A DNA stretch of 44,762 bases from a virus. Its lineage: Duplodnaviria > Heunggongvirae > Uroviricota > Caudoviricetes. The notes below the pieces were generated by a model, which saw nothing but the letters and a program-made list of their open reading frames with translations, did no database searches and was not told the DNA's origin. The first letter of the stretch is position 1; every line of letters begins with the position of its first letter. The translations under genes were made by a program, and so were the position numbers. The DNA is taken from IMG/VR virus record IMGVR_UViG_2541047697_000005, one strand, 5' to 3'. Positions 1 to 44,762 of this stretch are shown here, one piece after another.

Positions 1-630
1 GCTCAGGCATTTGCTGCATTTATCCTTCGTGATATCGGACGTCGGCTGGTCATATTCATCCGCGACAGCCGGACCATGATAACCGCACTCATCACCGCGA
101 TAGGTCCAGGTGCAGGTGTTGGCCAGCATGATGCGCCCCGGAAAAACAGCACCATCCGTTTCCGTCGGTGTGGAGAGCACAAAGGAGGCACTGACCGCAC
201 TCAGTTCGCTGCACTGCTCGATGCGCCAGCGGCTGATCACCTCCTGCTCCGGATCGGCGTCGCTGTTTCCGTTGACGAAGTTCACCGCATCCAGAAAACG
301 GGCGTAAACCTTACGCCTGACCACCGTTCCGCCGACCAGACTCTGCAGGTCTTCCACCATCCCGGTGACCATGCCGTGCAGGTTAGAGACCGTCAGTGTC
401 GGACGGGCAGCACTACCCTTACCGTTCAGTTCAAATCCCGTCCCCTGAATAGGGTATACCTGATACTGCCGCCCCTGCCAGGTGACCGGCTCACCTTTTT
501 CGTTCTGCTCATTACAGAAAAAATAACGTTCACCACCGACCTCTGTCAGATCGATTTCCCAGAGCACCACCTGGGCTGACTGAGTAAGGCGTGTCGTCTC
601 ATGATGTGTTTCCTGTGGAATATCCTGCAT
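1..630 (-). CDS. Minor tail protein L (lambda gpL-like), partial; C-terminus lies beyond window start
   Basis: Minus-strand translation from ATG at 630 reads MQDIPQETHHETTRLTQSAQVVLWEIDLTEVGGERYFFCNEQNEKGEPVTWQGRQYQ..., closely matching lambda gpL as I recall it; frame stays open to position 1; GGAGG RBS upstream. Confidence 0.85.
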   Translation of the reverse strand, partial: MQDIPQETHHETTRLTQSAQVVLWEIDLTEVGGERYFFCNEQNEKGEPVTWQGRQYQVYPIQGTGFELNGKGSAARPTLTVSNLHGMVTGMVEDLQSLVGGTVVRRKVYARFLDAVNFVNGNSDADPEQEVISRWRIEQCSELSAVSASFVLSTPTETDGAVFPGRIMLANTCTWTYRGDECGYHGPAVADEYDQPTSDITKDKCSKCLS

Positions 631-639
631 CAGGGCCTC

Positions 640-969
640 CTATGCCACGACCTGTTCAAAATCTGCCGTTATGGTTACCCACAGCGCCCCCACGCTTGCC
701 GACCATTTACGACAAACCACCCTGATCGGCTTCCAGTCATAAGGTGGCGTCCACTGAAATGCGCGGACGCCACCGTGCCGTTCCAGAAAGGCTTTTAAAG
801 ATGGGTGTTCACATTTACGAACACGTATCGTCACGCTGTAAGTCGACAACTGGTTATTCAGTCCCGCCGCACGACGCTGTTCATAACCATCGCCCAGCTT
901 CACTGTCACCACTTTCGGCTCTGATACCACATTCATATCCGGGCGCACTTTCCAGTGAAACGTCTCCAT
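640..969 (-). CDS. Minor tail protein M (lambda gpM-like)
   Basis: 109 aa, METFHWKVRPDMNVV...FEQVVA resembles lambda gpM; start overlaps stop of upstream tape-measure gene. Confidence 0.85.
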   Translation of the reverse strand: METFHWKVRPDMNVVSEPKVVTVKLGDGYEQRRAAGLNNQLSTYSVTIRVRKCEHPSLKAFLERHGGVRAFQWTPPYDWKPIRVVCRKWSASVGALWVTITADFEQVVA

Positions 970-3900
970 TACCGATATGCTCCACTTAACCGACCACCAT
1001 CACGGGCCTGCTGTTGCATAAAGTCCGCTGCCGCTTTTTTCCCAAGGTCATAAACCACCTTCAGGGCAGCCGGACCTATCTGCCCGTTCGTGCCATCGTT
1101 ATTGATCTCGATGTTGTACTGCGGGGCAAACATCGCCATACCTGAACCACCAATATCCGCCACAACCCCCAGCTTACCGTCAGCACCACGACGCAGTGGC
1201 AGAATGGCTTCAGGCCCAGCTTCCCCCATCACACCCGCGCCTTTTGCAAAAGCAAAAAACGTCGGACGGTTAACCACCGTGCCACTGTAGCGACTCAAAT
1301 CAGCCGACTGATAAACACCGCCATCAGCATTAGCTACAAAATCAAAAGGCAGCGCGGAAGCAATGCCTTTTACCGCTTTCATTAAAGCTATCTGAGCCAT
1401 GATTCTGGACATATCTGACAGCACAGAAGAGGTGAAGGATTTGAAATTGAGTTTGCCTGTAGTACAGAATGTCGCCAGCCAGTCACTCATGCTACTGAAC
1501 GCAGACGTGAACAACTGTTCCACTGTCCCGGCTGTGTTATCCGCATTCTCAGTGACATTCTGGAGTGCACGCAGGACTCCGTTTTTCCAGTCACCCTGAG
1601 CAATTTCAAGCTGTTGCCAGTAACGGCGATTCTCACTCAGTTGTCGGTTCAGGCTCTCCGTCAGCGCCTGCTCGGCCTTTCTGTAGTCATCCGTGTTATA
1701 TGTCCCTTTCTGCTCACTATCCCGCCTCAACTGCTCCAGCTGTTGCTGGTATTTCTGGCGAAGACTCAGTTGTACCTGATATCGCTGCCGCTGCTGATCA
1801 CCCATACCCACCGTGGCGATATCCAGGTCATGTTGCTGACGCTGAGCGCGCTCTTCTTCAGCCAGTTGACTGGTCAGCTGAATTGTTTTTTTCTTCAGCT
1901 CGTTGAGTGCCGTCTGTTTCTGAAGCTCCTGCTGTTTTACATCCAGCAGCGTCAATGCCTGAATCAGTTCATCTTTACGGGCAAGCACACTCTTTTCATC
2001 TGCCGTCAGTTTTTTCCCGTCCAGGTCGCTGATGCGCTGCTGCAGAGCCAGAAGCTGTTTATGCGCTTCTGTCATCCTGTCAGTGGCAATGCCTGCTGAC
2101 TGTCTTGCAGCAGCAATCTGCCCTTCCACCTGTGCCTGTTGCTGACTGTACTGCAGCAATAACCGGGTGGCCTCATCATTACGGGTTTCGCGTGTTTTTT
2201 TCTTACCGGATGCCAGGGCTTTCTCGTAACGTTCATTTTCACGTTGTATCGCCGCATCCCTGACAGCCTGATCGGCGTACTGCATGGCATTAATACGCGC
2301 AATTTCACGCTGATGCCGTGCTGCTTCAGTTTCATTCATCCGGTTCAGTGCAGCATTTTCAGCATTACGGCGTTTCTGTTGCTCCTGATAATTCCGCTCT
2401 GCCTGCTCTTTTGCATCCTGCAAATCCTTCTGGCGTTTTTTCTCCTGAAGATCGTTAAGACGCTGCTGATCGTATTCAACCTGAGAAGATGATGCCGTCC
2501 AGGGGAGTCTTTTCGCCCGCGACACTTTCTCCTGTAAAGCGGCAATTTGTTCATCCAGCGAGTCTTCACGACCAATATTCATGGCCGCATCCCAGAAACG
2601 ACTCCACAAATCAGACAGATACTTCAGCGTACTACCAAGCGCATTGAGGTTATTATCAATATCCGCAGTACGCCGACCGGTTTCCTCTGCCAGTGCAGAC
2701 ATGGCTATCCGTGCAGCATCACTGGACCGTCCCTGATCCCCAAGGACACGTATCTGCTCAAGCTGAGTGGCAGTAAGAAAATGCAGCTCATTGTCCAGAG
2801 CCTTCGCGGCATTTACAGGATCATCCTTCAGCCGCTTAAACTGATTTATGGTATCGCTGATCGACTGGCCAACCGATCGCTCCATCTGTGCGGCAGCTCT
2901 CGCCACCATACCGATATCGTTTCCACGAAATGCACCACTCCCCACCACCTGAGCCAGCGCACCGGCTGCAGCATGTTGCGTGATACCATTCCCGGAAATA
3001 GCACGACTGAGCGTCCACAGCTGCCCGGCAGTGACTCCGGCATAATGCCCCGTCAGCGACAGCTGGCGGTTAAATTCTTCCCCCTCCTTCTGACCGTCAT
3101 ACCAGGCTTTACCCAGACCATAGACAGCCGCGGCAATACCGCCAATAACCCCGCCAAGCATCATGCCTTTCGGTGACATCAATGTGTCTATCCACCCGGC
3201 ACGGTTAGCCAGCGTTATTCCGGATCCCCTCAGCGCACCTAAATTTCCGCGGGCCAGTTCACCTATCAGAACGCCTATCTCCTGACGGGCCGCTGCACTT
3301 TTCAGACCCAGCGAATGCGTGGCTTTTCCTGCCTGCTCCATTTTGCGGATATACACTTCTGCAGCACTGCTTACCCCCAGCTGGGCAGCCTTAGCACGAA
3401 GCAACTCAGAAGAAGAAAGATTCTGGCGGGTTGCCTGCTCTTTAAGCTGACGGATAAACGCCACTTTCTGTCGGGTAGCCTCTTCCTCAGCCTGTGTAAG
3501 AACACGGGTTTTCGCCGTAACCTCAGAAATCAGCGCCAGATAATCCTGCTGACCAATCCCGCCACTGTTTCTGGCCTGTCGGATCTGCTGCTGAATACGC
3601 TGTAATTCCTGCAGCCCCGCACTGGCCTGTTTCACACTGTCAATCTGACGATAAAACGCAGCAGCCGCTTTATCCTGAGCCTCCGCCAGAGCCATGGCCT
3701 GCGCCTGTTCCTCGCGCATTTTCTGGCTCAGCGCCTCCATGCGCTGGCGGGTTTTCTCCACCTCGCGGGCCATGCGTTCATGAGCCTGTGCGTTCTTCTC
3801 CACTGTCTGCGCATGGACGGATGCGGCTGTTGCAGCCGAAGACGCCGCCTGCGTTGTCTGCCGGGCGGCCTGAGTCTGACGCTCCATAAAACGCTGCATA

Positions 3901-4025
3901 CGGGCAGAAGACCGTTCTGCATCGCTGGCTGCACCATTCAGAAGGTTTTTGATACGGGGGATTTCATTTTTAAACTCTGCCGCATCAATCCCCAAATCAA
4001 TGACCAGGTTGGCTATCTGGTCCAT
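969..4025 (-). CDS. Tail tape measure protein (lambda gpH-like)
   Basis: About 1000 aa, coiled-coil-rich with glycine-rich hydrophobic segment; position between G/T and M; start placed at internal ATG 4025 (MDQIANLVIDLGIDAAEF, GGAGGTG RBS) rather than ORF-track start 4055. Confidence 0.85.
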   Translation of the reverse strand: MDQIANLVIDLGIDAAEFKNEIPRIKNLLNGAASDAERSSARMQRFMERQTQAARQTTQAASSAATAASVHAQTVEKNAQAHERMAREVEKTRQRMEALSQKMREEQAQAMALAEAQDKAAAAFYRQIDSVKQASAGLQELQRIQQQIRQARNSGGIGQQDYLALISEVTAKTRVLTQAEEEATRQKVAFIRQLKEQATRQNLSSSELLRAKAAQLGVSSAAEVYIRKMEQAGKATHSLGLKSAAARQEIGVLIGELARGNLGALRGSGITLANRAGWIDTLMSPKGMMLGGVIGGIAAAVYGLGKAWYDGQKEGEEFNRQLSLTGHYAGVTAGQLWTLSRAISGNGITQHAAAGALAQVVGSGAFRGNDIGMVARAAAQMERSVGQSISDTINQFKRLKDDPVNAAKALDNELHFLTATQLEQIRVLGDQGRSSDAARIAMSALAEETGRRTADIDNNLNALGSTLKYLSDLWSRFWDAAMNIGREDSLDEQIAALQEKVSRAKRLPWTASSSQVEYDQQRLNDLQEKKRQKDLQDAKEQAERNYQEQQKRRNAENAALNRMNETEAARHQREIARINAMQYADQAVRDAAIQRENERYEKALASGKKKTRETRNDEATRLLLQYSQQQAQVEGQIAAARQSAGIATDRMTEAHKQLLALQQRISDLDGKKLTADEKSVLARKDELIQALTLLDVKQQELQKQTALNELKKKTIQLTSQLAEEERAQRQQHDLDIATVGMGDQQRQRYQVQLSLRQKYQQQLEQLRRDSEQKGTYNTDDYRKAEQALTESLNRQLSENRRYWQQLEIAQGDWKNGVLRALQNVTENADNTAGTVEQLFTSAFSSMSDWLATFCTTGKLNFKSFTSSVLSDMSRIMAQIALMKAVKGIASALPFDFVANADGGVYQSADLSRYSGTVVNRPTFFAFAKGAGVMGEAGPEAILPLRRGADGKLGVVADIGGSGMAMFAPQYNIEINNDGTNGQIGPAALKVVYDLGKKAAADFMQQQARDGGRLSGAYR

Positions 4026-4347
4026 AACGCACACCTCCGGAAATACCTTCCCCAAGATGCATCAGTTCTTCGTCCGTTCGCTCCGGTATCCCGTTCTCTT
4101 CCGGTAAAAGGCTGAAATCAGCCACCGCAGCATCACTGCTGCCGGACACCATTCTCACGATCAATGCCTTCAGCGAGGCAAACTGCGCATCCATCCACAC
4201 ATCACTGAAGCTCTGCATCCGGAAATAATCGCCCCACTCACCAAGCTCAGTGGCCGACATTTCCGACAGCATCCGCCGCCAGTCTGCCCGCCGGAACTCC
4301 CGGGCAAGCCGCATGACAAACTGCATTTCCCGCGTCAGGACTTTTCC
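3997..4347 (-). CDS. Tail assembly chaperone T segment, probably expressed as G-T fusion by -1 frameshift
   Basis: ORF in -1 frame relative to G, overlapping G 3' end and running to just upstream of H; same arrangement as lambda G/G-T. Confidence 0.7.
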   Translation of the reverse strand, partial: GKVLTREMQFVMRLAREFRRADWRRMLSEMSATELGEWGDYFRMQSFSDVWMDAQFASLKALIVRMVSGSSDAAVADFSLLPEENGIPERTDEELMHLGEGISGGVRYGPDSQPGH

Positions 4348-4724
4348 GGCGTCAGCGCCTCATGCTCATCATCCCCGGCATTATCAATGGCCCCCATACC
4401 GCTCAGCGACAGAACCATCTCCGCCCCCGCACCCAGGGCATCATACGACCATGTTGTAATAACGGATGCGCAAAGCGTCTCTACATCCTTAGACTGATCC
4501 GCATTCCACAGTGAGCGGGAAACCAGCCAGGCATTGATATCCATCCCCATCCGCAGAAAAGCAATCTGTCGTTCAGCCTCCGGCAGTTCTCCCTCACCGG
4601 CATCAAACTTTGCCGTTCGCTGCTGAACAAACGCCAGATATTCAATTCTCTGCAGCCCGGACAGCTCACTGAGCACCACGGACTGTTTTTCATAATTAAA
4701 CGTGCCCTGTTTCAGAAACATCAT
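4335..4724 (-). CDS. Tail assembly chaperone G
   Basis: MMFLKQGTFNYEKQSVVLSELSGLQRIEYLAF resembles lambda gpG N-terminus; GGTGGAG RBS before ATG at 4724. Confidence 0.8.
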   Translation of the reverse strand: MMFLKQGTFNYEKQSVVLSELSGLQRIEYLAFVQQRTAKFDAGEGELPEAERQIAFLRMGMDINAWLVSRSLWNADQSKDVETLCASVITTWSYDALGAGAEMVLSLSGMGAIDNAGDDEHEALTPEKS

Positions 4725-4781
4725 GTTCTCCACCTGCAAAAAAGCCCCGGATAACCGGGGCAAATGATGAGTATCGTCCTG

Positions 4782-5525
4782 TTAACCTGCGGCGCTGACA
4801 GTCACCGCAGCCACAGCCACAAAATTCCCGTCAGCGGTCATGCCCACAATGCTGACACTGCCCTGCTTCACGCCTTTCACCGTGGCTACAAGCCCGTTCA
4901 GGGTCACCGTGGCAGTCTGTGGATCTGACGAATGCACACTGATCGCTTTGTCACTGGCTCCGTCAGGTTTTACTGTAAAGGTCAGCGTGGTGGTTGCTCC
5001 CACTTTTACACTGGCAGATGCCGGTGCCACCGTCAGCCCGGTAACGCTCACTGTTTCAGTGCCTTCCTCTGCCAGATACGGACGCCCCACACCGCTGATT
5101 TTCACAGTGCGGGTCATCACGTCTTTTGAGGCAATGGTTTTACCCAGTGAACTCAGCCAGCCACGGAAAACATCAACAGTACCGTTGGGATATTTGATAC
5201 GAAACGCGCAGACTTCACCGGAGTCGAACAACTGAACCAGTTTTTTCTGCCCGCTGTCACCCGGACGCCAGGCCAGCGTCGCCGAAGTATCACCGACTGA
5301 TTTCTGCCCCTGGGTTGTCGTTTTCCAGTCTGCATCTTCATCATCGAGATAAGTATCATCTTCTGCATCAGCGGTCATTTCGCCAGGTTGCAGATCCTTC
5401 ACCATCGCAAGACGCAGCCAGTCAGTGTCCGACAAAGGGTTCGCAAATGCGTCGCCGTTGCCGGTATACATCCAGAACGTCGTCCCCGCACCTTTCGTCT
5501 TTGCCAGTGGATTTGGTGTGGTCAT
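4782..5525 (-). CDS. Major tail protein V with C-terminal Ig-like domain
   Basis: MTTPNPLAKTKGAGTTFWMYTGNGDAFANPLSDTDWLRLAMVKDL... lambda gpV-like; Thr/Val-rich Ig-like C-terminus; AAGGAGG RBS before ATG at 5525. Confidence 0.85.
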   Translation of the reverse strand: MTTPNPLAKTKGAGTTFWMYTGNGDAFANPLSDTDWLRLAMVKDLQPGEMTADAEDDTYLDDEDADWKTTTQGQKSVGDTSATLAWRPGDSGQKKLVQLFDSGEVCAFRIKYPNGTVDVFRGWLSSLGKTIASKDVMTRTVKISGVGRPYLAEEGTETVSVTGLTVAPASASVKVGATTTLTFTVKPDGASDKAISVHSSDPQTATVTLNGLVATVKGVKQGSVSIVGMTADGNFVAVAAVTVSAAG

Positions 5526-5535
5526 TGCCACCTCC

Positions 5536-5937
5536 TTAATTCGTGTACGTGATCTGGTACGTGATTTCCGCCATCGCCCAGGTGGCCATCTCATTATCAC
5601 GTTGATAGTTAAAACCGAGTGGGATCAGGGTGTCGATGAGTCCGGAAAGTGCCGGTACATCATTCAGGGCCGGGAAAATGGTGCTCTCCATCCACATATC
5701 CAGCTCTGAATCCGGTGCCTGTGCCCGGATGAAGACAGCAATATGCAGAACAGCCTGCCAGTCATCTTCATCCGTCATTTTTCCGGTGTACTGAGCATCA
5801 CTCAGCCACACCGCCACGGCAGGCAGTTCCTGCGCATCAACAAATGCCGGAAGCCCGTCAAAAAACGTGGCGCTGTCTCCACACTGTTCCCGAAGGCGTG
5901 CCAGTACGACCTGGCGGATTTGTGTATGTCGGTTCAT
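5536..5937 (-). CDS. Tail terminator protein U (lambda gpU-like)
   Basis: Contains ATFFDGLPAFVDAQELPAVAV and DSELDMWMESTIFPAL, resembling lambda gpU motifs. Confidence 0.8.
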   Translation of the reverse strand: MNRHTQIRQVVLARLREQCGDSATFFDGLPAFVDAQELPAVAVWLSDAQYTGKMTDEDDWQAVLHIAVFIRAQAPDSELDMWMESTIFPALNDVPALSGLIDTLIPLGFNYQRDNEMATWAMAEITYQITYTN

Positions 5938-6524
5938 CGGGTCAGCCATAACCTCAGTTGTTGTTTCAGTGCATACCCCAGCTGTTTCGGCATTTCCGCA
6001 GCAATGATGCGGTCGCGGGCATCTTCAAATGCCTGTGTCAGCGGTCCGGACAGCGGGATTTTCACTACCTCCACAGGAAGACGATTTTTTCTTGGCCTGC
6101 CCTGATGGTCATGCCCTGTTGCAAAACGCGCTTCAGGAAGACGCCTCAGAACATGCCAGCGGCCATTCGCCAGTTGCTGAACAAATGCCCCCCGGAAAAA
6201 GTATTTTCCCACTCTCAGTCCTTCACCAGCACGCCGCCGTGTTGTGTTCAGTTTGATGGCGGGCAGATTGCCCCGGTTAACGCGGATCCTGGCCGTCATT
6301 TTTCCTGACGGACTGGCTTTAAACACCCGGACACGCTGACGTACCAGTTTCAGGGGGATCCCTTTCACCTGGTTATCTCCCGCAACGGTATTCCCGGCAA
6401 CCTGCCGGGTGGCAACCGAGACCGCTTTCTGTGCCACACGGTTTATCGCCCATGCGCTGGCCTGTGGCACCATACGGGTATCAAGGCTGTTCAGATTGCG
6501 GATGGCATTCTCAAGCCCCTTCAT
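5934..6524 (-). CDS. Tail completion protein Z (lambda gpZ-like)
   Basis: MKGLENAIRNL... GAFVQQLANGRWHV...VVKIPLSGPLTQAF...LGYALKQQLRLWL resembles lambda gpZ. Confidence 0.8.
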   Translation of the reverse strand: MKGLENAIRNLNSLDTRMVPQASAWAINRVAQKAVSVATRQVAGNTVAGDNQVKGIPLKLVRQRVRVFKASPSGKMTARIRVNRGNLPAIKLNTTRRRAGEGLRVGKYFFRGAFVQQLANGRWHVLRRLPEARFATGHDHQGRPRKNRLPVEVVKIPLSGPLTQAFEDARDRIIAAEMPKQLGYALKQQLRLWLTR

Positions 6525-6535
6525 CCCATACCTCT

Positions 6536-6811
6536 TTACTCAATAAAGATCATTGGCTTACCGTTAAAGCGTTCATGCCGTGTGACCGTCCATTGTTGTC
6601 CGTCATAAACAACGCGATCCCCGCGCCGTGGGCGGTATCCCGAAGAAAACACCACCAGAGAGACCGCAGGTCCGGACAGAGCATTCAGCTCTGCCAGTGT
6701 TTCTCCCGGGATCACAGTCATATCGACATCATTAATCGAGGCTGTCTTTCCCATCTTTCTGACCGTGATCGCATCCATACGCGCTACCAGCCGGGAAAAG
6801 GGATCAGACAT
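6536..6811 (-). CDS. Head-tail joining protein (lambda gpFII-like)
   Basis: 91 aa; MSDPFSRLVARMDAITVRKMG and RRGDRVVYDGQQWTVTR resemble gpFII; position between head and Z. Confidence 0.6.
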   Translation of the reverse strand: MSDPFSRLVARMDAITVRKMGKTASINDVDMTVIPGETLAELNALSGPAVSLVVFSSGYRPRRGDRVVYDGQQWTVTRHERFNGKPMIFIE

Positions 6812-7127
6812 TGAGTTTTACCGGCACTTCTTCTGCACTGGTTCCGGCATCTGCCCAGACAACCCCGACCAGCGGATCAGAGCCGCTGTTAGTCAGCTGA
6901 ACTTTTCCGGACTTCAGATAAACCTTCTTACCCGTTTTCATGTCATCCGTTTTCAGCTTAGGCAGCATAAACACACCTTCGGTCATGCCGTCGCCTGTTT
7001 CACCCTGTGGAATATCGGTCAGCGCCACCGCAAAAACATCACCCACCTGCACCAGATCTCCGCTGCTGATGGCTGCACTGGCAACAATCGCCACCGTTTT
7101 TCCTTCTTCTACAAAATTCTTTGCCAT
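6804..7127 (-). CDS. DUF2190-like small head-associated protein
   Basis: Start at ATG 7127 (GGAGA RBS): MAKNFVEEGKTV...GETGDGMTEGVFMLPK; immediately downstream of the capsid gene. Confidence 0.45.
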   Translation of the reverse strand: MAKNFVEEGKTVAIVASAAISSGDLVQVGDVFAVALTDIPQGETGDGMTEGVFMLPKLKTDDMKTGKKVYLKSGKVQLTNSGSDPLVGVVWADAGTSAEEVPVKLNV

Positions 7128-7170
7128 AACTGTCTCCGCACAGCCCCGTTCAGGGGCTGATTTCAGGTAC

Positions 7171-7189
7171 AAAAAAAGCCCTTACGGGC
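7171..7189 (-). terminator. Rho-independent terminator after the capsid gene
   Basis: Minus strand reads GCCCGTAAGGGC hairpin followed by TTTTTTT. Confidence 0.55.
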
Positions 7190-7213
7190 CATCAGAGTTG
7201 TTGTCTGCGACGT

Positions 7214-9172
7214 TTACGCCGTACATTTCACCAGACCGCGGTGATCAACTGGCGCGACACCGGCGTCAATACGCACTTTCGTTGTCACGCCATCCACACT
7301 GAAGCCCTCCATCTGATCAATATATGGCGTATCCACACCGTTGAGATAAGCCACTTCAATCGTATCGGAGCCTTTTGACGCAGCCAGGTAGAAGGTGGTC
7401 TGGCTGTTATCATCAAGACGAGGCTCTGCAATAACGGTCGCAAAATCTTTCACCGGGTTAATAATACCGGCGTTAATGTCAGCCCCCTTGACACTTGAGG
7501 AGCGAATGACCTGGTTAGCAACAGACTCCATCGCCGTCGGTACCAGTACGAACGCAGGACGAATATTCAGATGACGCTCCCCCTCTTTCTGAACGCGCAT
7601 CAACTGGCGGGCTTTATCCAGCGATGCCACGTCCATTGCAGCGCTCTCCAGTACGTTTGCATGTTTCGCTTTATCGAACAGATTTACATTATCTGTGGAG
7701 ATTTTCGGGTTAGACGTCAGAATGGCATAAACCAGATCGGCAATAGTGGATTTCGCCGCACGGCCCAGTTTCATCGGGACATCGGTCAGCATATTCAGAT
7801 CATCATTGATAATGGCCTGACGGGTGATACTGAACAGCTCGCCATAGGTCGCCAGTGCAATAGTGGCCTGTTTATCTCCGGTGGTGACGTATTTATATTC
7901 CGCCCCTTCACGCACCTGACGCAGAGCACTGAAGCCCCCCATACCCACACGATGGGCAATTTTAAAATCAGACAACTGACCTTTCCGCGTCCACTGTTCA
8001 TAGGTTTCAGGGGCATCTTCCCAGCCCTGCAGAATGGCTTTGTTCGCAACATCCAGCAGAATATTACCGAAGTCAGACGTACTGTGTGTGAACGCCGCAC
8101 CGACCATCTGCATCGGGTTATAACTGGAAACCCCAATACCCCGTTCAGTCAGTGACATACGGGCATATTCACGCAGGGTCATCCCGTTGTAGACATTATC
8201 ACGTTCGGTTTTTTCAAATCCGGCACGCGCCATCAGCGCCTGGCGGATCCCGTCCCCCACAAAATTACCGTTACCGGCATAAATATGAGCCGGGGTATTT
8301 TTATTGGATGGCGTGGACTCGCGCCCCATCTCGTTCAACAGCTTTTCGCGGGCCTGCTCCAGCGAACATTCAGGATCGGCAAGACACTGAGCCTGCAGCG
8401 ACTGATAACGCCCGCCAAACATGGCAAACAGATCATTAATACCGTTTACACGCGCTTTTTGCTCTGCCAGGACCTGCGCACGGATGCTGTTTTCATCCAC
8501 CACGGGTGCTGCTGCCTGCACTGGCGTCCGGGAGGCTGCAGGTTCATCATCCTGTACGCGTGGAGCACTGTTGCGTGGCGGAGTAATCATGTTTCGAATG
8601 GATTCCGGCATCTTTTTAAATTCCTCTGTACGTTTTGACTGAATACATGCCATTGCCTTAACGGCTGGCGTTACCTGATCAGCAAATCCATGTGCCAGAC
8701 ATTCGGCACCGGACATCCAGGTCTCATCCGCCAGCATGGCAGCAATTTCATCGGTGGTTTTCCCGGTTTTCTGTGCATAAGCGGGTAACAGAACCGCCTC
8801 AACTTTATCGAGCAGGTCGGCATAGGTGCGCATGTCCTCCGCATTACCGCCCGTAAAGCCAAATGGTTTATGAATCATCATGAAGGTGTTTTCCGGCATA
8901 ATGACCGGGTTTCCCACCATCGCAATGACCGACGCCATTGACGCCGCCATACCGTCGACATAAACGGTAATGGACGCACCATGTGTTTTCAGCGCATTAA
9001 AAATGGCGATGCCTTCAAAGACATCGCCACCCGGTGAATTAATATGGAGATTAATGTGGGTGATATCGCCCAGTGCATTCAGATCACTGATAAACTGCTT
9101 CGCTGTAACACCCCAGAAACCAATCTCGTCATAAATATAAATATCCGCGTCACTCTGGTGACCAGCCTGCAT
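7214..9172 (-). CDS. Prohead protease (ClpP/S14-like) fused to HK97-fold major capsid protein (helper copy)
   Basis: Start at ATG 9172 (MQAGHQSDADIYIYDEIGFWG); N-terminal ClpP-like motifs (SPGGDVFEG, GMAASMAS, MIHKP); C-terminal major-capsid-like half; directly follows portal. Confidence 0.8.
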   Translation of the reverse strand: MQAGHQSDADIYIYDEIGFWGVTAKQFISDLNALGDITHINLHINSPGGDVFEGIAIFNALKTHGASITVYVDGMAASMASVIAMVGNPVIMPENTFMMIHKPFGFTGGNAEDMRTYADLLDKVEAVLLPAYAQKTGKTTDEIAAMLADETWMSGAECLAHGFADQVTPAVKAMACIQSKRTEEFKKMPESIRNMITPPRNSAPRVQDDEPAASRTPVQAAAPVVDENSIRAQVLAEQKARVNGINDLFAMFGGRYQSLQAQCLADPECSLEQAREKLLNEMGRESTPSNKNTPAHIYAGNGNFVGDGIRQALMARAGFEKTERDNVYNGMTLREYARMSLTERGIGVSSYNPMQMVGAAFTHSTSDFGNILLDVANKAILQGWEDAPETYEQWTRKGQLSDFKIAHRVGMGGFSALRQVREGAEYKYVTTGDKQATIALATYGELFSITRQAIINDDLNMLTDVPMKLGRAAKSTIADLVYAILTSNPKISTDNVNLFDKAKHANVLESAAMDVASLDKARQLMRVQKEGERHLNIRPAFVLVPTAMESVANQVIRSSSVKGADINAGIINPVKDFATVIAEPRLDDNSQTTFYLAASKGSDTIEVAYLNGVDTPYIDQMEGFSVDGVTTKVRIDAGVAPVDHRGLVKCTA

Positions 9173-9185
9173 CCTGAACCAGGAA

Positions 9186-10694
9186 TTATTCTTCGGACTG
9201 GTCGTCGGTGTGCTGCGGCTCCTGTCGTTTCGTTGCGGCACTGCTGCCTCCTTTATCACTGGCCGGATCGGTATCAAATACCAGTTCCAGCTTGCGGTTT
9301 TCATCAATTTCGGCCTTGCGCCGACGTTTGACATCATCCGGATTACGACCACCAGCACGTACCCAGTCTGATTCTGTCGCCGCTCCACCACGAATCTGGA
9401 TTTTCCAGGCCTCAGCCTCCTTAACAGGGTCAATCCACGGCATCACTGGTCCGGAATACACCGCGGTATACAGTGAAGAACGGTCAAGATCGCGGGGTAA
9501 CCTGATAACACCGGATGCCACAGCCTGTTTCAGCCATGCACGATACATCGGGCGGGTGACGGCACCAATAAACCAGTCCTGCAGGATCAGGTAGCCATCA
9601 GTAGACTCAACCAGCTCCTGACGCTGGGCGCTGTAAGTGCCGTTATAGTTGCGCGCTGTACTGGAAAAACTCAGACGACTGCCAGCCGCCACTGCACGCA
9701 ACTGACCATTACGAAAAGTTTCAAGATTAGGATTGGGGCGATCCGACTTCACCATTCCAATTTCTTCGCCGGGTTTCAGATCGTCGTAAATAATGCCTGG
9801 CTGAATGGTAAGCTCGCGTTCCTTATCCTTGCTGCCATTACCATCCGGTTCATAGCTCTGCCCGTCGCCTTTGCGGATGTACATCCCCAGAGCAGCGGCG
9901 ATCCTTGCTGCAGTCAGCTCAGAATCTTCATACTCTTTCAGGGCACTGAGGCGGATCAGCACACCGGACAACAAAGACGTCCCGCGCATCTGGTGCAGAC
10001 GGCGAACAAATTTAAGATGCAGCATTCGCTCTGCATCCACTTCTTTGGTTTCCATCTGCCGTCCGGATACGGGACGGCTTTTATACACCAGATATTTTTC
10101 GGGACGCCCCCAGTCATCAACAAACACGCCCTGATTCAGCCTGTTGCTCTCATCACTGGTCATGGGAATAAAGTCTGGCTCGAGCGCCTCCAGCCAGAAA
10201 TGAACACCGGCAGAAGGCGTCAGGCTGTTTATGCGCCCGGAAACCATCTGGGCAAACACCTCACCATCGCGCAGCCAGGTACGCAGCATCAGACGTTCCA
10301 GCATCGGACGGGTAAACTGCCCGGTGACTTCCGGGCTGACAGACCATTCACTCCATCGGGTGCGAATCTCCGCTGCCAGATCACGGGCAATGGCCCCATT
10401 GCGTAATACCGGATGTGGCTCGACAATAATCCCGTTTTTCCCCACCACCCGTTCTTCCAGCTTGTCAAATACACCAATAACCAGATCGTGGTTGTTATCA
10501 AGGTAACGGGCCTGCTCACGTAACGACACGGCCCCGTACTGGCTTAACTGGTCGGCAGTTCGGTTTTCCCGCCGGGCTTTGTGTGTCCGCGTCGTTTTTA
10601 CGGCCTCATAAGCCTGGATCACCGCACGGGAACGCAGCCTTGCCGCTTTCCATCCTGGTGAAAAAACGCCAATCACATCATCAAGAATTGCCAT
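9186..10694 (-). CDS. Portal protein (lambda gpB family)
   Basis: About 500 aa between W and capsid; start at ATG 10694 overlapping W stop (ATGA); ORF-track start 10766 is probably too far upstream. Confidence 0.8.
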   Translation of the reverse strand: MAILDDVIGVFSPGWKAARLRSRAVIQAYEAVKTTRTHKARRENRTADQLSQYGAVSLREQARYLDNNHDLVIGVFDKLEERVVGKNGIIVEPHPVLRNGAIARDLAAEIRTRWSEWSVSPEVTGQFTRPMLERLMLRTWLRDGEVFAQMVSGRINSLTPSAGVHFWLEALEPDFIPMTSDESNRLNQGVFVDDWGRPEKYLVYKSRPVSGRQMETKEVDAERMLHLKFVRRLHQMRGTSLLSGVLIRLSALKEYEDSELTAARIAAALGMYIRKGDGQSYEPDGNGSKDKERELTIQPGIIYDDLKPGEEIGMVKSDRPNPNLETFRNGQLRAVAAGSRLSFSSTARNYNGTYSAQRQELVESTDGYLILQDWFIGAVTRPMYRAWLKQAVASGVIRLPRDLDRSSLYTAVYSGPVMPWIDPVKEAEAWKIQIRGGAATESDWVRAGGRNPDDVKRRRKAEIDENRKLELVFDTDPASDKGGSSAATKRQEPQHTDDQSEE

Positions 10695-10912
10695 CAGAAC
10701 CTCGCCAGCCGGTACCCGGGATGCCCCCGTCGTCGTGTAATCAGAGTCGCAAGGCGGCGCTCCCACTCCTGCCGTCCCTGCCGGATCTCAGATAAGTTTT
10801 CCATGGTCATCTGCTGACCATTAAAAGTGACGGATTTTCCGTCCAGCACCGCCATTTCAGCTTCCGTATAACGCTGAATCATGGCTTCAATATCATTCTG
10901 ATTCATAACCAT
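10694..10912 (-). CDS. Head-tail joining protein W-like
   Basis: 72 aa ending ...TRRRGHPGYRLARF, resembling lambda gpW C-terminus; between terL and portal. Confidence 0.65.
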   Translation of the reverse strand: MVMNQNDIEAMIQRYTEAEMAVLDGKSVTFNGQQMTMENLSEIRQGRQEWERRLATLITRRRGHPGYRLARF

Positions 10913-12015
10913 CCTCCGGAAGTCAGCCAGGGGTTAACATCGTCAGTTACTGTTTTCTTCCGTTTTTGTTTTTTAACAGGCGTGGGTACCGGTTCCGGTG
11001 AGGGTGACGGTTCGGTACTGTCCGGGACACACTCCAGCCAGGTTTCCCGGCTCGCCCACTCCGGTGCATCCGGCCAGCGGATCTTTTCGTATCCATGCAG
11101 AATGACCAGCGCCTCGGCATACACCATCAGGTCAAAAGCTTCGTTGGCACCGCGACCCGGCTTACTCCATTTCCCGTCACTGCTCCGCTCTTCATACGTC
11201 AGTTCGTCGTAAAACCAGCTCCCCAGCCAGTCAGGGAAATGCACATAGCCTGGACCTGGCGAGTCACGCCATAACGCGTTATTCACCCGGTCTTTCAGGG
11301 CATCCGTCTGAAGAAGCCAGAGCGGCACATCACCTGCGGCCTGCGCCCGGCGGCCCGTTCGTCCGGTGTTATCAGGGAATGTACGGCTGATCAGTTTTGC
11401 GCGCCGGATGCTGTCGCCCTTAAACAGGTAAATACGTTTACCAAGGCCATCACGACGGCAACGACGCCAGAATTTATAGGCATTATCAGTGACCCCGTCT
11501 TCACCGCCGGAGTCCACCGCCATTGCCATCAGTCGCATTTGTTGAGAAGGATCGGAGGCCAGCGGCCAGCTTTTATGAAAAACATCCGTCAGCAGGACAT
11601 CCCAGTCTTCCGGATAGCTGGCCGGATCAATTCGCTGGCTCTCCCCGTCGCAGTCACTGCGCAATGACTGCGTGATGTTGTAACGATCAATAATCCAGCG
11701 TTCGCCACGGCTGCCATAGCCCGTTACCTGAACCACAAAACGGCGATGACGTCCCGCCTGCACATCCACTGTCGCCACAAGGAAATTAACGCCATCCGGA
11801 ACACTGCGGGAAGGAACTGGCTCTGCCCGCTGCTCAAGCAGTTCACTTTTTCGTTGCTCCATGCTGGCACGAGGAAGATAAGGCAATCCCCAGTCGGTGT
11901 TGATAACCGCCCTGAGTGTTTCTTCGCTTCCTGTCGCTTCATACTCCTGTTCTGCAGTCAGTAATTTGTAAACCAGTTGCGCCCAGGTCTGATACGCAGC
12001 AGCTGGCCCTTCCAT
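10903..12015 (-). CDS. Terminase large subunit, C-terminal (nuclease) half; gene interrupted by the integrated element
   Basis: 370 aa starting MEGPAAAYQTWAQLV; lambda gpA-like C-terminal region; the ATG lies in the 7-bp repeat at the insertion junction; no ATPase domain in this ORF. Confidence 0.8.
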   Translation of the reverse strand: MEGPAAAYQTWAQLVYKLLTAEQEYEATGSEETLRAVINTDWGLPYLPRASMEQRKSELLEQRAEPVPSRSVPDGVNFLVATVDVQAGRHRRFVVQVTGYGSRGERWIIDRYNITQSLRSDCDGESQRIDPASYPEDWDVLLTDVFHKSWPLASDPSQQMRLMAMAVDSGGEDGVTDNAYKFWRRCRRDGLGKRIYLFKGDSIRRAKLISRTFPDNTGRTGRRAQAAGDVPLWLLQTDALKDRVNNALWRDSPGPGYVHFPDWLGSWFYDELTYEERSSDGKWSKPGRGANEAFDLMVYAEALVILHGYEKIRWPDAPEWASRETWLECVPDSTEPSPSPEPVPTPVKKQKRKKTVTDDVNPWLTSGGWL

Positions 12016-12019
12016 CCAG
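12013..12019. repeat. Left junction core CATCCAG (att core copy 1)
   Basis: Identical 7-mer at 22737-22743; terL homology ends here and AT-rich element DNA begins. Confidence 0.6.
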
Positions 12020-12261
12020 GAAGAAGTAAATAAAAGGTAACTAAATGATTATAAGGTACTATTTAGTTGTAACCCCATCCACATAGTCCAAGATTTAGTA
12101 CCTGCCTAAGCGATAAAAAAAAGAAAAAGGTAGCAATATTAATTAAAAGCTGAATACGCCGCCATGCATTAACACGATGACGCTGCCCGACTGCGCGGCC
12201 TTCTGTTTACCTTCTGGTAGTCTGATTCCGGTGGCACGGCGGATCACGGCGTCGTTCATTA

Positions 12262-12747
12262 TCATGCCTGTTTTACATCCTCATTCACTGCGTCATTTTT
12301 TACCATCCGGCTGATAATCTGATTACACAAATCGTCAATAATTGACTGCACTCTGTTTACTGCCATCGGTTTAAGCCCAGCATCACGTGCCAGAATACTG
12401 GGGAGTTTTTCCAGTTCCTCGCTTACGATTTCCCCCCATATAGCCATCTCTTTTCGCACATCATCGGCGGGTATGAGTTGCGCCGTTTCCTGTTCGAACT
12501 TGAGGCGCTCACGTTCGGACTGATACCAGGCCTTACGGTCGTGTGGCTCCATTTCTTCCAGTGATGCCGGAACGGGAAGATCAAGAAAACAGGTCAGAAT
12601 GTCAGTCACCCGATAGAGTTTCAGCTTGTCATGTCCTCCGGCTGGATGGATATTTTTTAGCCTTGCCGCCGCAGTCTGGCGACATATTCCCGCTATCGCC
12701 GCCAGCTGGTTAATGTTCAGCATCAGATTTTTCAGTTCCCGATCCAT
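12262..12747 (-). CDS. Small terminase subunit (Nu1-like) encoded by the element
   Basis: Start at ATG 12747 (MDRELKNLMLNINQLAAIAGI, HTH-like); KAWYQSERERLKFEQETAQLIP parallels KDWYQSENERIKLEKEQRKLIP of the helper terS at 23735-24274; a cos-like site lies about 150 bp upstream. Confidence 0.7.
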   Translation of the reverse strand: MDRELKNLMLNINQLAAIAGICRQTAAARLKNIHPAGGHDKLKLYRVTDILTCFLDLPVPASLEEMEPHDRKAWYQSERERLKFEQETAQLIPADDVRKEMAIWGEIVSEELEKLPSILARDAGLKPMAVNRVQSIIDDLCNQIISRMVKNDAVNEDVKQA

Positions 12748-12900
12748 ACCCGCTCCAGAATGTTTTAAACATGCATCTTGCAAATATCTTTTAAAAAAGG
12801 TCAAAAAACGCGCCGCATGTTGAACACAAAATAAGCAAAATTAACATACCAAAAATAAAAATACTTAAAATTCAATACAATAGAAAGATGATGATGACGA

Positions 12901-12975
12901 ATGAAAATGCAAAAACTAGCCTTTTTCCGCGCCGCTGCCGCCCCGTGGTAAGGCCACTCCACCGGGAGGACCCGT
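12901..12975 (-). repeat. cos-like site copy 1 (element, upstream of element terS)
   Basis: About 75 bp near-identical to 15438-15511 and 24416-24488; minus strand contains ACGGGGCGGCAGCGGCGCGGAAAAAG, resembling the lambda cos junction as I recall it. Confidence 0.65.
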
Positions 12976-12998
12976 AAAAAAAGGCGGCTATCGCCGCC
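12976..12998 (-). terminator. Rho-independent terminator after element capsid gene
   Basis: Minus strand GGCGGCGATAGCCGCC hairpin followed by TTTTTTT. Confidence 0.55.
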
Positions 12999-13005
12999 CT
13001 TGTTG

Positions 13006-14919
13006 TCATGCTCCACTCGATTTCAGTAGTCCACGATAATCGAGGGCCGCAACACCTGCATCTATGCGCACCTTCCAGGCGACACCATCAACAGTAAAGC
13101 CCTCCTGCTCCTCAAGATATGGCGTATCAATACCATCAAGATAAGCGACCTCTATCGTGTCCATCCCTTTCGCTGCGGCTACATACCACTCCTTGTTATT
13201 GTTCTTATCAAGACGTGGCTCAACAATAACCTCAGCCATATCTTTCACCACGTTAATGATGCCGGGGTTCTGATTGATAGTGCCATCACCATCAACCGGA
13301 AAGAGTGATGACGATGACAGAATGGCGCGATGTGCGGCAGACTCCAGCGCGGCGGGGACCAGGACAAATGCGGGGGTAATATTCAGCGAATCACCGTTAG
13401 CGTCCTCCTGGAGGCGCATCAGCTTACGGGCTTCGTTAAGCCCCTCCATGTCCATATCCTTCGCAATAAGATTTTTATGATCGGCATGGAATAGCGCCTT
13501 ACCATCCGTGAATTTGCCGTTGCCGGTTAACAGGAGATACACCAGATTACCTACTGTTCTGGCGGCTGCACGCCCCATCGCCATGGGGATTGTAGTTAAC
13601 TGGGTCAGGTCATCGTTAATAATGGCCTGGCGGGTAACGGAAAAAATATTCCCGTATGTGGCCAGCGCAATAGGTACGCCTTTATCTCTGGTGGTGATGT
13701 ATTTATATTCCGCACCTTCCGGTACTTTATCCAGCTTTGAAAAACCATTCAGACCAACACGCTTTGCTTCATGAAAGTTTGAAAGCGATCCGCTACGCGT
13801 CCACTTCTGGAACGTTTCGCCGCTGTCCTGCCAGCCTTTCAGAACTGATTTTTCAGCACCACCAGCCAGAATATGAGAAAAATCGCTGCTGCTGTGTGTG
13901 AAAGCTGCATTAACGACCTGCGAGCGATTTAAAAAACCGCCAACACTGATACCACGATCCGTTAGTGATGCCTGGGCCATTTCAAAAAGGCTCATCATCG
14001 CGTAAGGATTTCCCCGCTCTGGGCGTTCATACCCGAGACGAGAATAAAGCCCCTGACGAATTGCATCACCTGTTATGTTCCCGTTACCGGCATAAATATG
14101 AGCCGGGGTATTTTTATTTGATGGCGTGGACTCGCGCCCCATCTCGTTCAACAACTTTTCACGGGCCATCTCCGGTGTACATGATGCATCTTCCAGGCAC
14201 GCCATTTTGATCCCGTCGTAACGACTGCCGAACAGGCTAAACACTTCACTTATTCCGTTGATGCGCTTCTGTTCATTACCAGCAATATTGGCTGCTCCCT
14301 GTGGCGGGGTAATCATTCCTTTAATGGTTTCCGGCATGTGTGAAAAATCTCCTGTGCGTTTCGATTCAATTCGCGCCATTGCTCTGACGGATGGCAACAA
14401 TTCATCAGCAAAACCGTGCTTAAGGCATTCTTTCCCGTCCATCCAGGTTTCATCTTCCAGCATGGCGGTAATTTCCTGTGCTGATTTGCCCGTTTTTCTG
14501 GCATAAGCAGGGATTAACACGGTTTCCACCTTATCCAGCAAATCAGCATAATCACGCATATCACCAGCATTTCCGCCAGAGATACCCCACGGCTTATGTA
14601 TCATCATCATGGCGTTTTCCGGCATCACAACACGATCGCCAGCCATTGCGACAACCGAAGCCATTGAAGCCGCAACACCATCGATATAAACCGTAATTTC
14701 TGCCGGATGATTCCGTAACAGGTTATAGATGGCGATGCCTTCAAACACGTCACCACCTGGCGAATGGATCCGCAGGTCGATATGTGAGACATCGCCCAGG
14801 GCTTTCAGGTCTTCCGCAAACTGCTTCGCGGTGATACCGAAGCCGCCAATTTCTTCATAGATGGATATTTCTGCCGCTCCGCGAACACCCGCCGCCTTAA
14901 TGGTGTACCAGTGATTCAT
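13006..14919 (-). CDS. Second prohead protease-major capsid fusion protein (element copy)
   Basis: 637 aa colinear with the helper protein at 7214-9172; shared blocks include SPGGDVFEGIAI, MIHKP, EKLLNEMGRESTPSNKNTPAHIYAGNGN, RQAIINDDL, TIEVAYL. Confidence 0.8.
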   Translation of the reverse strand: MNHWYTIKAAGVRGAAEISIYEEIGGFGITAKQFAEDLKALGDVSHIDLRIHSPGGDVFEGIAIYNLLRNHPAEITVYIDGVAASMASVVAMAGDRVVMPENAMMMIHKPWGISGGNAGDMRDYADLLDKVETVLIPAYARKTGKSAQEITAMLEDETWMDGKECLKHGFADELLPSVRAMARIESKRTGDFSHMPETIKGMITPPQGAANIAGNEQKRINGISEVFSLFGSRYDGIKMACLEDASCTPEMAREKLLNEMGRESTPSNKNTPAHIYAGNGNITGDAIRQGLYSRLGYERPERGNPYAMMSLFEMAQASLTDRGISVGGFLNRSQVVNAAFTHSSSDFSHILAGGAEKSVLKGWQDSGETFQKWTRSGSLSNFHEAKRVGLNGFSKLDKVPEGAEYKYITTRDKGVPIALATYGNIFSVTRQAIINDDLTQLTTIPMAMGRAAARTVGNLVYLLLTGNGKFTDGKALFHADHKNLIAKDMDMEGLNEARKLMRLQEDANGDSLNITPAFVLVPAALESAAHRAILSSSSLFPVDGDGTINQNPGIINVVKDMAEVIVEPRLDKNNNKEWYVAAAKGMDTIEVAYLDGIDTPYLEEQEGFTVDGVAWKVRIDAGVAALDYRGLLKSSGA

Positions 14920-15125
14920 TGCTCACCCCCAGATGCAAAACCATTCTTATCAAGCCACGCGTTAACTGCGTGTCTGACAATCTGCGCCACACCTGGTAAT
15001 GGTTGGCCAGGATGATGATTTATGTGGTCGATCCTGTACTGCTTAAGGCGCATAACGGTCTGCGCATCCAGATGAACGGAACCACCTCTTACCTCGCCTG
15101 TGTTCAGGTCATTAATACAATTCAC
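14916..15125 (-). CDS. Hypothetical 69-aa protein translationally coupled to the element capsid gene
   Basis: GTG start with AAGAGGAAG RBS; its stop overlaps the capsid ATG; no family recognised. Confidence 0.45.
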   Translation of the reverse strand: MNCINDLNTGEVRGGSVHLDAQTVMRLKQYRIDHINHHPGQPLPGVAQIVRHAVNAWLDKNGFASGGEQ

Positions 15126-15227
15126 AGTAACTTCCTCTTACTGACTAAACTGCGTGCATTATTGATCGATAAAAGTGGTAGATAAACATATTTCTATCAT
15201 AAAAACAGATTAGTCAGATTCAGACAC

Positions 15228-15250
15228 AAAAAAGCCGGAGAAAATCCGGC
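15228..15250 (-). terminator. Rho-independent terminator
   Basis: Minus strand GCCGGATTTTCTCCGGC hairpin followed by TTTTTTGT. Confidence 0.5.
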
Positions 15251-15285
15251 ATAAATATCCCGCCATCTGAACACGTTTTGACACT

Positions 15286-15511
15286 GGCAACTCCACCTGG
15301 CAGGTGAAAAACATATTTATTTATATATTTCAATTAATTACAAACTGGTCTAATGACAGGGCGAAAAAAATATTGTACAGGTGAAAACGGAAATATTTTT
15401 TAATTATCAATAAATTATCACACATGCTGCCGCCGCCATGAAAATGCAAAAACCAGCCTTTTTCCGCGCTGCTCCCGCCCCGTGGCAAGGCCACTCCATC
15501 GGGAGGACCCG
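15286..15511 (-). repeat. cos-like site copy 2 (element), extended ~225 bp duplicate of the helper cos region
   Basis: Near-identical to 24265-24488 including the AT-rich segment and a stub of the terS 5' end (GTGGAGTTGCCAGTGTCAAAACGTG vs helper ATGGAGTTGCTTATGTCAAATGTG). Confidence 0.65.
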
Positions 15512-15512
15512 T

Positions 15513-15534
15513 AAAAAAGCCGGATTGTTCCGGC
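15513..15534 (-). terminator. Rho-independent terminator after ssb
   Basis: Minus strand GCCGGAACAATCCGGC hairpin followed by TTTTTT. Confidence 0.55.
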
Positions 15535-15550
15535 TTCTGTCACTCGTTGC

Positions 15551-15973
15551 TTAAAACGGTATGTTATCCCCGTACGGATCATCATTTCCCGCCTGTTGTT
15601 TTGCCCTGTTCAGCGCGTCAGTAGCCTGGCCCTGCTGGCCTTTTTTGCCGCCCGGTCGCGCCGTTCTCGCACTGATTACGCTGTCTGCGATGACCTGCCA
15701 GCCCTGCCGCGTTTCGCCGTTCTGGCCTGTCCACTGGCTTACCTGCATGTTACCCGCCACGCTCACCAGTTCGCCTTTATGGTGTCTGGCCAGTGCGTCG
15801 GCCTGTCTGCCAAACGCCAGGACGGATAACCACATCGTCGCCGTTCCGTCATCTGCCTGGCTGCACGGCAGGGAAACCGCCATACTCGCCATCGCCATTG
15901 TTGTGCCCTTGCTGGTGGTCTTTAACTGCGGGTCAGCCACCAGCCGCCCGTAAGCCGCTATCTGTGCTGTCAT
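15551..15973 (-). CDS. ssb: Single-stranded DNA-binding protein
   Basis: 140 aa, Gly/Gln-rich tail ending DDPYGDNIPF (SSB C-terminal acidic motif). Confidence 0.75.
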   Translation of the reverse strand: MTAQIAAYGRLVADPQLKTTSKGTTMAMASMAVSLPCSQADDGTATMWLSVLAFGRQADALARHHKGELVSVAGNMQVSQWTGQNGETRQGWQVIADSVISARTARPGGKKGQQGQATDALNRAKQQAGNDDPYGDNIPF

Positions 15974-16227
15974 GCTGTATGCTCTCCGGTTTTAACGTTG
16001 ATGGTTGTCACCTGTTCCGCTTCGGCAATCTCCCGATCTGTCAGCGTGGCAAAGTTTGCCGCCGCTGTGGTCATGAATGCGCTTATCAGTTCGGGATGTG
16101 CTTTCGCGTATCCCTCTCCCGTGTTGCGGTCGATGATTTTTATCGCCATCCTCAGCCAGTGCTCTGTAAGGTCAATGGCGCGGTTATGTGGTTTCTTCTG
16201 ATTGTTAAATTTTCCTGATGTGTGCAT
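15970..16227 (-). CDS. Hypothetical protein
   Basis: 85-aa ORF overlapping ssb start; no family recognised. Confidence 0.4.
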   Translation of the reverse strand: MHTSGKFNNQKKPHNRAIDLTEHWLRMAIKIIDRNTGEGYAKAHPELISAFMTTAAANFATLTDREIAEAEQVTTINVKTGEHTA

Positions 16228-16261
16228 TTTTATTTTTACCCCCCTCGTTTAAAAAGTTTTG

Positions 16262-16505
16262 AGTTGTACCTCCCCTTGTCTACCTTATCTACCTTGCTGG
16301 CCCCAATGCCAGTAATGGCGCGGCTTTCAGCGGGGTAGAGTGCTTTTATCCACTATCTACCCCGTATCTACCTCCCTGTCTGATTCAGGTAAAATCAGGT
16401 AGAGAGGGTAGATAGTAGGTAGATAGTGAAAAAATGCTGTCTACCTAAGTTAATGTACTGAATTAAATGTATTTTCCTTTACTCAGGTAGACAGGGTAGA
16501 CAGCC
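16262..16505. repeat. Iteron array, putative replication origin of the element
   Basis: At least 10 copies of an 8-9 bp unit RGGTAGAYA / TRTCTACC in both orientations, immediately downstream of the primase-helicase gene. Confidence 0.65.
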
Positions 16506-16516
16506 ATTGCAAAAAA

Positions 16517-18271
16517 TTATAAAAACGCGTCGCAATCGTCTGTTGTTATTGCGTTAGTCTGCGTTACCCCCTTAACTTTCCGCGTAATATATTCATGTCC
16601 GTAAACTTTCGCGGCGGGCTTCATAGCCTTGCCAAAGTCATTTACGTTCAGCGGTTTGGTCCTGCCTGCGTAAGCCATAAACGCCAGATAGACACGGTAA
16701 AGGCTGTTCCTGGTTGTGTACTTCACGGAATCACCACCGCCGCCCATCATCAGGCCACGCGCTTCCTCCAGAAAATTCAGGAACTGGCAAAACTCAATAA
16801 CTGGATCCGTTTGCTGCTTTATCGCCAGTGCTTCATCACCGTCACGCTGTTCCAGTAGTAAAGCCCGTGCCTTCTCAGGGTCGGTAAAGTTCGCCAGCAA
16901 TCGGCGGATAATAACGGGGATTTCAGCCGCAATCTTTTCCGGTAGCTCCCTGTCTTTTTCGGCCTCACTGACGATATTGTCGAAACGGAAAATCACGCGA
17001 CGACGTGCCACACCTCCGGCACGTTCGGTGAATATCATCGGGTTGTTGTTGGTCGCCAGCACCACCGCCCTGATTACCGCCGTGAAACGCTTTTCATATT
17101 TCGGGTTAATTTCCACGGGGTCGCCGCCTGTGATTTTCTTGATGCCCGTTCCTTCTCCTGTATATTTCGGCTGGTCAGCCAGGACGATAAGACGACTCCC
17201 GACAACCTGCGCACGTCCACCAGCATCATCAAGCGATGTCATTTCAGCGCTTACCGTGTTCTGTTTCCCTGCCAGAAGGCTGGCTATGTGTGTGAATGTA
17301 CTTTTACCGCTCCCGCCGTCTCCGGTGGCCTCAATAAACATCTGCCAGTCGTACCGGTTCGCCATAATCATGTACAGCGCGGCACATATACGCATCATCT
17401 TGCGCGGGTCTTTTCCGGCTGCGTGCTCAAGCCATTTATGAAAGTTTGGCGCGTTATCGCGGATGTTTTCCCCTGGTGCTGGTAGCGTGTACTCAATGCC
17501 GTTGTGCGTGGTGATCCAGTTCTCCGGCGTGTGCGGGGAAAATTCCCCCGTTTTCAGGTCAAGCGCACCATTGGCGAACGGCAGCAAATCGCCGGACGGC
17601 TCGCCCATTGGTTCGGCAATAACTTTTAACGCTTCCACGGCGTTATTGATTACGCGCTTGCTGAAAGTGGCCCTGTGCTCTGAATAGATCGCCACCATTT
17701 CGCGGCTAAGTTCCATTGTGCTGACCTGACACCATACCCCGCCGCGCCATACGTGAACGATTTCACTTTCAGGATGTACGCAAACGCCATCAAAGCGATC
17801 GGCTAGCAGCTGCGCGCGCTCACTGTCCGCCATCTGCGAAAGTTGCGCCTTTTGCTTTACCGGAAGCTCAATGACCAGACCATCAGAAAGATTCTGGCGC
17901 TCACGGGCCAGATATTCGCGCCAGTTCTGCACCTCCTGGCCGTGCATACCCTCAGGATAAAAATTTGCATCCTGTACGCCTGCCGCCGCCAGCTTCTGAC
18001 CAATCGCCTTTATCATTACTGGCGCAAGATATCCGGCCCTGAATATGCGCACGGATTTTCTGCCTTCCGGCACAATTTGCAGCTTATCCAGTTCGGATAA
18101 CTGCTGCTCCCCAAGCCACACAGGAGGCTCATTATCTCCGGCCATACGCGCGTCATGTTCCTGCCATTGTTTTGCGTGTGACCAGGCATCACTACCCGCA
18201 AAAATAATTACCTCTGTGTCTTTGTTTTTTATTCCGCGAGGCTGTTTTTTTACGTTCGGTGCCAGTTTCAT
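16517..18271 (-). CDS. Primase-helicase (P4 alpha / D5-family)
   Basis: 584 aa with Walker A GDGGSGKST; P4-type primase C-terminal region; adjacent iterons. Confidence 0.8.
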   Translation of the reverse strand: MKLAPNVKKQPRGIKNKDTEVIIFAGSDAWSHAKQWQEHDARMAGDNEPPVWLGEQQLSELDKLQIVPEGRKSVRIFRAGYLAPVMIKAIGQKLAAAGVQDANFYPEGMHGQEVQNWREYLARERQNLSDGLVIELPVKQKAQLSQMADSERAQLLADRFDGVCVHPESEIVHVWRGGVWCQVSTMELSREMVAIYSEHRATFSKRVINNAVEALKVIAEPMGEPSGDLLPFANGALDLKTGEFSPHTPENWITTHNGIEYTLPAPGENIRDNAPNFHKWLEHAAGKDPRKMMRICAALYMIMANRYDWQMFIEATGDGGSGKSTFTHIASLLAGKQNTVSAEMTSLDDAGGRAQVVGSRLIVLADQPKYTGEGTGIKKITGGDPVEINPKYEKRFTAVIRAVVLATNNNPMIFTERAGGVARRRVIFRFDNIVSEAEKDRELPEKIAAEIPVIIRRLLANFTDPEKARALLLEQRDGDEALAIKQQTDPVIEFCQFLNFLEEARGLMMGGGGDSVKYTTRNSLYRVYLAFMAYAGRTKPLNVNDFGKAMKPAAKVYGHEYITRKVKGVTQTNAITTDDCDAFL

Positions 18272-18555
18272 TTCTTACCCCCTGCGACCAGCATTTCACG
18301 GATTTTGCGGATATAGCTTGCTGCACGTTTCTGATTTACGGCTTTACGATGGCCCACCAGCTTAAAATCACGCCGGAACTGATAAACAGGCATCACGCAG
18401 TCGTAGCTGTACCCATCACGGCGGTAAGTAACGCACCGTCCGGCAATACTTTTAATCGTTACCGTGCCGCCGTAGTTATCCCGGAAAATATCGCCGGGGC
18501 GGATTTCAGGCCGAGCGGGGCCGCTGGCAGTAAAGCCAGAAATTTTCTGTTTCAT
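18268..18555 (-). CDS. Hypothetical protein
   Basis: 95-aa ORF, stop overlaps primase start. Confidence 0.45.
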   Translation of the reverse strand: MKQKISGFTASGPARPEIRPGDIFRDNYGGTVTIKSIAGRCVTYRRDGYSYDCVMPVYQFRRDFKLVGHRKAVNQKRAASYIRKIREMLVAGGKK

Positions 18556-18560
18556 GGTTT

Positions 18561-18770
18561 TTATTCCTCTGCGCGGGTCTTGTTGTGTATTTCCATAACC
18601 GCGTTTAATTCATCAATAACCGGGGTTAACAGAGTGCTGAAAGCAGAAAATAAATCCCCCCCCTGTTCGGCATGAACTTCGGTTAATTTAATTAATACCG
18701 CTTTCATTTCCAGTGCCCGATTTAATGCATTCTCAGAATGAATAAGAACATCGAAAGGGATTTCATTCAT
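18561..18770 (-). CDS. Hypothetical protein
   Basis: 69-aa ORF in operon context. Confidence 0.4.
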   Translation of the reverse strand: MNEIPFDVLIHSENALNRALEMKAVLIKLTEVHAEQGGDLFSAFSTLLTPVIDELNAVMEIHNKTRAEE

Positions 18771-18996
18771 GGCTCACCACCTCCGGGAATTTTCTTCTGT
18801 AACGCGCCTCTGCAACATATTCCGCATAGTCCGACGCAATATTGAGAATATCGCTACCCGTTCCTGAATGTTCGGCGGTTTCCAGTAAAAAACATGCAGC
18901 TTTTACCATGTCAGCAACACATAACAGCGCAATATCTGTATCTTCCGGTGCGCCATCAAATTCCTGTTTCAGGGCATTAAAACGATCATCACGCAT
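18763..18996 (-). CDS. Hypothetical protein, possible downstream part of a gene split at a poly-G tract
   Basis: 77-aa ORF whose ATG sits 2 nt after a G12 run; one extra G fuses it with the ORF at 18969-19232. Confidence 0.4.
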   Translation of the reverse strand: MRDDRFNALKQEFDGAPEDTDIALLCVADMVKAACFLLETAEHSGTGSDILNIASDYAEYVAEARYRRKFPEVVSHE

Positions 18997-19232
18997 AACC
19001 CCCCCCCCCCATTTTCACAATCCGTAATCAGGATGGCTTTAGCCTCATTCAGCGCCATATCAGCGGTAAGCTGTGCGTAGGCCAGCGAATGGGGGATTAT
19101 TGCCCCTGTATATTCCGGCTCTCTGGTAATGTGTTTTTCTGCGGTTGCTGCCGTGCATGAAATATCAATCAGCGCGTGCATCAGCGTTCTGATAGCTTCG
19201 GCGGCTGCGTCCTGACGGGGGTTATTGCACAT
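18969..19232 (-). CDS. Hypothetical protein, possible upstream part of a gene split at a poly-G tract
   Basis: 87-aa ORF translating the G12 run as GGGG and ending 9 codons later. Confidence 0.4.
   Translation of the reverse strand: MCNNPRQDAAAEAIRTLMHALIDISCTAATAEKHITREPEYTGAIIPHSLAYAQLTADMALNEAKAILITDCENGGGGLCVMIVLMP
18999..19010. repeat. Homopolymer C12 (G12 on coding strand)
   Basis: 12 consecutive C on plus strand. Confidence 0.95.
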
Positions 19233-19488
19233 GGCGCACCTCCTGACGAATACGGGCGGCGAATACCATCACGCAGCCAGCCGGAGATTGCTGGCGTGCT
19301 TCCTGTTCGCTGGTGGCCTCGATGGTAATCACGCGCGGCTGTGCCGTGCTCAGGGCGATAAAACGCCAGATGTATTTATTCAGGTTGTGCGAGTCCCGCC
19401 CTTGCGGGTGTGTGGTATGATTTCTCATAGCTACCTCGATACGCTTTCTATCGTTGGTGGTTAGAAGCCCTGCGAGTGGTAACGACAC
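19222..19488 (-). CDS. Hypothetical protein (first gene of the element leftward operon)
   Basis: 88-aa ORF starting next to the divergent regulatory region. Confidence 0.4.
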   Translation of the reverse strand: MSLPLAGLLTTNDRKRIEVAMRNHTTHPQGRDSHNLNKYIWRFIALSTAQPRVITIEATSEQEARQQSPAGCVMVFAARIRQEVRHVQ

Positions 19489-19525
19489 TTGCGGGGCTTT
19501 GTCTTTTCATCGATTACCTTAACAA

Positions 19526-19608
19526 AGGTGTCAGCCACTATATTAGTAACAGGTGTCAGCCACGTCAATGGTGTTTTTCCGTTTTCTTGTGTGTATACTG
19601 TCAGCCAC
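19526..19608. promoter_or_regulatory. Divergent regulatory region with three direct repeats GTCAGCCAC and a TATACT -10 element
   Basis: GTCAGCCAC at 19530, 19555, 19600; first two extended as AGGTGTCAGCCAC; TATACT at 19594-19599 abuts the third repeat, 30 bp before the ATG at 19630. Confidence 0.5.
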
Positions 19609-19629
19609 CTAATAACGAGGGAATCCGAT

Positions 19630-19809
19630 ATGGCAACGAAAGCAGTTAATGGAAAATCCAAAAAACTTGAGGCTCGAGTACCCCACGCAATAGCTGACGC
19701 TGTAGAAAATTTAAAGGAAGAAGGCGAAAGCACAGGGCAATTTATCGTTTCGGCACTTGAAGGCGAGATCAAACGCCGCCAGCGTCGCAAGGCCAAAGAG
19801 CAGGAGTAA
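19630..19809 (+). CDS. Small ribbon-helix-helix-like DNA-binding protein, candidate regulator of the element
   Basis: 59 aa MATKAVNGKSKKLEARVPHAIADAVENLKEEGESTGQFIVSALEGEIKRRQRRKAKEQE; ACGAGGGA RBS; downstream of operator repeats. Confidence 0.5.
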   Translation: MATKAVNGKSKKLEARVPHAIADAVENLKEEGESTGQFIVSALEGEIKRRQRRKAKEQE

Positions 19810-19866
19810 CCATCACCAGCGCCGTGGTGCGGTGAACTGTGGCGCACAGGGCTACAGGTATCTACG

Positions 19867-20064
19867 ATGACTGACAAATCATTAAAGAAATTATCTTCAT
19901 CCAGGAAAAAACAACGCAAAAACGCGGTAAGCGAACAAGAACAGGAGAGATTCGCGCCATGTGCGTTTGTCCTTGAGAAGTTCTTAAAAGAGTACAGGCG
20001 CACAAAAATGGGGCTATATACCTGGAAAACATCGCAGCATGGCGATGCTAAAGAGCAGGAATAG
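19867..20064 (+). CDS. Hypothetical small basic protein
   Basis: 65-aa ORF following the RHH gene; weak RBS. Confidence 0.3.
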   Translation: MTDKSLKKLSSSRKKQRKNAVSEQEQERFAPCAFVLEKFLKEYRRTKMGLYTWKTSQHGDAKEQE

Positions 20065-20291
20065 CCCACCAGCAAGCCAGCACACTGATCACATTGCCAA
20101 CCGGATGTAATCACGGCATAGTAATCAGCGCTCATGCGTTGGGGATAACGTGTAGCTTGTGTCGAATGGCCACCGTAGCAGGTGGCCTTTGTTTTGCCTG
20201 TTATCCGGCAATTGTGGCGCTTCTCCACACGGTTGATATAATCCCCCTGCACAGATTCATTTTTTGCGCAGTAGGTTAATTGTTCGCAAGG

Positions 20292-20322
20292 GCGCTCCGG
20301 CAACGGGGCGCTTTTTGTTTTT
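20292..20322 (+). terminator. Rho-independent terminator
   Basis: GCGCTCCGGCAACGGGGCGC hairpin followed by TTTTTGTTTTT. Confidence 0.55.
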
Positions 20323-20480
20323 ACCCACCAGCACAATAAAAATCCTCTTTTCCCATTTTTGTAAAATTTCATGCTTTCCGGACGACTGGCCATATATCTT
20401 TTTTAGCAGAAGATTTTGCCTTGCTGGTTGGTAGCTTCCCGGTCCAACACGATGTACCGTATAATCAGCACTGCGAGTGG

Positions 20481-21059
20481 TTACTGAATACGCTCACCAA
20501 AGTAAAACTCAGGCTGATATTCACGTATCAGCCTTTTTTCTTCTTCCTCCAGCTCACGCTTTTTGCGCTTACAGGCCTGTAGCTCCCTCCCCTTCTCGCT
20601 GGCACTTATCTGATATTGCTCTTTACGGCGAGAAAAATCCTGTAATGCGCCCCACGGGATACCATAAGCCCCCGTTTTTCTGATACCCGGTATCACATTT
20701 CTGAATACCCAGTTACTGAAACGATGAGCAAATGTGCCAGGCGTCGTTGCTTTGCGGCTGCGGGCTATTAGTTTGTAGAAACCTGACTCAGAGATAATGC
20801 TCATATTCTGATTTCCTCCTGGGGTGTAAGTTAAATTTACTCCCTTTTCATCATCATCAAGCATCTGCAACGCCGTACGCGAATTGGTTAGTTCCAGCGC
20901 AGCACAAACATCTTTTGCAACAAACCACGGATCGCCGTTCAGATACACCACACGAACATCCACGCCATCAAAGCGCAGAACGACAAGATCACGAATATCG
21001 CAGAATTTTTTTACTGAACGAGCGTACCCCTTGCCCGTCACGGCAATATTTTTATTCAT
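20481..21059 (-). CDS. Bro-N domain protein (antirepressor-like)
   Basis: N-terminus LVVLRFDGVDVRVVYLNGDPWFVAKDVCAALELTNSRTALQMLDDDEKG matches the Bro-N pattern. Confidence 0.7.
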   Translation of the reverse strand: MNKNIAVTGKGYARSVKKFCDIRDLVVLRFDGVDVRVVYLNGDPWFVAKDVCAALELTNSRTALQMLDDDEKGVNLTYTPGGNQNMSIISESGFYKLIARSRKATTPGTFAHRFSNWVFRNVIPGIRKTGAYGIPWGALQDFSRRKEQYQISASEKGRELQACKRKKRELEEEEKRLIREYQPEFYFGERIQ

Positions 21060-21117
21060 CGTTTTTTACCTCACATACAAAAAACCCCGCATTGCGTGCG
21101 GGGTATGAAAGATATTA

Positions 21118-21321
21118 TTAGTGGGGATTGGCCTGTTCTCGTTGTTTATCTAACCATGCCTCTACATCTCTACGGTGCCAGGTATGCCGCCGCCCAATTC
21201 TGAACGGTTGAGGAAAACCATTATTTTCATCTTTCCAGAAATTGATGAATGCGCTCATTGCCCCATAGCGCAAAATTTTCATTACGTCTTTAGTAAATAA
21301 AATATCTTCATTGGTATTCAT
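21118..21321 (-). CDS. alpA: AlpA-family transcriptional regulator/excisionase
   Basis: 67 aa; MKILRYGAMSAFINFWKDENNGFPQPFRIGRRHTWHRRDVEAWL resembles AlpA; adjacent to integrase. Confidence 0.75.
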   Translation of the reverse strand: MNTNEDILFTKDVMKILRYGAMSAFINFWKDENNGFPQPFRIGRRHTWHRRDVEAWLDKQREQANPH

Positions 21322-21333
21322 TTGCTGAACTCC

Positions 21334-22572
21334 TCAACCATTTACTATTCTCAAACCTTTCTTACCACAGGATCTATTAATTACCCCTTTTCTCGCCTCA
21401 TCAAAAAAATCGCCTACCCATTGCATCATAATTTTGCGTTGTTCTAAATAAGTAGTTCTATTATAAATATCTCTTATTTTATCACCACTTTTATGTGCTA
21501 ATGCAGCCTCAATAACATCAGGGTTAAAACCCTCCTCATTTAAAAGCGTACTCCACATCGAACGAAAACCATGTAACGTTACAATCCCTTTGAACTTGCT
21601 GGCAGCAATTGGAGTATTGATAGTATTCCTCCCCATAGGCGCGTCTTTGGTTCTGGATGAATAGAATACATAACGCCCTCTTTTAATTTCCTGCATTGTT
21701 CTGAGGATGCTAATGGCCTGTGATGACAGGGGCACAACATGTTCACGATGGCATTTCATTTTATGCTCAGGGATAACCCACAGACCAGCATCAAAATCTA
21801 TCTCTGCCCACTCTGCCTGGATCGCCTCTCCAGGCCTGACCATTGTCAATATCTGGAATAAAAGCGCATTGTGAGCTATTTGATACTTATGAGGCACACT
21901 ATCCCACCAACTCAGAAATTCAGGTAATTTTTCTATAGGTAACGCTGCTAATAATTTATTTTTCTTTCCAGTGAATGCTGTCTTTATTTTAAGCAATGGA
22001 TTTATTTTCAATGCACCACAATTTACAGCGTAATTCATAATTTCATTTAATCTTGATATTAATTTTTTTTGCAGCGCGTTTTTATCAGATACGGCATCCA
22101 GTGCCTTAATTGCTAATGGTGCTGTAATTTTATCTATGCTGTATTTACCAAAGAAAGGAACAAGATACTTATATACTTCATATTCGATATTATACAACGT
22201 AGGTTTCCTCAACTCCGATCCTTTTTTAAAAGCGAACCATGCATTAGCAACGACTTCAAATGTCTGTAGATTTTTTAGCGCCATCTCAATTTTACGATTT
22301 TTCTTCTCTGTCACTGGATCAACTCCACGTGCAATCATTCGCCGAAGTTCATCACGTACTTCCCGTGCTTCCGCGAGTGAGAATTCAGGAAAACGCCCTA
22401 TCGTGTATGTCTGCCGTTTCTTCGTTATCGGATGGCTATAACGGAAACGCCACACTTTCCCACCAGCTTTACTCACATTCAGCAATAAACCGAACCCATC
22501 ATAAACGGCATAGTCCTTTTCACGTGGTTTCATTCCCTTAACTTCAGTCACGGTTAATGGCTTTACCGGCAT
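21334..22572 (-). CDS. Tyrosine integrase (P4 / CP4-57 IntA type) of the element
   Basis: 412 aa with P4-int-like N-terminus (GKVWRFRYSHPITKKRQTYTIGRFPEFSLAEAREVRDELRR) and C-terminal catalytic region (HGFRSMWSTLL...); AT-rich; next to the junction. Confidence 0.8.
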   Translation of the reverse strand: MPVKPLTVTEVKGMKPREKDYAVYDGFGLLLNVSKAGGKVWRFRYSHPITKKRQTYTIGRFPEFSLAEAREVRDELRRMIARGVDPVTEKKNRKIEMALKNLQTFEVVANAWFAFKKGSELRKPTLYNIEYEVYKYLVPFFGKYSIDKITAPLAIKALDAVSDKNALQKKLISRLNEIMNYAVNCGALKINPLLKIKTAFTGKKNKLLAALPIEKLPEFLSWWDSVPHKYQIAHNALLFQILTMVRPGEAIQAEWAEIDFDAGLWVIPEHKMKCHREHVVPLSSQAISILRTMQEIKRGRYVFYSSRTKDAPMGRNTINTPIAASKFKGIVTLHGFRSMWSTLLNEEGFNPDVIEAALAHKSGDKIRDIYNRTTYLEQRKIMMQWVGDFFDEARKGVINRSCGKKGLRIVNG

Positions 22573-22733
22573 CTATCGCCCTCATTTTTTAGTCCGTCAT
22601 GTAGTCCTTTCAAGTCGATAACAAGCGATAAACTAACTCATTATCAAGTAAAGAGAGGAAACACCAAAAATCACAACTCATTGAAAAGACTACAAAACGA
22701 CACCAGAACATAAAAACAGGTAAGAAATGTACC

Positions 22734-23726
22734 CTACATCCAGAAACTGGCGATACGGGAGCGGCGCGGTTCACCGGAAACGTTGCCGTTACGATCAATG
22801 ACCTGACCTTCACGCAACCAGACTCCTGCACTATTGAGCTCACGCTTTTTCTCCGCAGTGATAATGCCGCTGCAGTGCGGGCAAAGTAGATACGCCGCCT
22901 CACTGGCTTTAAAGGGATCCGGTTCATTACGGTAGCCGGTCATGGCATCCATAGCTGGCTGAAAATATTCACCGCAGTGCGGACATGGCCAGTACCAGCG
23001 GCGGCGGTCACCACGATTGTAAAGGGAAAGAATACCAGTCGTCGGTGGCGCTTCATGAGGCGACTTACGTCGCCATTTGCTGTCGCAGATGTCACGTCCC
23101 GGCGAGCTCTCCACCAGAGTCATCCCGGCGGACATAAATGTGGTGGTACGTTTTGAGGCCAGGGAGAAACCATCACCCTCGCTGTCGATATTCTCCGGAA
23201 AACGGTCGTAATCGGTTAAGGCGACAAACCGGTAATCCGACGACGACATAATGTTGACCGAGGGCCAACCAATTTTAAGGAACGAGCCATCCCTGAACGT
23301 CTTATCATGGACATTATTGTCGTTACGACGTGGACTCATTCTTTTCTTTACCGCCGCACTGCTTCTGAACGTTCTGTCGAGGCGCTTTTTAGAATGCTCG
23401 CGGGCCTTATCTTCGGTCATCTGCACAACGAGCATGTCCGAAGGATCGCAAACGATGGTATAGACAATCCATCCATCGATCAGACCAATGGTCTTCCCTG
23501 TTCGCGCAGGACCAACAAAAATCACCGCATCGTATTCACGCGATGCCAGGCAGTTCATGGGCTCAATGATGTAGGGTGTCAGTTCAGGATCCCATGGCAC
23601 CGAGTTACCAGCCCCCTTGGGAACACGCATGAATTTTTTAACAGCCTCCGAAATCGGCATGCGACGTGGTGGGGAAAATCCTGCCGATATGTCCCTTCCC
23701 AAATTTCGGGCTGATGAAAAACCCAT
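22734..23726 (-). CDS. Terminase large subunit, N-terminal (ATPase) half; gene interrupted by the integrated element
   Basis: 330 aa with FVGPARTGKT P-loop, WPCPHCGEYF and LLCPHCSGII motifs paralleling lambda gpA; ends ...RIASFWM followed by stop in element-derived sequence. Confidence 0.8.
   Translation of the reverse strand: MGFSSARNLGRDISAGFSPPRRMPISEAVKKFMRVPKGAGNSVPWDPELTPYIIEPMNCLASREYDAVIFVGPARTGKTIGLIDGWIVYTIVCDPSDMLVVQMTEDKAREHSKKRLDRTFRSSAAVKKRMSPRRNDNNVHDKTFRDGSFLKIGWPSVNIMSSSDYRFVALTDYDRFPENIDSEGDGFSLASKRTTTFMSAGMTLVESSPGRDICDSKWRRKSPHEAPPTTGILSLYNRGDRRRWYWPCPHCGEYFQPAMDAMTGYRNEPDPFKASEAAYLLCPHCSGIITAEKKRELNSAGVWLREGQVIDRNGNVSGEPRRSRIASFWM
22737..22743. repeat. Right junction core CATCCAG (att core copy 2)
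   Basis: Identical 7-mer to 12013-12019; terL N-half reading frame terminates (TAG) 1 codon into element DNA. Confidence 0.6.
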
Positions 23727-23734
23727 TATTCCTC

Positions 23735-24274
23735 CTAGAGACTCTCTCCTTCCTCATCAGGAATTAATTCAGCAGCACAAGCCTCGTAGGATTTTTCCTG
23801 AAGAGTGTATCGCAGGTCATCAATGGCCTGCTGTACAACGCCGACGGCCTGAGGAGTCAGGGCGCAATCGCGTTCAAGAACATCCGGAATTGTCTCCAGA
23901 ACCTGGACGACAGCCTTTCTCATGGACGAATAGACGATGACTACTTCATCAACTGGGATGAGTTTTCGCTGCTCCTTTTCCAGCTTGATCCTTTCATTTT
24001 CAGACTGGTACCAGTCCTTTCTCTCTTTCGGCTCCATACGGGATGGATCATGAACAGAGTCTGCTGCCTCATGCTTCACACTAAACAGGGCGGGCCCGAC
24101 ATGCTGCAGGGCGTAAACGGGGTTCCCCCTGACAGTCGCAGCCACAGGAGTGTTGGCCGCGAGGAGCCGTTTTTTTACTGTGTCCCGGTGAAGCCCAAAG
24201 GCCTCGGCGATTTTAAAAACACTCCAGTAATAAGCATCACCGATCCCGCTCACATTTGACATAAGCAACTCCAT
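23735..24274 (-). CDS. Small terminase subunit (Nu1-like) of the helper prophage
   Basis: 179 aa, N-terminal HTH-like region, immediately upstream of terL and downstream of cos. Confidence 0.75.
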   Translation of the reverse strand: MELLMSNVSGIGDAYYWSVFKIAEAFGLHRDTVKKRLLAANTPVAATVRGNPVYALQHVGPALFSVKHEAADSVHDPSRMEPKERKDWYQSENERIKLEKEQRKLIPVDEVVIVYSSMRKAVVQVLETIPDVLERDCALTPQAVGVVQQAIDDLRYTLQEKSYEACAAELIPDEEGESL

Positions 24275-24488
24275 CTGGCAGGTGAAAATCAGGTTTATTT
24301 ATATATTTCAATTAATTGCAAACTGGTCTAATGACAGGGAGAAAAAAATATTGTACAGGTGAAAAGAGAAATAACTTTTAATTATCAATAAATTACCAAA
24401 CATGCTGCCGCCGCCATGGAAATGCAAAAACTAGTCTTTTTCCGCGACGCTCCCGCCCCGTGGCAGGGGCCCCCACCGGGAGGACCCG
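24275..24488 (-). repeat. cos-like site copy 3 (helper prophage cos, upstream of terS)
   Basis: Minus strand contains CCACGGGGCGGGAGCGTCGCGGAAAAAG plus AT-rich segment, located between lysis-side genes and terS as in lambda. Confidence 0.7.
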
Positions 24489-24818
24489 ACAGCCTGACAG
24501 CCGTGACGAGCATCTGATACAGCGCTTTACATAATGGCATAGGAATAATTCAGAAGGACATCACAGCATGCCCACACAAATTAGTGTGAGTGTCCTGTTT
24601 CTTCCTACGCACAGGACTGACGAGCATGAGGGGAAAATACGCGAACCATAAATGCCTCATCTTCAGCAATGCAGCCGAACAGGACGATATTGTAAATTCA
24701 CCTAATTACGAGGACATTGCAGTAGTTGAATTGCAGCTCTGTATTAGCCTGCAGTGACAGAATGCGATATTGACTCTGTCACAGGTGAAATAGTTTGAAT
24801 GATTAGCAGTTATGGTGC

Positions 24819-25025
24819 TCAGTCAACCACCAGGGAATAATCCTTCGAATTCTTATCGTGCTTCACCAACGCTGCCTCAATTGCCCTGAATGCTTCCAGA
24901 GACACCTGATGTTCTATACATGCAATTACAACATCCGGGTAACTCATAGAAATGGTGCTATTAAGCATATTTTTTACACGAATCAGATCCAACGAGAGTT
25001 CATCAGCAGATTGTTCTTTATTCAT
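24819..25025 (-). CDS. Hypothetical protein
   Basis: 68-aa ORF between lysis-side genes and cos. Confidence 0.4.
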
Positions 25026-25325
25026 TTTGTCGCTCCATGCGTTTGCTCGTCATCTAGCGGTTAAAATATTACTTCAAATCTTTCTGCATAAAAGAGGAAA
25101 AGTATGAAAGTTTGAGTACATCGACCTTACATACATCTGTCGGTTGCATATCCCTCCTGGATGCCAGCAAGGCTCAACTTTGTTACGCAACCAACACTAT
25201 TTATTGAAAACAGGCTTAATATTTGACATAAATCATCAACAAAACACAAAGAGGTCAGACCAGATTGAAACAATAAACACGATAATGCAAACTACGCGTC
25301 ATCGTATCACATGGAAGGTTTACCA

Positions 25326-25736
25326 ATGGCTCAGGCTGCCATTTTTAAAGAAATATTCGATCAAGTGCGTAAAGATTTAAACTGTGAATTATTTTATTCT
25401 GAGCTAAAACGTCACAATGTCTCACTTTATATTTACTATTTAGCCACAGATAATATTCACATTGTGTTAGAAAACGACAACATAGTGTTAGTAAAAGGAC
25501 TCAAAAAGGTTGTAAATGTTAAATTCTCCAGAAACAAACATCTTATAGAGACCTCCTATAATAAGTTGAAATCAAAAGAAATCACATTTCAACAATACAG
25601 GGAAAATCTTGCTAAAGCAGGAGTTTTCCGATGGGTTACAAATATCCATGAACACCAAAGATATTACTATACCTTTGATAACTCATTACTATTTACTGAA
25701 AGCATCCAGAAAACTACACAAATCTTACCACGCTAA
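25326..25736 (+). CDS. ydfO: DUF1398-family protein YdfO-like
   Basis: [51 protein letters not shown]... matches E. coli Qin YdfO as I recall it. Confidence 0.7.
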
Positions 25737-25887
25737 ACCATAACGTCCGGCTTCTCTCACTCCTGAGCCGGACTGCATTGGTTTAATAAAAACCATCAAC
25801 AATTGTGATTTAGATATTCGGAACCATTCAAATATAACAAAACCCCGTAAAAACGAGGTTTATGGATAAATTTTATTATTGAATACA

Positions 25888-26064
25888 TCAGATTAAATTA
25901 ATCTTGACATCATAGCTTTCAAGACCCGTCATTTTTTCCCGTGCGGTAAACTGAATACTGGTAACTTCTTTCCCGGTCTTTTTCTTAAGTTCAATAATTT
26001 TTTTTGTTATATATTCAGAAATATCTGCTTCTGCTTTTGTTTTTAAGTCTTCAATATTCATCAT
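25888..26064 (-). CDS. gnsB: GnsA/GnsB-family small protein
   Basis: Hand translation MMNIEDLKTKAEADISEYITKKIIELKKKTGKEVTSIQFTAREKMTGLESYDVKINLI; GAGGAAA RBS; below ORF-track size cutoff. Confidence 0.7.
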   Translation of the reverse strand: MMNIEDLKTKAEADISEYITKKIIELKKKTGKEVTSIQFTAREKMTGLESYDVKINLI

Positions 26065-26233
26065 TTCCTCTTTTAGTCTGTTATGACTTTCCAGTTACAC
26101 TGGTAAGTCGATTATATGGTGCAAACGTGTAAAAGATAAGATGAAACATCGCAATAATCAACATACGATAGTCTAAATTTTACACAAACAGACAAAGAGA
26201 ATTTTCCTGAATTATCAATGCAATAGCATCAAA

Positions 26234-26464
26234 TCAACTCAAGAGCCTTATTGCTGCTTCCAGAATTTCTTCTGAAGTAACATGCCGATCCGCGGCTACA
26301 TAAATGACTTTATGATCTCCGGTCAGAGATGGAAACCCTGCGGCCATTACAGTAAGGTGTGTTTTTTCGCCATTTGGATATTCACGCATGATGGTGTTAA
26401 CTCCAGTCATCGCTGGCACTACCACTGCTGGTTCAGAGTTAAAAAAAACTATGATTTTTTTCAT
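26234..26464 (-). CDS. Hypothetical protein (YnfN-like?)
   Basis: Start at ATG 26464 (MKKIIVFFNSEPAVVVPAMTG...); position as in Qin. Confidence 0.5.
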   Translation of the reverse strand: MKKIIVFFNSEPAVVVPAMTGVNTIMREYPNGEKTHLTVMAAGFPSLTGDHKVIYVAADRHVTSEEILEAAIRLLS

Positions 26465-26735
26465 GATGTTACCGTAGTATGTGAGTATCCATCGAATAGA
26501 CACCAAGCAAAAAAGCTCCCGAAGGAGCCTTCATTTTCACTTTTTTAAATCCAACGACAGACGGCTGGCATTTAAGTATTGTGAAATATTATCAAATGTA
26601 ATCATCATTGATTTACAAAAGATACATTTTGCCCCGAAAGGATTCATGTCAGAAACATCAAAAGATGATGTTCTATACTGGGAACCATGACAACACGGGC
26701 ATCTAAAGTGAATATGGTTTGTAATATTGTCTACC

Positions 26736-26948
26736 TCAAAGCGCCACTACATGAACAGCGGCAGGACCTTTAGGTCCGTTCTCAATACCAAATTCAACTT
26801 CCTGATTCTCAGTTAATGTTTTGAAATCGTTGCTCTGAATTGCTGAGAAATGGACAAACACATCTTTGCTGCCATCTTTCGGCGTGATGAAACCAAAACC
26901 TTTTTCAGGGTTAAACCATTTCACTAAACCAGTCATTTTGTTAGACAT
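26736..26948 (-). CDS. cspI: Cold-shock protein CspI-like
   Basis: [53 protein letters not shown]...: cold-shock domain with RNP motifs; long 5' leader. Confidence 0.85.
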
Positions 26949-27316
26949 AATTATTACCTTTTGAAGAAATTAGCCCTTGGGCAGAATGGTCCGAAAAAAA
27001 ATATCAGAGAGAAAAACCAACAAGGAAATCTCAAGAGGTACAAATAATAAAATTATAACAATGACTGCTTCAGATAAATTTGTAACAAACCAGAACACCA
27101 TTAACGCATGATTAACCACCCATAGCAAGGATTACTTTTGTAAAGAAAAACACAGCAATGAAAGAATAGCTTTATTTATTAATAAAACGTGTCATTCTGA
27201 TTAAGACCTTTTATCTTACCCTTAAGATTTCAGGAATTTTGACTCATGGAAGAGTCCTTTTTATTTAAATTTTACATTCAGCGATGTAAATGTTCCGATT
27301 TAATATTACCCTACAT

Positions 27317-28334
<1,018 letters not shown>

Positions 28335-28338
<4 letters not shown>

Positions 28339-28646
28339 ATATATTTATGATGAGGACGCTCGTGCTTATTGGCAGGATTTTCAATCTTAAAGGAGTACTG
28401 ATGCTGCAGATAAGACTCAACTTTTTCTGACAATTTTTCTGCTACTTCCAGGAAGACTTGCCGGACGCTCCTTCTGGCTGCTGCCTCATAAAACTCCAGC
28501 GCAGCTCCTTCAACACGGTCCATGGCGACATCCAGGCCAAAAATTTCACCGTCAAAGCGTTCTTTGTCCTGTAAGGCTACAGTTACCGTAACTTTATTCT
28601 CAAAATTACGGACTCCTTTCACAACCAGTTCATAGTCTTGAGTCAT
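28335..28646 (-). CDS. YdfR-like protein (DUF1327)
   Basis: 103-aa ORF between holin and lysozyme, same position as ydfR in Qin. Confidence 0.5.
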
Positions 28647-28650
28647 TGGA

Positions 28651-28866
28651 TTACTCTCCTCTCGCAGCCTTACGCCTGTCTTCTTTAATCTTGAAATAAA
28701 GATTTGTCAGATACGTCAGCAGGCCAAAAACCAGGCTACCCAGCACACCGATTGCAGCCCACTGTGACGGAGTTACTTTATCGAGTAACTGCAATGCCCA
28801 GAAACCAGCATTACCCGCCGATGTGCCATAGGCAACACCTGTTGTTAACTTATCCATTGATTTCAT
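28651..28866 (-). CDS. Holin (EssQ/EssD-like)
   Basis: Start at ATG 28866 (GAGG RBS): [31 protein letters not shown]...[32 protein letters not shown]; small TM protein heading the lysis cassette. Confidence 0.8.
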
Positions 28867-29085
28867 ATCCTCACCCCGATGAACACGGATGGTGCAATAT
28901 GTTTGAAAAGATCGGAGTCTACGGGGTAGTTTTGACAGCACACGCTGTTCTCAACGGCGCTAAAGAAACATACACATTAAAAATGTGAGTAATTATTTTG
29001 AAAGAAAGTCATATATAAAATAATAATACGAGAAATGTTTTCATATTTAGTGTACTGTATACGGCCATTTATACAGGAAAAGCCT

Positions 29086-29256
29086 ATGTCAGAACGTAAA
29101 GACTCAAAATCACGCCGTAATTATCTCGTTAAATGTTCCTGCCCAAACTGCACCCAAGAGTCAGAACACAGTTTTTCAAGAGTACAAAAAGGTGCCCTTT
29201 TGATCTGCCCTCATTGCAACAAAGTATTCCAGACAAATCTTAAAGCTGTAGCCTGA
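29086..29256 (+). CDS. Small zinc-ribbon protein (hypothetical)
   Basis: 56 aa with CSCPNC...CPHC; AGGAAAAG RBS; followed by hairpin terminator. Confidence 0.5.
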   Translation: MSERKDSKSRRNYLVKCSCPNCTQESEHSFSRVQKGALLICPHCNKVFQTNLKAVA

Positions 29257-29314
29257 TTGATTTTATTAGTAACAAGTATTTTTTATATTTTAATAATATA
29301 TTTAAAGCAGATAA

Positions 29315-29338
29315 TAAAAAACCCGCCTGAGCGGGTTT
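29315..29338. terminator. Bidirectional hairpin terminator
   Basis: AAAAAACCCGCCTGAGCGGGTTT. Confidence 0.55.
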
Positions 29339-29619
29339 GAGATTGTGGTGCTTTTTGTGGGAGTCATCCACTTACGCACTTTGTTTTGCCATGCCAGCAG
29401 TTAGCTTCTGCTGTAAAACTATTCATGCAGCAAACCTGCACTTCACCACAATGGTTAGCATACTTTTCCTGATTAAGATTTTGCCAAATATGCTGGCCAT
29501 TGTTTCATGTATTGGACCTCCTTAAATTTTATTAAAGAAATCCAATATTCACTACTCTGTCCGTATCTCTACTCAGGCATCAGCCTTCTTCGTTATCGTA
29601 TACAGACGAGCGATGAATT

Positions 29620-29835
29620 TTAATCAGTAATGATGACATTTGCTGCTGCAGGACCTTTAGCACCACTCTCTATAGAGAAGGTAACCTTTTGACCTTCAAA
29701 TAAGGTTCGATAATTATCATTCTGAATCGCAGAAAAATGCACAAACACATCTTTACTACCATCAACAGGAGAAATAAAGCCGAAACCTTTATCAGCGTTA
29801 AACCATTTTACTAAACCAGTCATTTTATTTGACAT
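29620..29835 (-). CDS. cspB: Cold-shock protein CspB-like
   Basis: [67 protein letters not shown]... Confidence 0.85.
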
Positions 29836-30135
29836 TCTACATTCCTTAACTTGAGCCTTTCGGCATAAATGGTTTGCATAACAGAAACGACTTCGTACTT
29901 AATTGGAGAGACTCAAAGAAGGAATAAGTGAATAACACCTGAAATGAGAACTGCTTTAGTAAACTACTTCGTATATCGTCTGTTCTTCAAACCGACGCAA
30001 TCATTAACGCATAGTTGAACATATGAAGCAATGTTTATTTTAGACATCCAGCCATCTTCAACCCCATCAAAAAACTATAGCTTTCTTCAGGAACGTGTGT
30101 ATAGTGCGCCAAGTTATCAGTATTAAGGAATTTTT

Positions 30136-30348
30136 TTGTCCCGTAAAATGACAGGAATTGTCAAAACCTTTGACGGCAAAAGCGGCAAGGGTCTTATCAC
30201 CCCATCCGATGGTCGTATCGATGTCCAGCTTCATGTTTCAGCGCTCAATCTCCGCGATGCAGAAGAAATTACCACCGGATTACGCGTGGAATTTTGCCGG
30301 ATAAATGGTCTGCGTGGCCCTTCAGCTGCCAATGTTTACCTTTCATGA
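30136..30348 (+). CDS. cspF: Cold-shock-domain protein CspF/CspH-like
   Basis: [70 protein letters not shown]; divergent from cspB. Confidence 0.8.
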
Positions 30349-30640
30349 GCTATATTAAAGCTTTAATTTCAGGCCCCATCGGATCACACATGGAGAGTTT
30401 TTATGAATAACCCCGTCTGTCTTGATGACTGGTTGATTGGCTTTAAAAGCTTATGCTGTACTTTGGCCGTAATAGCTCTGCTAATAATATAATAAGCAGA
30501 CTCATTGTGTTTAGGGACATTGTACTGGAAGAAAACATTTTAAACATCAGGCAAATAACCAAGTCACCAGCTAAATAATAAGTTAACAGACATGAGTCCC
30601 GGGATGAGATTCAACATTACCATTGCCCCATTTAAAGCAC

Positions 30641-30668
30641 AAAACCCGCTCATCAGCGGGTTTTCTAC
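30641..30668 (-). terminator. tR'-like terminator downstream of late promoter
   Basis: AAAACCCGCTGATGAGCGGGTTTT hairpin about 40-60 nt downstream of the predicted late promoter. Confidence 0.55.
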
Positions 30669-30707
30669 TTTTTCTTAACGTCGGGTATACAAAGCCCATC
30701 ATTGAAA

Positions 30708-30740
30708 AAATTTTATCCATATTTTTTGAAAAATGCAAAC
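30708..30740 (-). promoter_or_regulatory. Late promoter pR'-like (TTGCAT-N17-TAAAAT) just downstream of Q
   Basis: Minus strand TTGCATTTTTCAAAAAATATGGATAAAAT: near-consensus -35/-10 with 17-bp spacer; position matches lambda pR'/qut. Confidence 0.6.
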
Positions 30741-30769
30741 ATCATGTCGCCATCTTCAGCAAAAATCAT

Positions 30770-31522
30770 TTATCTCGTCACCTTCCTCAATTGCGCTTCC
30801 GCGTATGCTTCTTCCTGCCAGCACTTTGTTACCAGTTTACCAATGACGTCCGCATACCCCTTATACCACTGATAATCGGTCAGGTCTGGTACCAGCTTCT
30901 GGACATGACGTCGTGCCAGCGTGGTCGGTAAACGACTAAACCGGTTTCCATTACAACGCCCACAAATCTTATATACCGGTACGCCATGAAACCGGGTTCT
31001 TTTTTCATCCAGAACAATCCCTTTACCCTTACACCCTCTGCACGCTGTGCTGACTTCGCCCTTACCATGGCAATGCTGACATAGTTCCTTCACCCATTCT
31101 TCCTTGATTACAGATTCCCCGCGTCTGTAGTGTTTCACCACTTCGCGCAATACATTATAAAATCCCGTACCTGAACAATGCTCACAGCGAGCCTTACTTG
31201 CCGCAGACCTGGAGTAATCAGCAAAGGCAAAACTCACGAGGTAAGGAATAATCTGTAACCGGATTTCTTCACTCAATTTGTTCAATGTCGGGTTATCCAG
31301 TGCCATCGCGTAATTGAGCAGACCTTCAATCGCAAACTGAGGATCCTGAACACCAACTTTTGCCAGGAATAAGGCAAAACCAAGCGGAGCTTTCGACTGC
31401 ACCATCCCCTGCGCAGCCATCACATCTGTTATTGTTAAACCACCCGAGCCTGTCGCCGGTGCGTCATCACTCAATTTTGGAGATTTTGGGGAGTAATATT
31501 TTGGTAAAGCTTCAAGGTTCAT
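30770..31522 (-). CDS. Antitermination protein Q (QuuQ-like)
   Basis: 250 aa with cysteine clusters CEHCSGTG, CQHCHGKG, CRGCKGKG, CGRCNG; located before late promoter and lysis genes. Confidence 0.75.
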   Translation of the reverse strand: MNLEALPKYYSPKSPKLSDDAPATGSGGLTITDVMAAQGMVQSKAPLGFALFLAKVGVQDPQFAIEGLLNYAMALDNPTLNKLSEEIRLQIIPYLVSFAFADYSRSAASKARCEHCSGTGFYNVLREVVKHYRRGESVIKEEWVKELCQHCHGKGEVSTACRGCKGKGIVLDEKRTRFHGVPVYKICGRCNGNRFSRLPTTLARRHVQKLVPDLTDYQWYKGYADVIGKLVTKCWQEEAYAEAQLRKVTR

Positions 31523-31535
31523 GCTCGTTCTCCAC

Positions 31536-32585
31536 TTACGCCAGTACGCCTATTGCCAGCGCACGATCGATAAAACGAAATATCAGCTCCAGCTGGGAGC
31601 CATACTTCTCTTCAAATGCCACGGTATTCGCATGCAGCTCGTCGTGATGCTTTCTGCACAAAGGCAACACAAAGAGATCATGTGCTTTGGTTCCCATTCC
31701 ACCCTGCCCGTGACCAATCAGATGATGCGGATCGTCGGCTGGCATACCGCAGCAAGCACACGGCTGTGTCTTAACCCAGCGTGTGTATTTCTCCTTAACC
31801 CAACGGTGACGTTTAGGCAGCTTCATGAAAGATTCCGGAGACTCTGGATCAACGGTGATGCTTACCACCGTCTTTTCCTGTGATGGGTTTTGTTGCTGGT
31901 GGGCGTGAGGCAACGGTGCAAGATTTTTTGTGCGCTGTTTCAATATGCTGGTGGCGGTCTGCTCTCCCGGTACGATGTCGCTTTCGCGGTACACCGAGCA
32001 GTTTTTTTCCGCTGGTAATCCCAGCGAGCGACGTAATACCGCTTCCGGTAGCGCGTCCGCCACCTGATTGCGGACCGCCCACCAGGATAATTCAGCCAGA
32101 GATAATTCACGCTCCTGCGTACCGCTTATTGCGTGACCGATGACGTCAATCATCCATGCTGACAGGTTTTGATGAGCAAGTTGCTCGAGTGATTCGGATG
32201 TCTGGTCACGCAGCTGGTTGTCGCAGTGCCAGCACAACACCATTGCGCCGGTACCATAACGGTGAATAACGGTTTCGCTGTGATGATAATCGCCGTGTGG
32301 CCACTGGCAGGATTTAATATTGCGCAACAGCCAGTCAGACAATGCACCAGCACCACCAGCAGCACGAATTACCCGTGCGTTACTGAAAAACGGCAGCAAT
32401 GTTTTGTCTTCCACCAGCGGCTGGCGAACGGTAGGAACGACCCCGGACGGCAGATTACGCATGCTTTTCGGTTCCGGCTCCACTAGTACCCGGGTATTGT
32501 GGAATACCGGCATGGATTCACGGCCCGGCTTAACGACCACCAGCCCGAGTTCCGGTACCAGAACAGGTCGAAGTAATACCCGCAC
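31536..32585 (-). CDS. DUF968-family protein (YdfU-like)
   Basis: 349 aa, C-terminal cysteine/histidine motif CACCGMPADDPHHLIGHGQGGMGTKAHDLFVLPLCRKHHDELH; position as ydfU in Qin. Confidence 0.6.
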   Translation of the reverse strand: MRVLLRPVLVPELGLVVVKPGRESMPVFHNTRVLVEPEPKSMRNLPSGVVPTVRQPLVEDKTLLPFFSNARVIRAAGGAGALSDWLLRNIKSCQWPHGDYHHSETVIHRYGTGAMVLCWHCDNQLRDQTSESLEQLAHQNLSAWMIDVIGHAISGTQERELSLAELSWWAVRNQVADALPEAVLRRSLGLPAEKNCSVYRESDIVPGEQTATSILKQRTKNLAPLPHAHQQQNPSQEKTVVSITVDPESPESFMKLPKRHRWVKEKYTRWVKTQPCACCGMPADDPHHLIGHGQGGMGTKAHDLFVLPLCRKHHDELHANTVAFEEKYGSQLELIFRFIDRALAIGVLA

Positions 32586-32586
32586 G

Positions 32587-32865
32587 TTACCTCCAGATGC
32601 GTTGCTGGAATGTACGGGACGGACGCGGTGGGCGTTCGGAGTAAGGCAATCTGACTGAGATTATCCAGTGACGGTAGTCGAGACTAAGGGCTTTCTTAAC
32701 CTCGTATCCGCGCCTGCGGTAACACTGAATTATCCATTCAGCCTGCTCTTCAGTGCATGGAGGGTGTTGGAACCATTCAGACTTGAATGCGTAAGAATAC
32801 CGCTCGTGCGTGCAGACAAGAACGGGCGAATTATCAGAATTGTAATATTTTACGTTGCGTGCCAT
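32587..32865 (-). CDS. Hypothetical protein (Rem position)
   Basis: 92-aa ORF tightly packed after the DUF968 gene. Confidence 0.45.
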   Translation of the reverse strand: MARNVKYYNSDNSPVLVCTHERYSYAFKSEWFQHPPCTEEQAEWIIQCYRRRGYEVKKALSLDYRHWIISVRLPYSERPPRPSRTFQQRIWR

Positions 32866-32931
32866 CGGTTTTCTCCGGTGGCACGGTGTTACTCAGCGGG
32901 AGTTCAGCCCCGCGCAAGATTGTAGATGAGT

Positions 32932-33183
32932 TTATTCTTCTGCAAAAGCTGAAAAGCCTGCTTTTATTCCGATCTCTTTCAGTGCCTGTAATGAAGTGAC
33001 AAACTCACCTTCGCGCAAGATAAATCCGTCTGTCACTCGACCATCCACAAAATTAATTAACGCAGCCCCATTCTTTCGCAAACACATAATGCGGTAATGA
33101 CTAACAAGATTTCCATTTTCAACGCACACAGCATAGAGGCCATCTTCACAAAAAATTTTACGCAGTTCTTCGATGTTCATCAT
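32932..33183 (-). CDS. Hypothetical protein
   Basis: 83-aa ORF MMNIEELRKIFCEDGLYAV... Confidence 0.45.
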   Translation of the reverse strand: MMNIEELRKIFCEDGLYAVCVENGNLVSHYRIMCLRKNGAALINFVDGRVTDGFILREGEFVTSLQALKEIGIKAGFSAFAEE

Positions 33184-33300
33184 CAGAATCCTTCCGGATA
33201 ATTAGCTCTCCCCTTTAAGGGACCATCCCTCTTATCCCTGCGCGCTACTTAAGTATTTTTGATTCTATTCCGGCACCGTCCAGAACTTCAAACGCGTTGA

Positions 33301-33319
33301 AAATAAAAACAAAAACCCG
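33301..33319 (-). terminator. Rho-independent terminator of hok mRNA
   Basis: Minus strand CCCGCTTCGGCGGG hairpin followed by TTTTTGTTTTTATTTT. Confidence 0.6.
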
Positions 33320-33399
33320 CCGAAGCGGGTTAAGTGCGGGTGCGTTGAGGATGCCTGCCACATCAGAGGTGGCGAGGGATTTCTCCCTCGCCGAGTCTC

Positions 33400-33555
33400 T
33401 TACTCCTCAGGTTCGTAAGCTGTGAAGACAGCGACCTCCGTCTGGCCGGTTCGGATTCGTACCTCGCAGAGGTCTTTCCTCGTTACCAGTGCCGTCACTA
33501 TGACGGTTAAACAGATGACGATCAGGGCGATTAACATCGCCTTTTGCTGCTTCAT
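33400..33555 (-). CDS. hokD: Hok-family type I toxin
   Basis: MKQQKAMLIALIVICLTVIVTALVTRKDLCEVRIRTGQTEVAVFTAYEPEE; upstream leader has long inverted repeat typical of hok mRNAs. Confidence 0.85.
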   Translation of the reverse strand: MKQQKAMLIALIVICLTVIVTALVTRKDLCEVRIRTGQTEVAVFTAYEPEE

Positions 33556-34058
33556 AGCCTGCTTCTCCTTGCCTTCCGGCACGTAAGAGGCTAACCTACA
33601 TGTGTCTAGCATGAAATTGGCCTCAGATTAATGTTAAGCGTCTTGCAGGACGCGTAATGTTAACTGGGGCTTTTCTCTATCTGCCTTTGGTGTTCATGCC
33701 CGAGGCAGATAGCCTCAAGCACCCGCAGCCATTCTACTTAACTACCTTTACCTCGCCAATATGAAATCAGTCAGAAAGGCGATCCATAAGAACAATAGCA
33801 AGACAATAAATTGCCATTACAGCCGCAATAGCCAGCGCACACTTGAGAACCAGCACGACAACCTCCTGTATTGGACGTACACCAGTCCTGATAAATATGA
33901 GGCGGCCTCTTAAGTGATTCAATACAACTATTAGGTATAATTAGTCAGATTTTTTCTGTGGAAATGGGACATTACAACCTATCGCCACCAACAATTGAGA
34001 CGCTAATCGCCCCATCTCGTAACCTTATCCAAAACGGGGCCTAAATCATGGCAATTGA

Positions 34059-34280
34059 CTAACGTTTCTGAGTAGATAATGCCCTGAAGTAAGCGTTGCT
34101 AATCGATTGATAAATCTCAATATCTTCAGAACCTGCAAGTTCGACATACTCACTCTCACATGTAGACGGTTGAGCAGTGTGTTGGACACTTCTCGTGTTC
34201 GAGTGGATTGTTCCTATACTAACTTCTGTTAATATAGGTAGTTCCAACTGGTTTCTGTCGTTTTTTTTCATATAAATCAC
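34059..34280 (-). CDS. Hypothetical protein downstream of the deaminase gene
   Basis: 73-aa AT-rich ORF overlapping the stop of the deaminase ORF. Confidence 0.35.
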   Translation of the reverse strand: MIYMKKNDRNQLELPILTEVSIGTIHSNTRSVQHTAQPSTCESEYVELAGSEDIEIYQSISNAYFRALSTQKR

Positions 34281-35914
34281 TCAAGCCTCAACAAGTTAAG
34301 TTTATTACTATCAACTTCAGCAATAACTACCTGTTCTAATTTAGGAATCGCTTTGAGACTAACGCTATCCACAGGCATAGCCGCACCCTCTGTCGCTAAC
34401 TCTAGCACCCCAGCTTTAGATTTTCGAGATCCAGATTCAAAAAGCTCAAGAAACCTAGTTGGAGCTACTCCATCAAATTGTATCAATTTCACTTTTTCAT
34501 CAGTCTCGATTACTGATTCGGTCATCGCATCCGAATGAAGTTTAAGAGCTAAGCTTTTTCTATACGGCTCAATAAAATATACTTCAGAGATACCAGAAGC
34601 GATAATATGCCTTGCGCAGGAATGACATGGATAGGTTGTTACAAATATTTTTCCGCCTAAAATTCTTTCTCCTGCCACACGAGATGCGCCAAGAATCGCG
34701 TGCATTTCTGCATGAACCGCTCTTGAAAACTCTATTAAATCTTTTAATCGTGAGTTTTTTATAATAGTTTGAATCGCCGCTTCTCTTTTTTTTACAGGGA
34801 TTATTTTTTCCTGTACAAGGCTATCAATGACAACTTCAGCCAATATTCTCTTTTCCGCATCATTCGAGCAATTTCTATTTTGTAATGTATAACAACGATG
34901 ATCAGGATCAATAACTTTTAAGCGGATAGATTGTTTACCATAGAGACCACCACCATTACGAGGCACATCATTCCAACCGGTAGAAAGAAGTTCTCCAGAT
35001 GAAGATGTTACTGCAGCACCAACTTGTCTTGATAGACATGCAGAATTACGAGCCGCTGAGGTGGCTGCATACATTGCATTTTCCTCTTCAGTCGGTGATA
35101 TAACTGAACTCCTAAAAATTAGCTTAAAGAAACGTTCCAGTTTAGATAGAATTTGGCCTTTAGCATCGGCATTTCCTGGCTCTGCCAACCCACTGTCAAC
35201 CCGCAAAAAGTAATCACACTTCGGGAAAGTGTCTCTAACTGATTGCCCATGATCGAACTCTTCACCAGAATCAGTATTGATTAGTTCAGCAATATCTTCA
35301 ACGCTTAGTCTATTAATTTTTGAAAGATTTTCACGCCTTGCCTCTAAAGGGGAAAATACACCTATAGAGAAAATCATTTTTCCATAGATTGATTTCAACA
35401 ACTCAAGCTCAGAAGAGTTTTTAACTGAGTCAATAATATGACAAATTTTTTGATTTTTAATCTTACTCGCTTCCCCTTTGCTGGATTCATTAACAATATC
35501 ATCAAATTCACCAAAGTTTTTTTTACGCTCGGCGCTAATTTTAGCAATAGCTAATTTTGCAAGAATATCACTACCATAAATTTCACGAAGTTTATCACCC
35601 ACAGTTATAAGTGACTTGAATTTCTTTAGATTAGTGCTTTCATCAATATTAATTGATGTATATTTTGAATTAATCCGGATTAGATCACTCAAGCGTATGT
35701 CGTATGTTTTATAGCCATATTTTTTAAGCGAGAATGATATCTGCTCAGCAGTCTCATGTAGCGGTGAACCAATTGGCCCACAAAGTGCGATTATAATCTC
35801 TGGAGTAACACTGTCTTTTATTTCTTGAGTTGCATTAATTGTTGACAGCTCGGCAACATCATCATTCCCAACAAGTTGAAACTCTTGACTTTTATCTAAG
35901 GCTGTGCCTTGCAT
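34277..35914 (-). CDS. AvcD/DCD-like deoxycytidylate (dCTP) deaminase, putative anti-phage defence protein
   Basis: 545 aa; C-terminal zinc deaminase motifs HAEMHAI and PCHSCARHI; N-terminal atypical P-loop GPIGSP; visibly AT-rich. Confidence 0.6.
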   Translation of the reverse strand: MQGTALDKSQEFQLVGNDDVAELSTINATQEIKDSVTPEIIIALCGPIGSPLHETAEQISFSLKKYGYKTYDIRLSDLIRINSKYTSINIDESTNLKKFKSLITVGDKLREIYGSDILAKLAIAKISAERKKNFGEFDDIVNESSKGEASKIKNQKICHIIDSVKNSSELELLKSIYGKMIFSIGVFSPLEARRENLSKINRLSVEDIAELINTDSGEEFDHGQSVRDTFPKCDYFLRVDSGLAEPGNADAKGQILSKLERFFKLIFRSSVISPTEEENAMYAATSAARNSACLSRQVGAAVTSSSGELLSTGWNDVPRNGGGLYGKQSIRLKVIDPDHRCYTLQNRNCSNDAEKRILAEVVIDSLVQEKIIPVKKREAAIQTIIKNSRLKDLIEFSRAVHAEMHAILGASRVAGERILGGKIFVTTYPCHSCARHIIASGISEVYFIEPYRKSLALKLHSDAMTESVIETDEKVKLIQFDGVAPTRFLELFESGSRKSKAGVLELATEGAAMPVDSVSLKAIPKLEQVVIAEVDSNKLNLLRLE

Positions 35915-36205
35915 GCCCTTATCCTAATTAATAGTATTTTTCCCTCTTTATAGCTAATTAAGATAAATGTTGCAAAGTAATATTGCACATGAAACTTGAG
36001 TTAGTAATCCTTTTGACTAGATGGTTTGACCTGCGCCCTATAGATAAACACACTACGCTGTTAGCAACGTTCGCTTCTGGCACAAAGCAGGCACCACACT
36101 AGTTCTTCCCTGTACCATAAAAATGTCAATTCACATATGAACAAATGCTATTTAATCTAAAAATGTCTATAAATACCGTGTAATTCACTGATAAAATGCC
36201 AATAT

Positions 36206-36583
36206 TCACTGAATAACTTCACTCCTCCGGTACTCGCGACAGATTATGTTTAGGTGACTGTCGTAGCGACGTATTTCTCCGTCAGGTAATGACCAGATAA
36301 GGTCCGGATCAACCACAGCGGGTTTCTTCACCTTCGCCCTAGAGAGTTTTTTGCGGGCATTTTGCCAGTCCTTTCGTGCCTGTTGAGACGGGAATAACGC
36401 GTAGCCGGAGTTGTATACATAACAACTGGCAACCAGCTCTCTGGCAAGAATGCTCATCAGATATCTTGTCGCACCTGTCTTGGCTTCCAGTTGCCGTAAC
36501 GTCTCACGACCGCTCTGGCGCACGAGTTCCACCACCTGCCCTTTAATTTTTTCCCGCTCTTCTTGTGTAAAAACTTTTGCCAC
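36206..36583 (-). CDS. Hypothetical protein
   Basis: 125-aa basic ORF downstream of replication gene. Confidence 0.45.
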   Translation of the reverse strand: MAKVFTQEEREKIKGQVVELVRQSGRETLRQLEAKTGATRYLMSILARELVASCYVYNSGYALFPSQQARKDWQNARKKLSRAKVKKPAVVDPDLIWSLPDGEIRRYDSHLNIICREYRRSEVIQ

Positions 36584-36623
36584 AAGTCCCCCTTAAAATT
36601 ACCTCATGACCTGAAATCAACAC

Positions 36624-37643
36624 TTATCCCCTGAAACCAGGCGGAATTTCGGTATCCGGTTCAGAAATATGATTCACACAACGCTTTATTGGCGAACGCC
36701 CCAGGCGAATAACCAGCTCATCCCATTTTTCGCGAAGCTTTGACGGACTCATGATGTTTTTGACCCAGAATGGATCTCGCTGTACCCGACCAAACATTTC
36801 GCAAATTTGTCTGTGGCTTCTGCCATCCAGCATCCGCATTGTGCGCACGTCATTGGCCCAGGCAGTCCAGTTAGGCTCTTTTGGTCGCATGATCTCGCCA
36901 TCATCACTGGCGGCCTGTTCGTAGAGACCCACGATCCGCCCCCAGATCCACTGCGCACACGCCAAATCCTCCTGGCTACCCCACTGCCGTTTTTTCGCAC
37001 TAAACACAACTGCGTCAGGGTGCCGGATTAAAAAATCCTGTTCAGCCGTCTGCTGGTCCGGTTGCAAAGCTTCCGGACGAAAAGTGTTTTTATTCTCTGT
37101 AGTAATCTCTGTTGTATTCTCTGTAGGATCATCGGGCCATTTTGACCCGATGACATTGGGTCGTTTTGAACCAATGGAGCGTTTCATTTTGACCTCTTCC
37201 ATCATGTCATTTTGACCTGATGGAGCGACGCATTTTGAACTGATGGATTCGCTCAATTTGCCACCATCTAAAAGATCGCTCCCGTAGTTGATCGTGTAGA
37301 AATTGGTCATGTCGCGCTTTGATTTATTGAGCTTTTCGCAACGCAAAAGCCCCAGCGTTTTCAGACTTGCAAACGCGCGCTTTAACGTTGACTCTGACCA
37401 GAATGGGAACTGCGCCAGCCATTGTTCCGTTGTGTTGTAAATCCAGCGAACACCATCGCATTCCATGCCGGAATTGGTATCTCTCAACCAGTAATGCAGT
37501 TGCTGCAACACAATGGCTTCGTTTAAGCCAATCTTCATCGCAAGCTGTGTGTTTATAACCAGTGGGCGTTCAGCAAAAAGAAGGCTCATAATTCCATCCA
37601 GCTTTTTGTTGGTATTGCTGTCGATACGCAAGCTTGAAAGCAA
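36624..37643 (-). CDS. Phage replication initiation protein (start uncertain)
   Basis: N-terminal HTH-like segment LNEAIVLQQLHYWLRDTNSGMECDGVRWIYNTTEQWLAQFPFWSESTLKRAF; downstream of cro-like gene as in lambdoid O/P region. Confidence 0.55.
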   Translation of the reverse strand: MLSSLRIDSNTNKKLDGIMSLLFAERPLVINTQLAMKIGLNEAIVLQQLHYWLRDTNSGMECDGVRWIYNTTEQWLAQFPFWSESTLKRAFASLKTLGLLRCEKLNKSKRDMTNFYTINYGSDLLDGGKLSESISSKCVAPSGQNDMMEEVKMKRSIGSKRPNVIGSKWPDDPTENTTEITTENKNTFRPEALQPDQQTAEQDFLIRHPDAVVFSAKKRQWGSQEDLACAQWIWGRIVGLYEQAASDDGEIMRPKEPNWTAWANDVRTMRMLDGRSHRQICEMFGRVQRDPFWVKNIMSPSKLREKWDELVIRLGRSPIKRCVNHISEPDTEIPPGFRG

Positions 37644-38091
37644 TTGCTTTTTCTATAAGTTCGTCAGTTTCACGATCTACAACGGCAGGATCTGCAAAAA
37701 GCAGTCCGGACTCCACCACATCGCCATATTCTTTATTTAACCCAGCGATCATGTACGTAATACTCTTTCCGTCACTAATTTCACGATACAACCTGAAATC
37801 ACTAATCCGGATAGCCTCCATAATTGCAGGCACTAGCGCTGTGAACTTTTCACGCTTATCCCTGGTGTCGATAGCCTTCCAGCGTTCGAATATCTTCACT
37901 CGATTAACGCTAAGCGCTCGCTGATCAACCGCGCCACCTTCATATGTGACACGCTGAACATCGATGTTCGGGCGCTCTTTCAAAGCCCAGAATGCTTCAG
38001 TGATTAATATCGTCGCCTGCTCCTGTGTCATTCCTGGTCGACATATCCAGGCATCCAGAGCCTCACGAGCCTGTTCAGGAGTGATTTTCAT
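37570..38091 (-). CDS. Hypothetical protein (YdaT-like position next to Cro-like gene)
   Basis: 173-aa ORF directly after dicC. Confidence 0.45.
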   Translation of the reverse strand: MKITPEQAREALDAWICRPGMTQEQATILITEAFWALKERPNIDVQRVTYEGGAVDQRALSVNRVKIFERWKAIDTRDKREKFTALVPAIMEAIRISDFRLYREISDGKSITYMIAGLNKEYGDVVESGLLFADPAVVDRETDELIEKAIAFKLAYRQQYQQKAGWNYEPSFC

Positions 38092-38305
38092 TGTTCAACC
38101 CCCCCGCCCGCTTCGTCTTACGATATTCGTCATAAACTTTGGGATCATACTGAAGCTCCCCGCCAGATGCCTCCTGTAGACGCATCGCGCGACCTTCGGG
38201 AACTAAATCCCCTTTCCAGCTATAAAGCGAAGCCAAACGAATACCTGCTGCTTGTGCAAGTTTTGTTTTTGAACCGAAATACAAAAGAGCGTCAGTTTTA
38301 AGCAT
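38075..38305 (-). CDS. dicC: Cro-like repressor DicC
   Basis: 76 aa MLKTDALLYFGSKTKLAQAAGIRLASLYSWKGDLVPEGRAMRLQEASGGELQYDPKVY..., divergent from dicA. Confidence 0.8.
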   Translation of the reverse strand: MLKTDALLYFGSKTKLAQAAGIRLASLYSWKGDLVPEGRAMRLQEASGGELQYDPKVYDEYRKTKRAGGLNNENHS

Positions 38306-38319
38306 TTAAAACACCTTGC

Positions 38320-38339
38320 TTGTTAGTCATGACTAACAA
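38320..38339. promoter_or_regulatory. Perfect 20-bp palindrome operator between dicC and dicA
   Basis: TTGTTAGTCATGACTAACAA; related half-sites recur at 38831-38889. Confidence 0.65.
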
Positions 38340-38388
38340 AATAGATGTTAACAAAAACATAGTCAATACGATTTAGCATTAGCTAACT

Positions 38389-38796
38389 ATGGATACAAAA
38401 AATTTAACCATCGGCGAACGCATTAGGTATCGTCGGAAAAACCTCAAACACACCCAAAGGTCTCTTGCTAAAGCCCTGAAAATCTCCCATGTGTCTGTAT
38501 CACAATGGGAACGGGATGATAGTGAACCTACAGGGAAGAACCTTTTTGCCCTCAGCAAAGTATTGCAATGCTCACCAACATGGATTCTATTTGGCGATGA
38601 AGACAAGCAACCAACACCACCCGTTGAGAAGCCGGTTGCCTTAGCCCCCAAAGAACTAGAGCTCCTTGAGCTGTTTAATGCACTGCCAGAATCAGAACAG
38701 GATACCCAGCTCGCCGAAATGCGAGCTCGAGTAAAAAATTTCAATAAACTCTTTGAAGAATTACTAAAAGCCCGTCAGCGGACAAATAAAAGATAA
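38389..38796 (+). CDS. dicA: cI-like repressor DicA (XRE-family HTH)
   Basis: 135 aa MDTKNLTIGERIRYRRKNLKHTQRSLAKALKISHVSVSQWERDDSEPTGKNLFALSKVLQCSPTWILFGD... Confidence 0.9.
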   Translation: MDTKNLTIGERIRYRRKNLKHTQRSLAKALKISHVSVSQWERDDSEPTGKNLFALSKVLQCSPTWILFGDEDKQPTPPVEKPVALAPKELELLELFNALPESEQDTQLAEMRARVKNFNKLFEELLKARQRTNKR

Positions 38797-38962
38797 CATC
38801 ATCAATGAGTTATCTTTTATTATATCAATTATGTTAGCCATAACATACAAAACCACTTGACCAATATGTTAGCCATGACTAATCTTGTTTACATCAACAC
38901 ACCGCACGGTGTTCTCAGCAAACAGTTCCGCCACCCCGGCGTTAAGGGGAAATGAGGTCAGC

Positions 38963-39118
38963 ATGGATACTATCGATCTTGGCAACAACGAATCTCTGGT
39001 ATGTGGCGTGTTCCCCAACCAGGACGGCACGTTCACCGCGATGACGTATACCAAAAGCAAAACGTTTAAAACCGAAAATGGTGCCCGTCGCTGGCTGGAA
39101 AGAAACTCAGGTGAGTGA
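38963..39118 (+). CDS. ydfA: Small protein YdfA-like
   Basis: 51 aa MDTIDLGNNESLVCGVFPNQDGTFTAMTYTKSKTFKTENGARRWLERNSGE. Confidence 0.7.
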   Translation: MDTIDLGNNESLVCGVFPNQDGTFTAMTYTKSKTFKTENGARRWLERNSGE

Positions 39119-39119
39119 T

Positions 39120-39695
39120 ATGGATTTCGACACAATCATGGAAAAGGCTTACGAAGAATACTTCGAAGGCCTTGCCGAAGGCGAAGAAGCTCTCAGCTTC
39201 AGTGAGTTTAAACAGGCACTCAGAATAAGAATGTGCTCTCACAATGACGCGGAACACAAATATGAGAAGCAAAATCAGACCGCAGAAAATTTTGTTCTGG
39301 AACCCGGAGAAACGCTTTTCAAAATTCCCGTTACGTGCCCCATTTGCGGTTTTACATCAGAAGAACTTGACGACTCCTGTAACAATCAGGAAACAACCAA
39401 GTATGTCGAAGATGATACCGAGTGCGCACGAAGAACGATTATAGCCACGAGTCCAAACTCCAGGACCAATAAATCTCACTTTGAGAGGGTGATTAATCCA
39501 CTCCCCCAAACCAATAAAAAAGATGCCGGAGGACAAAAAACCCAATGGAACAACGGGATATCTGTCAAAAAAAGACGTTCCATTAAAGACAAACAACGCA
39601 GCGCCAACAACTGTAAGCGCTTTATACCAGTAATCAATTTTCATGTTCTTAAGCGGATTTATTGGTGGTTGCGACATTGCTTAATGAATCCTTAA
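39120..39695 (+). CDS. YdfB/YdfC-like protein (single 191-aa ORF here)
   Basis: Starts MDFDTIMEKAYEEYFEGLAEGEE, ATG 1 nt after ydfA stop; contains CPICGF motif; a minus-strand membrane-like ORF (39357-39677) overlaps. Confidence 0.5.
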   Translation: MDFDTIMEKAYEEYFEGLAEGEEALSFSEFKQALRIRMCSHNDAEHKYEKQNQTAENFVLEPGETLFKIPVTCPICGFTSEELDDSCNNQETTKYVEDDTECARRTIIATSPNSRTNKSHFERVINPLPQTNKKDAGGQKTQWNNGISVKKRRSIKDKQRSANNCKRFIPVINFHVLKRIYWWLRHCLMNP

Positions 39696-39954
39696 AACTG
39701 TGGTGATTTTAAGGATACCACCTCGCCTGACGTGGTTAAAAGCAGGCACACAACACGAAAGCGCACGGCGAAGTTCGTCTCACTGTACGGTGTCGTTAAA
39801 TTTAATTCGACCGTGCGCTTCCGGTTGTGGCAACCCGCGAAATGGCGCGGCGGTAAGTATGGCGGGGTTATTCCTTCCCCGTAGAGGACACCGAGTTGTC
39901 AGGTTGACCATACGCTTAAGTGACAACCCCGCTGCAACGCCCTCTGTTATCAAT

Positions 39955-40010
39955 TTTCTGGTGACGTTTGGCGGTATCAGTTTTACTCCGTGACTGCTCT
40001 GCCGCCGTTT
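39955..40010 (+). ncRNA. dicF: DicF small RNA
   Basis: TTTCTGGTGACGTTTGGCGGTATCAGTTTTACTCCGTGACTGCTCTGCCGCC followed by GTTTTT matches DicF as I recall it; terminator-like hairpin; located between ydfB/C and dicB. Confidence 0.85.
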
Positions 40011-40181
40011 TTAAAGTGAGTTTTGTGATGCGGTGAATGCGGCTAAGCGCACGCGGAACAGTTAAAACCAAAAACAGTGTTATGGGTGGATTCTCTGTAT
40101 CCGGCGTTAATTGTTAACTGGTTAACGTCACCTGGAGGCACCAGGCACTGCATCACAAAATTCATTGTTGAGGACGCGATA

Positions 40182-40370
40182 ATGAAAACGTTATTACCAA
40201 ACGTTAATACGTCTGAAGGTTGTTTTGAAATTGGTGTCACTATCAGTAACCCTGTATTTACTGAAGATGCCATTAACAAGAGAAAACAAGAACGGGAGCT
40301 ATTAAATAAAATATGCATTGTTTCAATGCTGGCTCGTTTACGTCTGATGCCAAAAGGATGTGCACAATGA
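40182..40370 (+). CDS. dicB: Cell division inhibitor DicB
   Basis: 62 aa MKTLLPNVNTSEGCFEIGVTISNPVFTEDAINKRKQERELLNKICIVSMLARLRLMPKGCAQ; GAGGACG RBS. Confidence 0.9.
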   Translation: MKTLLPNVNTSEGCFEIGVTISNPVFTEDAINKRKQERELLNKICIVSMLARLRLMPKGCAQ

Positions 40371-40558
40371 ATTCAGCATTTGCGCTTGTTCTGACAGTTT
40401 TTCTTGTTTCCGGAGAGCCAGTTGATATTGCAGTCAGTGTTCACAGGACAATGCAGGAGTGTATGACTGCAGCAACCGAACAGAAAATTCCCGGTAACTG
40501 TTACCCGGTCGATAAAGTTATTCACCAGGATAATATCGAAATCCCGGCAGGTCTTTAA
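40367..40558 (+). CDS. ydfD: YdfD-like protein
   Basis: 63 aa MNSAFALVLTVFLVSGEPVDIAVSVHRTMQECMTAATEQKIPGNCYPVDKVIHQDNIEIPAGL; ATGA overlap with dicB stop. Confidence 0.75.
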   Translation: MNSAFALVLTVFLVSGEPVDIAVSVHRTMQECMTAATEQKIPGNCYPVDKVIHQDNIEIPAGL

Positions 40559-40651
40559 AACAGTTCCGTAATAAATATCCGGTTTCATTCTTATATGCCA
40601 GCAATGGCAGGGATTTGTTCATCCTTAAATCTGTCATGAGGTTAAAACAAA

Positions 40652-43123
40652 ATGAGTAAAGTCTTTATTTGCGCCGCTATTCCTGACGAACTGGCAACAA
40701 GGGAAGAAGGCGCTGTGGCTGTAGCCACAGCCATTGAAGCTGGCGACGAACGCCGTGCTCGAGCAAAATTTCAATGGCAGTTCCTGGAACATTATCCGGC
40801 TGCTCAGGACTGCGCTTATAAATTTATTGTCTGCGAGGATAAACCTGGCATACCCCGCCCTGCCCTCGATTCATGGGATGCTGAATATATGCAGGAAAAC
40901 CGCTGGGATGAGGAGTCTGCTTCTTTTGTCCCGGTTGAGACTGAATCCGATCCGATGAACGTCACTTTTGACAAGCTGGCCCCTGAAGTACAGAACGCTG
41001 TCATGGTTAAGTTCGACACATGTGAAAACATCACCGTTGATATGGTTATTAGCGCACAGGAATTGTTGCAGGAAGACATGGCAACATTCGACGGACATAT
41101 CGTTGAAGCGTTGATGAAAATGCCAGAAGTTAACGCCATGTATCCGGAGCTTAAGTTGCACGCCATTGGGTGGGTTAAGCATAAATGTATTCCTGGTGCT
41201 AAATGGCCCGAAATTCAGGCAGAGATGCGCATCTGGAAAAAACGTCGCGAAGGTGAACGCAAGGAAACCGGAAAATACACGTCTGTTGTTGATCTCGCCC
41301 GCGCCAGAGCCAATCAACAGTACACTGAAAATTCAACAGGAAAAATCAGCCCGGTCATTGCTGCCATTCATCGCGAATACAAGCAGACATGGAAAACACT
41401 GGATGACGAACTGGCCTACGCTCTCTGGCCTGGTGATGTGGATGCCGGAAACATTGACGGCAGCATCCATCGCTGGGCAAAAAAAGAAGTTATCGACAAC
41501 GACCGCGAAGACTGGAAGCGTATCTCGGCATCAATGCGCAAACAGCCTGATGCCCTTCGCTACGACCGCCAGACTATTTTTGGCCTTGTCCGTGAGCGTC
41601 CGATCGACATTCACAAAGATCCCATAGCACTGAACAAATATATCTGCGAATACCTGACGACAAAGGGCGTGTTTGAGAATGAAGAAACAGACCTGGGCAC
41701 TGTTGATGTTCTCCAGTCATCAGAAACACAAACTGATGCAGTGGAAACTGAGGTATCTGATATCCCAAAAAATGAAACCGCGCCGGAAGCTGAACCATCT
41801 GTAGAGCGTGAGGGGCCGTTCTATTTCCTCTTCGCAGATAAGGACGGAGAAAAATACGGTCGCGCAAACAAACTTTCTGGTCTGGATAAGGCACTGGCTG
41901 CTGGCGCCACTGAAATCACAAAAGAAGAATATTTTGCCCGAAAAAATGGCACATACACGGGCTTACCGCAAAATGTAGATACCGCTGAAGATTCAGAACA
42001 ACCAGAGCCGATAAAAGTTACCGCTGACGAAGTAAACAAAATTATGCAGGCAGCCAATATCAGCCAGCCTGACGCCGATAAGTTGCTTGCTGCATCACGT
42101 GGTGAATTTGTTGAAGGGATTAGTGACCCGAATGATCCGAAATGGGTTAAGGGGATCCAGACCCGCGATTCTGTGAACCAGAACCAGCATGAATCGGAAC
42201 GGAACTACCAAAAAGCGGAACAAAACAGCACAAATGCGTTACAAAACGAGCCAGAAACGAAACAGCCTGAACCAGTGGCGCAACAGGAAGTGGAAAAAGT
42301 CTGCACCGCCTGCGGTCAGACCGGCGGCGGCAACTGCCCTGATTGTGGCGCGGTGATGGGCGACGCAACATACCAAGAAACATTCGATGAAGAGTATCAG
42401 GTTGAAGTTCAGGAAGATGATCCGGAGGAAATGGAAGGCGCTGAACATCCACACAAGGAGAACACTGGCGGCAATCAGCATCACAATAGCGATAATGAAA
42501 CTGGCGAGACGGCAGATCACTCAATTAAGGTGAACGGTCATCACGAAATCACATCCACCAGCAGGACGTGTGACCATCTAATGATCGACCTTGAAACCAT
42601 GGGAAAAAATCCTGATGCCCCGATCATCTCAATAGGTGCAATATTTTTCGATCCGCAAACCGGAGATATGGGACCGGAATTTAGTAAGACTATCGATCTG
42701 GAAACTGCTGGCGGAGTCATTGATCGGGACACCATTAAATGGTGGCTTAAGCAATCACGCGAAGCGCAATCTGCCATTATGACCGATGAAATCCCGTTAG
42801 ATGATGCACTGTTACAATTGCGGGAATTTATCGACGAAAACTCCGGTGAATTTTTTGTTCAGGTTTGGGGAAATGGAGCCAACTTCGACAACACGATTTT
42901 GCGCCGTTCATACGAACGGCAGGGGATCCCCTGCCCGTGGCGTTACTACAACGATCGCGATGTACGCACAATCGTTGAGCTGGGGAAAGCCATAGACTTC
43001 GATGCCAGAACGGCTATTCCATTCGAAGGTGAGCGCCATAATGCACTTGATGACGCCCGTTACCAGGCAAAATACGTTTCAGTTATCTGGCAAAAACTGA
43101 TCCCGAGTCAGGCTGATTCTTAA
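40652..43123 (+). CDS. Large phage exonuclease with C-terminal DEDDh 3'-5' exonuclease domain
   Basis: 823 aa; C-terminal motifs MIDLETMG, WGNGANFD, HNALDDA; central CTACG...CPDCG zinc-ribbon-like motif; acidic linker. Confidence 0.65.
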   Translation: MSKVFICAAIPDELATREEGAVAVATAIEAGDERRARAKFQWQFLEHYPAAQDCAYKFIVCEDKPGIPRPALDSWDAEYMQENRWDEESASFVPVETESDPMNVTFDKLAPEVQNAVMVKFDTCENITVDMVISAQELLQEDMATFDGHIVEALMKMPEVNAMYPELKLHAIGWVKHKCIPGAKWPEIQAEMRIWKKRREGERKETGKYTSVVDLARARANQQYTENSTGKISPVIAAIHREYKQTWKTLDDELAYALWPGDVDAGNIDGSIHRWAKKEVIDNDREDWKRISASMRKQPDALRYDRQTIFGLVRERPIDIHKDPIALNKYICEYLTTKGVFENEETDLGTVDVLQSSETQTDAVETEVSDIPKNETAPEAEPSVEREGPFYFLFADKDGEKYGRANKLSGLDKALAAGATEITKEEYFARKNGTYTGLPQNVDTAEDSEQPEPIKVTADEVNKIMQAANISQPDADKLLAASRGEFVEGISDPNDPKWVKGIQTRDSVNQNQHESERNYQKAEQNSTNALQNEPETKQPEPVAQQEVEKVCTACGQTGGGNCPDCGAVMGDATYQETFDEEYQVEVQEDDPEEMEGAEHPHKENTGGNQHHNSDNETGETADHSIKVNGHHEITSTSRTCDHLMIDLETMGKNPDAPIISIGAIFFDPQTGDMGPEFSKTIDLETAGGVIDRDTIKWWLKQSREAQSAIMTDEIPLDDALLQLREFIDENSGEFFVQVWGNGANFDNTILRRSYERQGIPCPWRYYNDRDVRTIVELGKAIDFDARTAIPFEGERHNALDDARYQAKYVSVIWQKLIPSQADS

Positions 43124-43195
43124 TGTTCAACTGTCGCCGGTTGTGACTGGTATTCTGCAACCGGCGCTCGTCTGATGTAAGAGATAAAGAAATCG

Positions 43196-43447
43196 ATGAG
43201 CGAAGTAATCATGATTGTCTCTCCCGGCAAATGGGTATCCGAAGAGCAGTTAATTGCGCTGAAAGGAATAAAAAAAGGTACGTTAAAAAAGGCCCGGGAA
43301 AAATCGTTTATGGAAGGAAGGGAATATAAGCATGTCGCTCATGACGGTATGCCATGGGATAACAGTCCATGCTTTTACAACCTGGAAGAAATTGATCGCT
43401 GGATTGAGCGCCAGGCATCAGCGAGACCAAGACGTCATCTTACTTGA
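43196..43447 (+). CDS. Excisionase-like protein
   Basis: 83-aa ORF immediately upstream of the integrase. Confidence 0.55.
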   Translation: MSEVIMIVSPGKWVSEEQLIALKGIKKGTLKKAREKSFMEGREYKHVAHDGMPWDNSPCFYNLEEIDRWIERQASARPRRHLT

Positions 43448-43466
43448 CTAAAAGCCACACTAACTA

Positions 43467-44762
43467 ATGAGAGAAGTTGAAATGAAATATCCGACAGGCG
43501 TGGAAAACCATGGAGGGAAATTACGTATCTGGTTTGTTTATAAAGGCGTAAGAGTCAGGGAAAATCTGGGGGTTCCTGACACAGCAAAAAACAGGCGCGT
43601 TGCAGGTGAACTACGCTCCTCTGTTTGTTACGCAATAAAAACTGGTGTTTTCGACTATGCAAAACAGTTTCCCTCCTCACGCAATCTGGAAAAATTTGGT
43701 GAGGCCCGACAAGATTTAACCATAAAAGAACTGGCTGAAAAATTTCTGGCACTGAAAGAAACTGAAGTCGCCAAAACATCACTCAACACATACCGTGCCG
43801 TCATCAAAAATATCCTGAGCATAATCGGTGAAAAAAATCTTGCCTCATCGATTAATAAAGAAAAATTACTGGAGGTTCGTAAAGAGCTACTGACTGGATA
43901 CCAGATCCCCAAAAGTAACTATATTGTTACACAACCAGGGAGATCGGCTGTAACTGTAAATAATTACATGACAAATCTTAACGCCGTGTTCCAGTTTGGT
44001 GTTGATAACGGTTACCTGGCAGATAATCCGTTTAAGGGGATCTCGCCATTAAAGGAATCAAGAACCATTCCGGATCCTCTTTCGCGGGAGGAATTTATCC
44101 GTCTTATCGATGCGTGCAGAAATCAGCAAGCAAAAAATTTATGGTGTGTTTCTGTTTATACTGGCGTTCGCCCTGGTGAGCTGTGTGCACTTGGATGGGA
44201 GGACATAGATCTGAAAAATGGAACAATGATGATCAGGAGAAATTTAGCAAAAGACCGTTTCACGGTACCAAAAACACAGGCGGGAACCAATCGGGTCATT
44301 CATCTTATTAAGCCAGCAATCGACGCTCTCCGGAGTCAGATGACATTAACGAGACTGAGCAAAGAGCATATCATTGATGTTCACCTCAGAGAGTATGGCA
44401 GAACAGAAAAACAAAAATGCACCTTTGTTTTTCAACCTGAAGTGTCAGCGAGAGTAAAAAATTATGGTGACCATTTTACCGTTGACTCAATAAGGCAGAT
44501 GTGGGACGCAGCGATAAAACGTGCCGGACTCCGCCATCGAAAATCATATCAGTCGAGACATACTTATGCCTGCTGGTCGCTGACAGCTGGTGCTAACCCG
44601 GCATTTATAGCAAACCAGATGGGCCATGCAGATGCGCAAATGGTATTTCAGGTATACGGAAAATGGATGTCTGAAAACAATAATGCACAGGTAGCTTTGT
44701 TAAATACACAGTTAAGCGAGTTTGCCCCAACCATGCCCCATAACGAAGCAATGAAAAATTAA
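43467..44762 (+). CDS. Tyrosine integrase of the prophage (lambda-like)
   Basis: 431 aa; C-terminal catalytic region with conserved R...H..R...Y pattern (VRPGELCALGWEDIDL...HTYACWSL...QMGHAD...VYGKWM); stop at window end. Confidence 0.85.
   Translation: MREVEMKYPTGVENHGGKLRIWFVYKGVRVRENLGVPDTAKNRRVAGELRSSVCYAIKTGVFDYAKQFPSSRNLEKFGEARQDLTIKELAEKFLALKETEVAKTSLNTYRAVIKNILSIIGEKNLASSINKEKLLEVRKELLTGYQIPKSNYIVTQPGRSAVTVNNYMTNLNAVFQFGVDNGYLADNPFKGISPLKESRTIPDPLSREEFIRLIDACRNQQAKNLWCVSVYTGVRPGELCALGWEDIDLKNGTMMIRRNLAKDRFTVPKTQAGTNRVIHLIKPAIDALRSQMTLTRLSKEHIIDVHLREYGRTEKQKCTFVFQPEVSARVKNYGDHFTVDSIRQMWDAAIKRAGLRHRKSYQSRHTYACWSLTAGANPAFIANQMGHADAQMVFQVYGKWMSENNNAQVALLNTQLSEFAPTMPHNEAMKN

Follow-up and report, generated by a model that had tools for sequence, protein, structure and literature searches.

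A satellite-like element inserted at a recurrent, core-matched site within the gpA-family terminase large-subunit gene of a lambdoid helper prophage

Mobile elements that split a gene and rebuild its open reading frame through timed, precise excision include the skin element in sigK and the comK prophage of Listeria. Among phage satellites, the closest described systems are the helper-embedded PICIs (HE-PICIs), for which 14 (or 15) att sites have been reported, including terminase large-subunit genes (A:Terminase_1:132 and :245/246), and whose founder 11capE sits in capsid gene E of prophage 50icd (Tommasini, Mageeney & Williams, NAR Genom Bioinform 2023, PMC10111431). [quoted passage not shown] Two other groups are relevant to the element described below, namely, the Gram-negative PICIs, e.g., EcCICFT073 (Fillol-Salom et al. 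2018/2019, as summarised in PMC10111431), and the capsid-forming PICIs (cf-PICIs), e.g., EcCIEDL933 (bioRxiv 10.1101/2022.09.08.507074).

We analysed a 44,762-nucleotide stretch of Caudoviricetes DNA (IMG/VR record IMGVR_UViG_2541047697_000005, hereafter the window), for which an initial annotation had placed a satellite-like element of ~10.7 kb inside the helper terL. The element measures 10,724 bp (12020-22743, one core copy counted) and splits a gpA-family terL into the two open reading frames given there, both on the minus strand: an N-terminal half (22734..23726, 330 aa) carrying the GpA_ATPase domain and ending in ...RIASFWM*, and a C-terminal half (10903..12015, 370 aa) carrying the GpA_nuclease domain and starting with MEGPAAAYQ at an ATG inside the core. 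The announced CATCCAG core was found at both junctions, as an upstream, int-side copy (22737..22743) and a downstream copy (12013..12019). On the gene strand, the N-terminal half reads TTC TGG ATG TAG, the TAG being the first element codon past the core, so that its stop is indeed supplied by element DNA. Joined in silico at the core, the halves give a gene of 2100 nt (699 aa) with zero internal stops reading ...GEPRRSRIASFWMEGPAAAYQTWAQLV..., which spans both Pfam domains (GpA_ATPase 2-247/247 and GpA_nuclease 1-294/294). As expected for an in-frame gene colinear with gpA, the joined TerL aligned over all 699 aa with the intact TerL of phages cdtI (99.3% identity) and Tritos (99.7%). The insertion falls at terL codon 330, where the nuclease domain begins (~position 6 of Pfam GpA_nuclease). 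The identity block may run past 7 bp (CATCCAG R AA), and the strand-exchange points are located only approximately.

The search for empty and occupied sites in other genomes, recommended in the initial annotation, returned both. Of 5,426 complete E. coli genomes, 1,938 carry the 800-bp joined empty site as one contiguous stretch, in many cases at 100% identity, and the uninterrupted site is also present in the isolated phages HannyBb, Tritos, and cdtI. The int-terL junction was found in 32 IMG/VR contigs and in 87 complete E. coli genomes; since the integrase gene occurs in 89 genomes, essentially every integrase copy abuts terL. Moreover, the core tracks its target, with CATCCAG at both junctions in terL of the window type and CATCCAA at both in terL of the O157 type, a variation corresponding to a synonymous Phe codon of the target terL. 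This covariation argues that the core is not coincidental, contrary to one of the doubts raised initially. The same F-W-M / TAGGGTA codon position is also used in Salmonella (integrase 75% identical) and Rahnella (67%), and in O157:H7 and O145:H28 the terL of Stx1a and Stx2 prophages carries the same insertion. The Sp15 terminase of strain Sakai is reported to be intact (Asadulghani et al. 2009), indicating that the insertion is strain-variable; the insertion in the O157 Stx1 prophage is not discussed in that work, and a defence-island survey (PMC10121019), considered as an earlier account of it, was not relevant. In the genomes compared, the insertion is precise, recurrent, and core-matched, and the interrupted gene is exactly restorable. 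These findings support site-specific recombination at a 7-bp core inside gpA-family terL as the event that put the element there.

The element begins with a tyrosine integrase gene dedicated to the terL site (21334..22572, minus strand, 412 aa; Arm-DNA-bind_3, Phage_int_M, and Phage_integrase domains), followed by a gene for an AlpA-like HTH protein, a putative excisionase/activator (21118..21321, minus, 67 aa), and by a terminator-like hairpin (21084-21104). The integrase, the primase-helicase, and the iteron origin of the initial annotation were confirmed by domain matches and by a GGTAGAYA cluster, while its AlpA call is of moderate strength (PHROG 66 at E=9e-7, Pfam HTH_17 under its cutoff). 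An ORF of 65 to 69 aa follows int in most sampled relatives and one of 70 to 73 aa in more distant ones. Next come a Bro-N domain protein of the anti-repressor family (20481..21059, minus, 192 aa) and a small divergently transcribed gene (19489..19809, plus; phrog_949, YlcI/YnfO-like in relatives), with three exact GTGGCTGACA repeats (19529-19608) at its 5' end and upstream. A 310-aa ORF at 19461-20393 (minus) was taken as spurious, since in relatives this region has small genes annotated on either strand. The replication zone comprises a DUF4222 protein (18268..18555, minus) encoded directly upstream of the primase/helicase (16517..18271, minus, 584 aa; D5_N, DUF5906, and Pox_D5), the iteron origin (16277..16502), which holds, in both orientations, 9 of the window's 11 GGTAGAYA matches for a whole-window expectation of 1.4, and a single-strand DNA-binding protein, SSB (15551..15973, minus, 140 aa). 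The late zone encodes a fusion of a ClpP-type prohead protease with a major capsid protein (13006..14919, minus, 637 aa) and a small terminase, TerS (12262..12804, minus; DUF1441 / phrog_141), whose likely start is the ATG at 12747. The ORF scan of the element found no TerL, portal, connector, tail, or lysis gene, and Rfam gave nothing at threshold for a P4-type or PICI immunity RNA in the regulatory zone. The core genes of the element lie on the same strand as the helper terS, terL, portal, capsid, and tail genes. The element is thus co-oriented with the late operon, and int and the AlpA-like gene come first in it.

The packaging genes tie the element to its host prophage. The helper encodes a small terminase of the DUF1441 family (23735..24274, minus, 179 aa). 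Its cos lies at 24400..24490 (minus), and the cosN is defined by the ends of the cdtI and Tritos phage genomes, the records of both starting at GGGCGGGAGCGTCGCGG inside this cos. Within the element, a first cos-like site (15277..15511, minus) combines the cosN GGGGCGGGAGCAGCGCGG with a helper-type cosB and is 89% identical to the helper cos region over 235 bp, while a second (12852..12974, minus; cosN GGGGCGGCAGCGGCGCGG) lies directly upstream of the satellite terS and then gives way to non-helper sequence. The two sites are 2.5 kb apart, an arrangement that a simple cos-to-cos packaging model does not explain. Altogether, the satellite cos blocks are 79 to 89% identical to the helper cos region, the satellite and helper TerS align in their C-terminal 75 aa alone (49% identity), and the two protease-capsid fusions are 57% identical. 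At the sequence level, the cos sites are shown to have been copied from a helper-type phage, and the element is matched to this helper through common cos sequence, the TerS C-terminal region, and the capsid fusion.

These features bring the element close to the HE-PICIs. It shares with them a short identity block at att, a target ORF that can be restored, a position inside a helper late gene on the strand of the helper late genes, a primase 43% identical to that of 11capE, and an organisation in four zones (int/AlpA-like; Bro-N; DUF4222-primase-ori-SSB; and a late zone in which the capsid and terminase genes are captured ones). It differs in its target, a gpA-family terL instead of the published sites in Terminase_1-family terL. 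In the PMC10111431 supplement, the A-gene sites among the entries listed are Terminase_1:132 and :245/246 alone, the name GpA does not occur in the attL/attR files, and the attB string ttccatccagaaact has zero matches in the complete att alignment files. The element also differs by an integrase outside the 11capE clade (<400 bits) and by its lack of the doubled TGTATTGC arm motif, no copy of which was found with ≤1 mismatch at the expected positions, window-wide counts being at chance level. A TACCTTTT-like motif occurs in three co-oriented copies within ~115 bp on one side of the core and in a single copy at a distance of 15 bp on its other side; this motif is only weakly enriched window-wide and is not claimed as an arm site. 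The initial annotation had suspected that a satellite inside helper terL was novel, but the helper-embedded concept is already published (2022/2023, PMC10111431), terL sites of the Terminase_1 family included, and apparent novelty is confined to the gpA-type site and the integrase lineage.

With EcCICFT073-type elements, the element shares a size of ~11 kb, a unidirectional int-alpA-...-pri-ori order, a captured capsid gene, and, probably, dependence on a lambdoid cos helper. In size and gene content it fits the Gram-negative PICIs, helper-mobilised elements of 10 to 20 kb with int, alpA, primase, and ori and without lysis or tail genes. However, EcCICFT073-type elements occupy sites in the chromosome, and their interaction with the helper is solely in trans; EcCICFT073 redirects packaging with Rpp, whereas this element carries a TerS paralogue instead. 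A satellite-encoded capsid protein and small terminase are reminiscent of cf-PICIs, which encode a whole head and packaging module (capsid, protease, portal, connectors, TerS, and TerL), whereas this element has the protease-capsid fusion and TerS alone and interrupts the one TerL that it needs; EcCIEDL933, the cf-PICI prototype, was hence rejected as a match, being a different element type. A P4-like satellite was also rejected, as no sid, psu, or delta families appeared among the Pfam/PHROG matches of the 10 larger ORFs scanned and the helper is lambdoid with a gpA/DUF1441 terminase, not P2-type. Unlike in the skin and comK cases, the interrupted gene belongs to the helper phage and not to the host, and the intervening element parasitises that phage.

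We propose, with a probability of roughly 80%, that the element is a Gram-negative PICI-type satellite in the HE-PICI configuration, self-inserted into terL of a Qin-like lambdoid helper prophage, whose late excision restores TerL. Upon induction, the composite prophage would replicate with the satellite carried passively. Late transcription antiterminated by Q would then cover the lysis genes, terS, and the terL N-terminal half before entering int and the AlpA-like gene; no terminator-like site was found between the stop of the N-terminal half and int, the first minus-strand hairpin being that after the AlpA-like gene. A weak sigma-70-like site upstream of int could allow independent control of int. 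Int and the AlpA-like protein would cut the satellite out at the core, which would make terL whole again, and the TerL thus produced would serve both partners, with the helper TerS at the helper cos and with the satellite TerS at the satellite's own cos. As TerL would be made after excision alone, helper packaging would be held back until the satellite has been released and its own origin drives its replication; we infer both this coupling and its timing from the arrangement of the genes. If so, the target controls the packaging of both partners, since a satellite without TerL interrupts the very enzyme that it later borrows.

An alternative is a dead-end insertion, in which a satellite or its remnant permanently inactivated the prophage and is inherited vertically alone, with no working switch. 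Several related composites show decay consistent with such a fate: in L002, the helper terS is frameshifted and an IS66 interrupts the satellite capsid gene; in L004, an IS1203 lies in the helper capsid gene; and L016 has an internal stop as well as cores that do not match, differing reciprocally by -1/+1 nt, so that excision there could leave a frameshift. Dead ends may therefore exist among the copies. Neither the IMG/VR nor the JGI metagenome contigs contained the attP junction; this absence would also fit a dead end but is not informative either way, as integrated states are the source of most records. No satellite was found in sequenced phage records. For the window, however, all satellite core genes have their full length, the two att cores are undamaged, and the terL halves, free of stops and frameshifts here as in L001, L002, L004, and L017, are 99 to 100% identical to TerL of viable phages. 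Together with the covariation of core and target across lineages and the use of the same site in three genera by diverging integrases, this implies repeated, recent, and active integration and makes a general dead end improbable.

Less probable still, and to our mind very unlikely, is an element acting mainly as an anti-prophage weapon or host-beneficial lock, whereby the terL of a competing or resident prophage would be hit to block virions without the phage being used as helper. Interruption of terL would abolish packaging while the element stays integrated, and satellites commonly interfere with their helpers (discussed in PMC10111431). Nevertheless, an element with no TerL, portal, tail, or lysis genes of its own requires a phage of just this type, and its helper-like cos blocks, TerS C-terminal region, and capsid fusion form a signature of dependence, not of mere sabotage. 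Interference and dependence can coexist and are not mutually exclusive. As for a naturally bipartite terL, an assembly artefact, an intron, or an intein, the halves are separate intact ORFs and the C-terminal one opens with ATG, but this reading is refuted on comparative grounds by the single contiguous gene normally encountered, as in 1,938 genomes and related viable phages, by the same junctions in 87 finished genomes, and by the match of the joined TerL to intact homologues. The integrase, replicon, and structural genes in the intervening DNA also speak against it, as does the absence, on by-eye inspection, of a Shine-Dalgarno-like sequence 5' of the C-half ATG.

Returning to the helper-embedded satellite, its integrase shares 23 to 25% identity (85 to 88 bits) with two published HE-PICI integrases, those of 11capE (84.7 bits, 25%) and portal-241 (88 bits), which are 54% identical to each other, and it falls below the 400-bit inclusion cutoff of the HE-PICI survey. 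Among chromosomal integrases, its nearest relatives are those of the CP4-57/IntA type and of Pectobacterium satellites (~41% identity). Among sampled relatives with 42 to 94% identity, 12 of 13 lie directly downstream of, and co-oriented with, phage late genes. These positions include gpA terL (in helpers with DUF1441-type or Nu1-type TerS), a truncated protease-capsid fusion, a truncated PF09950-type capsid gene, a truncated tail-region gene (phrog_1072), a myovirus-type baseplate cluster, and Mu_F/portal_3 head modules, truncation of the upstream genes being judged by PHROGs. The association spans Escherichia, Salmonella, Klebsiella, Rahnella, Raoultella, Enterobacter, and Pantoea and suggests a second late-gene-targeting clade. 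We consider it slightly more probable than its opposite that this phylogenetically separate clade evolved its tropism for prophage late genes independently of the 11capE clade, so that helper embedding would be convergent and far more widespread than reported. Should this second lineage hold, helper embedding would be a recurrent evolutionary solution and not the quirk of one clade, the strategy would reach the Stx1 and Stx2 prophages of EHEC, and satellite excision would gate the production of toxin-converting phages. The insertions in terL of Stx1a and Stx2 prophages bear on the release of toxin-converting particles and on calls of prophage intactness. Annotation pipelines currently call such interrupted terL genes pseudogenes.

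The terL halves, the core genes of the satellite, and the late genes all lie on the minus strand of the window. The N-half of terL is an ORF at 22734-23726 (330 aa, ending in GEPRRSRIASFWM before the stop), and the C-half is an ORF at 10903-12015 (370 aa, N terminus MEGPAAAYQTWAQLV). The att core CATCCAG is present at 12013-12019 and again at 22737-22743, and the upstream junction reads TTC TGG ATG TAG on the gene strand, so that the stop of the N-half is the first triplet of the inserted DNA. In silico removal of the satellite (12020-22743) yields a 2100-nt ORF encoding 699 aa without internal stop, in which Pfam recognizes GpA_ATPase (residues 40-303, profile 2-247 of 247) and GpA_nuclease (residues 325-643, profile 1-294 of 294), thus placing the insertion point right where the nuclease domain begins. 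Over its full length, the joined TerL matches the TerL proteins of phages cdtI (99.3% identity) and Tritos (99.7%). The initial annotation, which proposed that a satellite splits terL and that the halves join in frame at CATCCAG, is confirmed. The attB of the restored gene is TTCCATCCAGAAACTGG (window plus strand), and the attP junction of the satellite is TTACTTCTTCCTGGATGTAGGGTA. The ATG opening the C-half ORF (12013-12015) sits within the core, making a free-standing nuclease-domain polypeptide formally possible; no Shine-Dalgarno-like sequence is evident 5' of this ATG in the element DNA.

Both the empty site and the same int/att pair, which the initial annotation proposed to look for elsewhere, were found in complete E. 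coli genomes. An 800-bp empty-site probe (400 bp per side of the joined terL) is contiguous in 1,938 of 5,426 genomes, many at 100% identity, and in the isolated phages HannyBb (99.9%), Tritos (99.6%), cdtI (98.6%), and mEp460 (81%). For the occupied junction, a 1,007-bp probe running across int and the N-half of terL has full coverage in 87 genomes, and the integrase gene at at least 90% nucleotide identity occurs in 89 genomes (98 places), meaning that practically every integrase copy adjoins terL; the integrated junction is also present in 32 IMG/VR contigs. Moreover, the att core co-varies with the target: window-type terL (TTC TGG ATG) carries CATCCAG at both junctions, and O157-type terL (TTT TGG ATG; protein 71.5% identical) carries CATCCAA at both. 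Joining the halves gives an intact terL in the window and in the E. coli composites L001, L002, L004, and L017. The interruption of terL is a real insertion, neither a chance arrangement nor a naturally split gene. In another composite, L016 (NZ_CP028110.1, O121 RM8352), an O157-type satellite without a helper-type cos block lies within a window-type terL, with junctions at 7304 and 17501. Its cores are mismatched: one reads CATCCAG and the other CATCCAA, and one junction is a base short where the other is a base long. This suggests an exchanged segment that reaches into the GAA next to the core, so that the 7-bp block is a minimum rather than the mapped overlap. L016 looks like a heterologous integration, the excision of which could leave a frameshift.

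Read in transcription order (minus strand), the satellite starts with a tyrosine integrase (412 aa) and an AlpA-like HTH protein (67 aa; PHROG "excisionase and transcriptional regulator," E=9e-7; Pfam HTH_17 below cutoff), followed by a terminator-like hairpin, a Bro-N protein, and a divergent small-gene module with three exact GTGGCTGACA repeats. A DUF4222 protein then precedes the primase-helicase (584 aa; D5_N/DUF5906/Pox_D5) and an iteron field, where 9 of the 11 GGTAGAYA matches of the whole window (1.4 expected) fall within 226 bp. The satellite ends with an SSB, a small conserved ORF (phrog_4934), a ClpP-protease/major-capsid fusion (637 aa), and a DUF1441 small terminase; it lacks TerL and has no genes for portal, connectors, tail, or lysis. 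This gene order is the Gram-negative PICI layout, and the integrase, primase-helicase, and iteron origin named in the initial annotation are confirmed, with moderate confidence for its AlpA. The GTGGCTGACA copies (19529-19608, minus strand) lie at the 5' end of a divergent YlcI/YnfO-like gene, which they separate from the small genes running leftward, and matches with at most one mismatch number 10 across the window versus 2.3 expected; they are probably the operator set of the satellite regulatory switch. A Cys/Ser-rich, ATG-initiated ORF of 310 aa in this region (19461-20393, minus strand) is probably no gene, and relatives annotate small genes on both strands there.

The helper is a Qin-like lambdoid prophage encoding a DUF1441 TerS, a gpA TerL, a lambda-family portal, a protease-capsid fusion, a tape measure, and a lysozyme. 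Rfam matches to DicF RNA (39956-40007), sok antitoxin RNA (33550-33724), and two cspA-type thermoregulator leaders (26709-27094 and 29604-29996) mark it as Qin/Kim-like. One helper protein (545 aa; 34277-35914, minus strand) carries cytidine/deoxycytidylate deaminase and MafB19-like deaminase domains and may be a toxin or an anti-phage moron. The genome records of cdtI and Tritos both start at GGGCGGGAGCGTCGCGG, a sequence found ~170 bp upstream of the helper terS, which places the helper cos at this position. The satellite holds two co-oriented blocks resembling the helper cos (24400-24490), ~2.5 kb apart. The first (15277-15511) shares 89% identity with the helper across 235 bp and includes the cosN-to-terS region. 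The second (12852-12974) comprises the cosN-proximal part alone, followed by unrelated sequence and then the satellite terS; both blocks are also conserved in the relatives of this satellite carried by L001 and L002. The satellite and helper TerS proteins can be aligned at their C-terminal ends only (75 residues, 49% identity) and not over their N-terminal portions. Assuming that the family has the usual TerS layout, this fits a satellite TerS that would keep the contact with helper TerL but recognize a different DNA. With capsid fusions 57% identical as well, the satellite is matched to its surrounding helper.

The terL split by the satellite is the only one that helper and satellite have, and in the reconstructed sequence precise recombination at the core gives the whole gene back. 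A TerL in two pieces is unlikely to function: gpA-type terminases, as known from lambda gpA, need an N terminus that binds TerS and a C terminus that binds the prohead on a single polypeptide. We propose a model in which the integrated satellite would be replicated passively along with the induced composite, while Q-antiterminated late transcription would run from the terL N-half into int and the AlpA-like gene; no terminator-like site was found in the 161 bp from the N-half to int. Excision after this late read-through would rebuild terL, and the rebuilt TerL could serve both the helper TerS at the helper cos and the satellite TerS at the satellite cos. Under this model, the helper would not be packaged before the satellite has left terL and begun to replicate from its own origin. 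The interpretation given in the initial annotation is supported at the sequence level, and the functional coupling of helper packaging to excision is inferred. The attP junction had no match in IMG/VR and JGI metagenome contigs, and the satellite was absent from all phage records searched.

Tommasini et al. (2023; PMC10111431) described 491 helper-embedded PICIs (HE-PICIs) that occupy 14 sites in cognates of nine lambda late genes, with A:Terminase_1:132 and :245/246 among the sites, and reported that the composite of the founder element, 11capE, excises and replicates before the satellite excises. A satellite with its att site inside helper terL, for which the initial annotation knew of no described family, is therefore a rediscovery of a known kind as a concept, but this GpA-type site and the integrase lineage appear unreported in the searchable literature. 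No GpA-type site was found in the attL/attR files of that survey, which retained integrases scoring at least 400 bits to 11capE Int; the window Int falls under this threshold (84.7 bits, 25% identity). By comparison, the Int of the portal-site-241 HE-PICI (NZ_CP011416) is 54% identical to 11capE Int and 23% to window Int. The doubled TGTATTGC motif, called unique to HE-PICIs in PMC10111431, is absent from the window satellite, whereas its replication module is related to that of 11capE (primase 43% identical). By site, integrase score, and motif, the window satellite is outside the narrower HE-PICI definitions.

Homologues of this integrase were sampled for their genomic context, and the genes upstream of int were checked for truncation. 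Besides the window's own group, late genes lie directly upstream of int and co-oriented with it in 12 of 13 sampled homologue contexts (42 to 75% identity). In Salmonella L007 (75% to window Int), the upstream terL breaks off at exactly the same F-W-M codon, with TAGGGTA next, and terL of Rahnella L008 (67%) is cut at this codon too. In Klebsiella L022 (55%), the helper has a Nu1-type TerS, and its truncated gpA terL measures 334 aa. Other truncated genes are a protease-capsid fusion in Salmonella L011 (62%; phrog_617, positions 15-393 of 626), a tail-region gene in E. coli L009 (57%; phrog_1072), and a capsid gene in Raoultella L014 (52%; phrog_264, positions 16-140 of 321). Head or terminase modules lie upstream of int in E. 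coli L012, L021, and L019 (42 to 50%) and in Pantoea L057 (45%), a baseplate cluster in Enterobacter L023 (48%), and the context of Pectobacterium L056 (41%) is chromosomal. In several genera, Ints 42 to 62% identical to that of the window (L009, L011, L012, L014, L019, L021, L022, L023, and L057) directly follow truncated or complete late genes, including capsid, protease-capsid fusion, tail gene, baseplate cluster, and portal/Mu_F modules, suggesting that many helper-embedded att sites are unreported. These contexts point to a second integrase clade with late-gene tropism, provisionally, as they are a sample and not a phylogeny.

The satellite-split terL belongs to an Stx1a prophage in O157:H7 ECP19-198 (L004, NZ_CP066759.1) and to an Stx2 prophage in O145:H28 strain 16003 (L017, NZ_AP024924.1), and RefSeq labels the terL halves of both as pseudogenes. 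Our literature search found no report of a satellite in the terL of an Stx prophage; the terminase of Sakai Sp15 was reported as intact (Asadulghani et al. 2009). L002 (NZ_CP157152.1, strain UTAK-5) exemplifies a composite in decay: at 8741-13196, ISEc23 (IS66 family) splits the satellite protease-capsid gene, and helper terS carries a frameshift.

Follow-up and report, generated by a model that had tools for sequence, protein, structure and literature searches.

A helper-embedded PICI-type satellite with two predicted lambda-type cos sites of apparently different packaging specificity

EcCICFT073 is the prototype Gram-negative cos PICI (Fillol-Salom et al. 2018 ISME J, PMC6092414; 2019 Mol Cell, PMC6739421). 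Both of its cos sites are experimentally functional, and its packaging is believed to take place in full-size capsids, with the terminase skipping successive cos sites (PMC6092414). Phage-length concatemers have been reported as the packaged form of PICI DNA, with cos sites passed over, and deletion of the second cos of EcCICFT073 raised transfer, so that a second cos is not necessarily of benefit (PMC6092414). A further class, the helper-embedded PICIs (HE-PICIs), sits in late genes (Tommasini, Mageeney & Williams 2023, PMC10111431). Parallels to the locus described here come from the SaPIs, Gram-positive islands without sequence relationship to it: the TerS of pac SaPIs redirects helper TerL to the satellite's own site (a strategy that serves headful rather than cos packaging), SaPIbov5 (cos) encodes Ccm, a homolog of the helper capsid protein, and SaPIbov4 has two putative cos sites in one island. 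EcCICFT073 already shows that an E. coli PICI can have two functional cos sites; what is unusual in the window is that the cos copies diverge from bp 44.

The window (the whole 44,762-nt stretch of viral DNA IMGVR_UViG_2541047697_000005) contains a lambdoid prophage that is 99% identical to the deposited phages cdtI and Tritos. Nucleotides 1-1722 of cdtI match window positions 24458 to 22737 (99.4%), and nucleotides 1713-6500 match positions 12022 to 7235 (99%). The terL gene is uninterrupted in cdtI, whereas in the window it is split at the boundary of its ATPase and nuclease domains by a satellite flanked by a 10-bp att duplication (Table 1), consistent with integration by site-specific recombination. 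Every satellite gene is oriented like the helper late genes. Amongst phages related to the helper we distinguished types A, B and S, between which cosB, TerS and the TerL N-terminus are exchanged as a unit; the helper is of type A. The exact terL junction was found in 19 complete genomes and recurs in type-A and type-B helpers, and the block of cos copy 1, capsid gene, cos copy 2 and terS occurs in 175 of 5426 complete E. coli genomes. The satellite backbone recurs, free-standing in CRE444 and as EcCICFT073, and the free-standing form retains both cos copies.

Judged by gene content and configuration, the satellite belongs to the HE-PICI class published in 2023. It has the features of a Gram-negative PICI (integrase and AlpA at one end, unidirectional genes, a primase module, a size within 10-20 kb, att repeats and a partial morphogenesis set). 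Like described HE-PICIs, it lies within, and is codirectional with, a lambdoid prophage late gene; a precise att identity block of ~10 bp marks the insertion, and the target gene is made whole only on excision. It also shares their four zones (integration, Bro, replication and late) and their region of ~90% identity to the helper cos region, which in 11capE amounts to 258 bp at 90% with its own helper. Unlike 11capE, which lacks terS, this satellite encodes a TerS paralog, and it bears a second cos of apparently different specificity. Known HE-PICI sites in gene A lie in Terminase_1-type terL genes (positions 132 and 245/246), whereas the window's terL is of the GpA type. Published HE-PICIs occupy 14 sites and have integrases of a single clade, related to 11capE. 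Neither a GpA-profile site nor the window's junction occurs in the published HE-PICI attL/attR files, which argues for an additional site and not for a contradiction of the HE-PICI configuration. The only late genes of the satellite are a ClpP-protease/major-capsid (ClpP-MCP) fusion, 57% identical in amino acids to the helper protein, and terS. Capsid-forming PICIs (cf-PICIs) encode every part needed for capsid and packaging (portal, TerL and head-tail connectors), and on this gene content that class was rejected.

Table 1. Features of the helper prophage and its satellite in the window
Feature	Coordinates	Strand	Evidence or remark
Helper cos (copy 3): cosQ, cosN and spacer	24416..24488	-	lambda alignment; cdtI/Tritos record ends; predicted left end from 24458 (GGGCGGGAGCGT)
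Helper type-A cosB, bp 44 to terS start, two TTTTCACCTG repeats	24275..24415	-	99-100% in 80 type-A phage loci
Helper small terminase, DUF1441, type A	23735..24274	-	PF07278 1.7e-44; phrog_141 'terminase small subunit' 4e-65; annotated terS in cdtI
Helper terL 5' half, ATPase domain, truncated by insertion	22734..23726	-	PF05876 GpA_ATPase 8e-82
attL core TTTCTGGATG	22737..22746	-	10-bp overlap of two cdtI alignments; junction sequences
Helper-embedded PICI-type satellite, 10,714 bp	12023..22736	-	precise insertion relative to cdtI terL
Satellite tyrosine integrase	21334..22572	-	Arm-DNA-bind_3, Phage_int_M and Phage_integrase domains
AlpA-like HTH excisionase/regulator, 67 aa	21118..21321	-	phrog_66 'excisionase and transcriptional regulator' 4e-7
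Satellite primase/helicase	16517..18271	-	D5_N, DUF5906
Satellite SSB	15551..15973	-	PF00436 3.8e-16
272-bp cos(A) cassette	15241..15512	-	wherever a satellite carries it, 91-96% to phage type-A cosB
Copy 2 core	15438-15511	-	predicted left end from 15480
Copy 2 type-A cosB	15277-15437	-
terS stump of copy 2 cassette, 24 codons, ATG to GTG			ends in terminator hairpin 15250-15234
69-aa ORF overlapping capsid gene start	14916..15125	-	phrog_4934 1.7e-30
Satellite ClpP-MCP fusion	13006..14919	-	CLP_protease and Phage_capsid_4; paralog of helper gene 7214-9433
Terminator hairpin preceding copy 1	12998-12983
Satellite's own cos (copy 1): cosQ, cosN and spacer	12901..12975	-	lambda alignment, repeats; predicted left end from 12943 (GGGCGGCAGCGG)
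Type-S cosB	12748..12900	-	~70% to type-B phage cosB, ~81% to cosB of S-like phages L052/L053
Satellite small-terminase paralog, DUF1441, 161 aa	12262..12747	-	phrog_141 2e-57
attR core TTCCTGGATG	12013..12022	-	cdtI alignments; junction sequences
Helper terL 3' half, nuclease domain	10903..12015	-	PF20454 GpA_nuclease 5.7e-84

The first-pass annotation had reported that a core of ~75 bp recurs at three places, and a repeat search, BLAST and pattern matching each recovered the three copies, all on the minus strand, where none is expected by chance. The repeat search of the window grouped 12901-12981, 15438-15518 (94%) and 24416-24496 as one family, the last at only 70% over 81 nt because its final ~10 nt diverge; by BLAST, the 75-nt core of copy 2 is 93% and that of copy 3 is 88% identical. 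The 28-nt pattern CCACGGGGCGGNAGCNNCGCGGAAAAAG had exactly three matches, every one on the minus strand, and none in 100 shuffles with up to three mismatches allowed. Copies 2 and 3 stay alike for ~160 nt more toward lower coordinates (15277-15490 versus 24255-24468, 90%), an extension that copy 1 lacks. The spacing described in the annotation, with copies 1 and 3 about 150 bp before a terS start, was borne out, with 154 nt (12901 to 12747) and 142 nt (24416 to 24274) from core end to ATG. So was the placing of two copies inside the inserted element, on either side of its capsid gene and 2,537 bp apart.

The annotation had also noted a likeness to lambda cosN and proposed an alignment against characterised cos sites. 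Aligned with the real termini of lambda (NC_001416), the core corresponds to cosQ, cosN and spacer. In all three copies the cosN context ACG/GGGCGG....../CGCGG aligns with the lambda ends; copy 3 aligns with lambda ACGGGTCCT..CCGGTG...ACG/GGGCGG....../CGCGG. The window's cosQ reads ACGGGTCCTCCCGGTG and that of lambda ACGGGTCCTTTCCGGTG, at equal distance upstream of cosN, and terS begins 196 bp from cosN for copy 1, 184 bp for copy 3 and 190 bp in lambda. The deposited cdtI and Tritos genomes start with GGGCGGGAGCGT and end with ...CCACG, inside copy 3, with the ends as set by the depositors. On this homology, we identify the three repeats as lambda-type cos sites, each comprising cosQ, the cosN nicking site and spacer to bp 43. 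The overhangs would be 12 nt long; those predicted for the three copies differ from one another at 1-3 positions, and that of lambda is unlike them at positions 7-12. Two TTTTCACCTG repeats were seen in type-A cosB, and no R elements were assigned in the window.

Copy 3 is predicted to be the sole cos of the cdtI/Tritos-like prophage: exactly one cos was present in all 80 type-A phage loci, in 66 of which terL was intact.

Copy 1 is followed by a different cosB, of type S, which is unrelated to type A from bp 44 on and always accompanies the satellite TerS. Residues 1-65 of this TerS are 18% identical to helper TerS-A and 82% identical to the TerS of S-like phages, whereas its C-terminal part is 41% identical to helper TerS-A. 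The copy-1 cosB and the TerS N-domain covary with B/S-type phages, resembling the cos specificity variants of lambda, 21, phi80, N15 and Gifsy-1, in which cosB, TerS and TerL N-terminus alleles are swapped together among related phages. By analogy with lambda Nu1, the N-terminal half of TerS would bind DNA and the C-terminal half TerL; sequence similarity between Nu1 and the DUF1441 proteins was not significant. We considered redirection of the Rpp type, in which an Rpp of 139-154 aa forms a heterodimer with helper TerS, and rejected it, as the gene after copy 1 encodes a DUF1441 protein that is, like that of the helper, a phrog_141 small terminase. A sequence search of the satellite TerS against the PDB returned neither RppC nor any other significant match.

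Comparison with EcCICFT073 places copy 1 in a familiar setting. The backbone order is alike (int, AlpA, Icd-like, DUF4222, primase, 258-nt ORF, SSB, small ORF, capsid homolog, cos and packaging-specificity gene), and copy 1 occupies the position of the EcCICFT073 cos upstream of rppA: in both elements this cos follows directly on a GCCGGA..TCCGGC-T-run hairpin and precedes the specificity gene. The specificity protein of EcCICFT073 is Rpp, a TerS-binding mimic, whereas this satellite encodes a full TerS paralog. EcCICFT073 has two cos sites with lambda-like cosQ and cosN and non-helper cosB, inverted around rppA (27557 on the plus and 28309 on the minus strand of locus L009); those of the window are direct repeats, 2.5 kb apart, around the capsid gene. 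The cohesive-end sequences (GGGCGGCGACCT versus GGGCGGGAGCGT/G in the window) and the capsid types (lambda E/D-like versus ClpP-MCP fusion) also differ. Finally, neither EcCICFT073 cos has a phage cosB, whereas copy 2 has a full helper-type cosB.

Copy 2 reads as an intact, full-length helper-type (type A) cos. As far as the terS start, its cosB matches the genuine type-A cosB of phages at 92-95% identity, with both TTTTCACCTG repeats kept; the cassette has no terS gene beyond the stump, and two copies of the hairpin GCCGGA..TCCGGCTTTTTT bound it. In related satellites copy 2 is either intact or cleanly missing (as in L039, L044 and L048), and a decayed form was never seen. It is still of type A in a satellite within a type-B helper (L087). 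Among ~35 related satellites, ~10 have the capsid gene without the type-A cassette, so copy 2 is dispensable, and its conservation carries limited statistical weight because the satellites are closely related (at least 90%).

The copies part ways at bp 44, where the TerS-recognition element of lambda begins; the R3 element of lambda spans bp 50-65, and its distance from cosN is critical (PMC9026076). The parts needed by TerL (cosQ and cosN) would be common to the two satellite sites, which would differ precisely in the TerS-read region, and the satellite is best read as bearing two packaging signals of different specificity. The helper terminase would not be made until the satellite excises, after which the helper genome would retain copy 3 and the satellite would carry copies 1 and 2. 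We propose that copy 2 would allow the native terminase of type-A helpers to begin packaging on satellite concatemers, and that the satellite TerS would join helper TerL and steer packaging to copy 1. Our confidence in this explanation as a whole (three cos sites, two elements, and satellite sites split between helper-type and own-TerS packaging) is moderate.

The first-pass annotation had seen a conflict between cos sites this close together and cos-to-cos packaging. Lambda-type terminases ignore cos until the head is nearly full, so the close spacing need not clash. With the sites on two replicons, excision of the satellite before the helper terL is whole, and cos skipping reported, the conflict largely disappears. 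One helper-sized head would hold about four satellite units (42.9 kb).

That copy 2 is instead a relic or a decoy, roles that the annotation had raised for one of the copies, is less likely. We consider it unlikely that copy 2 is a neutral passenger, either the remnant of a captured late block (cos-terS-...-capsid, with terS through portal deleted) or the product of recent recombination with a type-A phage, and that copy 1 alone matters. Capture of a helper late cluster followed by gene loss has been proposed for PICI late zones (PMC10111431); the terS stump would fit such a history, as would the related satellites that manage without copy 2 and the unneeded second cos of EcCICFT073. Against this, copy 2 is whole throughout, from cosQ to both repeats of its cosB, next to a capsid gene whose product is only 57% identical to that of the helper; its all-or-nothing presence in relatives and the retention of type A inside type-B helpers likewise disfavour a relic.

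A role of copy 2 mainly as a decoy appears improbable. Amplified satellite DNA would titrate TerS-A or terminase from the helper genome and lower helper yield, without serving satellite packaging; interference with helper packaging is common among PICIs (PMC6739421), and the satellite lacks the gene cognate to this helper-type cosB. A full cosQ-cosN-cosB on a concatemer would, however, simply be packaged from, which makes decoy and packaging site hard to tell apart; the TerS paralog could already compete for TerL, and in satellites of type-B helpers such as L087 the resident TerS could not be titrated by the cassette.

Slightly less probable again is that the second cos mainly adds termination points or generates variants. 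Two sites per unit would provide more stops near a full head (40.3, 42.9 and 45.4 kb), and cuts from copy 1 to copy 2 would yield molecules in an 8.2-kb register and capsid-less derivatives. In two loci that lack the capsid gene, L020 and L024, the left side of the A copy is fused exactly to the right side of the S copy, but ordinary homologous recombination between 75-bp direct repeats could give the identical fusion, and termination needs no full helper-type cosB, leaving its retention unexplained. A transcriptional or other regulatory element (a further suggestion of the annotation), or an assembly or duplication artefact, is close to refuted: an intrinsic terminator hairpin does directly precede each satellite copy, but the lambda cosQ/cosN homology holds base for base, phage record ends fall inside the core, an Rfam search of the repeat gave zero matches, and the 175 complete genomes share the arrangement, with precise att junctions.

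Returning to the reading of two packaging signals, we suggest, more tentatively, that this family is 'bilingual', its two cos sites both complete but differing in TerS specificity: one a portable 272-bp helper-type (A) cassette, the other an S-type cos served by the satellite TerS paralog. Helpers with different cosB/TerS alleles could then each package the satellite, which is found inside both type-A and type-B helpers. If so, capsid-less, single-cos derivatives would arise when the two sites are cut or recombine, and E. coli PICIs would have, besides Rpp, a second mechanism of cos retargeting, through a TerS paralog.

The first-pass annotation had described a sequence core recurring three times within 12 kb and had likened it to the lambda cos site, and both claims were borne out. 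A repeat search of the window recovered the three-copy family, and a 28-nt pattern from the centre of the repeat gave exactly three exact matches in the window, all on the minus strand, against none in 100 shuffles with up to three mismatches tolerated. Copies 2 and 3 have a further ~160 nt in common on the low-coordinate side (90 % identity), a flank that is missing from copy 1. The termini of lambda (NC_001416) read ACGGGTCCTTTCCGGTGATCCGACAGGTTACG/GGGCGGCGACCT/CGCGGG, and copy 1 aligned to them as ACGGGTCCTCCCGGTGGAGTGGCCTTACCACG/GGGCGGCAGCGG/CGCGGA; the cosQ block, the cosN context and the spacing between them are kept in all three copies, identifying each as a cosQ–cosN unit. The genomes of cdtI (AB285204) and Tritos (OV696610) are 99.4–99.8 % identical to the helper prophage, and both records start with GGGCGGGAGCGT and end in ...CCACG, which corresponds to window position 24458, within copy 3. 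These record termini are strong but indirect support for copy 3 as a cos site. The predicted cohesive ends assume, by analogy, the 12 nt overhang of lambda.

All genes in the cos and terminase region lie on the minus strand. The helper small terminase gene is found downstream of copy 3, but the gene for its GpA-type large terminase (terL) is in two parts, with 11 kb between the ATPase half and the nuclease half; the latter is followed by the portal gene and then a ClpP-protease/capsid fusion. Against the intact terL of cdtI, cdtI nt 1–1722 aligned to window 24458 to 22737 and nt 1713–6500 to window 12022 to 7235. As these alignments abut either side with an overlap of 10 bp, the intervening 10,714 bp represent a precise insertion at codon ~327–330 of helper terL, with a duplicated 10-bp core (TTTCTGGATG and TTCCTGGATG). 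Copy 3 is the helper's own, copies 1 and 2 belong to the inserted satellite, and helper terL stays split until the satellite excises. Type-A phage loci, the class to which the helper belongs, carry a single cos in 80 of 80 cases, so that the three sites in 12 kb are due purely to the nested satellite; terL is intact in 66 of these loci. The conflict over close spacing raised in the first-pass annotation arose because the nesting of two elements, helper and satellite, had been overlooked.

Coordinates of features in the window
Feature	Position	Strand	Remark
Copy 1	12901-12981	minus	satellite
Copy 2	15438-15518	minus	satellite
Copy 3	24416-24496	minus	helper
Predicted cohesive end, copy 1	12943-12932		GGGCGGCAGCGG
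Predicted cohesive end, copy 2	15480-15469		GGGCGGGAGCAG
Predicted cohesive end, copy 3	24458-24447		GGGCGGGAGCGT
Extended similarity, copies 2 and 3	15277-15490; 24255-24468		
Helper small terminase	24274-23735	minus	DUF1441
Helper large terminase, ATPase half	23726-22734	minus	gpA-type
Helper large terminase, nuclease half	12015-10903	minus	
Inserted satellite	12023-22736		
att cores	22737-22746; 12013-12022		
Satellite primase	16517-18271		D5-type
Inverted repeat	16334-16445		39-nt arms
Hairpin abutting cosQ, copy 2	15516-15531		
Specificity module	24415-22634		cdtI nt ~44-1825
Helper Rfam hits	26709-27094; 29604-29996; 33550-33724; 39956-40007		gathering score
Helper duplication	26749-26948; 29636-29835		

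The att core holds an in-frame terL ATG (...TTC TGG ATG GAA...; ATG at 12015), so the nuclease-half ORF begins exactly at the junction; no obvious Shine–Dalgarno sequence precedes it. The Rfam hits elsewhere in the helper prophage are two cspA thermoregulator leaders, which match the helper duplication, a sok antitoxin RNA and DicF, all typical cargo of Qin/DLP12-like lambdoid prophages.

In the order of transcription, the satellite encodes an integrase, an AlpA-like regulator, a Bro-N protein, DUF4222, a primase and SSB, followed by copy 2, a 69-aa ORF, a ClpP/capsid fusion 57 % identical to that of the helper, copy 1 and a second DUF1441 protein. The same backbone stands free in strain CRE444, between abgR and smrA and with both cos copies present, and is common to EcCICFT073, the prototype E. 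coli PICI, which marks the insertion as a PICI-type satellite lying within a prophage presumed to be its helper, the configuration that Tommasini et al. 2023 (PMC10111431) described as a 'helper-embedded PICI'. The gene-A sites published for that configuration lie within Terminase_1-type terL, and neither a GpA-profile site nor the satellite junction sequence is present in the att files of the study (PMC10111431); the GpA-type terL site is probably an additional attachment site for helper-embedded PICIs. The satellite/terL junction was also found in 19 complete E. coli genomes and several IMG/VR proviruses. Immediately after the satellite primase gene comes an inverted repeat whose arms are made up of GGTAGAT/GGTAGAG-like iterons, in the region where PICI replication origins reportedly lie.

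Counted from the predicted left end, the core shared by the three copies stops at bp 43. R3, the key TerS-binding element of lambda, occupies bp 50–65, and its distance from cosN is critical (PMC9026076). From bp 44, copy 2 continues as a helper-type cosB (type A) up to the terS start codon, where GTG replaces ATG and a 24-codon stump ends in a terminator. From the same position, copy 1 runs into an unrelated cosB (type S), ~70 % identical to the cosB of type-B phages and ~81 % to that of S-like phages. In each of the 15 distinct satellite versions, the cosB of copy 2 shares 92–95 % identity with cosB from genuine type-A phages, and it remains type A even where the satellite resides in a type-B helper (L087). 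The two satellite sites bear different, phage-matched cosB types, and one of them is accompanied by a cognate TerS paralog, the second DUF1441 protein. Residues 1–65 of this paralog are 72 % identical to type-B phage TerS and 82 % to the S-like form, against 18 % to helper TerS-A, and its C-terminal part is 41 % identical to TerS-A. Homology to Rpp was considered and rejected, as there was no match to RppC or any other significant match in the PDB. DUF1441 TerS showed no significant BLASTP similarity to lambda Nu1 (E 4.6), and a PDB sequence search gave no hit, so its domain logic is drawn by analogy only. A single-sequence AlphaFold2 model of the satellite TerS was unusable (mean pLDDT 45). 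Scanning genome contigs with this protein returned five loci only, all phage-type relatives; scans of viral contigs were far more informative.

Our survey covered 165 related loci. Among phages related to the helper, cosB and TerS come in three or more allelic types (A, B and S-like), which are exchanged as a unit with the TerL N-terminal domain. Identity between type-A and type-B/S phages is ~100 % beyond ~cdtI nt 1825 and only 30–90 % upstream of it, a switch indicating that cosB, terS and the terL ATPase domain are exchanged as one specificity module. The switch does not coincide exactly with the satellite att site, as it falls ~100 bp past the core (cdtI nt 1713–1722); the att core is itself an 11-nt conserved island (cdtI nt 1714–1724) inside the divergent A/B stretch. 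The predicted cohesive ends of the three copies in the window are not alike. Those of A- and B-type phages almost always read ...GCGT, and those of S-type sites (satellite copy 1, phage L053) mostly ...GCGG; the variants at copies 1 and 2 of the window are rare among relatives.

Several surveyed loci were rearranged. Loci L020 and L024 have no capsid gene and one cos, whose left flank matches the A copy and right flank the S copy of L022, and which is an exact cos-to-cos fusion. Locus L021 (IMGVR_UViG_2778261579_000007, 5800–11374) has three cos cores within 4 kb. In it, a phage cos of S-like type, terS and a 45-codon terL stub are joined directly to satellite SSB, followed by the usual A and S copies. 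For this phage part, identity is 67 % in TerS and, in cosB, ~71–77 % to both S and B; the locus looks like a helper–satellite recombinant. Satellite contigs L028 and L046 carry two capsid-fusion genes, along with additional cos cores that are more divergent (e.g. overhang GGGCGGGCGGTT at L028 position 1310), and may be tandem or nested satellites.

PICIs with two cos sites and helper-embedded PICIs are both already published. The two cos sites of EcCICFT073, with lambda-like cosQ/cosN, are each functional when cloned, and transfer is abolished if both are deleted; a pair has also been reported for SaPIbov4 (PMC6092414). The EcCICFT073 sites are inverted around rppA, whereas those of the satellite are direct copies on either side of the capsid gene, 2,537 bp from each other, ruling out a shared layout. 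A hairpin (GCCGGAGAAATCCGGC) with a T-run abuts cosQ in EcCICFT073 (L009 27480–27530) and in the satellite family (the window; L039 1970–1995), unlike lambda, which has no terminator hairpin at cosQ; the hairpin–cosQ junction seems to be conserved among PICIs. No description of a direct two-cos layout combining a helper-type cassette with a site served by a TerS paralog, of a GpA-terL attachment site or of cos-fusion derivatives was found in the literature searched.

We propose that, on induction, satellite excision would restore helper terL, that the type-A helper terminase would initiate at copy 2, and that a hybrid of satellite TerS and helper TerL would initiate at copy 1. The close spacing presents no conflict, since lambda terminase leaves a downstream cos uncut until the head is nearly full. 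Four satellite units add up to 42,856 bp, which is 91 % of the length of the cdtI genome. Packaging of EcCICFT073 into full-size capsids requires terminase to pass over successive cos sites (PMC6092414). Overall, we consider this reading, with two satellite packaging sites of differing specificity, reasonably likely.

The main rival, in which copy 2 would be a neutral passenger left over from late-gene capture, appears unlikely. The type-A cassette around copy 2 is a discrete 272 bp with a copy of the hairpin GCCGGA..TCCGGCTTTTTT at either end; it is missing from ~10 of ~35 satellites, among which no decayed version was seen. For the model of copy 2 as a relic, remnants were sought in satellites without the cassette, and clean absence with a single hairpin left was found instead (L039, L044 and L048). 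That copy 2 acts as a decoy is improbable, and a role for the second cos in termination or in generating variants is similarly doubtful. The view that the repeats are not cos sites is essentially excluded, and the lack of any match to the repeats or the satellite in an Rfam gathering scan speaks against a known structured RNA or regulatory element.

For annotation, a 'split' terL with extra cos sites signals a nested satellite, not a decayed prophage, and the GpA-type terL would add a terminase-gene attachment site to the published helper-embedded PICI list. Ordinary E. coli isolates (e.g. EC42405, 2A and A5) offer a testable system for how a lambda-type terminase chooses or skips closely spaced cos sites. 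If the two satellite cos sites do differ in specificity, the family shows how a phage satellite could widen its helper range, with one packaging signal copied from a helper lineage and a second signal that has its own recognition protein, a mechanism that would be distinct from the Rpp mechanism so far described for E. coli PICIs.

Follow-up and report, generated by a model that had tools for sequence, protein, structure and literature searches.

Why does a phage satellite, itself lodged in the large terminase gene of a prophage, carry a second copy of that prophage's packaging site running on into the first codons of the small terminase gene? The locus lies in a 44,762-nt stretch of phage DNA (Caudoviricetes; IMG/VR record IMGVR_UViG_2541047697_000005), referred to here in its entirety as the window. 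A sequence-only reading had noted the repeated cos region and the remnant of terS within it, and regarded them as the footprint of past recombination between helper and element at the packaging module.

A PICI-type satellite within the helper terL gene

Within the window lies a lambdoid prophage that has phages cdtI and Tritos as relatives and a lysis region of the Qin type; a PICI-type satellite sits in its terL gene. On the minus strand, from high to low coordinate, the window presents the helper lysis genes, the helper's own cos (copy 1), terS, the ATPase half of terL, the satellite, the nuclease half of terL, the portal gene and the head and tail genes. The features that frame the satellite are:

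24250..24490, minus strand: cos copy 1, of type A, belonging to the helper prophage itself; base 24458 is where the records of phages cdtI and Tritos begin
23735..24274, minus strand: helper TerS (type A, DUF1441 / phrog_141)
22741..23726, minus strand: N-terminal half of helper terL, GpA ATPase domain, interrupted by the satellite
12017..22744, minus strand: PICI-type satellite, 10,724 bp, in the same orientation as the helper late genes
10903..12016, minus strand: C-terminal half of helper terL, GpA nuclease domain

The two satellite edges share the sequence CATCCAG (12014-12020 and 22738-22744), and terL is split at ...ASFW/MEGP.... Joined, its halves encode 700 aa, of which 694 are identical to TerL of phage cdtI; cdtI itself shows the intact site (...CCATCCAGAAACTGG...) and a 700-aa TerL. 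Misassembly of the composite was considered and rejected, because the layout of helper plus satellite recurs in eight other complete E. coli genomes. Rfam hits in the helper comprise a DicF RNA, a sok antitoxin RNA and two cspA-type thermoregulators (listed at 39956-40007, 33550-33724, 29604-29996 and 26709-27094), a set consistent with a Qin-like early and lysis region.

The satellite genes are arranged in the order int, AlpA-like gene (phrog_66), Bro-N, Icd-like region, D5_N primase (D5_N/DUF5906), SSB, cos copy 2, orf69, a ClpP-capsid fusion, cos copy 3 and TerS'. Its late genes are thus the capsid gene, orf69 and TerS', with no portal, terL, tail, lysis or connector gene among its ORFs and annotations. 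Given the missing terL, portal, tail and lysis genes, induction and transfer of the satellite would depend on a helper. Two of the late genes lie directly downstream of copy 2:

14916..15125, minus strand: orf69 (phrog_4934, E = 3e-30), a small gene that is conserved and overlaps the capsid gene at the latter's start
13006..14919, minus strand: satellite fusion of ClpP protease and major capsid protein, 637 aa, sharing 57% identity with the corresponding helper fusion

In some E. coli relatives another sequence occupies the orf69 position, and no coding-strand gene is annotated there.

Two other satellite identities were rejected. P4-like satellites carry the capsid-size and late-control genes sid, psu and delta and a P2-type cos; the window satellite has none of these genes, its cos is of the lambda type, and an Rfam scan of it detected neither of the P4-type immunity RNAs (C4, isrK), leaving the Icd-like gene and an alpha-like primase as common features only. 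The cf-PICIs bring a complete set of genes for capsid formation and packaging (capsid, protease, portal, head-tail connectors, TerS and TerL) and need the helper only for tails. In the window satellite this set is reduced to the protease-capsid fusion, orf69 and TerS', with no portal, TerL or connector gene; the definition applied here comes partly from the abstract of a preprint (10.1101/2022.09.08.507074). The element instead shows the features described for Gram-negative PICIs (Fillol-Salom 2018), namely a length of 10-20 kb, an end bearing int and alpA, primase and replication genes in the same orientation, and no lysis or tail genes.

The helper cos is repeated within the satellite

The repeat that raises our question is the following feature:

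15272..15511, minus strand: cos copy 2, a cos of helper type ('type A') within the satellite, spanning cosQ to a vestigial terS start; identity to 24250-24490 is about 90%, and its limits are shared by all related elements

Without gaps, 15277-15490 and 24255-24468 are 90% identical over 214 nt; a gapped alignment extends the pairing to 15272-15511 and 24250-24490, a repeat of about 235 bp at about 90% identity. The 81-nt cos core alone gives a BLAST E value of 9e-18, and the similarity of copies 1 and 2 is far beyond chance. From cosQ the match passes through cosN, the whole of the AT-rich cosB and the terS ribosome-binding site into about 25 nt of helper terS, where it ends. On the minus strand the helper reads ATGGAGTTGCTTATGTCAAATGTG descending from 24274, and the element GTGGAGTTGCCAGTGTCAAAACGTG descending from 15296. 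Apart from the 81-bp core of cos copy 3, copy 2 is the sole long similarity between element and helper at the nucleotide level.

The duplicate of about 225 bp described in the sequence-only reading is therefore real: its coordinates were accurate to within about 10 nt, both quoted strings are exact on the minus strand, and helper and element had been correctly told apart. The similarity also reaches the first 25 nt or so of helper terS, as had been claimed; rather than stopping at the cos core, the alignment goes on into the terS start, with cosB, ribosome-binding site and first codons all matching.

Predicted packaging signals in copy 2

Copy 2 retains the following elements, listed from the SSB side towards the terS start:

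15512..15534, minus strand: intrinsic-terminator hairpin and T-run after the SSB gene; the T-run abuts cosQ of copy 2
15504..15510, minus strand: cosQ-like heptamer GGGTCCT, read from the sequence
15469..15480, minus strand: predicted 12-nt cohesive end, GGGCGGGAGCAG, homologous to helper 24447-24458 (GGGCGGGAGCGT)
15405..15417, plus strand: IHF-consensus match TATCAATAAATTA within cosB, in a segment kept in all copy 2 and type-A helper sequences
15378..15387, plus strand: first of two candidate TerS-binding repeats, CAGGTGAAAA
15301..15310, plus strand: second candidate TerS-binding repeat, CAGGTGAAAA, ending 7 nt before the terS start position

The heptamer lies 23 nt before the predicted nick and is kept in copy 1, in copy 3 and in nearly all relatives. 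At copy 1 the nick position is supported by the genome records of phages cdtI and Tritos, which both begin exactly there, at window base 24458, reading GGGCGGGAGCGT; copy 2 would be cleaved at the homologous position. The IHF consensus is WATCAANNNNTTR. The decamer CAGGTGAAAA (TTTTCACCTG on the minus strand) has four exact copies in the window, all in copies 1 and 2, compared with 0.15 expected by chance. By analogy with lambda, we take these decamers as putative R-type repeats and the consensus match as a putative IHF site. cosQ, cosN, the IHF match and both repeats are all intact in copy 2, which has, at the level of sequence, the arrangement that marks a lambda-type cos: a cosB with IHF match and repeats, placed between cosN and terS. 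On the other side, the terminator after the SSB gene folds at -17.4 kcal/mol (z = -4.2), and the junction of SSB gene, terminator and cosQ is conserved in 45 IMG/VR loci.

The predicted overhangs of the window each carry a private substitution, in copy 2 (GGGCGGGAGCAG) and in copy 3 (GGGCGGCAGCGG), where relatives have GGGCGGGAGCGG or GGGCGGGAGCGT. The overhangs of copies 2 and 3 differ at two positions, and ends from different sites would pair imperfectly. The private substitutions could be harmless, or could weaken nicking.

A vestigial terS start

The distal end of copy 2 holds two further features:

15210..15296, minus strand: vestigial 5' end of terS and 28-codon frame; homology to the helper covers about 15272-15296 and the rest is non-conserved
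15234..15250, minus strand: intrinsic-terminator hairpin directly after the stub, kept in all relatives; the 28-codon frame runs through it

The stub is the weakest part of the match, at 64% identity to the helper over 25 columns of a MAFFT alignment (about 19 of 25 when aligned by hand). The change of ATG to GTG reported for it is confirmed by the quoted strings, and both terS ATGs are GTG in copy 2 of the window. In some relatives the stub lies nearer the helper sequence, e.g. in L002, where ATG is kept. The remnant frame of about 28 codons that had also been reported is present, at 15296-15210, but is not conserved: a 1-nt deletion breaks it in three of ten relatives (L002, L006 and L007). 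Similarity to helper terS stops 10-24 nt past the first terS ATG in every relative.

Most likely the stub has no function of its own and is a by-product of keeping the last cosB repeat. Since that repeat lies only 7 nt from the terS start, any fragment that holds the whole of cosB includes the start as well. Loci that mimic the other helper type, described below as type B, fit this explanation: there the helper homology ends well upstream of terS, as expected if nothing but the closeness of the last repeat to the gene accounts for the type-A stub.

Copy 2 among related elements

To place copy 2 in a wider context, we compared 12 related E. coli elements and the 45 IMG/VR loci that share the junction of SSB gene, terminator and cosQ. 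Copy 2 occurs with the identical breakpoint in all 12 elements and in about 20 of the IMG/VR loci, among them satellites at chromosomal sites (L002, L092, L093 and L094; sites smrA/abgR, tRNA-Ile and tRNA-Pro). The satellite-bearing helpers fall into two cos/terS types, type A as in the window (also L001, L003, L006, L007 and L009) and type B, whose TerS starts MDRELKNL (L004, L005 and L008). Their TerL N-terminal halves are 76% identical over 311 aligned residues, and the satellite occupies the same terL insertion site in both. Copy 2 is nevertheless of type A in every element, including those inside type-B helpers. Compared with one another, copy 2 sequences show 92-100% identity, and compared with type-A helper cos sites 84-92%; the window's copy 2 is 87.0% identical to its own helper and 86.2-88.3% identical to other helpers.

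Within copy 2, conservation is uneven. Among 21 distinct sequences, nucleotide diversity is 0.041 in cosB versus 0.077 in the adjacent stub, terminator and spacer, and variable columns make up 20% versus 45%; the motifs used for selection were masked for these figures, which come from related sequences and so retain some ascertainment. The full module with two cos sites is present in 175 of 5,426 E. coli genomes, and type-A and type-B terS are each found in about 15-17% of complete E. coli genomes (788 genomes; about 900 at an identity of at least 95%). The suggestion that a full terS might stand at this position elsewhere was followed up and gave none: a chimeric query of SSB gene, copy 2 and complete type-A terS matched in 0 of the 5,426 E. 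coli genomes, and a complete terS was likewise absent from this position in the 45 IMG/VR loci.

Downstream of this conserved junction of SSB gene, terminator and cosQ, the IMG/VR loci carry either the type-A cosB with stub and capsid operon, or other modules. One of these is a cosB resembling that of type-B helpers, without terS and followed by a capsid operon of the lambda-E type; further cosB types are also seen. None of the 45 loci is on a contig that starts or ends at cosN. Two loci, L097 and L131, show within the first 750 nt past the SSB terminator a single hybrid cos, in which the left side of copy 2 is joined to the cosB of copy 3 and TerS'; both lack orf69 and the capsid gene. Such a hybrid is the product expected from recombination, or from cutting and rejoining, between two cos cores. 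In L094, at the tRNA-Pro site, copy 2 is mosaic, with a cosN-proximal segment of another type (15090-15160, minus strand); both of its distal repeats and the terS stub are type A.

cos copy 3 and TerS'

Downstream of the capsid gene the satellite has a second cos of its own and a small terminase homolog:

12901..12981, minus strand: cos copy 3, the satellite's other cos core, which leads into a cosB of another kind; its cohesive end is predicted to lie at 12932-12943 (GGGCGGCAGCGG)
12262..12747, minus strand: TerS', 161 aa from MDRELKNL, a full-length, diverged relative of the type-B helper TerS

The core of copy 3 is 94% identical to that of copy 2. Together, copy 3 and TerS' align with the cos-terS region of type-B helpers, in diverged form (about 68%). 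Relative to the type-B helper TerS, TerS' has changes in the helix-turn-helix region and at the C-terminus, and the cosB of copy 3 has diverged in parallel. This module probably provides a private or alternative route into capsids.

Six elements carry one more T between cosQ and cosN (CCTTGCC), in copy 2 as well as in copy 3; seven elements lack it in both copies, as do nine of nine helper cos sites (comparison of the window, L001-L009 and L092-L094). This shared state suggests exchange between the two cores, i.e. concerted evolution within an element. A stricter version, in which covariation of copies 2 and 3 would break exactly at the nick as in hybrids made by terminase, was rejected, as exchanges occur on both sides of the nick.

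Origin of copy 2

Six relatives from other genera (Trabulsiella, Kluyvera, Phytobacter, Yersinia, Buttiauxella and Moellerella) have satellite-type capsid genes at 71-80% protein identity. The capsid gene is followed by a cos core in all six, and preceded by an orf69 homolog in five, the Phytobacter locus being cut off at that point; a DUF1441 terS homolog lies downstream in two (Buttiauxella and Phytobacter). None of the six has a cos upstream of orf69. The downstream cos alone being present in these genera indicates that copy 3 and TerS' are the older part, and that the E. coli lineage acquired copy 2 afterwards.

The origin of copy 2 is best explained by capture from a phage of the same type as this helper, as judged from the comparisons: long nucleotide similarity is confined to copy 2 and the cos cores, and the proteins are far more diverged. 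Comparison also supports the position of the putative capture junctions, the left one in the conserved cos core and the right one 10-24 nt into terS. The identical breakpoint everywhere, the lack of any excess similarity to the element's own helper and the conserved cosB indicate an old, inherited event at a site that seems to be under selection. They point to a single old capture and truncation followed by vertical inheritance, with selection acting on cosB and none on the stub. The recombination footprint of the sequence-only reading thus stands in so far as copy 2 is homologous to a helper-type cos-terS junction and was apparently captured, but not as the mere scar of an exchange between this helper and this element: identity to the resident helper is not raised, and the same breakpoint is found in chromosomal satellites and in those embedded in type-B helpers.

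Function of copy 2

We consider it likely that copy 2 is a working, TerS-less cos of the helper type, used by the type-A helper terminase on satellite concatemers, with the stub as a by-product of the complete cosB. On induction, the satellite would excise, restoring the helper terL, and replicate as concatemers. The TerS-TerL complex of the helper would then bind the cosB of copy 2 as it does at its own cos, nick cosN and package the satellite DNA. Four satellite units come to 42.9 kb, which is 91-93% of the 46.4-47.0-kb phage genomes; being this near the helper genome length, the satellite would probably be packaged as multimers. A point against this reading comes from EcCICFT073, a PICI with two cos sites: transfer by lambda rose when one of them was deleted (PMC6092414), so that with some helpers an extra cos may make no difference or be a burden. 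The private substitutions in the predicted overhangs also tell against it.

We think it unlikely that copy 2 is instead a decoy that titrates helper TerS, or a termination-only site (cosQ plus cosN) that sets the packaged length when packaging has started from copy 3 with TerS'. With a TerS' of its own and a copy 3 whose cosB is private, the satellite perhaps does not need copy 2 for the start; the hybrid cos of L097 and L131 implies that the module on the copy 3 side can stand alone, and of the two EcCICFT073 sites, one is dispensable (PMC6092414). However, termination in lambda needs cosQ and cosN, not cosB (PMC9026076), and cosB is the most conserved part of copy 2. Moreover, PICIs of the L098 class, which have no TerS, carry a TerS-less helper-type cosB at the same position, which fits a start site for the helper TerS.

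It is quite improbable that copy 2 is a dead scar, i.e. a decaying copy of the cos-terS junction produced by past homologous or illegitimate exchange between resident helper and element. The element is only 1.7 kb from the helper cos, hence with the chance for exchange, and the GTG codons in place of both terS ATGs, the broken stub frame of some relatives and the private overhang change in the window's copy 2 could all be read as decay. Yet the same block with the same breakpoint is carried by all relatives, chromosomal and type-B-embedded ones included, identity to the element's own helper is not elevated, cosB is about twice as conserved as the neighboring non-coding DNA while the stub is not, and cosQ, cosN, the IHF match and both repeats remain intact. 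A non-packaging role, with the block derived from the region upstream of a phage terS and acting as promoter, leader or regulatory region of the orf69-capsid operon, would suit its position upstream of these genes and the retention of the terS Shine-Dalgarno and start region, but is highly improbable given that the coding strand of the block has no promoter-like site, a terminator separates the stub from orf69, the stub frame is not conserved, and relatives from other genera express orf69 and the capsid gene without the block.

The presence of two cos sites could have a further meaning, which we put forward as possible but doubtful: the two may act as two keys, copy 2 mimicking type A and copy 3 with TerS' forming a diverged type-B module, with the cos core as the joint at which cosB and late modules are swapped among PICIs and phages. 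Were this true, the pair may widen the range of usable helpers, since helpers of either class are common in E. coli and carry the satellite at one and the same terL site. It offers a testable idea for the role of paired cos sites in such satellites. The finding does not overturn current understanding. It gives a base-pair view of how a satellite may gain a helper packaging signal, in which a cos region extending into terS was taken, the part read by terminase was kept and the rest decayed. Satellites of this sort are vehicles for virulence and defence genes in E. coli, and there is thus practical value in knowing which helpers package them.

Comparison with known systems

The cos of the window resembles that of lambda in the order cosQ-cosN-cosB, in its position upstream of terS (Nu1 in lambda), in the heptamer GGGTCCT, in the GGGCGG... 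start of the 12-nt overhang and in an IHF-consensus match between cosN and the distal repeats. It differs in the sequence of cosB and its repeats, the two clear repeats of the window being direct rather than inverted, and a sequence search detects no similarity between lambda Nu1 and the window TerS (DUF1441). Satellites of the SaPIbov5 type in Staphylococcus likewise carry a copy of the helper cos and are packaged by the helper terminase without a satellite TerS (as cited in PMC6092414 and PMC5052747); they belong to an unrelated Gram-positive lineage, for which neither a terS vestige nor a helper-embedded position is reported.

The configuration of the window is of an already published kind, the helper-embedded PICIs, which are PICI-type satellites integrated in, and co-oriented with, the late genes of lambdoid prophages (Tommasini, Mageeney & Williams 2023, PMC10111431). 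The type element, 11capE (helper prophage 50icd), and its helper have in common a 258-bp sequence of 90% identity, located where cos lies (PMC10111431). The likeness extends to the order of four zones (integration, Bro, replication, late), the possession of a capsid gene and the block of about 250 bp and about 90% identity at cos (PMC10111431). There are also differences: the capsid of 11capE is of the lambda E type rather than a ClpP-capsid fusion; 11capE is described as having no terS, whereas the window satellite has a second cos and its own TerS; and a shared block reaching into terS is not described for 11capE (PMC10111431). The target gene differs as well. The gene-A sites found named in that paper and its supplements (A_Terminase_1_132, _246) belong to the Terminase_1 family, and a text search turned up no GpA-family site like the window's terL among those named. 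The published clade is defined by an integrase of a single clade and 14 listed sites, and its attP centre has a doubled TGTATTGC motif roughly 81 bp upstream of it and 132 bp downstream (PMC10111431). The att arms of the window satellite (12021-12260 and 22573-22737) contain no copy of the doubled motif, even with one mismatch allowed. Because the GpA site was not found among the named gene-A sites and the arms lack the doubled motif, a different integrase lineage may have reached the helper-embedded lifestyle here. An insertion in a GpA-type terL, flanked by att arms without the motif of the published clade, adds a point to what is recorded of such satellites.

The closest parallel for the paired cos sites is EcCICFT073, in which two functional cos sites are used by the helper terminase to package concatemers of phage length (Fillol-Salom et al. 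2018, 2019; PMC6092414, PMC6739421). Both satellites have two cos sites with phage-like cosQ and cosN, the terminase being in each case that of a lambdoid helper (by our reading, for the window), and each has, downstream of one of its cos sites, a TerS-like specificity gene (cos-rpp in EcCICFT073, copy 3 and TerS' in the window). In EcCICFT073 neither cos has the helper cosB, and specificity comes from Rpp, a shorter TerS mimic. Redirection of this type involves an Rpp of 139-154 aa encoded beside a PICI cos that lacks the helper cosB, and was rejected for the window satellite. Sequence search found no Rpp relative for TerS' or orf69 and no meaningful match among solved structures (RppC chains, Nu1); TerS' is a full-length DUF1441 homolog, and the cosB of copy 2 is of the helper type. 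Unlike EcCICFT073, the satellite described here therefore combines a complete helper-type cosB at one cos with a full-length TerS homolog at the other.

Follow-up and report, generated by a model that had tools for sequence, protein, structure and literature searches.

EcCICFT073 is the model Gram-negative PICI (Fillol-Salom et al. 2018, ISME J; PMC6092414), and the replication origin of Gram-negative PICIs has been placed immediately 3' of pri-rep, where two sets of iterons flank an AT-rich region (PMC6092414). A plasmid carrying pri and ori of EcCICFT073 is maintained and gives colonies at the restrictive temperature; deletion of pri abolishes colony formation, and deletion of ori reduces it significantly (PMC6092414). 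The same study mentions "four allelic variants" of Pri-Rep (PMC6092414). Helper-embedded PICIs are the subject of a paper by Mageeney et al. (2023, NAR Genom Bioinform), who noted an ori downstream of pri and listed 14 sites, one of which, A:Terminase_1:245, is defined by a different profile (PMC10111431); the origin itself was not analysed in that paper (PMC10111431).

The window considered here is the whole of a 44,762-bp stretch of viral DNA (IMG/VR record IMGVR_UViG_2541047697_000005), in which a dense array of short repeats adjoins the gene of a 584-aa initiator. The array is very probably the vegetative replication origin of an EcCICFT073-type PICI that is carried as an island inside the terL of a lambdoid (Qin-like) prophage. 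This reading is supported because a near-identical module has been tested in EcCICFT073, because the repeat word co-varies with the initiator and the repeat cores are conserved, and because the initiator has a domain homologous with that of structure 1KA8. On the same four grounds, which apart from the EcCICFT073 experiments are drawn from sequence comparison, the proposal of the first-pass annotation that this is an iteron origin with a cognate initiator appears to be correct.

The element that carries the array is not P4-like but a PICI of the helper-embedded kind, located within the terL of the prophage. The island and the features that surround the array are the following.

12020-22743, minus strand: helper-embedded PICI of ~10.7 kb that owns the origin, with int, AlpA-like, BRO-N, DUF4222, Pri-Rep, ori, SSB, ClpP/capsid fusion and DUF1441
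15551-15973, minus strand: satellite single-strand DNA-binding protein (SSB) gene (Pfam SSB, E = 4e-16)
15970-16227, minus strand: 85-aa ORF downstream of the origin (phrog_1231)
16228-16516, no strand: proposed PICI ori region of EcCICFT073 type, the whole non-coding gap, with 96% identity to EcCICFT073 and within the published delta-ori deletion
16517-18271, minus strand: Pri-Rep initiator gene, 584 aa (Pfam and PHROG: D5_N, SF3 ATPase (DUF5906), Pox_D5-type C terminus)

By coordinate, the island begins with a DUF1441 TerS-like gene, a ClpP-protease/capsid fusion gene, the SSB gene, the 85-aa ORF, the array and the initiator gene, and beyond the initiator it contains DUF4222, several small ORFs, an unmatched 310-aa ORF, BRO-N, a weak AlpA-like HTH and a tyrosine integrase. 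The AlpA-like assignment comes from a weak HTH_17 match that does not reach the cut-off (E = 0.004), and the homologue in E. coli EC42405 is annotated as an HTH regulator. A PADLOC scan of the 310-aa ORF and its neighbors found no defence genes, and a megablast search of phage records with the replication region returned nothing. The island has the character of a PICI in that its genes are all on the minus strand, it is 10.7 kb long, within the ~10-20 kb of Gram-negative PICIs, and it is without tail or other helper-supplied virion or lysis genes. The host prophage is lambdoid, with lysis and cold-shock genes that are Qin-like and a head and tail of the lambda kind, and its gpA-type terL is split by the island into a nuclease half (10903-12015) and an ATPase half (22734-23726) on the same strand. 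A 7-bp core, CATCCAG, is common to both junctions (12013-12019 and 22737-22743), and in-silico joining at CATCCAG restores the terminase frame (...FWM joined to EGPAAAYQ...). The att core is placed by this 7-bp identity and the restored frame, the terL of the CFT073 phage being too diverged to serve as an empty-site reference. The same split terminase is annotated by RefSeq in E. coli EC42405. With the helper-embedded PICIs of Mageeney et al., the island has in common an int, an AlpA-like gene, a BRO zone, a primase, an SSB and captured late genes; those elements likewise reside within a late gene of a prophage, in its orientation, and their excision makes the gene whole again (PMC10111431).

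The order of genes at the initiator is the same in E. coli CFT073, where DUF4222 precedes a "DNA primase family protein" of 584 aa and a gap of 288 bp separates the latter from the 85-aa ORF and SSB. The Pri-Rep of the window and that of EcCICFT073 are identical at 572 of 584 positions (98%), and the array gap has 96% identity to EcCICFT073 L087 3997-4284 over the whole intergenic region. All 11 repeat cores are kept in EcCICFT073, the sole change within a 9-mer affecting one flanking base, and the AT-rich spacer is nearly unchanged. The published primers map to L087 3980-4000 (rep-3c) and L087 4287-4307 (rep-2c, the text copy of which lacks one base that the genome has), which places the end of the delta-ori clone at L087 4000, 4 bp past the stop codon, and the end of the pri-ori clone at L087 4307. 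The deleted "ori", L087 4001-4307, is equivalent to window positions ~16205-16512, i.e. to the array and short flanks. The window array also fits the published description of the origin, with a pair of repeats at 16485-16502 and further repeats from 16446 downward placed around the AT-rich spacer. Every sequence-testable feature of an EcCICFT073-type PICI origin is found in the array, and autonomous replication, one of two properties on which the first-pass annotation had staked its reading, is established for the 96-98%-identical module of EcCICFT073 by the maintenance of its pri-ori plasmid (PMC6092414).

The array occupies a 289-bp intergenic gap (16228-16516) that is bounded on one side by the stop codon of the 584-aa gene and on the other by the ATG of the 85-aa ORF. 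The hexamer GGTAGA is present 15 times on the two strands of the 44,762-bp window, and 11 of these 15 copies are inside 16279-16500, where they start on the plus strand at 16279, 16288, 16356, 16367 and 16440 as TCTACC and at 16334, 16398, 16407, 16418, 16486 and 16495 as GGTAGA. At the rate of the shuffled window, ~0.05 copies would be expected in 222 bp (Poisson probability of at least 11 copies, 2.4e-22). Nine sites in 16277-16502 match the 9-mer RGGTAGAYA exactly and a tenth has a single mismatch; the eleventh core (16334-16339, GGGTAGAGT) departs from the 9-mer at two positions. At least ten copies of RGGTAGAYA/TRTCTACC, in both orientations and in ~250 bp of non-coding DNA, had been claimed from first inspection, and this description holds, with 11 cores, ten 9-mers having at most one mismatch, and no ORF of at least 40 aa within the gap 16228-16516. 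Read in the sense of the initiator gene, the components of the array are as follows.

16485-16502, plus strand: initiator-proximal iteron pair, AGGTAGACA and GGGTAGACA, 9 bp start to start (motif scan)
16446-16484, no strand: AT-rich spacer of 39 bp, 77% AT, the proposed DNA-unwinding element
16438-16446, minus strand: single inverted iteron, AGGTAGACA, that borders the AT-rich spacer (motif scan)
16397-16425, plus strand: inner iteron triplet, AGGTAGAGA, GGGTAGATA and AGGTAGATA, spaced by 9 and 11 bp (motif scan)
16354-16373, minus strand: inner iteron pair, GGGTAGATA and AGGTAGATA, spaced by 11 bp, the left arm of inverted repeat I1
16346-16354, plus strand: degenerate iteron or DnaA-box-like 9-mer, TTATCCACT (read from the sequence)
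16333-16341, plus strand: single iteron with a diverged 3' flank, GGGTAGAGT (core hexamer; kept in relatives)
16295-16333, no strand: GC-rich spacer of 39 bp, 64% GC, with a conserved core
16277-16294, minus strand: distal iteron pair, AGGTAGACA and AGGTAGATA, which mirrors the proximal pair

The array begins 15 bp past the stop codon of the initiator gene with two direct repeats, and these are followed by the AT-rich spacer, one inverted and three direct repeats; the second half consists of two inverted repeats, one direct repeat, the GC-rich spacer and two inverted repeats. Neighboring repeats of the same orientation are spaced by 9 or 11 bp. The whole array is an imperfect palindrome centered near 16390 and made up of two inverted repeats, I1 and I2; the inner triplet is the right arm of I1, a 39-nt imperfect inverted repeat, and I2 pairs the distal pair with 16485-16502. 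It is therefore a single dyad-symmetric cluster, in which the long-range symmetry is inverted and not tandem. The AT-rich spacer ranks among the most AT-rich 40-bp stretches of 15500-17500. In the GC-rich spacer, the minus-strand (initiator-sense) segment CGCTGAAAGCCGCGCCATTACTG is kept in both subtypes of the arrays that go with initiators of the window type (class 0 in the survey below). The 9-mer TTATCCACT at 16346-16354 was considered as a DnaA box and rejected as a defining feature, as a DnaA-box-like site is found in only 24 of 52 distinct class 0 arrays and the 9-mer overlaps a degenerate repeat; it is probably not a conserved DnaA site. A scan of the whole island against Rfam matched no family and thus lends no support to an RNA element within the gap.

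The Pri-Rep initiator contains, in addition to its helicase core, two domains that bear on the interpretation of the array.

16544-16810, minus strand: putative winged-helix domain for origin binding, residues 488-576 (matches PDB 1KA8, the origin-binding domain of P4 alpha, E = 1e-6)
17867-18271, minus strand: N-terminal domain, residues 1-135, with a predicted TOPRIM fold without the canonical acidic (E, DxD) motifs

The helicase core resembles the SaPI5 primase-helicase 7OLA (E = 1e-15). Residues 141-573 of Pri-Rep have 40% identity over 434 aa to residues 324-756 of P4 alpha, a region that includes the helicase and the origin-binding domain, but residues 1-323 of alpha, the zinc/TOPRIM primase region, have no counterpart. 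The description of the protein as a P4-alpha-like primase-helicase is therefore right for the helicase and origin-binding parts and is not supported for the primase. The origin-binding domain of Pri-Rep has 32-35% identity to its counterparts in initiators that are accompanied by TGTTCAC/TTCACC arrays. A Pfam search with the first ~135 residues of Pri-Rep gave no match. In the family of this N-terminal domain, A-G and R-x-A-G are invariable where TOPRIM enzymes have E-G and D-x-D, the assignment of A-G and R-x-A-G to the TOPRIM motif positions being made from motif order and model strands. The homologues retrieved for the domain were for the most part truncated E. coli entries; they allowed an alignment to be built and added no new functional annotation.

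The kinship with P4 alpha raises the question of whether the array corresponds to crr of P4, an auxiliary site that is bound and stimulates in cis, with initiation taking place at a separate ori elsewhere in the island. Pri-Rep and alpha have the helicase and origin-binding domain in common, and in P4 the ten type-1 repeats just 3' of alpha are indeed crr (4291-4590), the ori being a second cluster at 9086-9809. However, a motif scan of the window for a second P4-like repeat cluster found none; outside the array, GGTAGA is present in the window as four isolated copies (7387, 15177, 26730 and 34979), of which only that at 15177 is within the island. The array is without a 120-bp tandem duplication of the crr kind, and in EcCICFT073 a clone of pri and the ori region alone sufficed for plasmid maintenance. 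An auxiliary role with a separate ori is, in view of these observations, very unlikely. The comparison with P4-like elements that the first-pass annotation had recommended together with PICIs was productive on the PICI side, where the origin was matched; on the P4 side, the element proved to be a helper-embedded PICI with one cluster and no separate ori and crr.

The relationship between array and initiator was examined in related elements. A scan of species-representative genomes gave three loci, and the survey was moved to IMG/VR, with the initiator and then the SSB as anchor. With SSB at 96% identity or more as the anchor, 142 loci were collected, which have initiators of four classes.

Class 0: 584 aa, the window type; 88 loci; repeat word GGTAGA, mean 10.3 copies per gap
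Class 1: ~610 aa, alpha-like; 22 loci; repeat word GGTGAA, mean 10.9 copies per gap
Class 2: ~470 aa, RepA-type (RepA/AAA_25); 19 loci; repeat word AGTGRG, mean 7.6 copies per gap
Class 3: ~710 aa, DUF927; 13 loci; repeat word GCGGGTTA or GTCCCA, mean 6.9 and 2.3 copies per gap (counted as GGGTTA and GTCCCA, with one word per locus)

Cross-class repeat words are near zero in the 142 SSB-anchored loci, and the layout is alike across the classes, with two repeats past the stop codon, an AT-rich spacer and then inverted sets. The four classes match the "four allelic variants" of Pri-Rep in the 2018 paper. A natural exchange can be seen in EC42405, whose otherwise near-identical embedded island encodes a RepA/AAA_25 helicase where the window has the alpha-like initiator, and whose gap contains CCTCACTTT-type repeats. 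The SSB gene and the 3' two-thirds of the 85-aa ORF do not change, and the exchangeable replication module has its boundary inside the 5' third of that ORF. More distant relatives have arrays at the same position, with the word TGTTCAC in Serratia (54% identical), where the order of orientations is also the same and the first spacer is AT-rich, and TGTTCAT in Morganella (52% identical).

Conservation of the repeats in related elements was the other property on which the earlier reading had been made to depend. Among 65 distinct class 0 arrays, conservation is 0.908 in the cores as compared with 0.737 in the non-core positions (Mann-Whitney p = 4.5e-8), and orientation is kept; 75 of the 88 class 0 arrays have the string >><>>><<><< or one of two variants close to it, and the first two repeats past the stop codon are kept in nearly all of the 88. 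In the AT-rich spacer of these relatives, the sequence drifts and the composition stays at 66% AT or more (mean 76%) over a length of 38-62 bp.

These data also bear on a reading of the array as mainly a device of transcriptional control, an operator or roadblock for the 85-aa, SSB and capsid genes, with a replication role that is secondary or absent. The array is located between two co-oriented gene blocks, terminator prediction in the array region gave none, and conservation is high (0.90) in the 50 bp that precede the 85-aa ORF. Iteron-bound initiators of plasmids commonly repress transcription as well. However, the repeat word varies with the initiator gene upstream and does not follow the genes downstream, which are conserved, deletion of the homologous region impairs plasmid maintenance, and a promoter scan gave a single promoter-like match, at chance level and on the wrong strand, with no minus-strand site. 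We therefore regard control of transcription as very improbable as the main role of the array, whereas as a second function beside replication it is compatible with the evidence.

In strain C311, an array 99% identical to that of the window belongs to a tRNA-Pro island whose integrase is 39% identical and whose capsid genes differ, from which it follows that the array travels with the initiator and not with the integrase or packaging genes. The same observation, with the co-variation of array and initiator, speaks against the array being a packaging (cos/pac) site or an integrase arm-type site instead of an origin. Satellites do carry cos or pac sites, integrases use repeated arm sites, and the island has its own TerS-like DUF1441 gene, but int and the TerS-like gene are 5 kb and 3.4 kb away from the array, and cos1 and cos2 of EcCICFT073 were studied as separate elements, each with a deletion mutant and its own plasmid; such a role is hardly credible. 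A chance cluster or a decayed, functionless repeat, for which nothing but the shortness of the motif can be said, is refuted by the degree of clustering (P ~2e-22), the retention of cores and layout in 65 distinct arrays while spacers drift, and the presence of the array in 343 of 5,426 complete E. coli genomes.

The replication origin being the preferred interpretation of the array, its components suggest how it may work. After induction, the C-terminal winged-helix domain of Pri-Rep would bind to the 8-9-bp TRTCTACC repeats; this binding is proposed because of the homology with the P4 alpha origin-binding domain and the strict co-variation of repeat word and initiator class, and the literature searched contained no biochemical demonstration of Pri-Rep binding to the repeats for any Gram-negative PICI. 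Repeats that are 8-12 bp, or about one helical turn, apart in a large imperfect palindrome would concentrate Pri-Rep, and its SF3 helicase core may assemble on the DNA as a hexamer or hexamers, by analogy with P4 alpha and the self-loading Rep helicases of SaPIs. The duplex would probably open in the 39-bp, 77%-AT spacer between the repeat sets, next to the initiator-proximal pair, and the island SSB, encoded two genes downstream, would coat the single strands as a host polymerase copies the element. A self-loading-helicase origin of this kind is the best-supported model, of which the genetic need for pri and for the ori region is the part shown by experiment, in EcCICFT073 only.

It should be noted that "primase-helicase" is a database name and that catalytic priming by Pri-Rep is doubtful, because the TOPRIM-like N-terminal domain is, as far as can be judged from the modeled fold, without the usual catalytic residues. 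This domain is the best-conserved part of the protein across the four initiator classes (40-68% identity), and it accompanies four otherwise different initiators, of which two are alpha-like alleles, one is of the RepA/AAA_25 type and one of the DUF927 type. The helicase and the C-terminal part differ or are exchanged between classes, so that the constant N-terminal domain cannot be the part that reads the origin. The N-terminal domain may be a constant link to a partner in the host or island replisome, with priming by host DnaG. Also, as the origin is inside the helper prophage, firing before excision could amplify the late region of the helper in place. The two ideas, of a non-primase adaptor in Pri-Rep or of an embedded origin that fires before the island is excised, go beyond the literature searched and are put forward jointly as tentative and rather unlikely.

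Because the type, position and function of this origin were published in 2018 for a near-identical sequence and are already known, the present results leave the understanding of it unchanged. Their use is in annotation, the array marking the origin of a PICI replicon on which the RefSeq records listed have no feature. The array also shows which initiator allele an island has and, probably, which islands cross-replicate or are incompatible. What goes beyond the published work is the table of four initiator classes and their repeat words, the conserved dyad layout with its AT-rich and GC-rich spacers, and an apparently non-catalytic, TOPRIM-like domain, predicted from models, that is common to otherwise unrelated initiators.

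Among other origin systems, ori and crr of P4 (NC_001609) are similar to the array in having octamer-sized repeats in both orientations with a spacing of 9-11 bp, a location of the array just 3' of the initiator gene and an initiator with a homologous winged-helix origin-binding domain. The words are related, the type-1 repeat of P4 being TGTTCACC and that of the array TRTCTACC, and the TTCACC/TGTTCAC words of the class 1 PICI initiators and of the Serratia relative L005 are like those of P4; a motif scan of the window found no TGTTCACC-type cluster. P4 differs in having two clusters 4.5 kb apart, with crr, beside alpha, consisting of two 120-bp direct repeats, as compared with one dyad cluster here, and alpha has a 320-aa Zn/TOPRIM primase region where Pri-Rep has a 135-aa domain with a predicted TOPRIM fold. 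The array was kept apart from the P4 ori/crr group on account of its repeat word, its single cluster and the missing 120-bp duplication; the initiator agrees with alpha in the helicase and origin-binding domain and differs from it in the N-terminal part.

Plasmid iteron origins (Rep_3, pPS10, RK2 and F) have direct iterons of 17-22 bp, a winged-helix Rep without a helicase and, usually, DnaA boxes. The array was not assigned to this group, its repeats being 8-9 bp long and in both orientations and its initiator being itself a helicase. In the origins of SV40 large T antigen and papillomavirus E1, inverted sets of short initiator sites have an AT-rich tract on one side and a flank of another kind on the opposite side, and the initiators combine an origin-binding domain with an SF3 helicase; the domain folds and repeats are unrelated to those of the island and the hosts are eukaryotic, so that we draw an analogy and claim no homology.

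The origins of SaPIbov1 and SaPI1 are reportedly located immediately 3' of rep, with two sets of iterons that flank an AT-rich stretch. As in these and other Gram-positive PICI origins, the initiator is a self-loading helicase, but the homology is limited to the helicase core. The repeats have no similarity in sequence, and the DNA-binding domain here is P4-alpha-like. SaPI primases have a primase-polymerase domain, as opposed to the N-terminal domain of predicted TOPRIM fold in Pri-Rep. With respect to EcCICFT073 itself, the island here is embedded in a prophage terL and has a different integrase, and it has a ClpP/capsid fusion and a TerS-like gene where EcCICFT073 has a lambda-E-like capsid gene and decoration genes; between the two origins, the difference is a handful of substitutions only.

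The island in the window that carries the iteron array is a PICI embedded in its helper, a Qin-like lambdoid prophage. It occupies the helper's gpA-type large terminase gene (terL) and lies in the same orientation as that gene, with a 7-bp core common to both of its junctions. The features of the insertion, and one further open reading frame of the island, are as follows.

10903-12015: half of terL, flanking the island
12013-12019: core CATCCAG at one island junction
19461-20393, minus strand: ORF of 310 aa, within the island's variable BRO zone
22737-22743: core CATCCAG at the other island junction
22734-23726: other half of terL, flanking the island

Excision at the CATCCAG core would, judging from the sequence, regain the terminase frame, joining ...FWM to EGPAAAYQ.... 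The ClpP-protease/major-capsid fusion of the island (13006-14919) has 57% identity with that of the helper (7214-9433), and the match between the DUF1441 TerS-like proteins of the island (12262-12804) and the helper (23735-24274) is confined to the C-terminal 75 residues (49%). A capsid fusion of its own, together with a partly matching TerS-like protein, would fit a satellite that builds its own capsid shell and diverts packaging by way of a different DNA-recognition end. The BRO zone is a frequent seat of accessory or defence genes, and searches of Pfam, PHROGs, NCBIfam and PADLOC gave no match for its 310-aa ORF.

Within the array, the GC-rich spacer includes (at 16300-16325) a segment, CGCTGAAAGCCGCGCCATTACTG on the minus, initiator-sense strand, that is almost invariant in both array subtypes associated with the 584-aa initiator class of the window (class 0); the AT-rich spacer, by contrast, drifts freely. 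In arrays of class 1 (initiators of ~610 aa), the spacer at the corresponding place is AT-rich and unrelated to the GC-rich spacer of class 0. The exchangeable replication module ends within the 85-aa ORF (window 16100-16227 versus 16100-16215 in the compared locus L003), the first ~35 codons of which vary jointly with the initiator and the repeats, while the remainder is ~95% identical between the two. The 85-aa protein belongs to phrog_1231 and might be a partner of the initiator. Among the ~710-aa DUF927 initiators, comparison of the IMG/VR loci L093, L104 and L105 with L102 revealed two repeat words in the following gap, GCGGGTTA in some loci versus GTCCCA in L102, and the C-terminal ~70 residues of the initiators differ too; together these differences suggest that specificity splits this class further.

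A search of 5,426 complete E. coli genomes matched the array (16228-16516) in 343, with coverage of at least 80% in 306; the match is in every case on the chromosome, and no RefSeq feature lies beneath it among the records listed. The block comprising DUF4222, Pri-Rep, the gap, the 85-aa ORF and SSB is common to the window and the reference island EcCICFT073 (L087 1-8700, equivalent to E. coli CFT073 1380000-1388700), where it is followed by PerC and by genes for a lambda-E-like capsid protein and a decoration protein. The occurrence of the same block in these two settings shows it to be a replication cassette common to embedded and free-standing PICIs.

Follow-up and report, generated by a model that had tools for sequence, protein, structure and literature searches.

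A length-variable poly-G tract at the border of two probably coupled genes in the early operon of an Escherichia coli phage satellite

The IMG/VR virus record IMGVR_UViG_2541047697_000005 (Caudoviricetes) is a stretch of 44,762 nucleotides, which we call the window at its full length. It contains an element whose gene content marks it as a PICI/P4-like phage satellite (we use "satellite" generically): an island of roughly 10 kb holds an integrase, a primase-replicase, and capsid-related and small-terminase-like genes. The integrase (21334-22572) lies at the other end of the element from the SSB and capsid side, together with a Bro-N gene; further along the element are a gene for a ClpP and capsid fusion (13006-14919), a DUF1441, small-terminase-like gene (12262-12804) and the SSB gene. 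One relative (L110) also carries an AlpA gene. The satellite sits between the ATPase and nuclease halves of the lambda-type terminase large-subunit gene of a prophage; copies of the stretch that precedes the small-terminase gene of that prophage are found within the satellite. Among complete E. coli genomes, at least 85 have the junction between the terminase ATPase and the integrase; EC42405 and UTAK-5 have both junctions.

The replication-side genes of the satellite form an operon on the minus strand. An Icd-like or repressor-like gene (19222..19488), so called after the RefSeq annotation of relatives, overlaps the next gene, ORF A, by 11 nt, and the Shine-Dalgarno (SD) sequence AGGAGGTG lies upstream of this overlap. 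ORF A (18969..19232, 87 aa) is predicted to form a helical hairpin and falls into phrog_5146 or into the N-terminal half of phrog_2512. ORF B (18763..18996, 77 aa) is a predicted helical module of phrog_24341 or of the C-terminal half of phrog_2512; it starts with MRDDRFNALKQ at its own ATG (18994-18996). The third small gene (18561..18770, 69 aa, phrog_2196) overlaps ORF B by 8 nt (ATGAATGA) and has the SD GGAGGTGGTG upstream. Downstream lie a DUF4222 gene (18268-18555) and a D5_N/DUF5906 primase gene (16517-18271), the latter joined to the former by an ATGA overlap with the SD GGGGGT.

Our interest is in the junction of A and B. In the minus strand of the region 18600-19400 this junction reads ...GATTGTGAAAAT-G12-TTATGCGTGATGA..., or, as three blocks across the tract, ...GATTGTGAAAAT GGGGGGGGGGGG TTATGCGTGATGATCG..., with the 12 G at plus-strand coordinates 18999..19010. 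They provide the codons for a glycine run near the C-terminal end of ORF A (...CENGGGGLCVMIVLMP*), and they stop 2 nt upstream of the ATG of ORF B. The two ORFs overlap by 28 nt in different frames, and the last nine residues of A (LCVMIVLMP) are a tail that is set by the frame. A run of this length is far above chance, because only 0.004 G or C runs of at least 12 are expected in the window from its base composition; there are just two G or C runs of at least 8 in the whole 44.7 kb, both of them in this operon. An earlier note, made from the letters alone, had described a minus-strand G12 where ORF A ends and ORF B begins, and our re-reading confirms this layout.

What the ribosome would read depends on the number of G, n, modulo 3. 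When the remainder is 1 (G7, G10, G13), A and B are fused (...ENGG(G)(G)VMRDDRF...); when it is 2 (G8, G11), A stops at ...GYA* and overlaps B by 8 nt (ATGCGTGA); when it is 0 (G9, G12), the layout is that of the window, with the 28-nt overlap. The expectation that 13 or 10 G would fuse the ORFs is correct when the arithmetic is repeated. The length of about 165 aa given for the fused protein is not, as the product comes to 155 aa with G10 and 156 aa with G13, and the A-B fusion proteins in databases have 154, 155 and 156 aa.

The G run fills the SD position of ORF B. Its predicted duplex with the anti-SD of 16S rRNA is -11.1 kcal/mol for each length from G7 to G12, and the values predicted for the other SD-type junctions of the operon and its relatives range from -9.4 to -11.6 kcal/mol; because the pairing matches that of these other junctions, the tract most likely functions as the SD of ORF B. 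Translational coupling in phage and satellite operons commonly places the SD within the upstream gene and overlaps stop and start as ATGA or ATGNNTGA. At four of the five operon junctions examined, an SD in the end of the upstream gene is followed by a short spacer and an ATG that overlaps the upstream stop; besides A/B, examples are the junctions of the Icd-like gene with A (cAGGAGGTGcgccATGTGCAATAA), of ORF B with the 69-aa gene (cGGAGGTGGTGagccATGAATGA) and of DUF4222 with the primase (cAGGGGGTaagaaATGA). The SD stands 4-8 nt 5' of the start at these overlapping junctions, and the passage from the 69-aa gene to DUF4222 lacks an overlap, its SD being weaker (-6.0 kcal/mol).

The A/B locus has two of the features by which a coupled pair is recognised: an SD a few nucleotides upstream, within the upstream gene, and an upstream stop that overlaps the downstream start. 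Like coupled pairs of phages and satellites, it has an SD-like element that ends shortly before the ATG and, when n mod 3 is 2, a stop just past the start of B. Unlike them, it has an SD made entirely of G, as many as 12-13 of them, and the overlap in the window is 28 nt and not 8. Since the SD is a pure homopolymer, the coupling geometry is genetically unstable. Distant relatives have a canonical SD, AGGAGGTG or AGGGGG, at the position of the tract, in the arrangement CAGGAGGTGGGGC-ATG or CAGGGGGCGCACC-ATG; the counterpart in the E. coli clade is AAATG(n)TT. The distant A homologues end in ...HA*, that is CAT GCN TAA/TGA, which encloses the ATG of the next gene; the 8-nt overlap of stop and start is common to the G8 and G11 alleles and the distant relatives.

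Before a single G12 allele is interpreted, one has to ask whether its length is real, and the earlier note had itself named a homopolymer sequencing error as one option. Several sequencing platforms are prone to errors in long homopolymers, no uninterrupted tract in our panel of about 100 loci is longer than G12, and the nearest relatives of the window have G9, all of which would suit a true length other than 12. An independent short-read assembly nevertheless speaks for the length in the record: in the Logan assembly of SRR784978, 6,264 nt match the window at 100% identity, with both the G12 tract and a second, G8 tract included, and the contig that bears G12 is seen in four samples. Because this assembly reproduces G12, a one-off assembly error is unlikely. 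Alleles with G10, G11 and G13 are known from other loci, and tract lengths agree in 80% of the pairs of loci with identical flanks, which implies that they are reproducible and not sequencing noise. On the comparison of assemblies rather than reads, an error in the window is improbable and G12 is taken as the true tract; we would be very surprised if a miscount lay behind it, and one base more or less would in any case leave the main conclusion on the locus unchanged.

The A-B region has matches in 452 of 5,426 complete genomes, and near relatives of the satellite lie in many E. coli chromosomes. None of the complete E. coli genomes holds an identical element, the best matches having 88-93% identity over 68-78% of the query, so the comparison leaned on mosaic relatives and on look-ups of exact proteins. 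A pattern scan of IMG/VR gave 90 stretches, which were pooled with the E. coli loci for a census. A scan of a contig collection with one genome per species by the same approach gave Shigella flexneri as the sole real match, a hit in Dongia being a match by chance. Most of the census loci were retrieved by a pattern that demands the flanks TGTGAAAAT and TTATGCGTGATGA, and alleles with a variant start codon would escape it for this reason. Before dereplication the pooled census comprises G7 (24), G8 (36), G9 (18), G10 (6), G11 (2) and 11 interrupted variants. When pure tracts are dereplicated by flank haplotype, the counts are 21 for G7, 31 for G8, 15 for G9, 6 for G10, 3 for G11 and 1 for G12; some of these differences in length could be assembly errors. 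The dereplicated distribution is smooth and unimodal with its mode at G8, and a 3-nt periodicity, which was looked for in it, is absent. By frame state, 41 of the dereplicated alleles (46%) have the 8-nt overlap, 27 (31%) are fused and 20 (23%) have the 28-nt overlap.

Across about 100 related copies of the satellite in E. coli, together with one metagenome protein (P0046) that represents a G13 fusion allele, the tract ranges from G7 to G13. The view that it is hypermutable and polymorphic in length is thereby upheld; the earlier note had suggested comparing related elements and had counted a tract of fixed length in all of them as evidence against it, and the lengths vary. For complete E. coli genomes, lengths of 7-11 were derived from the spans of alignments, five of them being checked by sequence. 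The fused and split states foreseen in the note both occur in nature and are annotated as such in RefSeq: a single fused CDS of 465-468 nt is found in complete genomes at L002 and L003 (G10) and at L005 (G7), and two CDSs, of 240-261 nt and 234 nt, at L004 (G8), L006 (GGTG8) and L001 (GGTG6). Elements of the O157:H7 type, which are about 76% identical, have G7 and a fused CDS of 154 aa; a tract of at least 7 G is thus retained among alleles that have diverged as far as this.

The tract changes length far faster than its flanks acquire substitutions. The agreement between loci that are identical over 600-nt flanks is lost almost at once, as pairs with one or two flank mismatches per 600 nt share their tract length in 22% of cases, against a background of 27%. 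Exact-protein look-ups led to two loci, L118 and L111, that have G9 where the window has G12, despite 0 mismatches in 1,000 nt. This difference of 3 nt, which keeps the frame in the closest relatives, could reflect selection on the frame in the sublineage.

The variability of the frame raises the question of which state is the original one. An exhaustive HMMER search of representative proteins placed the A/B family in 47 clusters, and its distant members are mostly stand-alone N-terminal halves (72-93 aa, ending ...HA*) and C-terminal halves (75-78 aa), with few fusions. PHROGs likewise has a fusion family, phrog_2512, and a separate family for each half. The halves also occur with other partners: in L102, A is present without B, and the counterpart of the 69-aa gene follows it directly; an unrelated gene follows A in L105 and L106, with the G-rich junction retained (GAAAATGGGGGGGGCGATTATG); and in the protein P0125, B is joined to another N-terminal partner. 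Because the distant halves mostly stand alone and A and B combine with other partners, the comparison of sequences points to two separate modular genes as the ancestral layout and to the fusion as a tolerated derivative. Fusions occur at the junction upstream of A as well (P0032, P0034).

One could argue the reverse, namely that the real gene encodes a single protein of 154-156 aa and that split alleles, the window included, are inactivated by a frameshift, either as pseudogenes or in a transient OFF state. Fused CDSs of 154 or 155 aa are indeed widespread, with the G7 elements of the O157:H7 type as an example, fusions dominate the top matches of protein searches, and phrog_2512 is a family of full-length proteins. 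We regard this as improbable, since distant relatives encode the halves separately with the canonical 8-nt overlap, A is found without B, and B with other partners. About two thirds of the alleles are split, yet both of their ORFs are intact and evolve with a dN/dS of about 0.23. More precisely, dN/dS is 0.24 for ORF A and 0.23 for ORF B, with the same values among fused and split alleles, and within every frame state about 90% of the loci have an intact ORF B of 73 or 77 aa. Interrupted tracts should be stabilised, and all six distinct interrupted alleles are in split frames, which also goes against a single gene, with a chance probability of about 0.1 that is not significant.

The two modules are also apparent in the predicted structure. 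An AlphaFold2 model of the fusion has two helical modules, with a mean pLDDT of 69 and a pTM of 0.44, and the linker at the tract has a pLDDT below 50. Pfam searches with A, B and the fusion gave no match, and the PHROGs searches with A and B returned only families of "unknown function". Foldseek searches of the PDB and BFVD gave no match with an E-value under 0.5; what they returned were generic helical hairpins, for instance ATP-synthase c subunits.

A fusion protein could also arise from a split allele without any change in the DNA, if the ribosome shifted by -1 on G12 or if RNA polymerase slipped to G13, so that some of the product is A-B. The geometry would fit, as the ORFs overlap and B is in the -1 frame relative to A when n mod 3 is 0. 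An internal SD-like run can moreover pause ribosomes and promote frameshifting, as in dnaX and prfB. Programmed frameshifting combines a conserved out-of-frame layout, a slippery site and a stimulator, and this combination was not found at the A/B junction: genomes show all three frames, so that none of the out-of-frame layouts is conserved, and G GGG GGG is, to our knowledge, not an established slippery heptamer. A role at the DNA level, for instance as a G-quadruplex, was considered too; a standard intramolecular quadruplex cannot be formed by a single G12 run. A frameshift-stimulating RNA structure downstream was considered and rejected, as the 111-nt region shows no folding stability beyond that of shuffled sequence (z = 0.31). 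Transcriptional slippage is disfavoured by transcriptome-wide data from E. coli, which place all homopolymer insertions in A or T runs and judge G/C runs not to be slippage-prone, although no native run in those data is as long as 12 (PMC5574713). The closest known systems are OrfA, OrfB and OrfAB of the IS3 family and dnaX, which rely on ribosomal frameshifting or on transcriptional slippage on A runs (PMC1088944, PMC5009743). They resemble the A/B locus in that two overlapping ORFs can give separate products or, when a homopolymer causes a shift by one base, a fused product. In IS3 and dnaX, however, the shift takes place in RNA synthesis or translation and the genomic layout is conserved, whereas at the A/B locus the DNA itself varies among three frames and there is no stimulatory structure. 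Recoding is accordingly a very doubtful account of the locus.

The explanation that we favour, and that we hold to be somewhat more probable than all others together, is that the tract is an unstable homopolymer placed where two translationally coupled genes join, in the early operon on the replication side of an E. coli satellite, and that the frame it sets is near neutral. A and B would at first have been two separate small genes, joined by an SD and by a short overlap of stop and start (ATGCGTGA). Within the E. coli clade this SD would then have turned into a pure G run that encodes a glycine linker as well; the tract has this appearance because the distant relatives have two genes with an SD and the 8-nt overlap, and because A and B have other partners. 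Slipped-strand mispairing during replication would alter the length of the tract, and the locus would drift among the 8-nt overlap of canonical coupling, the 28-nt overlap with a junk tail of 9 aa, and an in-frame A-Gly(n)-B fusion. The fusion would do little more than tether two independently folding helical modules by a flexible glycine linker.

All three states would be tolerated because B keeps its ATG and its SD, and A is altered only by a short tail or by a glycine tether. The frame looks near neutral because the lengths lack a 3-nt periodicity and the ORFs are intact, with a dN/dS of about 0.23, in every state. We infer from these patterns the slipped-strand mechanism, the independent initiation of B and the near-neutrality of the frame, and likewise that a tail on A or a fusion is harmless. 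One observation does not sit easily with neutral drift: the tract has at least 7 G even at about 76% identity, which is longer than an SD requires and unusual for E. coli. Because of this excess and this rarity, some selection may maintain the tract, and such upkeep may fit a contingency locus better than drift alone.

A second G tract in the same operon bears on this alternative. It is a G8 (18656..18663, minus strand) that lies in the next gene, the 69-aa gene, within a predicted loop (...HAEQGGDLF...), 340 nt from the first. Relatives have G5, G7, G8, G9 or G11 at this position; lengths that are out of frame truncate the gene, and some relatives have it in truncated form or with a frameshift annotation.

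Adaptive phase variation would mean that selection keeps the first tract since toggling between separate A and B and a fusion alters the behaviour of the satellite. Several observations are in keeping with this. The two long G tracts, the only G or C runs of their size in the window, lie close together and are both variable; a minimum length is conserved across diverged alleles; changes in length far outpace substitutions in the flanks; and fused as well as split states are frequent. Ribosomes that translate A from a split allele would pass the start of B by 8 or 28 nt, and because of this overrun the level of B and the stoichiometry of A to B should differ by state. Other observations weigh against it. 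The first tract has no OFF state for either gene, as B retains its start and SD; there is neither a 3-nt periodicity nor an enrichment of any state beyond the G8 mode, and selection is equal between states; the products of A and B have no assigned function and hence offer no phenotype to link; and simple-sequence phase variation is described, in the papers we found, mainly from Neisseria, Campylobacter, Helicobacter and Bordetella. The phase-variable switch suggested in the earlier note is not supported in its ON/OFF sense, given that B keeps its start and SD, that purifying selection on the two intact ORFs is equal whether they are fused or split, and that periodicity is lacking. An adaptive switch between fusion and fission is possible but unproven, and we judge it unlikely on balance. 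The same holds for its extension, in which the second tract may toggle the next gene ON and OFF and so create heritable, reversible heterogeneity among lysogens. The full proposal, that both poly-G tracts make up a contingency system of the satellite in which the junction toggles separate and tethered proteins and retunes B while the second tract acts as an ON/OFF switch, is more speculative still.

Known systems help to place the locus. Contingency loci with poly-G or poly-C tracts are established in Campylobacter, Neisseria, Haemophilus, Helicobacter and Bordetella, and some of their tracts decide whether adjacent ORFs are read as one. In E. coli, poly-G tracts of such length and simple-sequence contingency loci are rare. 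The A/B locus has one of the features that define this class, a hypermutable simple-sequence repeat in or next to coding sequence, and it resembles the loci covered in surveys (PMC2831843, PMC1891110, PMC5084427) in several ways: a G tract of at least 7 in coding sequence, polymorphic in length among near-identical strains, changes of frame that fuse or split ORFs, and more than one tract per gene cluster. It is unlike them in that it belongs to an E. coli satellite and not to a surface-structure or restriction-modification gene, and in that the tract, where two coupled genes join, is most likely also the SD of the second one, with no OFF state. Within E. coli itself, kpsC undergoes a reversible A7/A6 homopolymer frameshift that affects capsule production (PMC13410964), and NeuO, an O-acetyltransferase encoded by the E. 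coli K1 prophage CUS-3, is phase-variable and modifies the capsule (PMC3046976). In both, as at the A/B locus, a change of frame in E. coli is ascribed to slipped-strand mispairing, and NeuO is prophage-borne; but kpsC and NeuO are true ON/OFF switches with a phenotype, whereas the products of A and B both persist. No report of the A/B locus came up when the literature was searched for poly-G tracts or phase variation in satellites of the P4-like or PICI type, and a search on homopolymer indel rates in E. coli gave nothing directly usable.

The variation at this junction has a practical consequence, as one and the same locus is annotated as one gene, as two genes or as "frameshifted" across E. 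coli genomes and is spread over three PHROG families; the inconsistency is explained by the hypermutability of the junction. If the frame state is neutral, the main value of the locus would be as a warning to gene callers and as a typing marker that evolves fast. It also shows, as a clean natural case, how the SD at a coupled junction can turn into a homopolymer and bring about repeated fusion and fission of genes. The presence of two variable poly-G tracts in an operon on the replication side of a widespread satellite family further raises the question of whether the mobile elements of enterobacteria use simple-sequence variation. Locking the tract and measuring the behaviour of the satellite offers a simple test system for this. 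Should the contingency reading be true, clonal lysogens would always hold sub-populations of the satellite that differ in induction, replication or interference with the helper, and this would be a case of bet-hedging driven by simple-sequence repeats, by a mobile element in an enterobacterium that is proficient in mismatch repair.

Poly-G variation in the early, replication-side operon of this E. coli phage satellite is not confined to tract 1, the minus-strand G12 run at the junction between ORF A and ORF B. A second poly-G tract (G8; window 18656-18663, minus strand) lies 340 nt downstream of it, in the middle of the next operon gene, ORF 18561..18770(-), where it is read as ...HAEQGGDLF... 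and among relatives has a length of G5, G7, G8, G9 or G11. In-frame lengths gain or lose one Gly and give a product of 69 or 70 aa, and the out-of-frame lengths found in relatives leave the gene cut to 47-52 aa or annotated as 'frameshifted'. Judged from these sequences, the second tract can turn its own gene off, unlike tract 1.

Fusions are likewise found at the junction upstream of A. The E. coli proteins P0032 (219 aa) and P0034 (222 aa) carry the gene upstream of A joined to A-B via ...QGCIMCNN..., and at this same junction L001, a related locus in E. coli, has a G6 Shine-Dalgarno sequence (CAGGGGGGACGCCATG) at its positions 1490-1495. Frameshift fusions therefore occur in this operon at G-rich coupled junctions besides the one between A and B. 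In a distant lineage, one and the same N-terminal half occurs as a stand-alone protein (P0155, 77 aa, ...ADIKNAPGDNEYE*) and, joined to a B-like C-terminal half, in P0164 (144 aa, ...ADIKNAPGIMSMNN...); these protein sequences suggest that the corresponding junction underwent a fusion or a split independently.

A minus-strand ORF of 310 aa (19461-20393; 291 aa in the gene-caller version) has a Cys/Ser-rich, non-protein-like translation and overlaps two small plus-strand ORFs (19489-19809 and 19867-20064), the 3' ends of which are mutual repeats (CAGC..AAAGAGCAGGA, ...AKEQE*). Relatives are annotated here with a YlcI/YnfO-family gene on the strand opposite to the operon. The long ORF is probably not a real gene, and it is likely that the satellite's divergent regulatory region lies here.

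The satellite (about 12016-22733, within a region of about 10903-24274) has on either side one half of a lambda-type terminase large subunit: a GpA_ATPase ORF (22734-23726, minus strand) and a GpA_nuclease ORF (10903-12015, minus strand). Flanking these halves are two genes of the prophage itself, DUF1441 (23735-24274) and portal (9186-10766). From this gene order, therefore, the satellite appears to have inserted into terL of a lambdoid prophage. Matches of 99% identity or more to the terL-ATPase/integrase junction are present in at least 85 complete E. coli genomes, and EC42405 and UTAK-5 each have both satellite/terL junctions. Prior reports of prophages as integration sites of satellites are mentioned in PMC10085698.

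The 214 nt at 24255-24468, which lie upstream of the small-terminase-like gene of the prophage, are repeated within the satellite at 90% identity (15277-15490), and a third copy, of their 81-nt core (12901-12981), precedes the DUF1441 gene that the satellite carries. The protein encoded by this gene shares 49% identity over 75 residues with the DUF1441 protein of the prophage. The 214-nt repeat may represent mimicry by the satellite of its helper's cos or packaging site.

Follow-up and report, generated by a model that had tools for sequence, protein, structure and literature searches.

The window, meaning the whole 44,762-nucleotide stretch of Caudoviricetes DNA analysed here (IMG/VR record IMGVR_UViG_2541047697_000005), holds a prophage with an island of about 10.7 kb embedded in it. 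The island (~12016-22740) lies within the gpA-type large terminase gene of the prophage, with junctions near 12012-12022 and 22735-22745; the gene thus lies in two minus-strand pieces, one for the ATPase domain (22737-23726) and the other for the nuclease domain (10906-12015). Since the island splits the prophage terminase gene with CATCCAG at both junctions, across which the terminase frames rejoin as ...SFWM followed directly by EGPAAA..., it is classified on its sequence as a Gram-negative PICI of the helper-embedded subtype (HE-PICI), described as being made up of integration, Bro, replication and late zones (Tommasini et al., PMC10111431). The expected genes (int, alpA-like, Bro-N, primase, SSB, ClpP-capsid fusion and DUF1441) are all found on the minus strand; a rightward RHH gene or operators are not mentioned in PMC10111431. 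The features used below are the following, in order of position:

12262-12804, minus strand: DUF1441 protein
13006-14919, minus strand: ClpP-capsid fusion
16517-18271, minus strand: D5/P4-type primase
18268-18555, minus strand: DUF4222
19222-19428, minus strand: Icd-like putative cell-division inhibitor, first gene of the leftward operon
19464-19508, plus strand: conserved hairpin and T-tract, an intrinsic terminator, antisense to the leftward operon and ending about 20 bp before O1
19528-19538, plus strand: putative operator O1, GTGTCAGCCAC; its extended form AGGTGTCAGCCAC begins at 19526
19540-19568, minus strand: predicted leftward promoter PL (-35 TTGACG at 19568-19563, 17-nt spacer, -10 TAATAT at 19545-19540)
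19553-19563, plus strand: putative operator O2, GTGTCAGCCAC; position conserved in related loci
19594-19599, plus strand: predicted -10 element TATACT of the rightward ylcI promoter PR, with a T-rich tract upstream
19598-19608, plus strand: putative operator O3, CTGTCAGCCAC; position conserved in related loci
19630-19809, plus strand: ylcI, 59 aa, predicted RHH repressor, YlcI/YnfO family by NCBIfam (E = 4e-17)
19867-20064, plus strand: ORF2, 65 aa, phrog_21027 (unknown function), co-oriented with ylcI
20481-21059, minus strand: Bro-N anti-repressor-like protein
21118-21321, minus strand: AlpA-like protein
21334-22572, minus strand: integrase (tyrosine)

Three small ORFs on the minus strand lie between the icd-like gene and DUF4222. 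The DUF1441 protein is, we infer, the equivalent of a small terminase, because its gene directly precedes that of the terminase large subunit, here as well as in the copy belonging to the prophage. The ClpP-capsid block is flanked by an 81-nt direct repeat (12901-12981 and 15438-15518; 94% identical), which may either mark a past capture of late genes or be a regulatory element present twice. On the other side of the control region, ylcI and alpA/int are separated by a mosaic zone, with 23 unrelated ORF clusters in 73 loci; transcription coming from the int/alpA/Bro-N side would cross ylcI in the antisense direction and enter the operator region. Between ORF2 and the Bro-N gene, some 400 bp (20065-20480) contain no convincing gene and carry strong terminator-like hairpins on the plus strand (20168-20187 and 20288-20315); weak, sub-threshold Rfam matches to isrD and SpF41 in this interval fall mainly on terminator-type hairpins. 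The 3' ends of ORF2 (20035-20066) and ylcI (19780-19811) share 78% identity, both ending in ...AKEQE-stop, and one related Escherichia coli locus (L176) encodes a YlcI of 101 aa in which the basic tail is present twice; these likenesses look like scars of a recombination that exchanges specificity modules.

An earlier note on this DNA, made from the letters alone, had described a triple direct repeat in a divergent control region. Its 9-mer GTCAGCCAC is found on the plus strand precisely at 19530, 19555 and 19600, within a shared 10-nt unit, TGTCAGCCAC, that occurs exactly three times (19529, 19554, 19599; spacings of 25 and 45). The first two copies are longer, as the note had said (AGGTGTCAGCCAC at 19526-19538 and 19551-19563, 25 bp apart), and the third indeed abuts, and overlaps, the TATACT element, the ATG of the small gene following 30 bp after it. 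The functional unit is here taken to be an 11-mer of the form (G/C)TG-N5-CAC. In two related site families, O1 reads as the reverse complement of the other two sites; the unit is therefore a pseudo-palindrome with GTG...CAC flanks and not a purely directional repeat, so that "direct repeat" fits it only in part.

The unit is short, and this is the only point in favour of a chance repetition or a recent local duplication devoid of function. In a set of 300 first-order Markov sequences with the length (44.7 kb) and composition of the window, one contained any 9-mer present three times without overlap within 100 bp, and in the window itself such triplets are seen only at O1-O3 and at an iteron set in the prophage (37138-37240). 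A fourth exact copy of the 9-mer, at 15932 (GGGTCAGCCACC), is probably fortuitous, since the TG flank is absent and the site lies within the SSB coding sequence. As the position of the three sites is conserved and their core changes jointly across genera (see below), the probability left to an accidental origin is next to nothing. The prophage set consists of CATTTTGA(C/A)C repeated four to five times within a 339-aa ORF on the minus strand (36624-37643), and is read, by analogy with lambda, as origin iterons inside an O-like replication-initiator gene, with no unusual features.

The note's divergent control region is borne out by promoter motifs on both sides. A consensus scan calls PL, a predicted sigma-70-like promoter which, as with all promoters given here, is a motif match; an A-rich stretch lies upstream of it on the minus strand. 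From its position, PL would drive the genes from icd-like through primase, and the leftward operon placed by the note on the far side of the repeats is indeed there, with the icd-like gene first behind PL. O2 fills the upstream part of the PL spacer and overlaps the -35 element by 1 nt, and O1 begins 1 nt downstream of the -10 element and covers the predicted leftward transcription start (near 19533). On the rightward side, TATACT and O3 precede ylcI; PR was not called by the scan, as it has no good -35 element. The placement of O3 on PR is the mirror image of that of O1 on PL, covering the predicted rightward start (near 19606), and the first two bases of O3 are the final two of TATACT. Several related sites thus overlap the -35, -10 and +1 elements of predicted divergent promoters beside a regulator gene, as is expected of an immunity switch.

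This arrangement was followed through 174 loci with relatives of YlcI (from species genomes, metagenomes and IMG/VR) and four stretches from complete E. coli genomes. The repeats are not absent from homologous elements, the outcome that the earlier note had named as fatal to its reading: the three-site layout stands at the same positions in about 170 loci from Escherichia, Xenorhabdus, Pectobacterium, Serratia and others, and no informative locus departs from it. The distances are 22-25 bp between O1 and O2 and 45-46 bp between O2 and O3 in 47 of 48 non-redundant loci from at least seven genera, the exception (L010) being a mis-called O2. The order is likewise kept: O1, O2, the leftward -35 TTGA, a T-rich stretch, then (G)TATAC(T) fused to O3. 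On the plus strand, O2 is directly followed in related loci by GTCAA, TTCAA or CTCAA, the complement of the -35 TTGA, which almost all of the related loci listed retain (exceptions include L129, with TTAA, and L154); (G)TATAC(T) is kept at the PR -10 position in most of them. While the pattern used to find sites required TG and CA and left positions 1 and 11 of the 11-mer free, these free positions nonetheless show a conservation of 88% or more in O1 and O2. At O3, position 1 is C or T rather than G in 45 of 46 related loci; O3 is thus probably a weaker candidate site than O1 and O2, which suggests a homeostatic autoregulation. The module is common in E. coli, where the 211-bp control region matches 1226 of 5426 complete genomes, 403 of them over its full length.

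What varies between elements is the N5 core, the sites of any one element carrying the same or a nearly identical core. The core is TCAGC in the window and Xenorhabdus, TGGCC in Pseudocitrobacter and the model island EcCICFT073, AATCG in Pectobacterium and AACAC in Serratia and Rouxiella; TC(G/C)GA, TCTTA, TTGAA, GGA(A/T)T, GGCAC, ACGGA and AAATA are found in other loci.

The protein encoded beside the sites belongs to a compact family, with 93 representatives at 50% identity among 1.84 billion proteins, and no second homologue of it was found in the prophage of the window. PHROGs lists the family as being of unknown function; for YlcI/YnfO/DUF3950, the literature searched holds only accessory-gene listings, and neither NCBIfam nor PHROGs gives a function. 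The YlcI of the window has no match in Pfam at E values up to 10, no relative in a PDB sequence search and no significant hit when its model is submitted to Foldseek. An AlphaFold2 model of the monomer, based on 25 homologues and a single chain, has a pLDDT of 88.9 and displays an extended N-terminus, a helix (19-28), a G-E-S turn and a second helix (35-58). The protein can be divided into a predicted DNA-reading β-strand at about 11-17 (KKLEARV), which does not appear as a strand in the monomer model, helix A (19-28), the turn G32-E33-S34 and helix B (35-58), which bears an invariant EIKRR motif (EIKRRQR in 24 of 25 aligned sequences). These are the features of an RHH protein: a strand-helix-helix fold of about 45 residues, a strand of alternating polar and hydrophobic residues (K12-L13-E14-A15-R16-V17-P18, with R16 invariant) and a G-x-S/T/N turn (G32-E33-S34-T35, invariant or nearly so).

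In Arc, Q9, N11 and R13 are the base-contacting residues. Alignment by hhalign sets residues 9-32 of YlcI in register with residues 6-29 of Arc (E = 8.6e-4, probability 23%), which puts K12, E14 and R16 on Arc Q9, N11 and R13; CopG is also aligned. None of the curated RHH models (Pfam RHH_1 etc.) matches YlcI at its gathering threshold; the 25 homologues give one match to RHH_1 (E = 0.009), three to CB_ParB_C and two to PSK_trans_fac, all below threshold, the latter two being families that we take to be of RHH type. The RHH-like nature that the note had ascribed to the small gene is thus supported by the predicted structure, with its helices and turn, and only weakly by sequence. A terminator-like site on the minus strand (19685-19668) falls within the codons for the β-strand and was set aside as a by-product of coding.

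The strongest link between the protein and the sites comes from their joint variation. Sixteen variants of the YlcI β-strand (residues 9-18) correspond to a dozen or more operator cores, among which are the following pairs of strand and core:

KKLEA, TCAGC
KRFDV, TC(G/C)GA
QALKA, TGGCC
QSVTA, TCTTA
QTIAA, TTGAA
QKLQA, GGA(A/T)T
QKMSA, GGCAC
QQLNA, AATCG
LQVSV, AACAC

Given the core, the conditional entropy of residues 11-19 is zero, and helix positions vary within an operator class; the positions most informative about the core are 14, 12 and 13. Taking a pair of loci as concordant when strand and core are either both the same or both different, 994 of 1035 pairs of non-redundant loci agree, a count that ignores kinship among mosaic relatives, although the analysis gains from the loci being mosaics. 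Pairs that disagree have either substitutions at core-facing residues (F/I13 and A/V15, for instance) or sites that vary by a single base. Where the helices are at least 80% identical and the strands different, the operators differ in all 14 pairs. The rule is not perfectly one-to-one, as K12/S14 occurs with two different cores and, in the QALKA group, O3 has the core TCCCC versus TGGCC in O1 and O2. Operator and DNA-reading element of the regulator thus change together between types, as those of an immunity switch do.

This raises the question of whether another product of the neighbourhood could be the partner of the sites, be it the Icd-like protein, AlpA acting as an excisionase, the integrase on arm sites, Bro-N, or the primase on origin iterons. 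P4-type primases bind short iterated sequences, which counts for the last of these, and PHROGs tags the Icd-like family (phrog_6196, phrog_1743) as "transcriptional repressor". Natural swaps between elements speak to each of these candidates. Core and YlcI strand both differ from those of the window in L033, where Icd is 94% and ORF2 91% identical to the window's proteins, in L054 (Icd 95%, primase 86%) and in L086 (Bro-N 96%, Icd 93%, DUF4222 89%). Conversely, Xenorhabdus islands, with a YlcI that is 75-79% identical overall and has the same β-strand as the window's, carry an identical operator; no homologue of the window's Icd, ORF2, Bro-N or AlpA is detectable in them, and their integrase is 25% identical. 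Elements whose primases are about 52% identical share the window's core, so that primase identity and core do not go together (86% with a different core, about 52% with the same one), as they should at iterons of a replication origin; moreover, in Gram-negative PICIs the origin is reported to lie downstream of pri (PMC10111431), and the sites overlap promoter motifs. The core, as judged from these comparisons, tracks YlcI and not the Icd-like protein, primase, Bro-N, AlpA or integrase, and the swaps therefore exclude the other neighbouring proteins as its partner; that one of them binds the sites is accordingly given very little credence. The Icd-like protein in particular was ruled out as the repressor acting at O1-O3 by the swap test and, since that test gives no support for its binding there, the PHROGs label is doubted and may have been inherited from older annotation of immunity regions.

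YlcI could also be an RHH antitoxin forming a type II toxin-antitoxin pair with ORF2, the repeats being merely its autoregulatory operator. However, most related loci, among them all those of Xenorhabdus, Pectobacterium and Serratia, lack ORF2 while the three-site layout persists, so that a conserved toxin gene directly downstream is not found among related loci; ORF2 belongs to no family of known function, and O3 alone lies on the ylcI promoter, O1 and O2 being on the opposite one. As it is not conserved across the family, ORF2 is not a required part of the module, and the toxin-antitoxin pair is highly improbable.

Finally, the repeats might act as RNA, in the manner of P4 seqA/seqC or the P1 c4 a/b elements, an immunity RNA pairing with the leftward transcript and blocking it. 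Related satellites do have RNA immunity at the equivalent position, immunity RNAs being reported in some Bro zones (PMC10111431), and the icd-like gene comes next, as in P1. Rfam finds no C4 or isrK in the control region, either over the whole window at gathering score or over 19000-20600 at E values up to 10, and no reverse-complement copy of the repeat with at most one mismatch occurs within about 4.5 kb. An inverted O1, as seen in relatives, suits a pseudo-symmetric DNA site and not antisense pairing, and the core tracks a protein strand. RNA immunity of the P4/P1 type, for which neither C4/isrK nor another credible RNA was found in the control region, was dropped and seems to us extremely improbable.

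The reading that we favour, and in which we place considerable though not full confidence, is that O1-O3 are the cognate operators of the adjacent YlcI/YnfO-family protein, a predicted RHH repressor. One RHH dimer would bind each 11-bp pseudo-palindrome GTG-N5-CAC, the invariant Arg16 reading the invariant flanks and the variable, outward-facing residues of the strand, mainly 12 and 14, reading the N5 core. Occupancy of O2 (spacer and edge of the -35 element) and O1 (-10/+1) would shut PL and with it the icd-like gene, the small ORFs and the primase, and occupancy of the weaker O3 (PR -10/+1) would limit transcription of ylcI itself. Upon entry into a naive cell, PL and PR would fire, YlcI would accumulate and the replication operon would be silenced; the module would thus be the immunity or establishment switch of the satellite. 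During induction by a helper, an AlpA-dependent promoter or a late operon of the helper could read leftward across the operators; such read-through, antisense to ylcI, would bypass PL and disturb ylcI expression. Read-through is favoured as the route to derepression because EcCICFT073 and the Xenorhabdus islands have no anti-repressor gene between alpA and ylcI, a highly mosaic zone: in neither is a Bro-N gene present there, and the Xenorhabdus islands have no rightward gene other than ylcI, which is directly followed by a convergent alpA-like gene and int. An obligatory role of Bro-N as anti-repressor was rejected on account of this absence, and Bro-N is kept as a possible accessory that may add a second route of derepression in some elements.

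The main alternative is that YlcI binds the sites and nevertheless serves another role, as a Cro-like early regulator, as an activator of either PL or PR, or in autoregulation only. There is a single regulator gene for three sites, PR has no -35 element and might need activation, and AlpA alone suffices for induction of the model island (PMC6092414). The positions of O1-O3 on the predicted PL and PR are, however, typical of occlusion and not of activation, and two of the three sites are on the leftward promoter rather than on ylcI's own; we regard such other roles as unlikely.

EcCICFT073 itself possesses the same module (L178, 8440-8870; NC_004431.1, about 1380440-1380870). The order is int, alpA-like, a convergent gene annotated as ylcI (YlcI/YnfO; 1380473-1380652), then the divergent operon from icd-like through pri; the sites are GTGTGGCCCAC, present twice, and CTGTCCCCCAC, and the strand of its YlcI is KSQALKARVP. 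Overexpression of AlpA alone induces this island, AlpA being the inducer in Gram-negative PICIs, and the global repressor is called "unclear" in the same work (PMC6092414); no repressor of Gram-negative PICIs was found in the literature searched. As published induction requires only AlpA, YlcI may be dispensable for the control of induction, which is the role that the earlier note had proposed for the repeats; more probably, the module represses an internal promoter in the service of immunity or establishment, and AlpA-driven read-through can bypass that promoter.

The predicted module shares features with several known systems and departs from each of them. Like Arc and Mnt of P22 (immI) and other RHH repressors (CopG, omega of pSM19035, AmrZ, PutA), YlcI would be a small β-α-α protein, its N-terminal strand in register with Arc Q9/N11/R13, that recognises short pseudo-symmetric sites on core promoter elements, with the adjacent gene placed for autoregulation; as with omega, the sites occur in direct or inverted orientation. 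It differs from them in falling below the Pfam RHH thresholds, within a separate uncharacterised family with EIKRR on a long second helix, in having three separated 11-bp sites instead of adjacent half-sites or heptad arrays, and in being hosted by a phage satellite. RHH repressors with short operators are thus already known; the YlcI/YnfO family, its operators and the specificity table are new in the literature and libraries searched.

Among satellites, the Gram-positive SaPIs are controlled by a master repressor. As with Stl/Rpr of these Gram-positive PICIs, the regulator gene is divergent from the replication/packaging operon and placed between the integration and replication modules, and the predicted YlcI would keep the island quiescent. 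Stl proteins are, by comparison, larger HTH repressors inactivated by helper-phage proteins, whereas YlcI is a 59-aa RHH protein without an obvious sensor domain; Gram-negative PICIs are induced via AlpA (PMC6092414), no anti-repressor is known for YlcI, and an adjacent Bro-N is present in only some elements. The immunity of P4 (PLE/PLL, CI RNA) offers a likeness in position, between the alpA/Bro zone and the primase operon, and, as we propose, in logic, an internal early promoter being silenced after establishment and an upstream activated promoter reading through; the proposed effector here is a protein on DNA operators, in contrast to the RNA that acts on the nascent transcript in P4. With the tripartite OR of lambda CI/Cro (PRM/PR), the module shares three related sites between back-to-back promoters and immunity-type-specific operators that covary with the DNA-reading element of the repressor. 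It has, however, one RHH regulator where lambda has two HTH proteins; a LexA-like cleavage domain is missing, and the sites are non-contiguous, with other spacings.

More tentatively, and as a proposal somewhat more apt to fail than to hold, the YlcI/YnfO proteins could be the missing master or immunity repressors of many Gram-negative PICIs, EcCICFT073 included, with a dozen or more non-cross-reacting specificities, a code relating strand residues 12-15 to the N5 core that is legible from sequence, and perhaps a cis-antisense layer over the toxic icd-like gene. The analysis provides Gram-negative PICIs with a candidate for the missing repressor, YlcI/YnfO with a concrete predicted role and three mapped candidate operators, and a natural table of strand-core specificities for a module that is present in the experimentally tractable EcCICFT073. 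If true, it would explain the silence of the islands and how cross-talk between related islands in one cell might be avoided, and would yield small, potentially orthogonal repressor-operator pairs for engineering.

The cis-antisense layer refers to the terminator on the plus strand between the start codon of the icd-like gene and O1, made up of a hairpin proper (19464-19500) and the T-tract that follows it. Its fold is more stable on the plus strand in 50 of 51 distinct homologues, and G.U pairs number 123 on that strand versus 28 on the minus strand; RNAalifold, applied to 37 sequences, returns 23 pairs, 16 of them with compensatory changes, together with a small upstream stem-loop. In this stem-loop (19437-19453), either the loop or the 5' flank, depending on the type of element, is complementary, by eye, to the Shine-Dalgarno sequence of the icd-like gene. 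Upstream of the hairpin, a TG-n-TAnnnT motif, TGGTATGAT (TG-n-TATGAT, 19412-19420), lies within coding sequence and occurs in two different coding contexts. No Rfam family matches the RNA that could arise here (19000-20600 searched at E values up to 10). Taken together, the plus strand of 19412-19508 suggests a candidate cis-antisense RNA of about 80 nt (from about 19427 to about 19508) over the ribosome-binding site of the icd-like gene, its 3' end being at the terminator.

In the prophage, Rfam matches two cspA-type thermoregulator leaders, the sok antitoxin RNA and DicF, the matches lying at 26709-27094, 29604-29996, 33550-33724 and 39956-40007; we take them to be typical cargo of lambdoid or Qin-like E. 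coli prophages.
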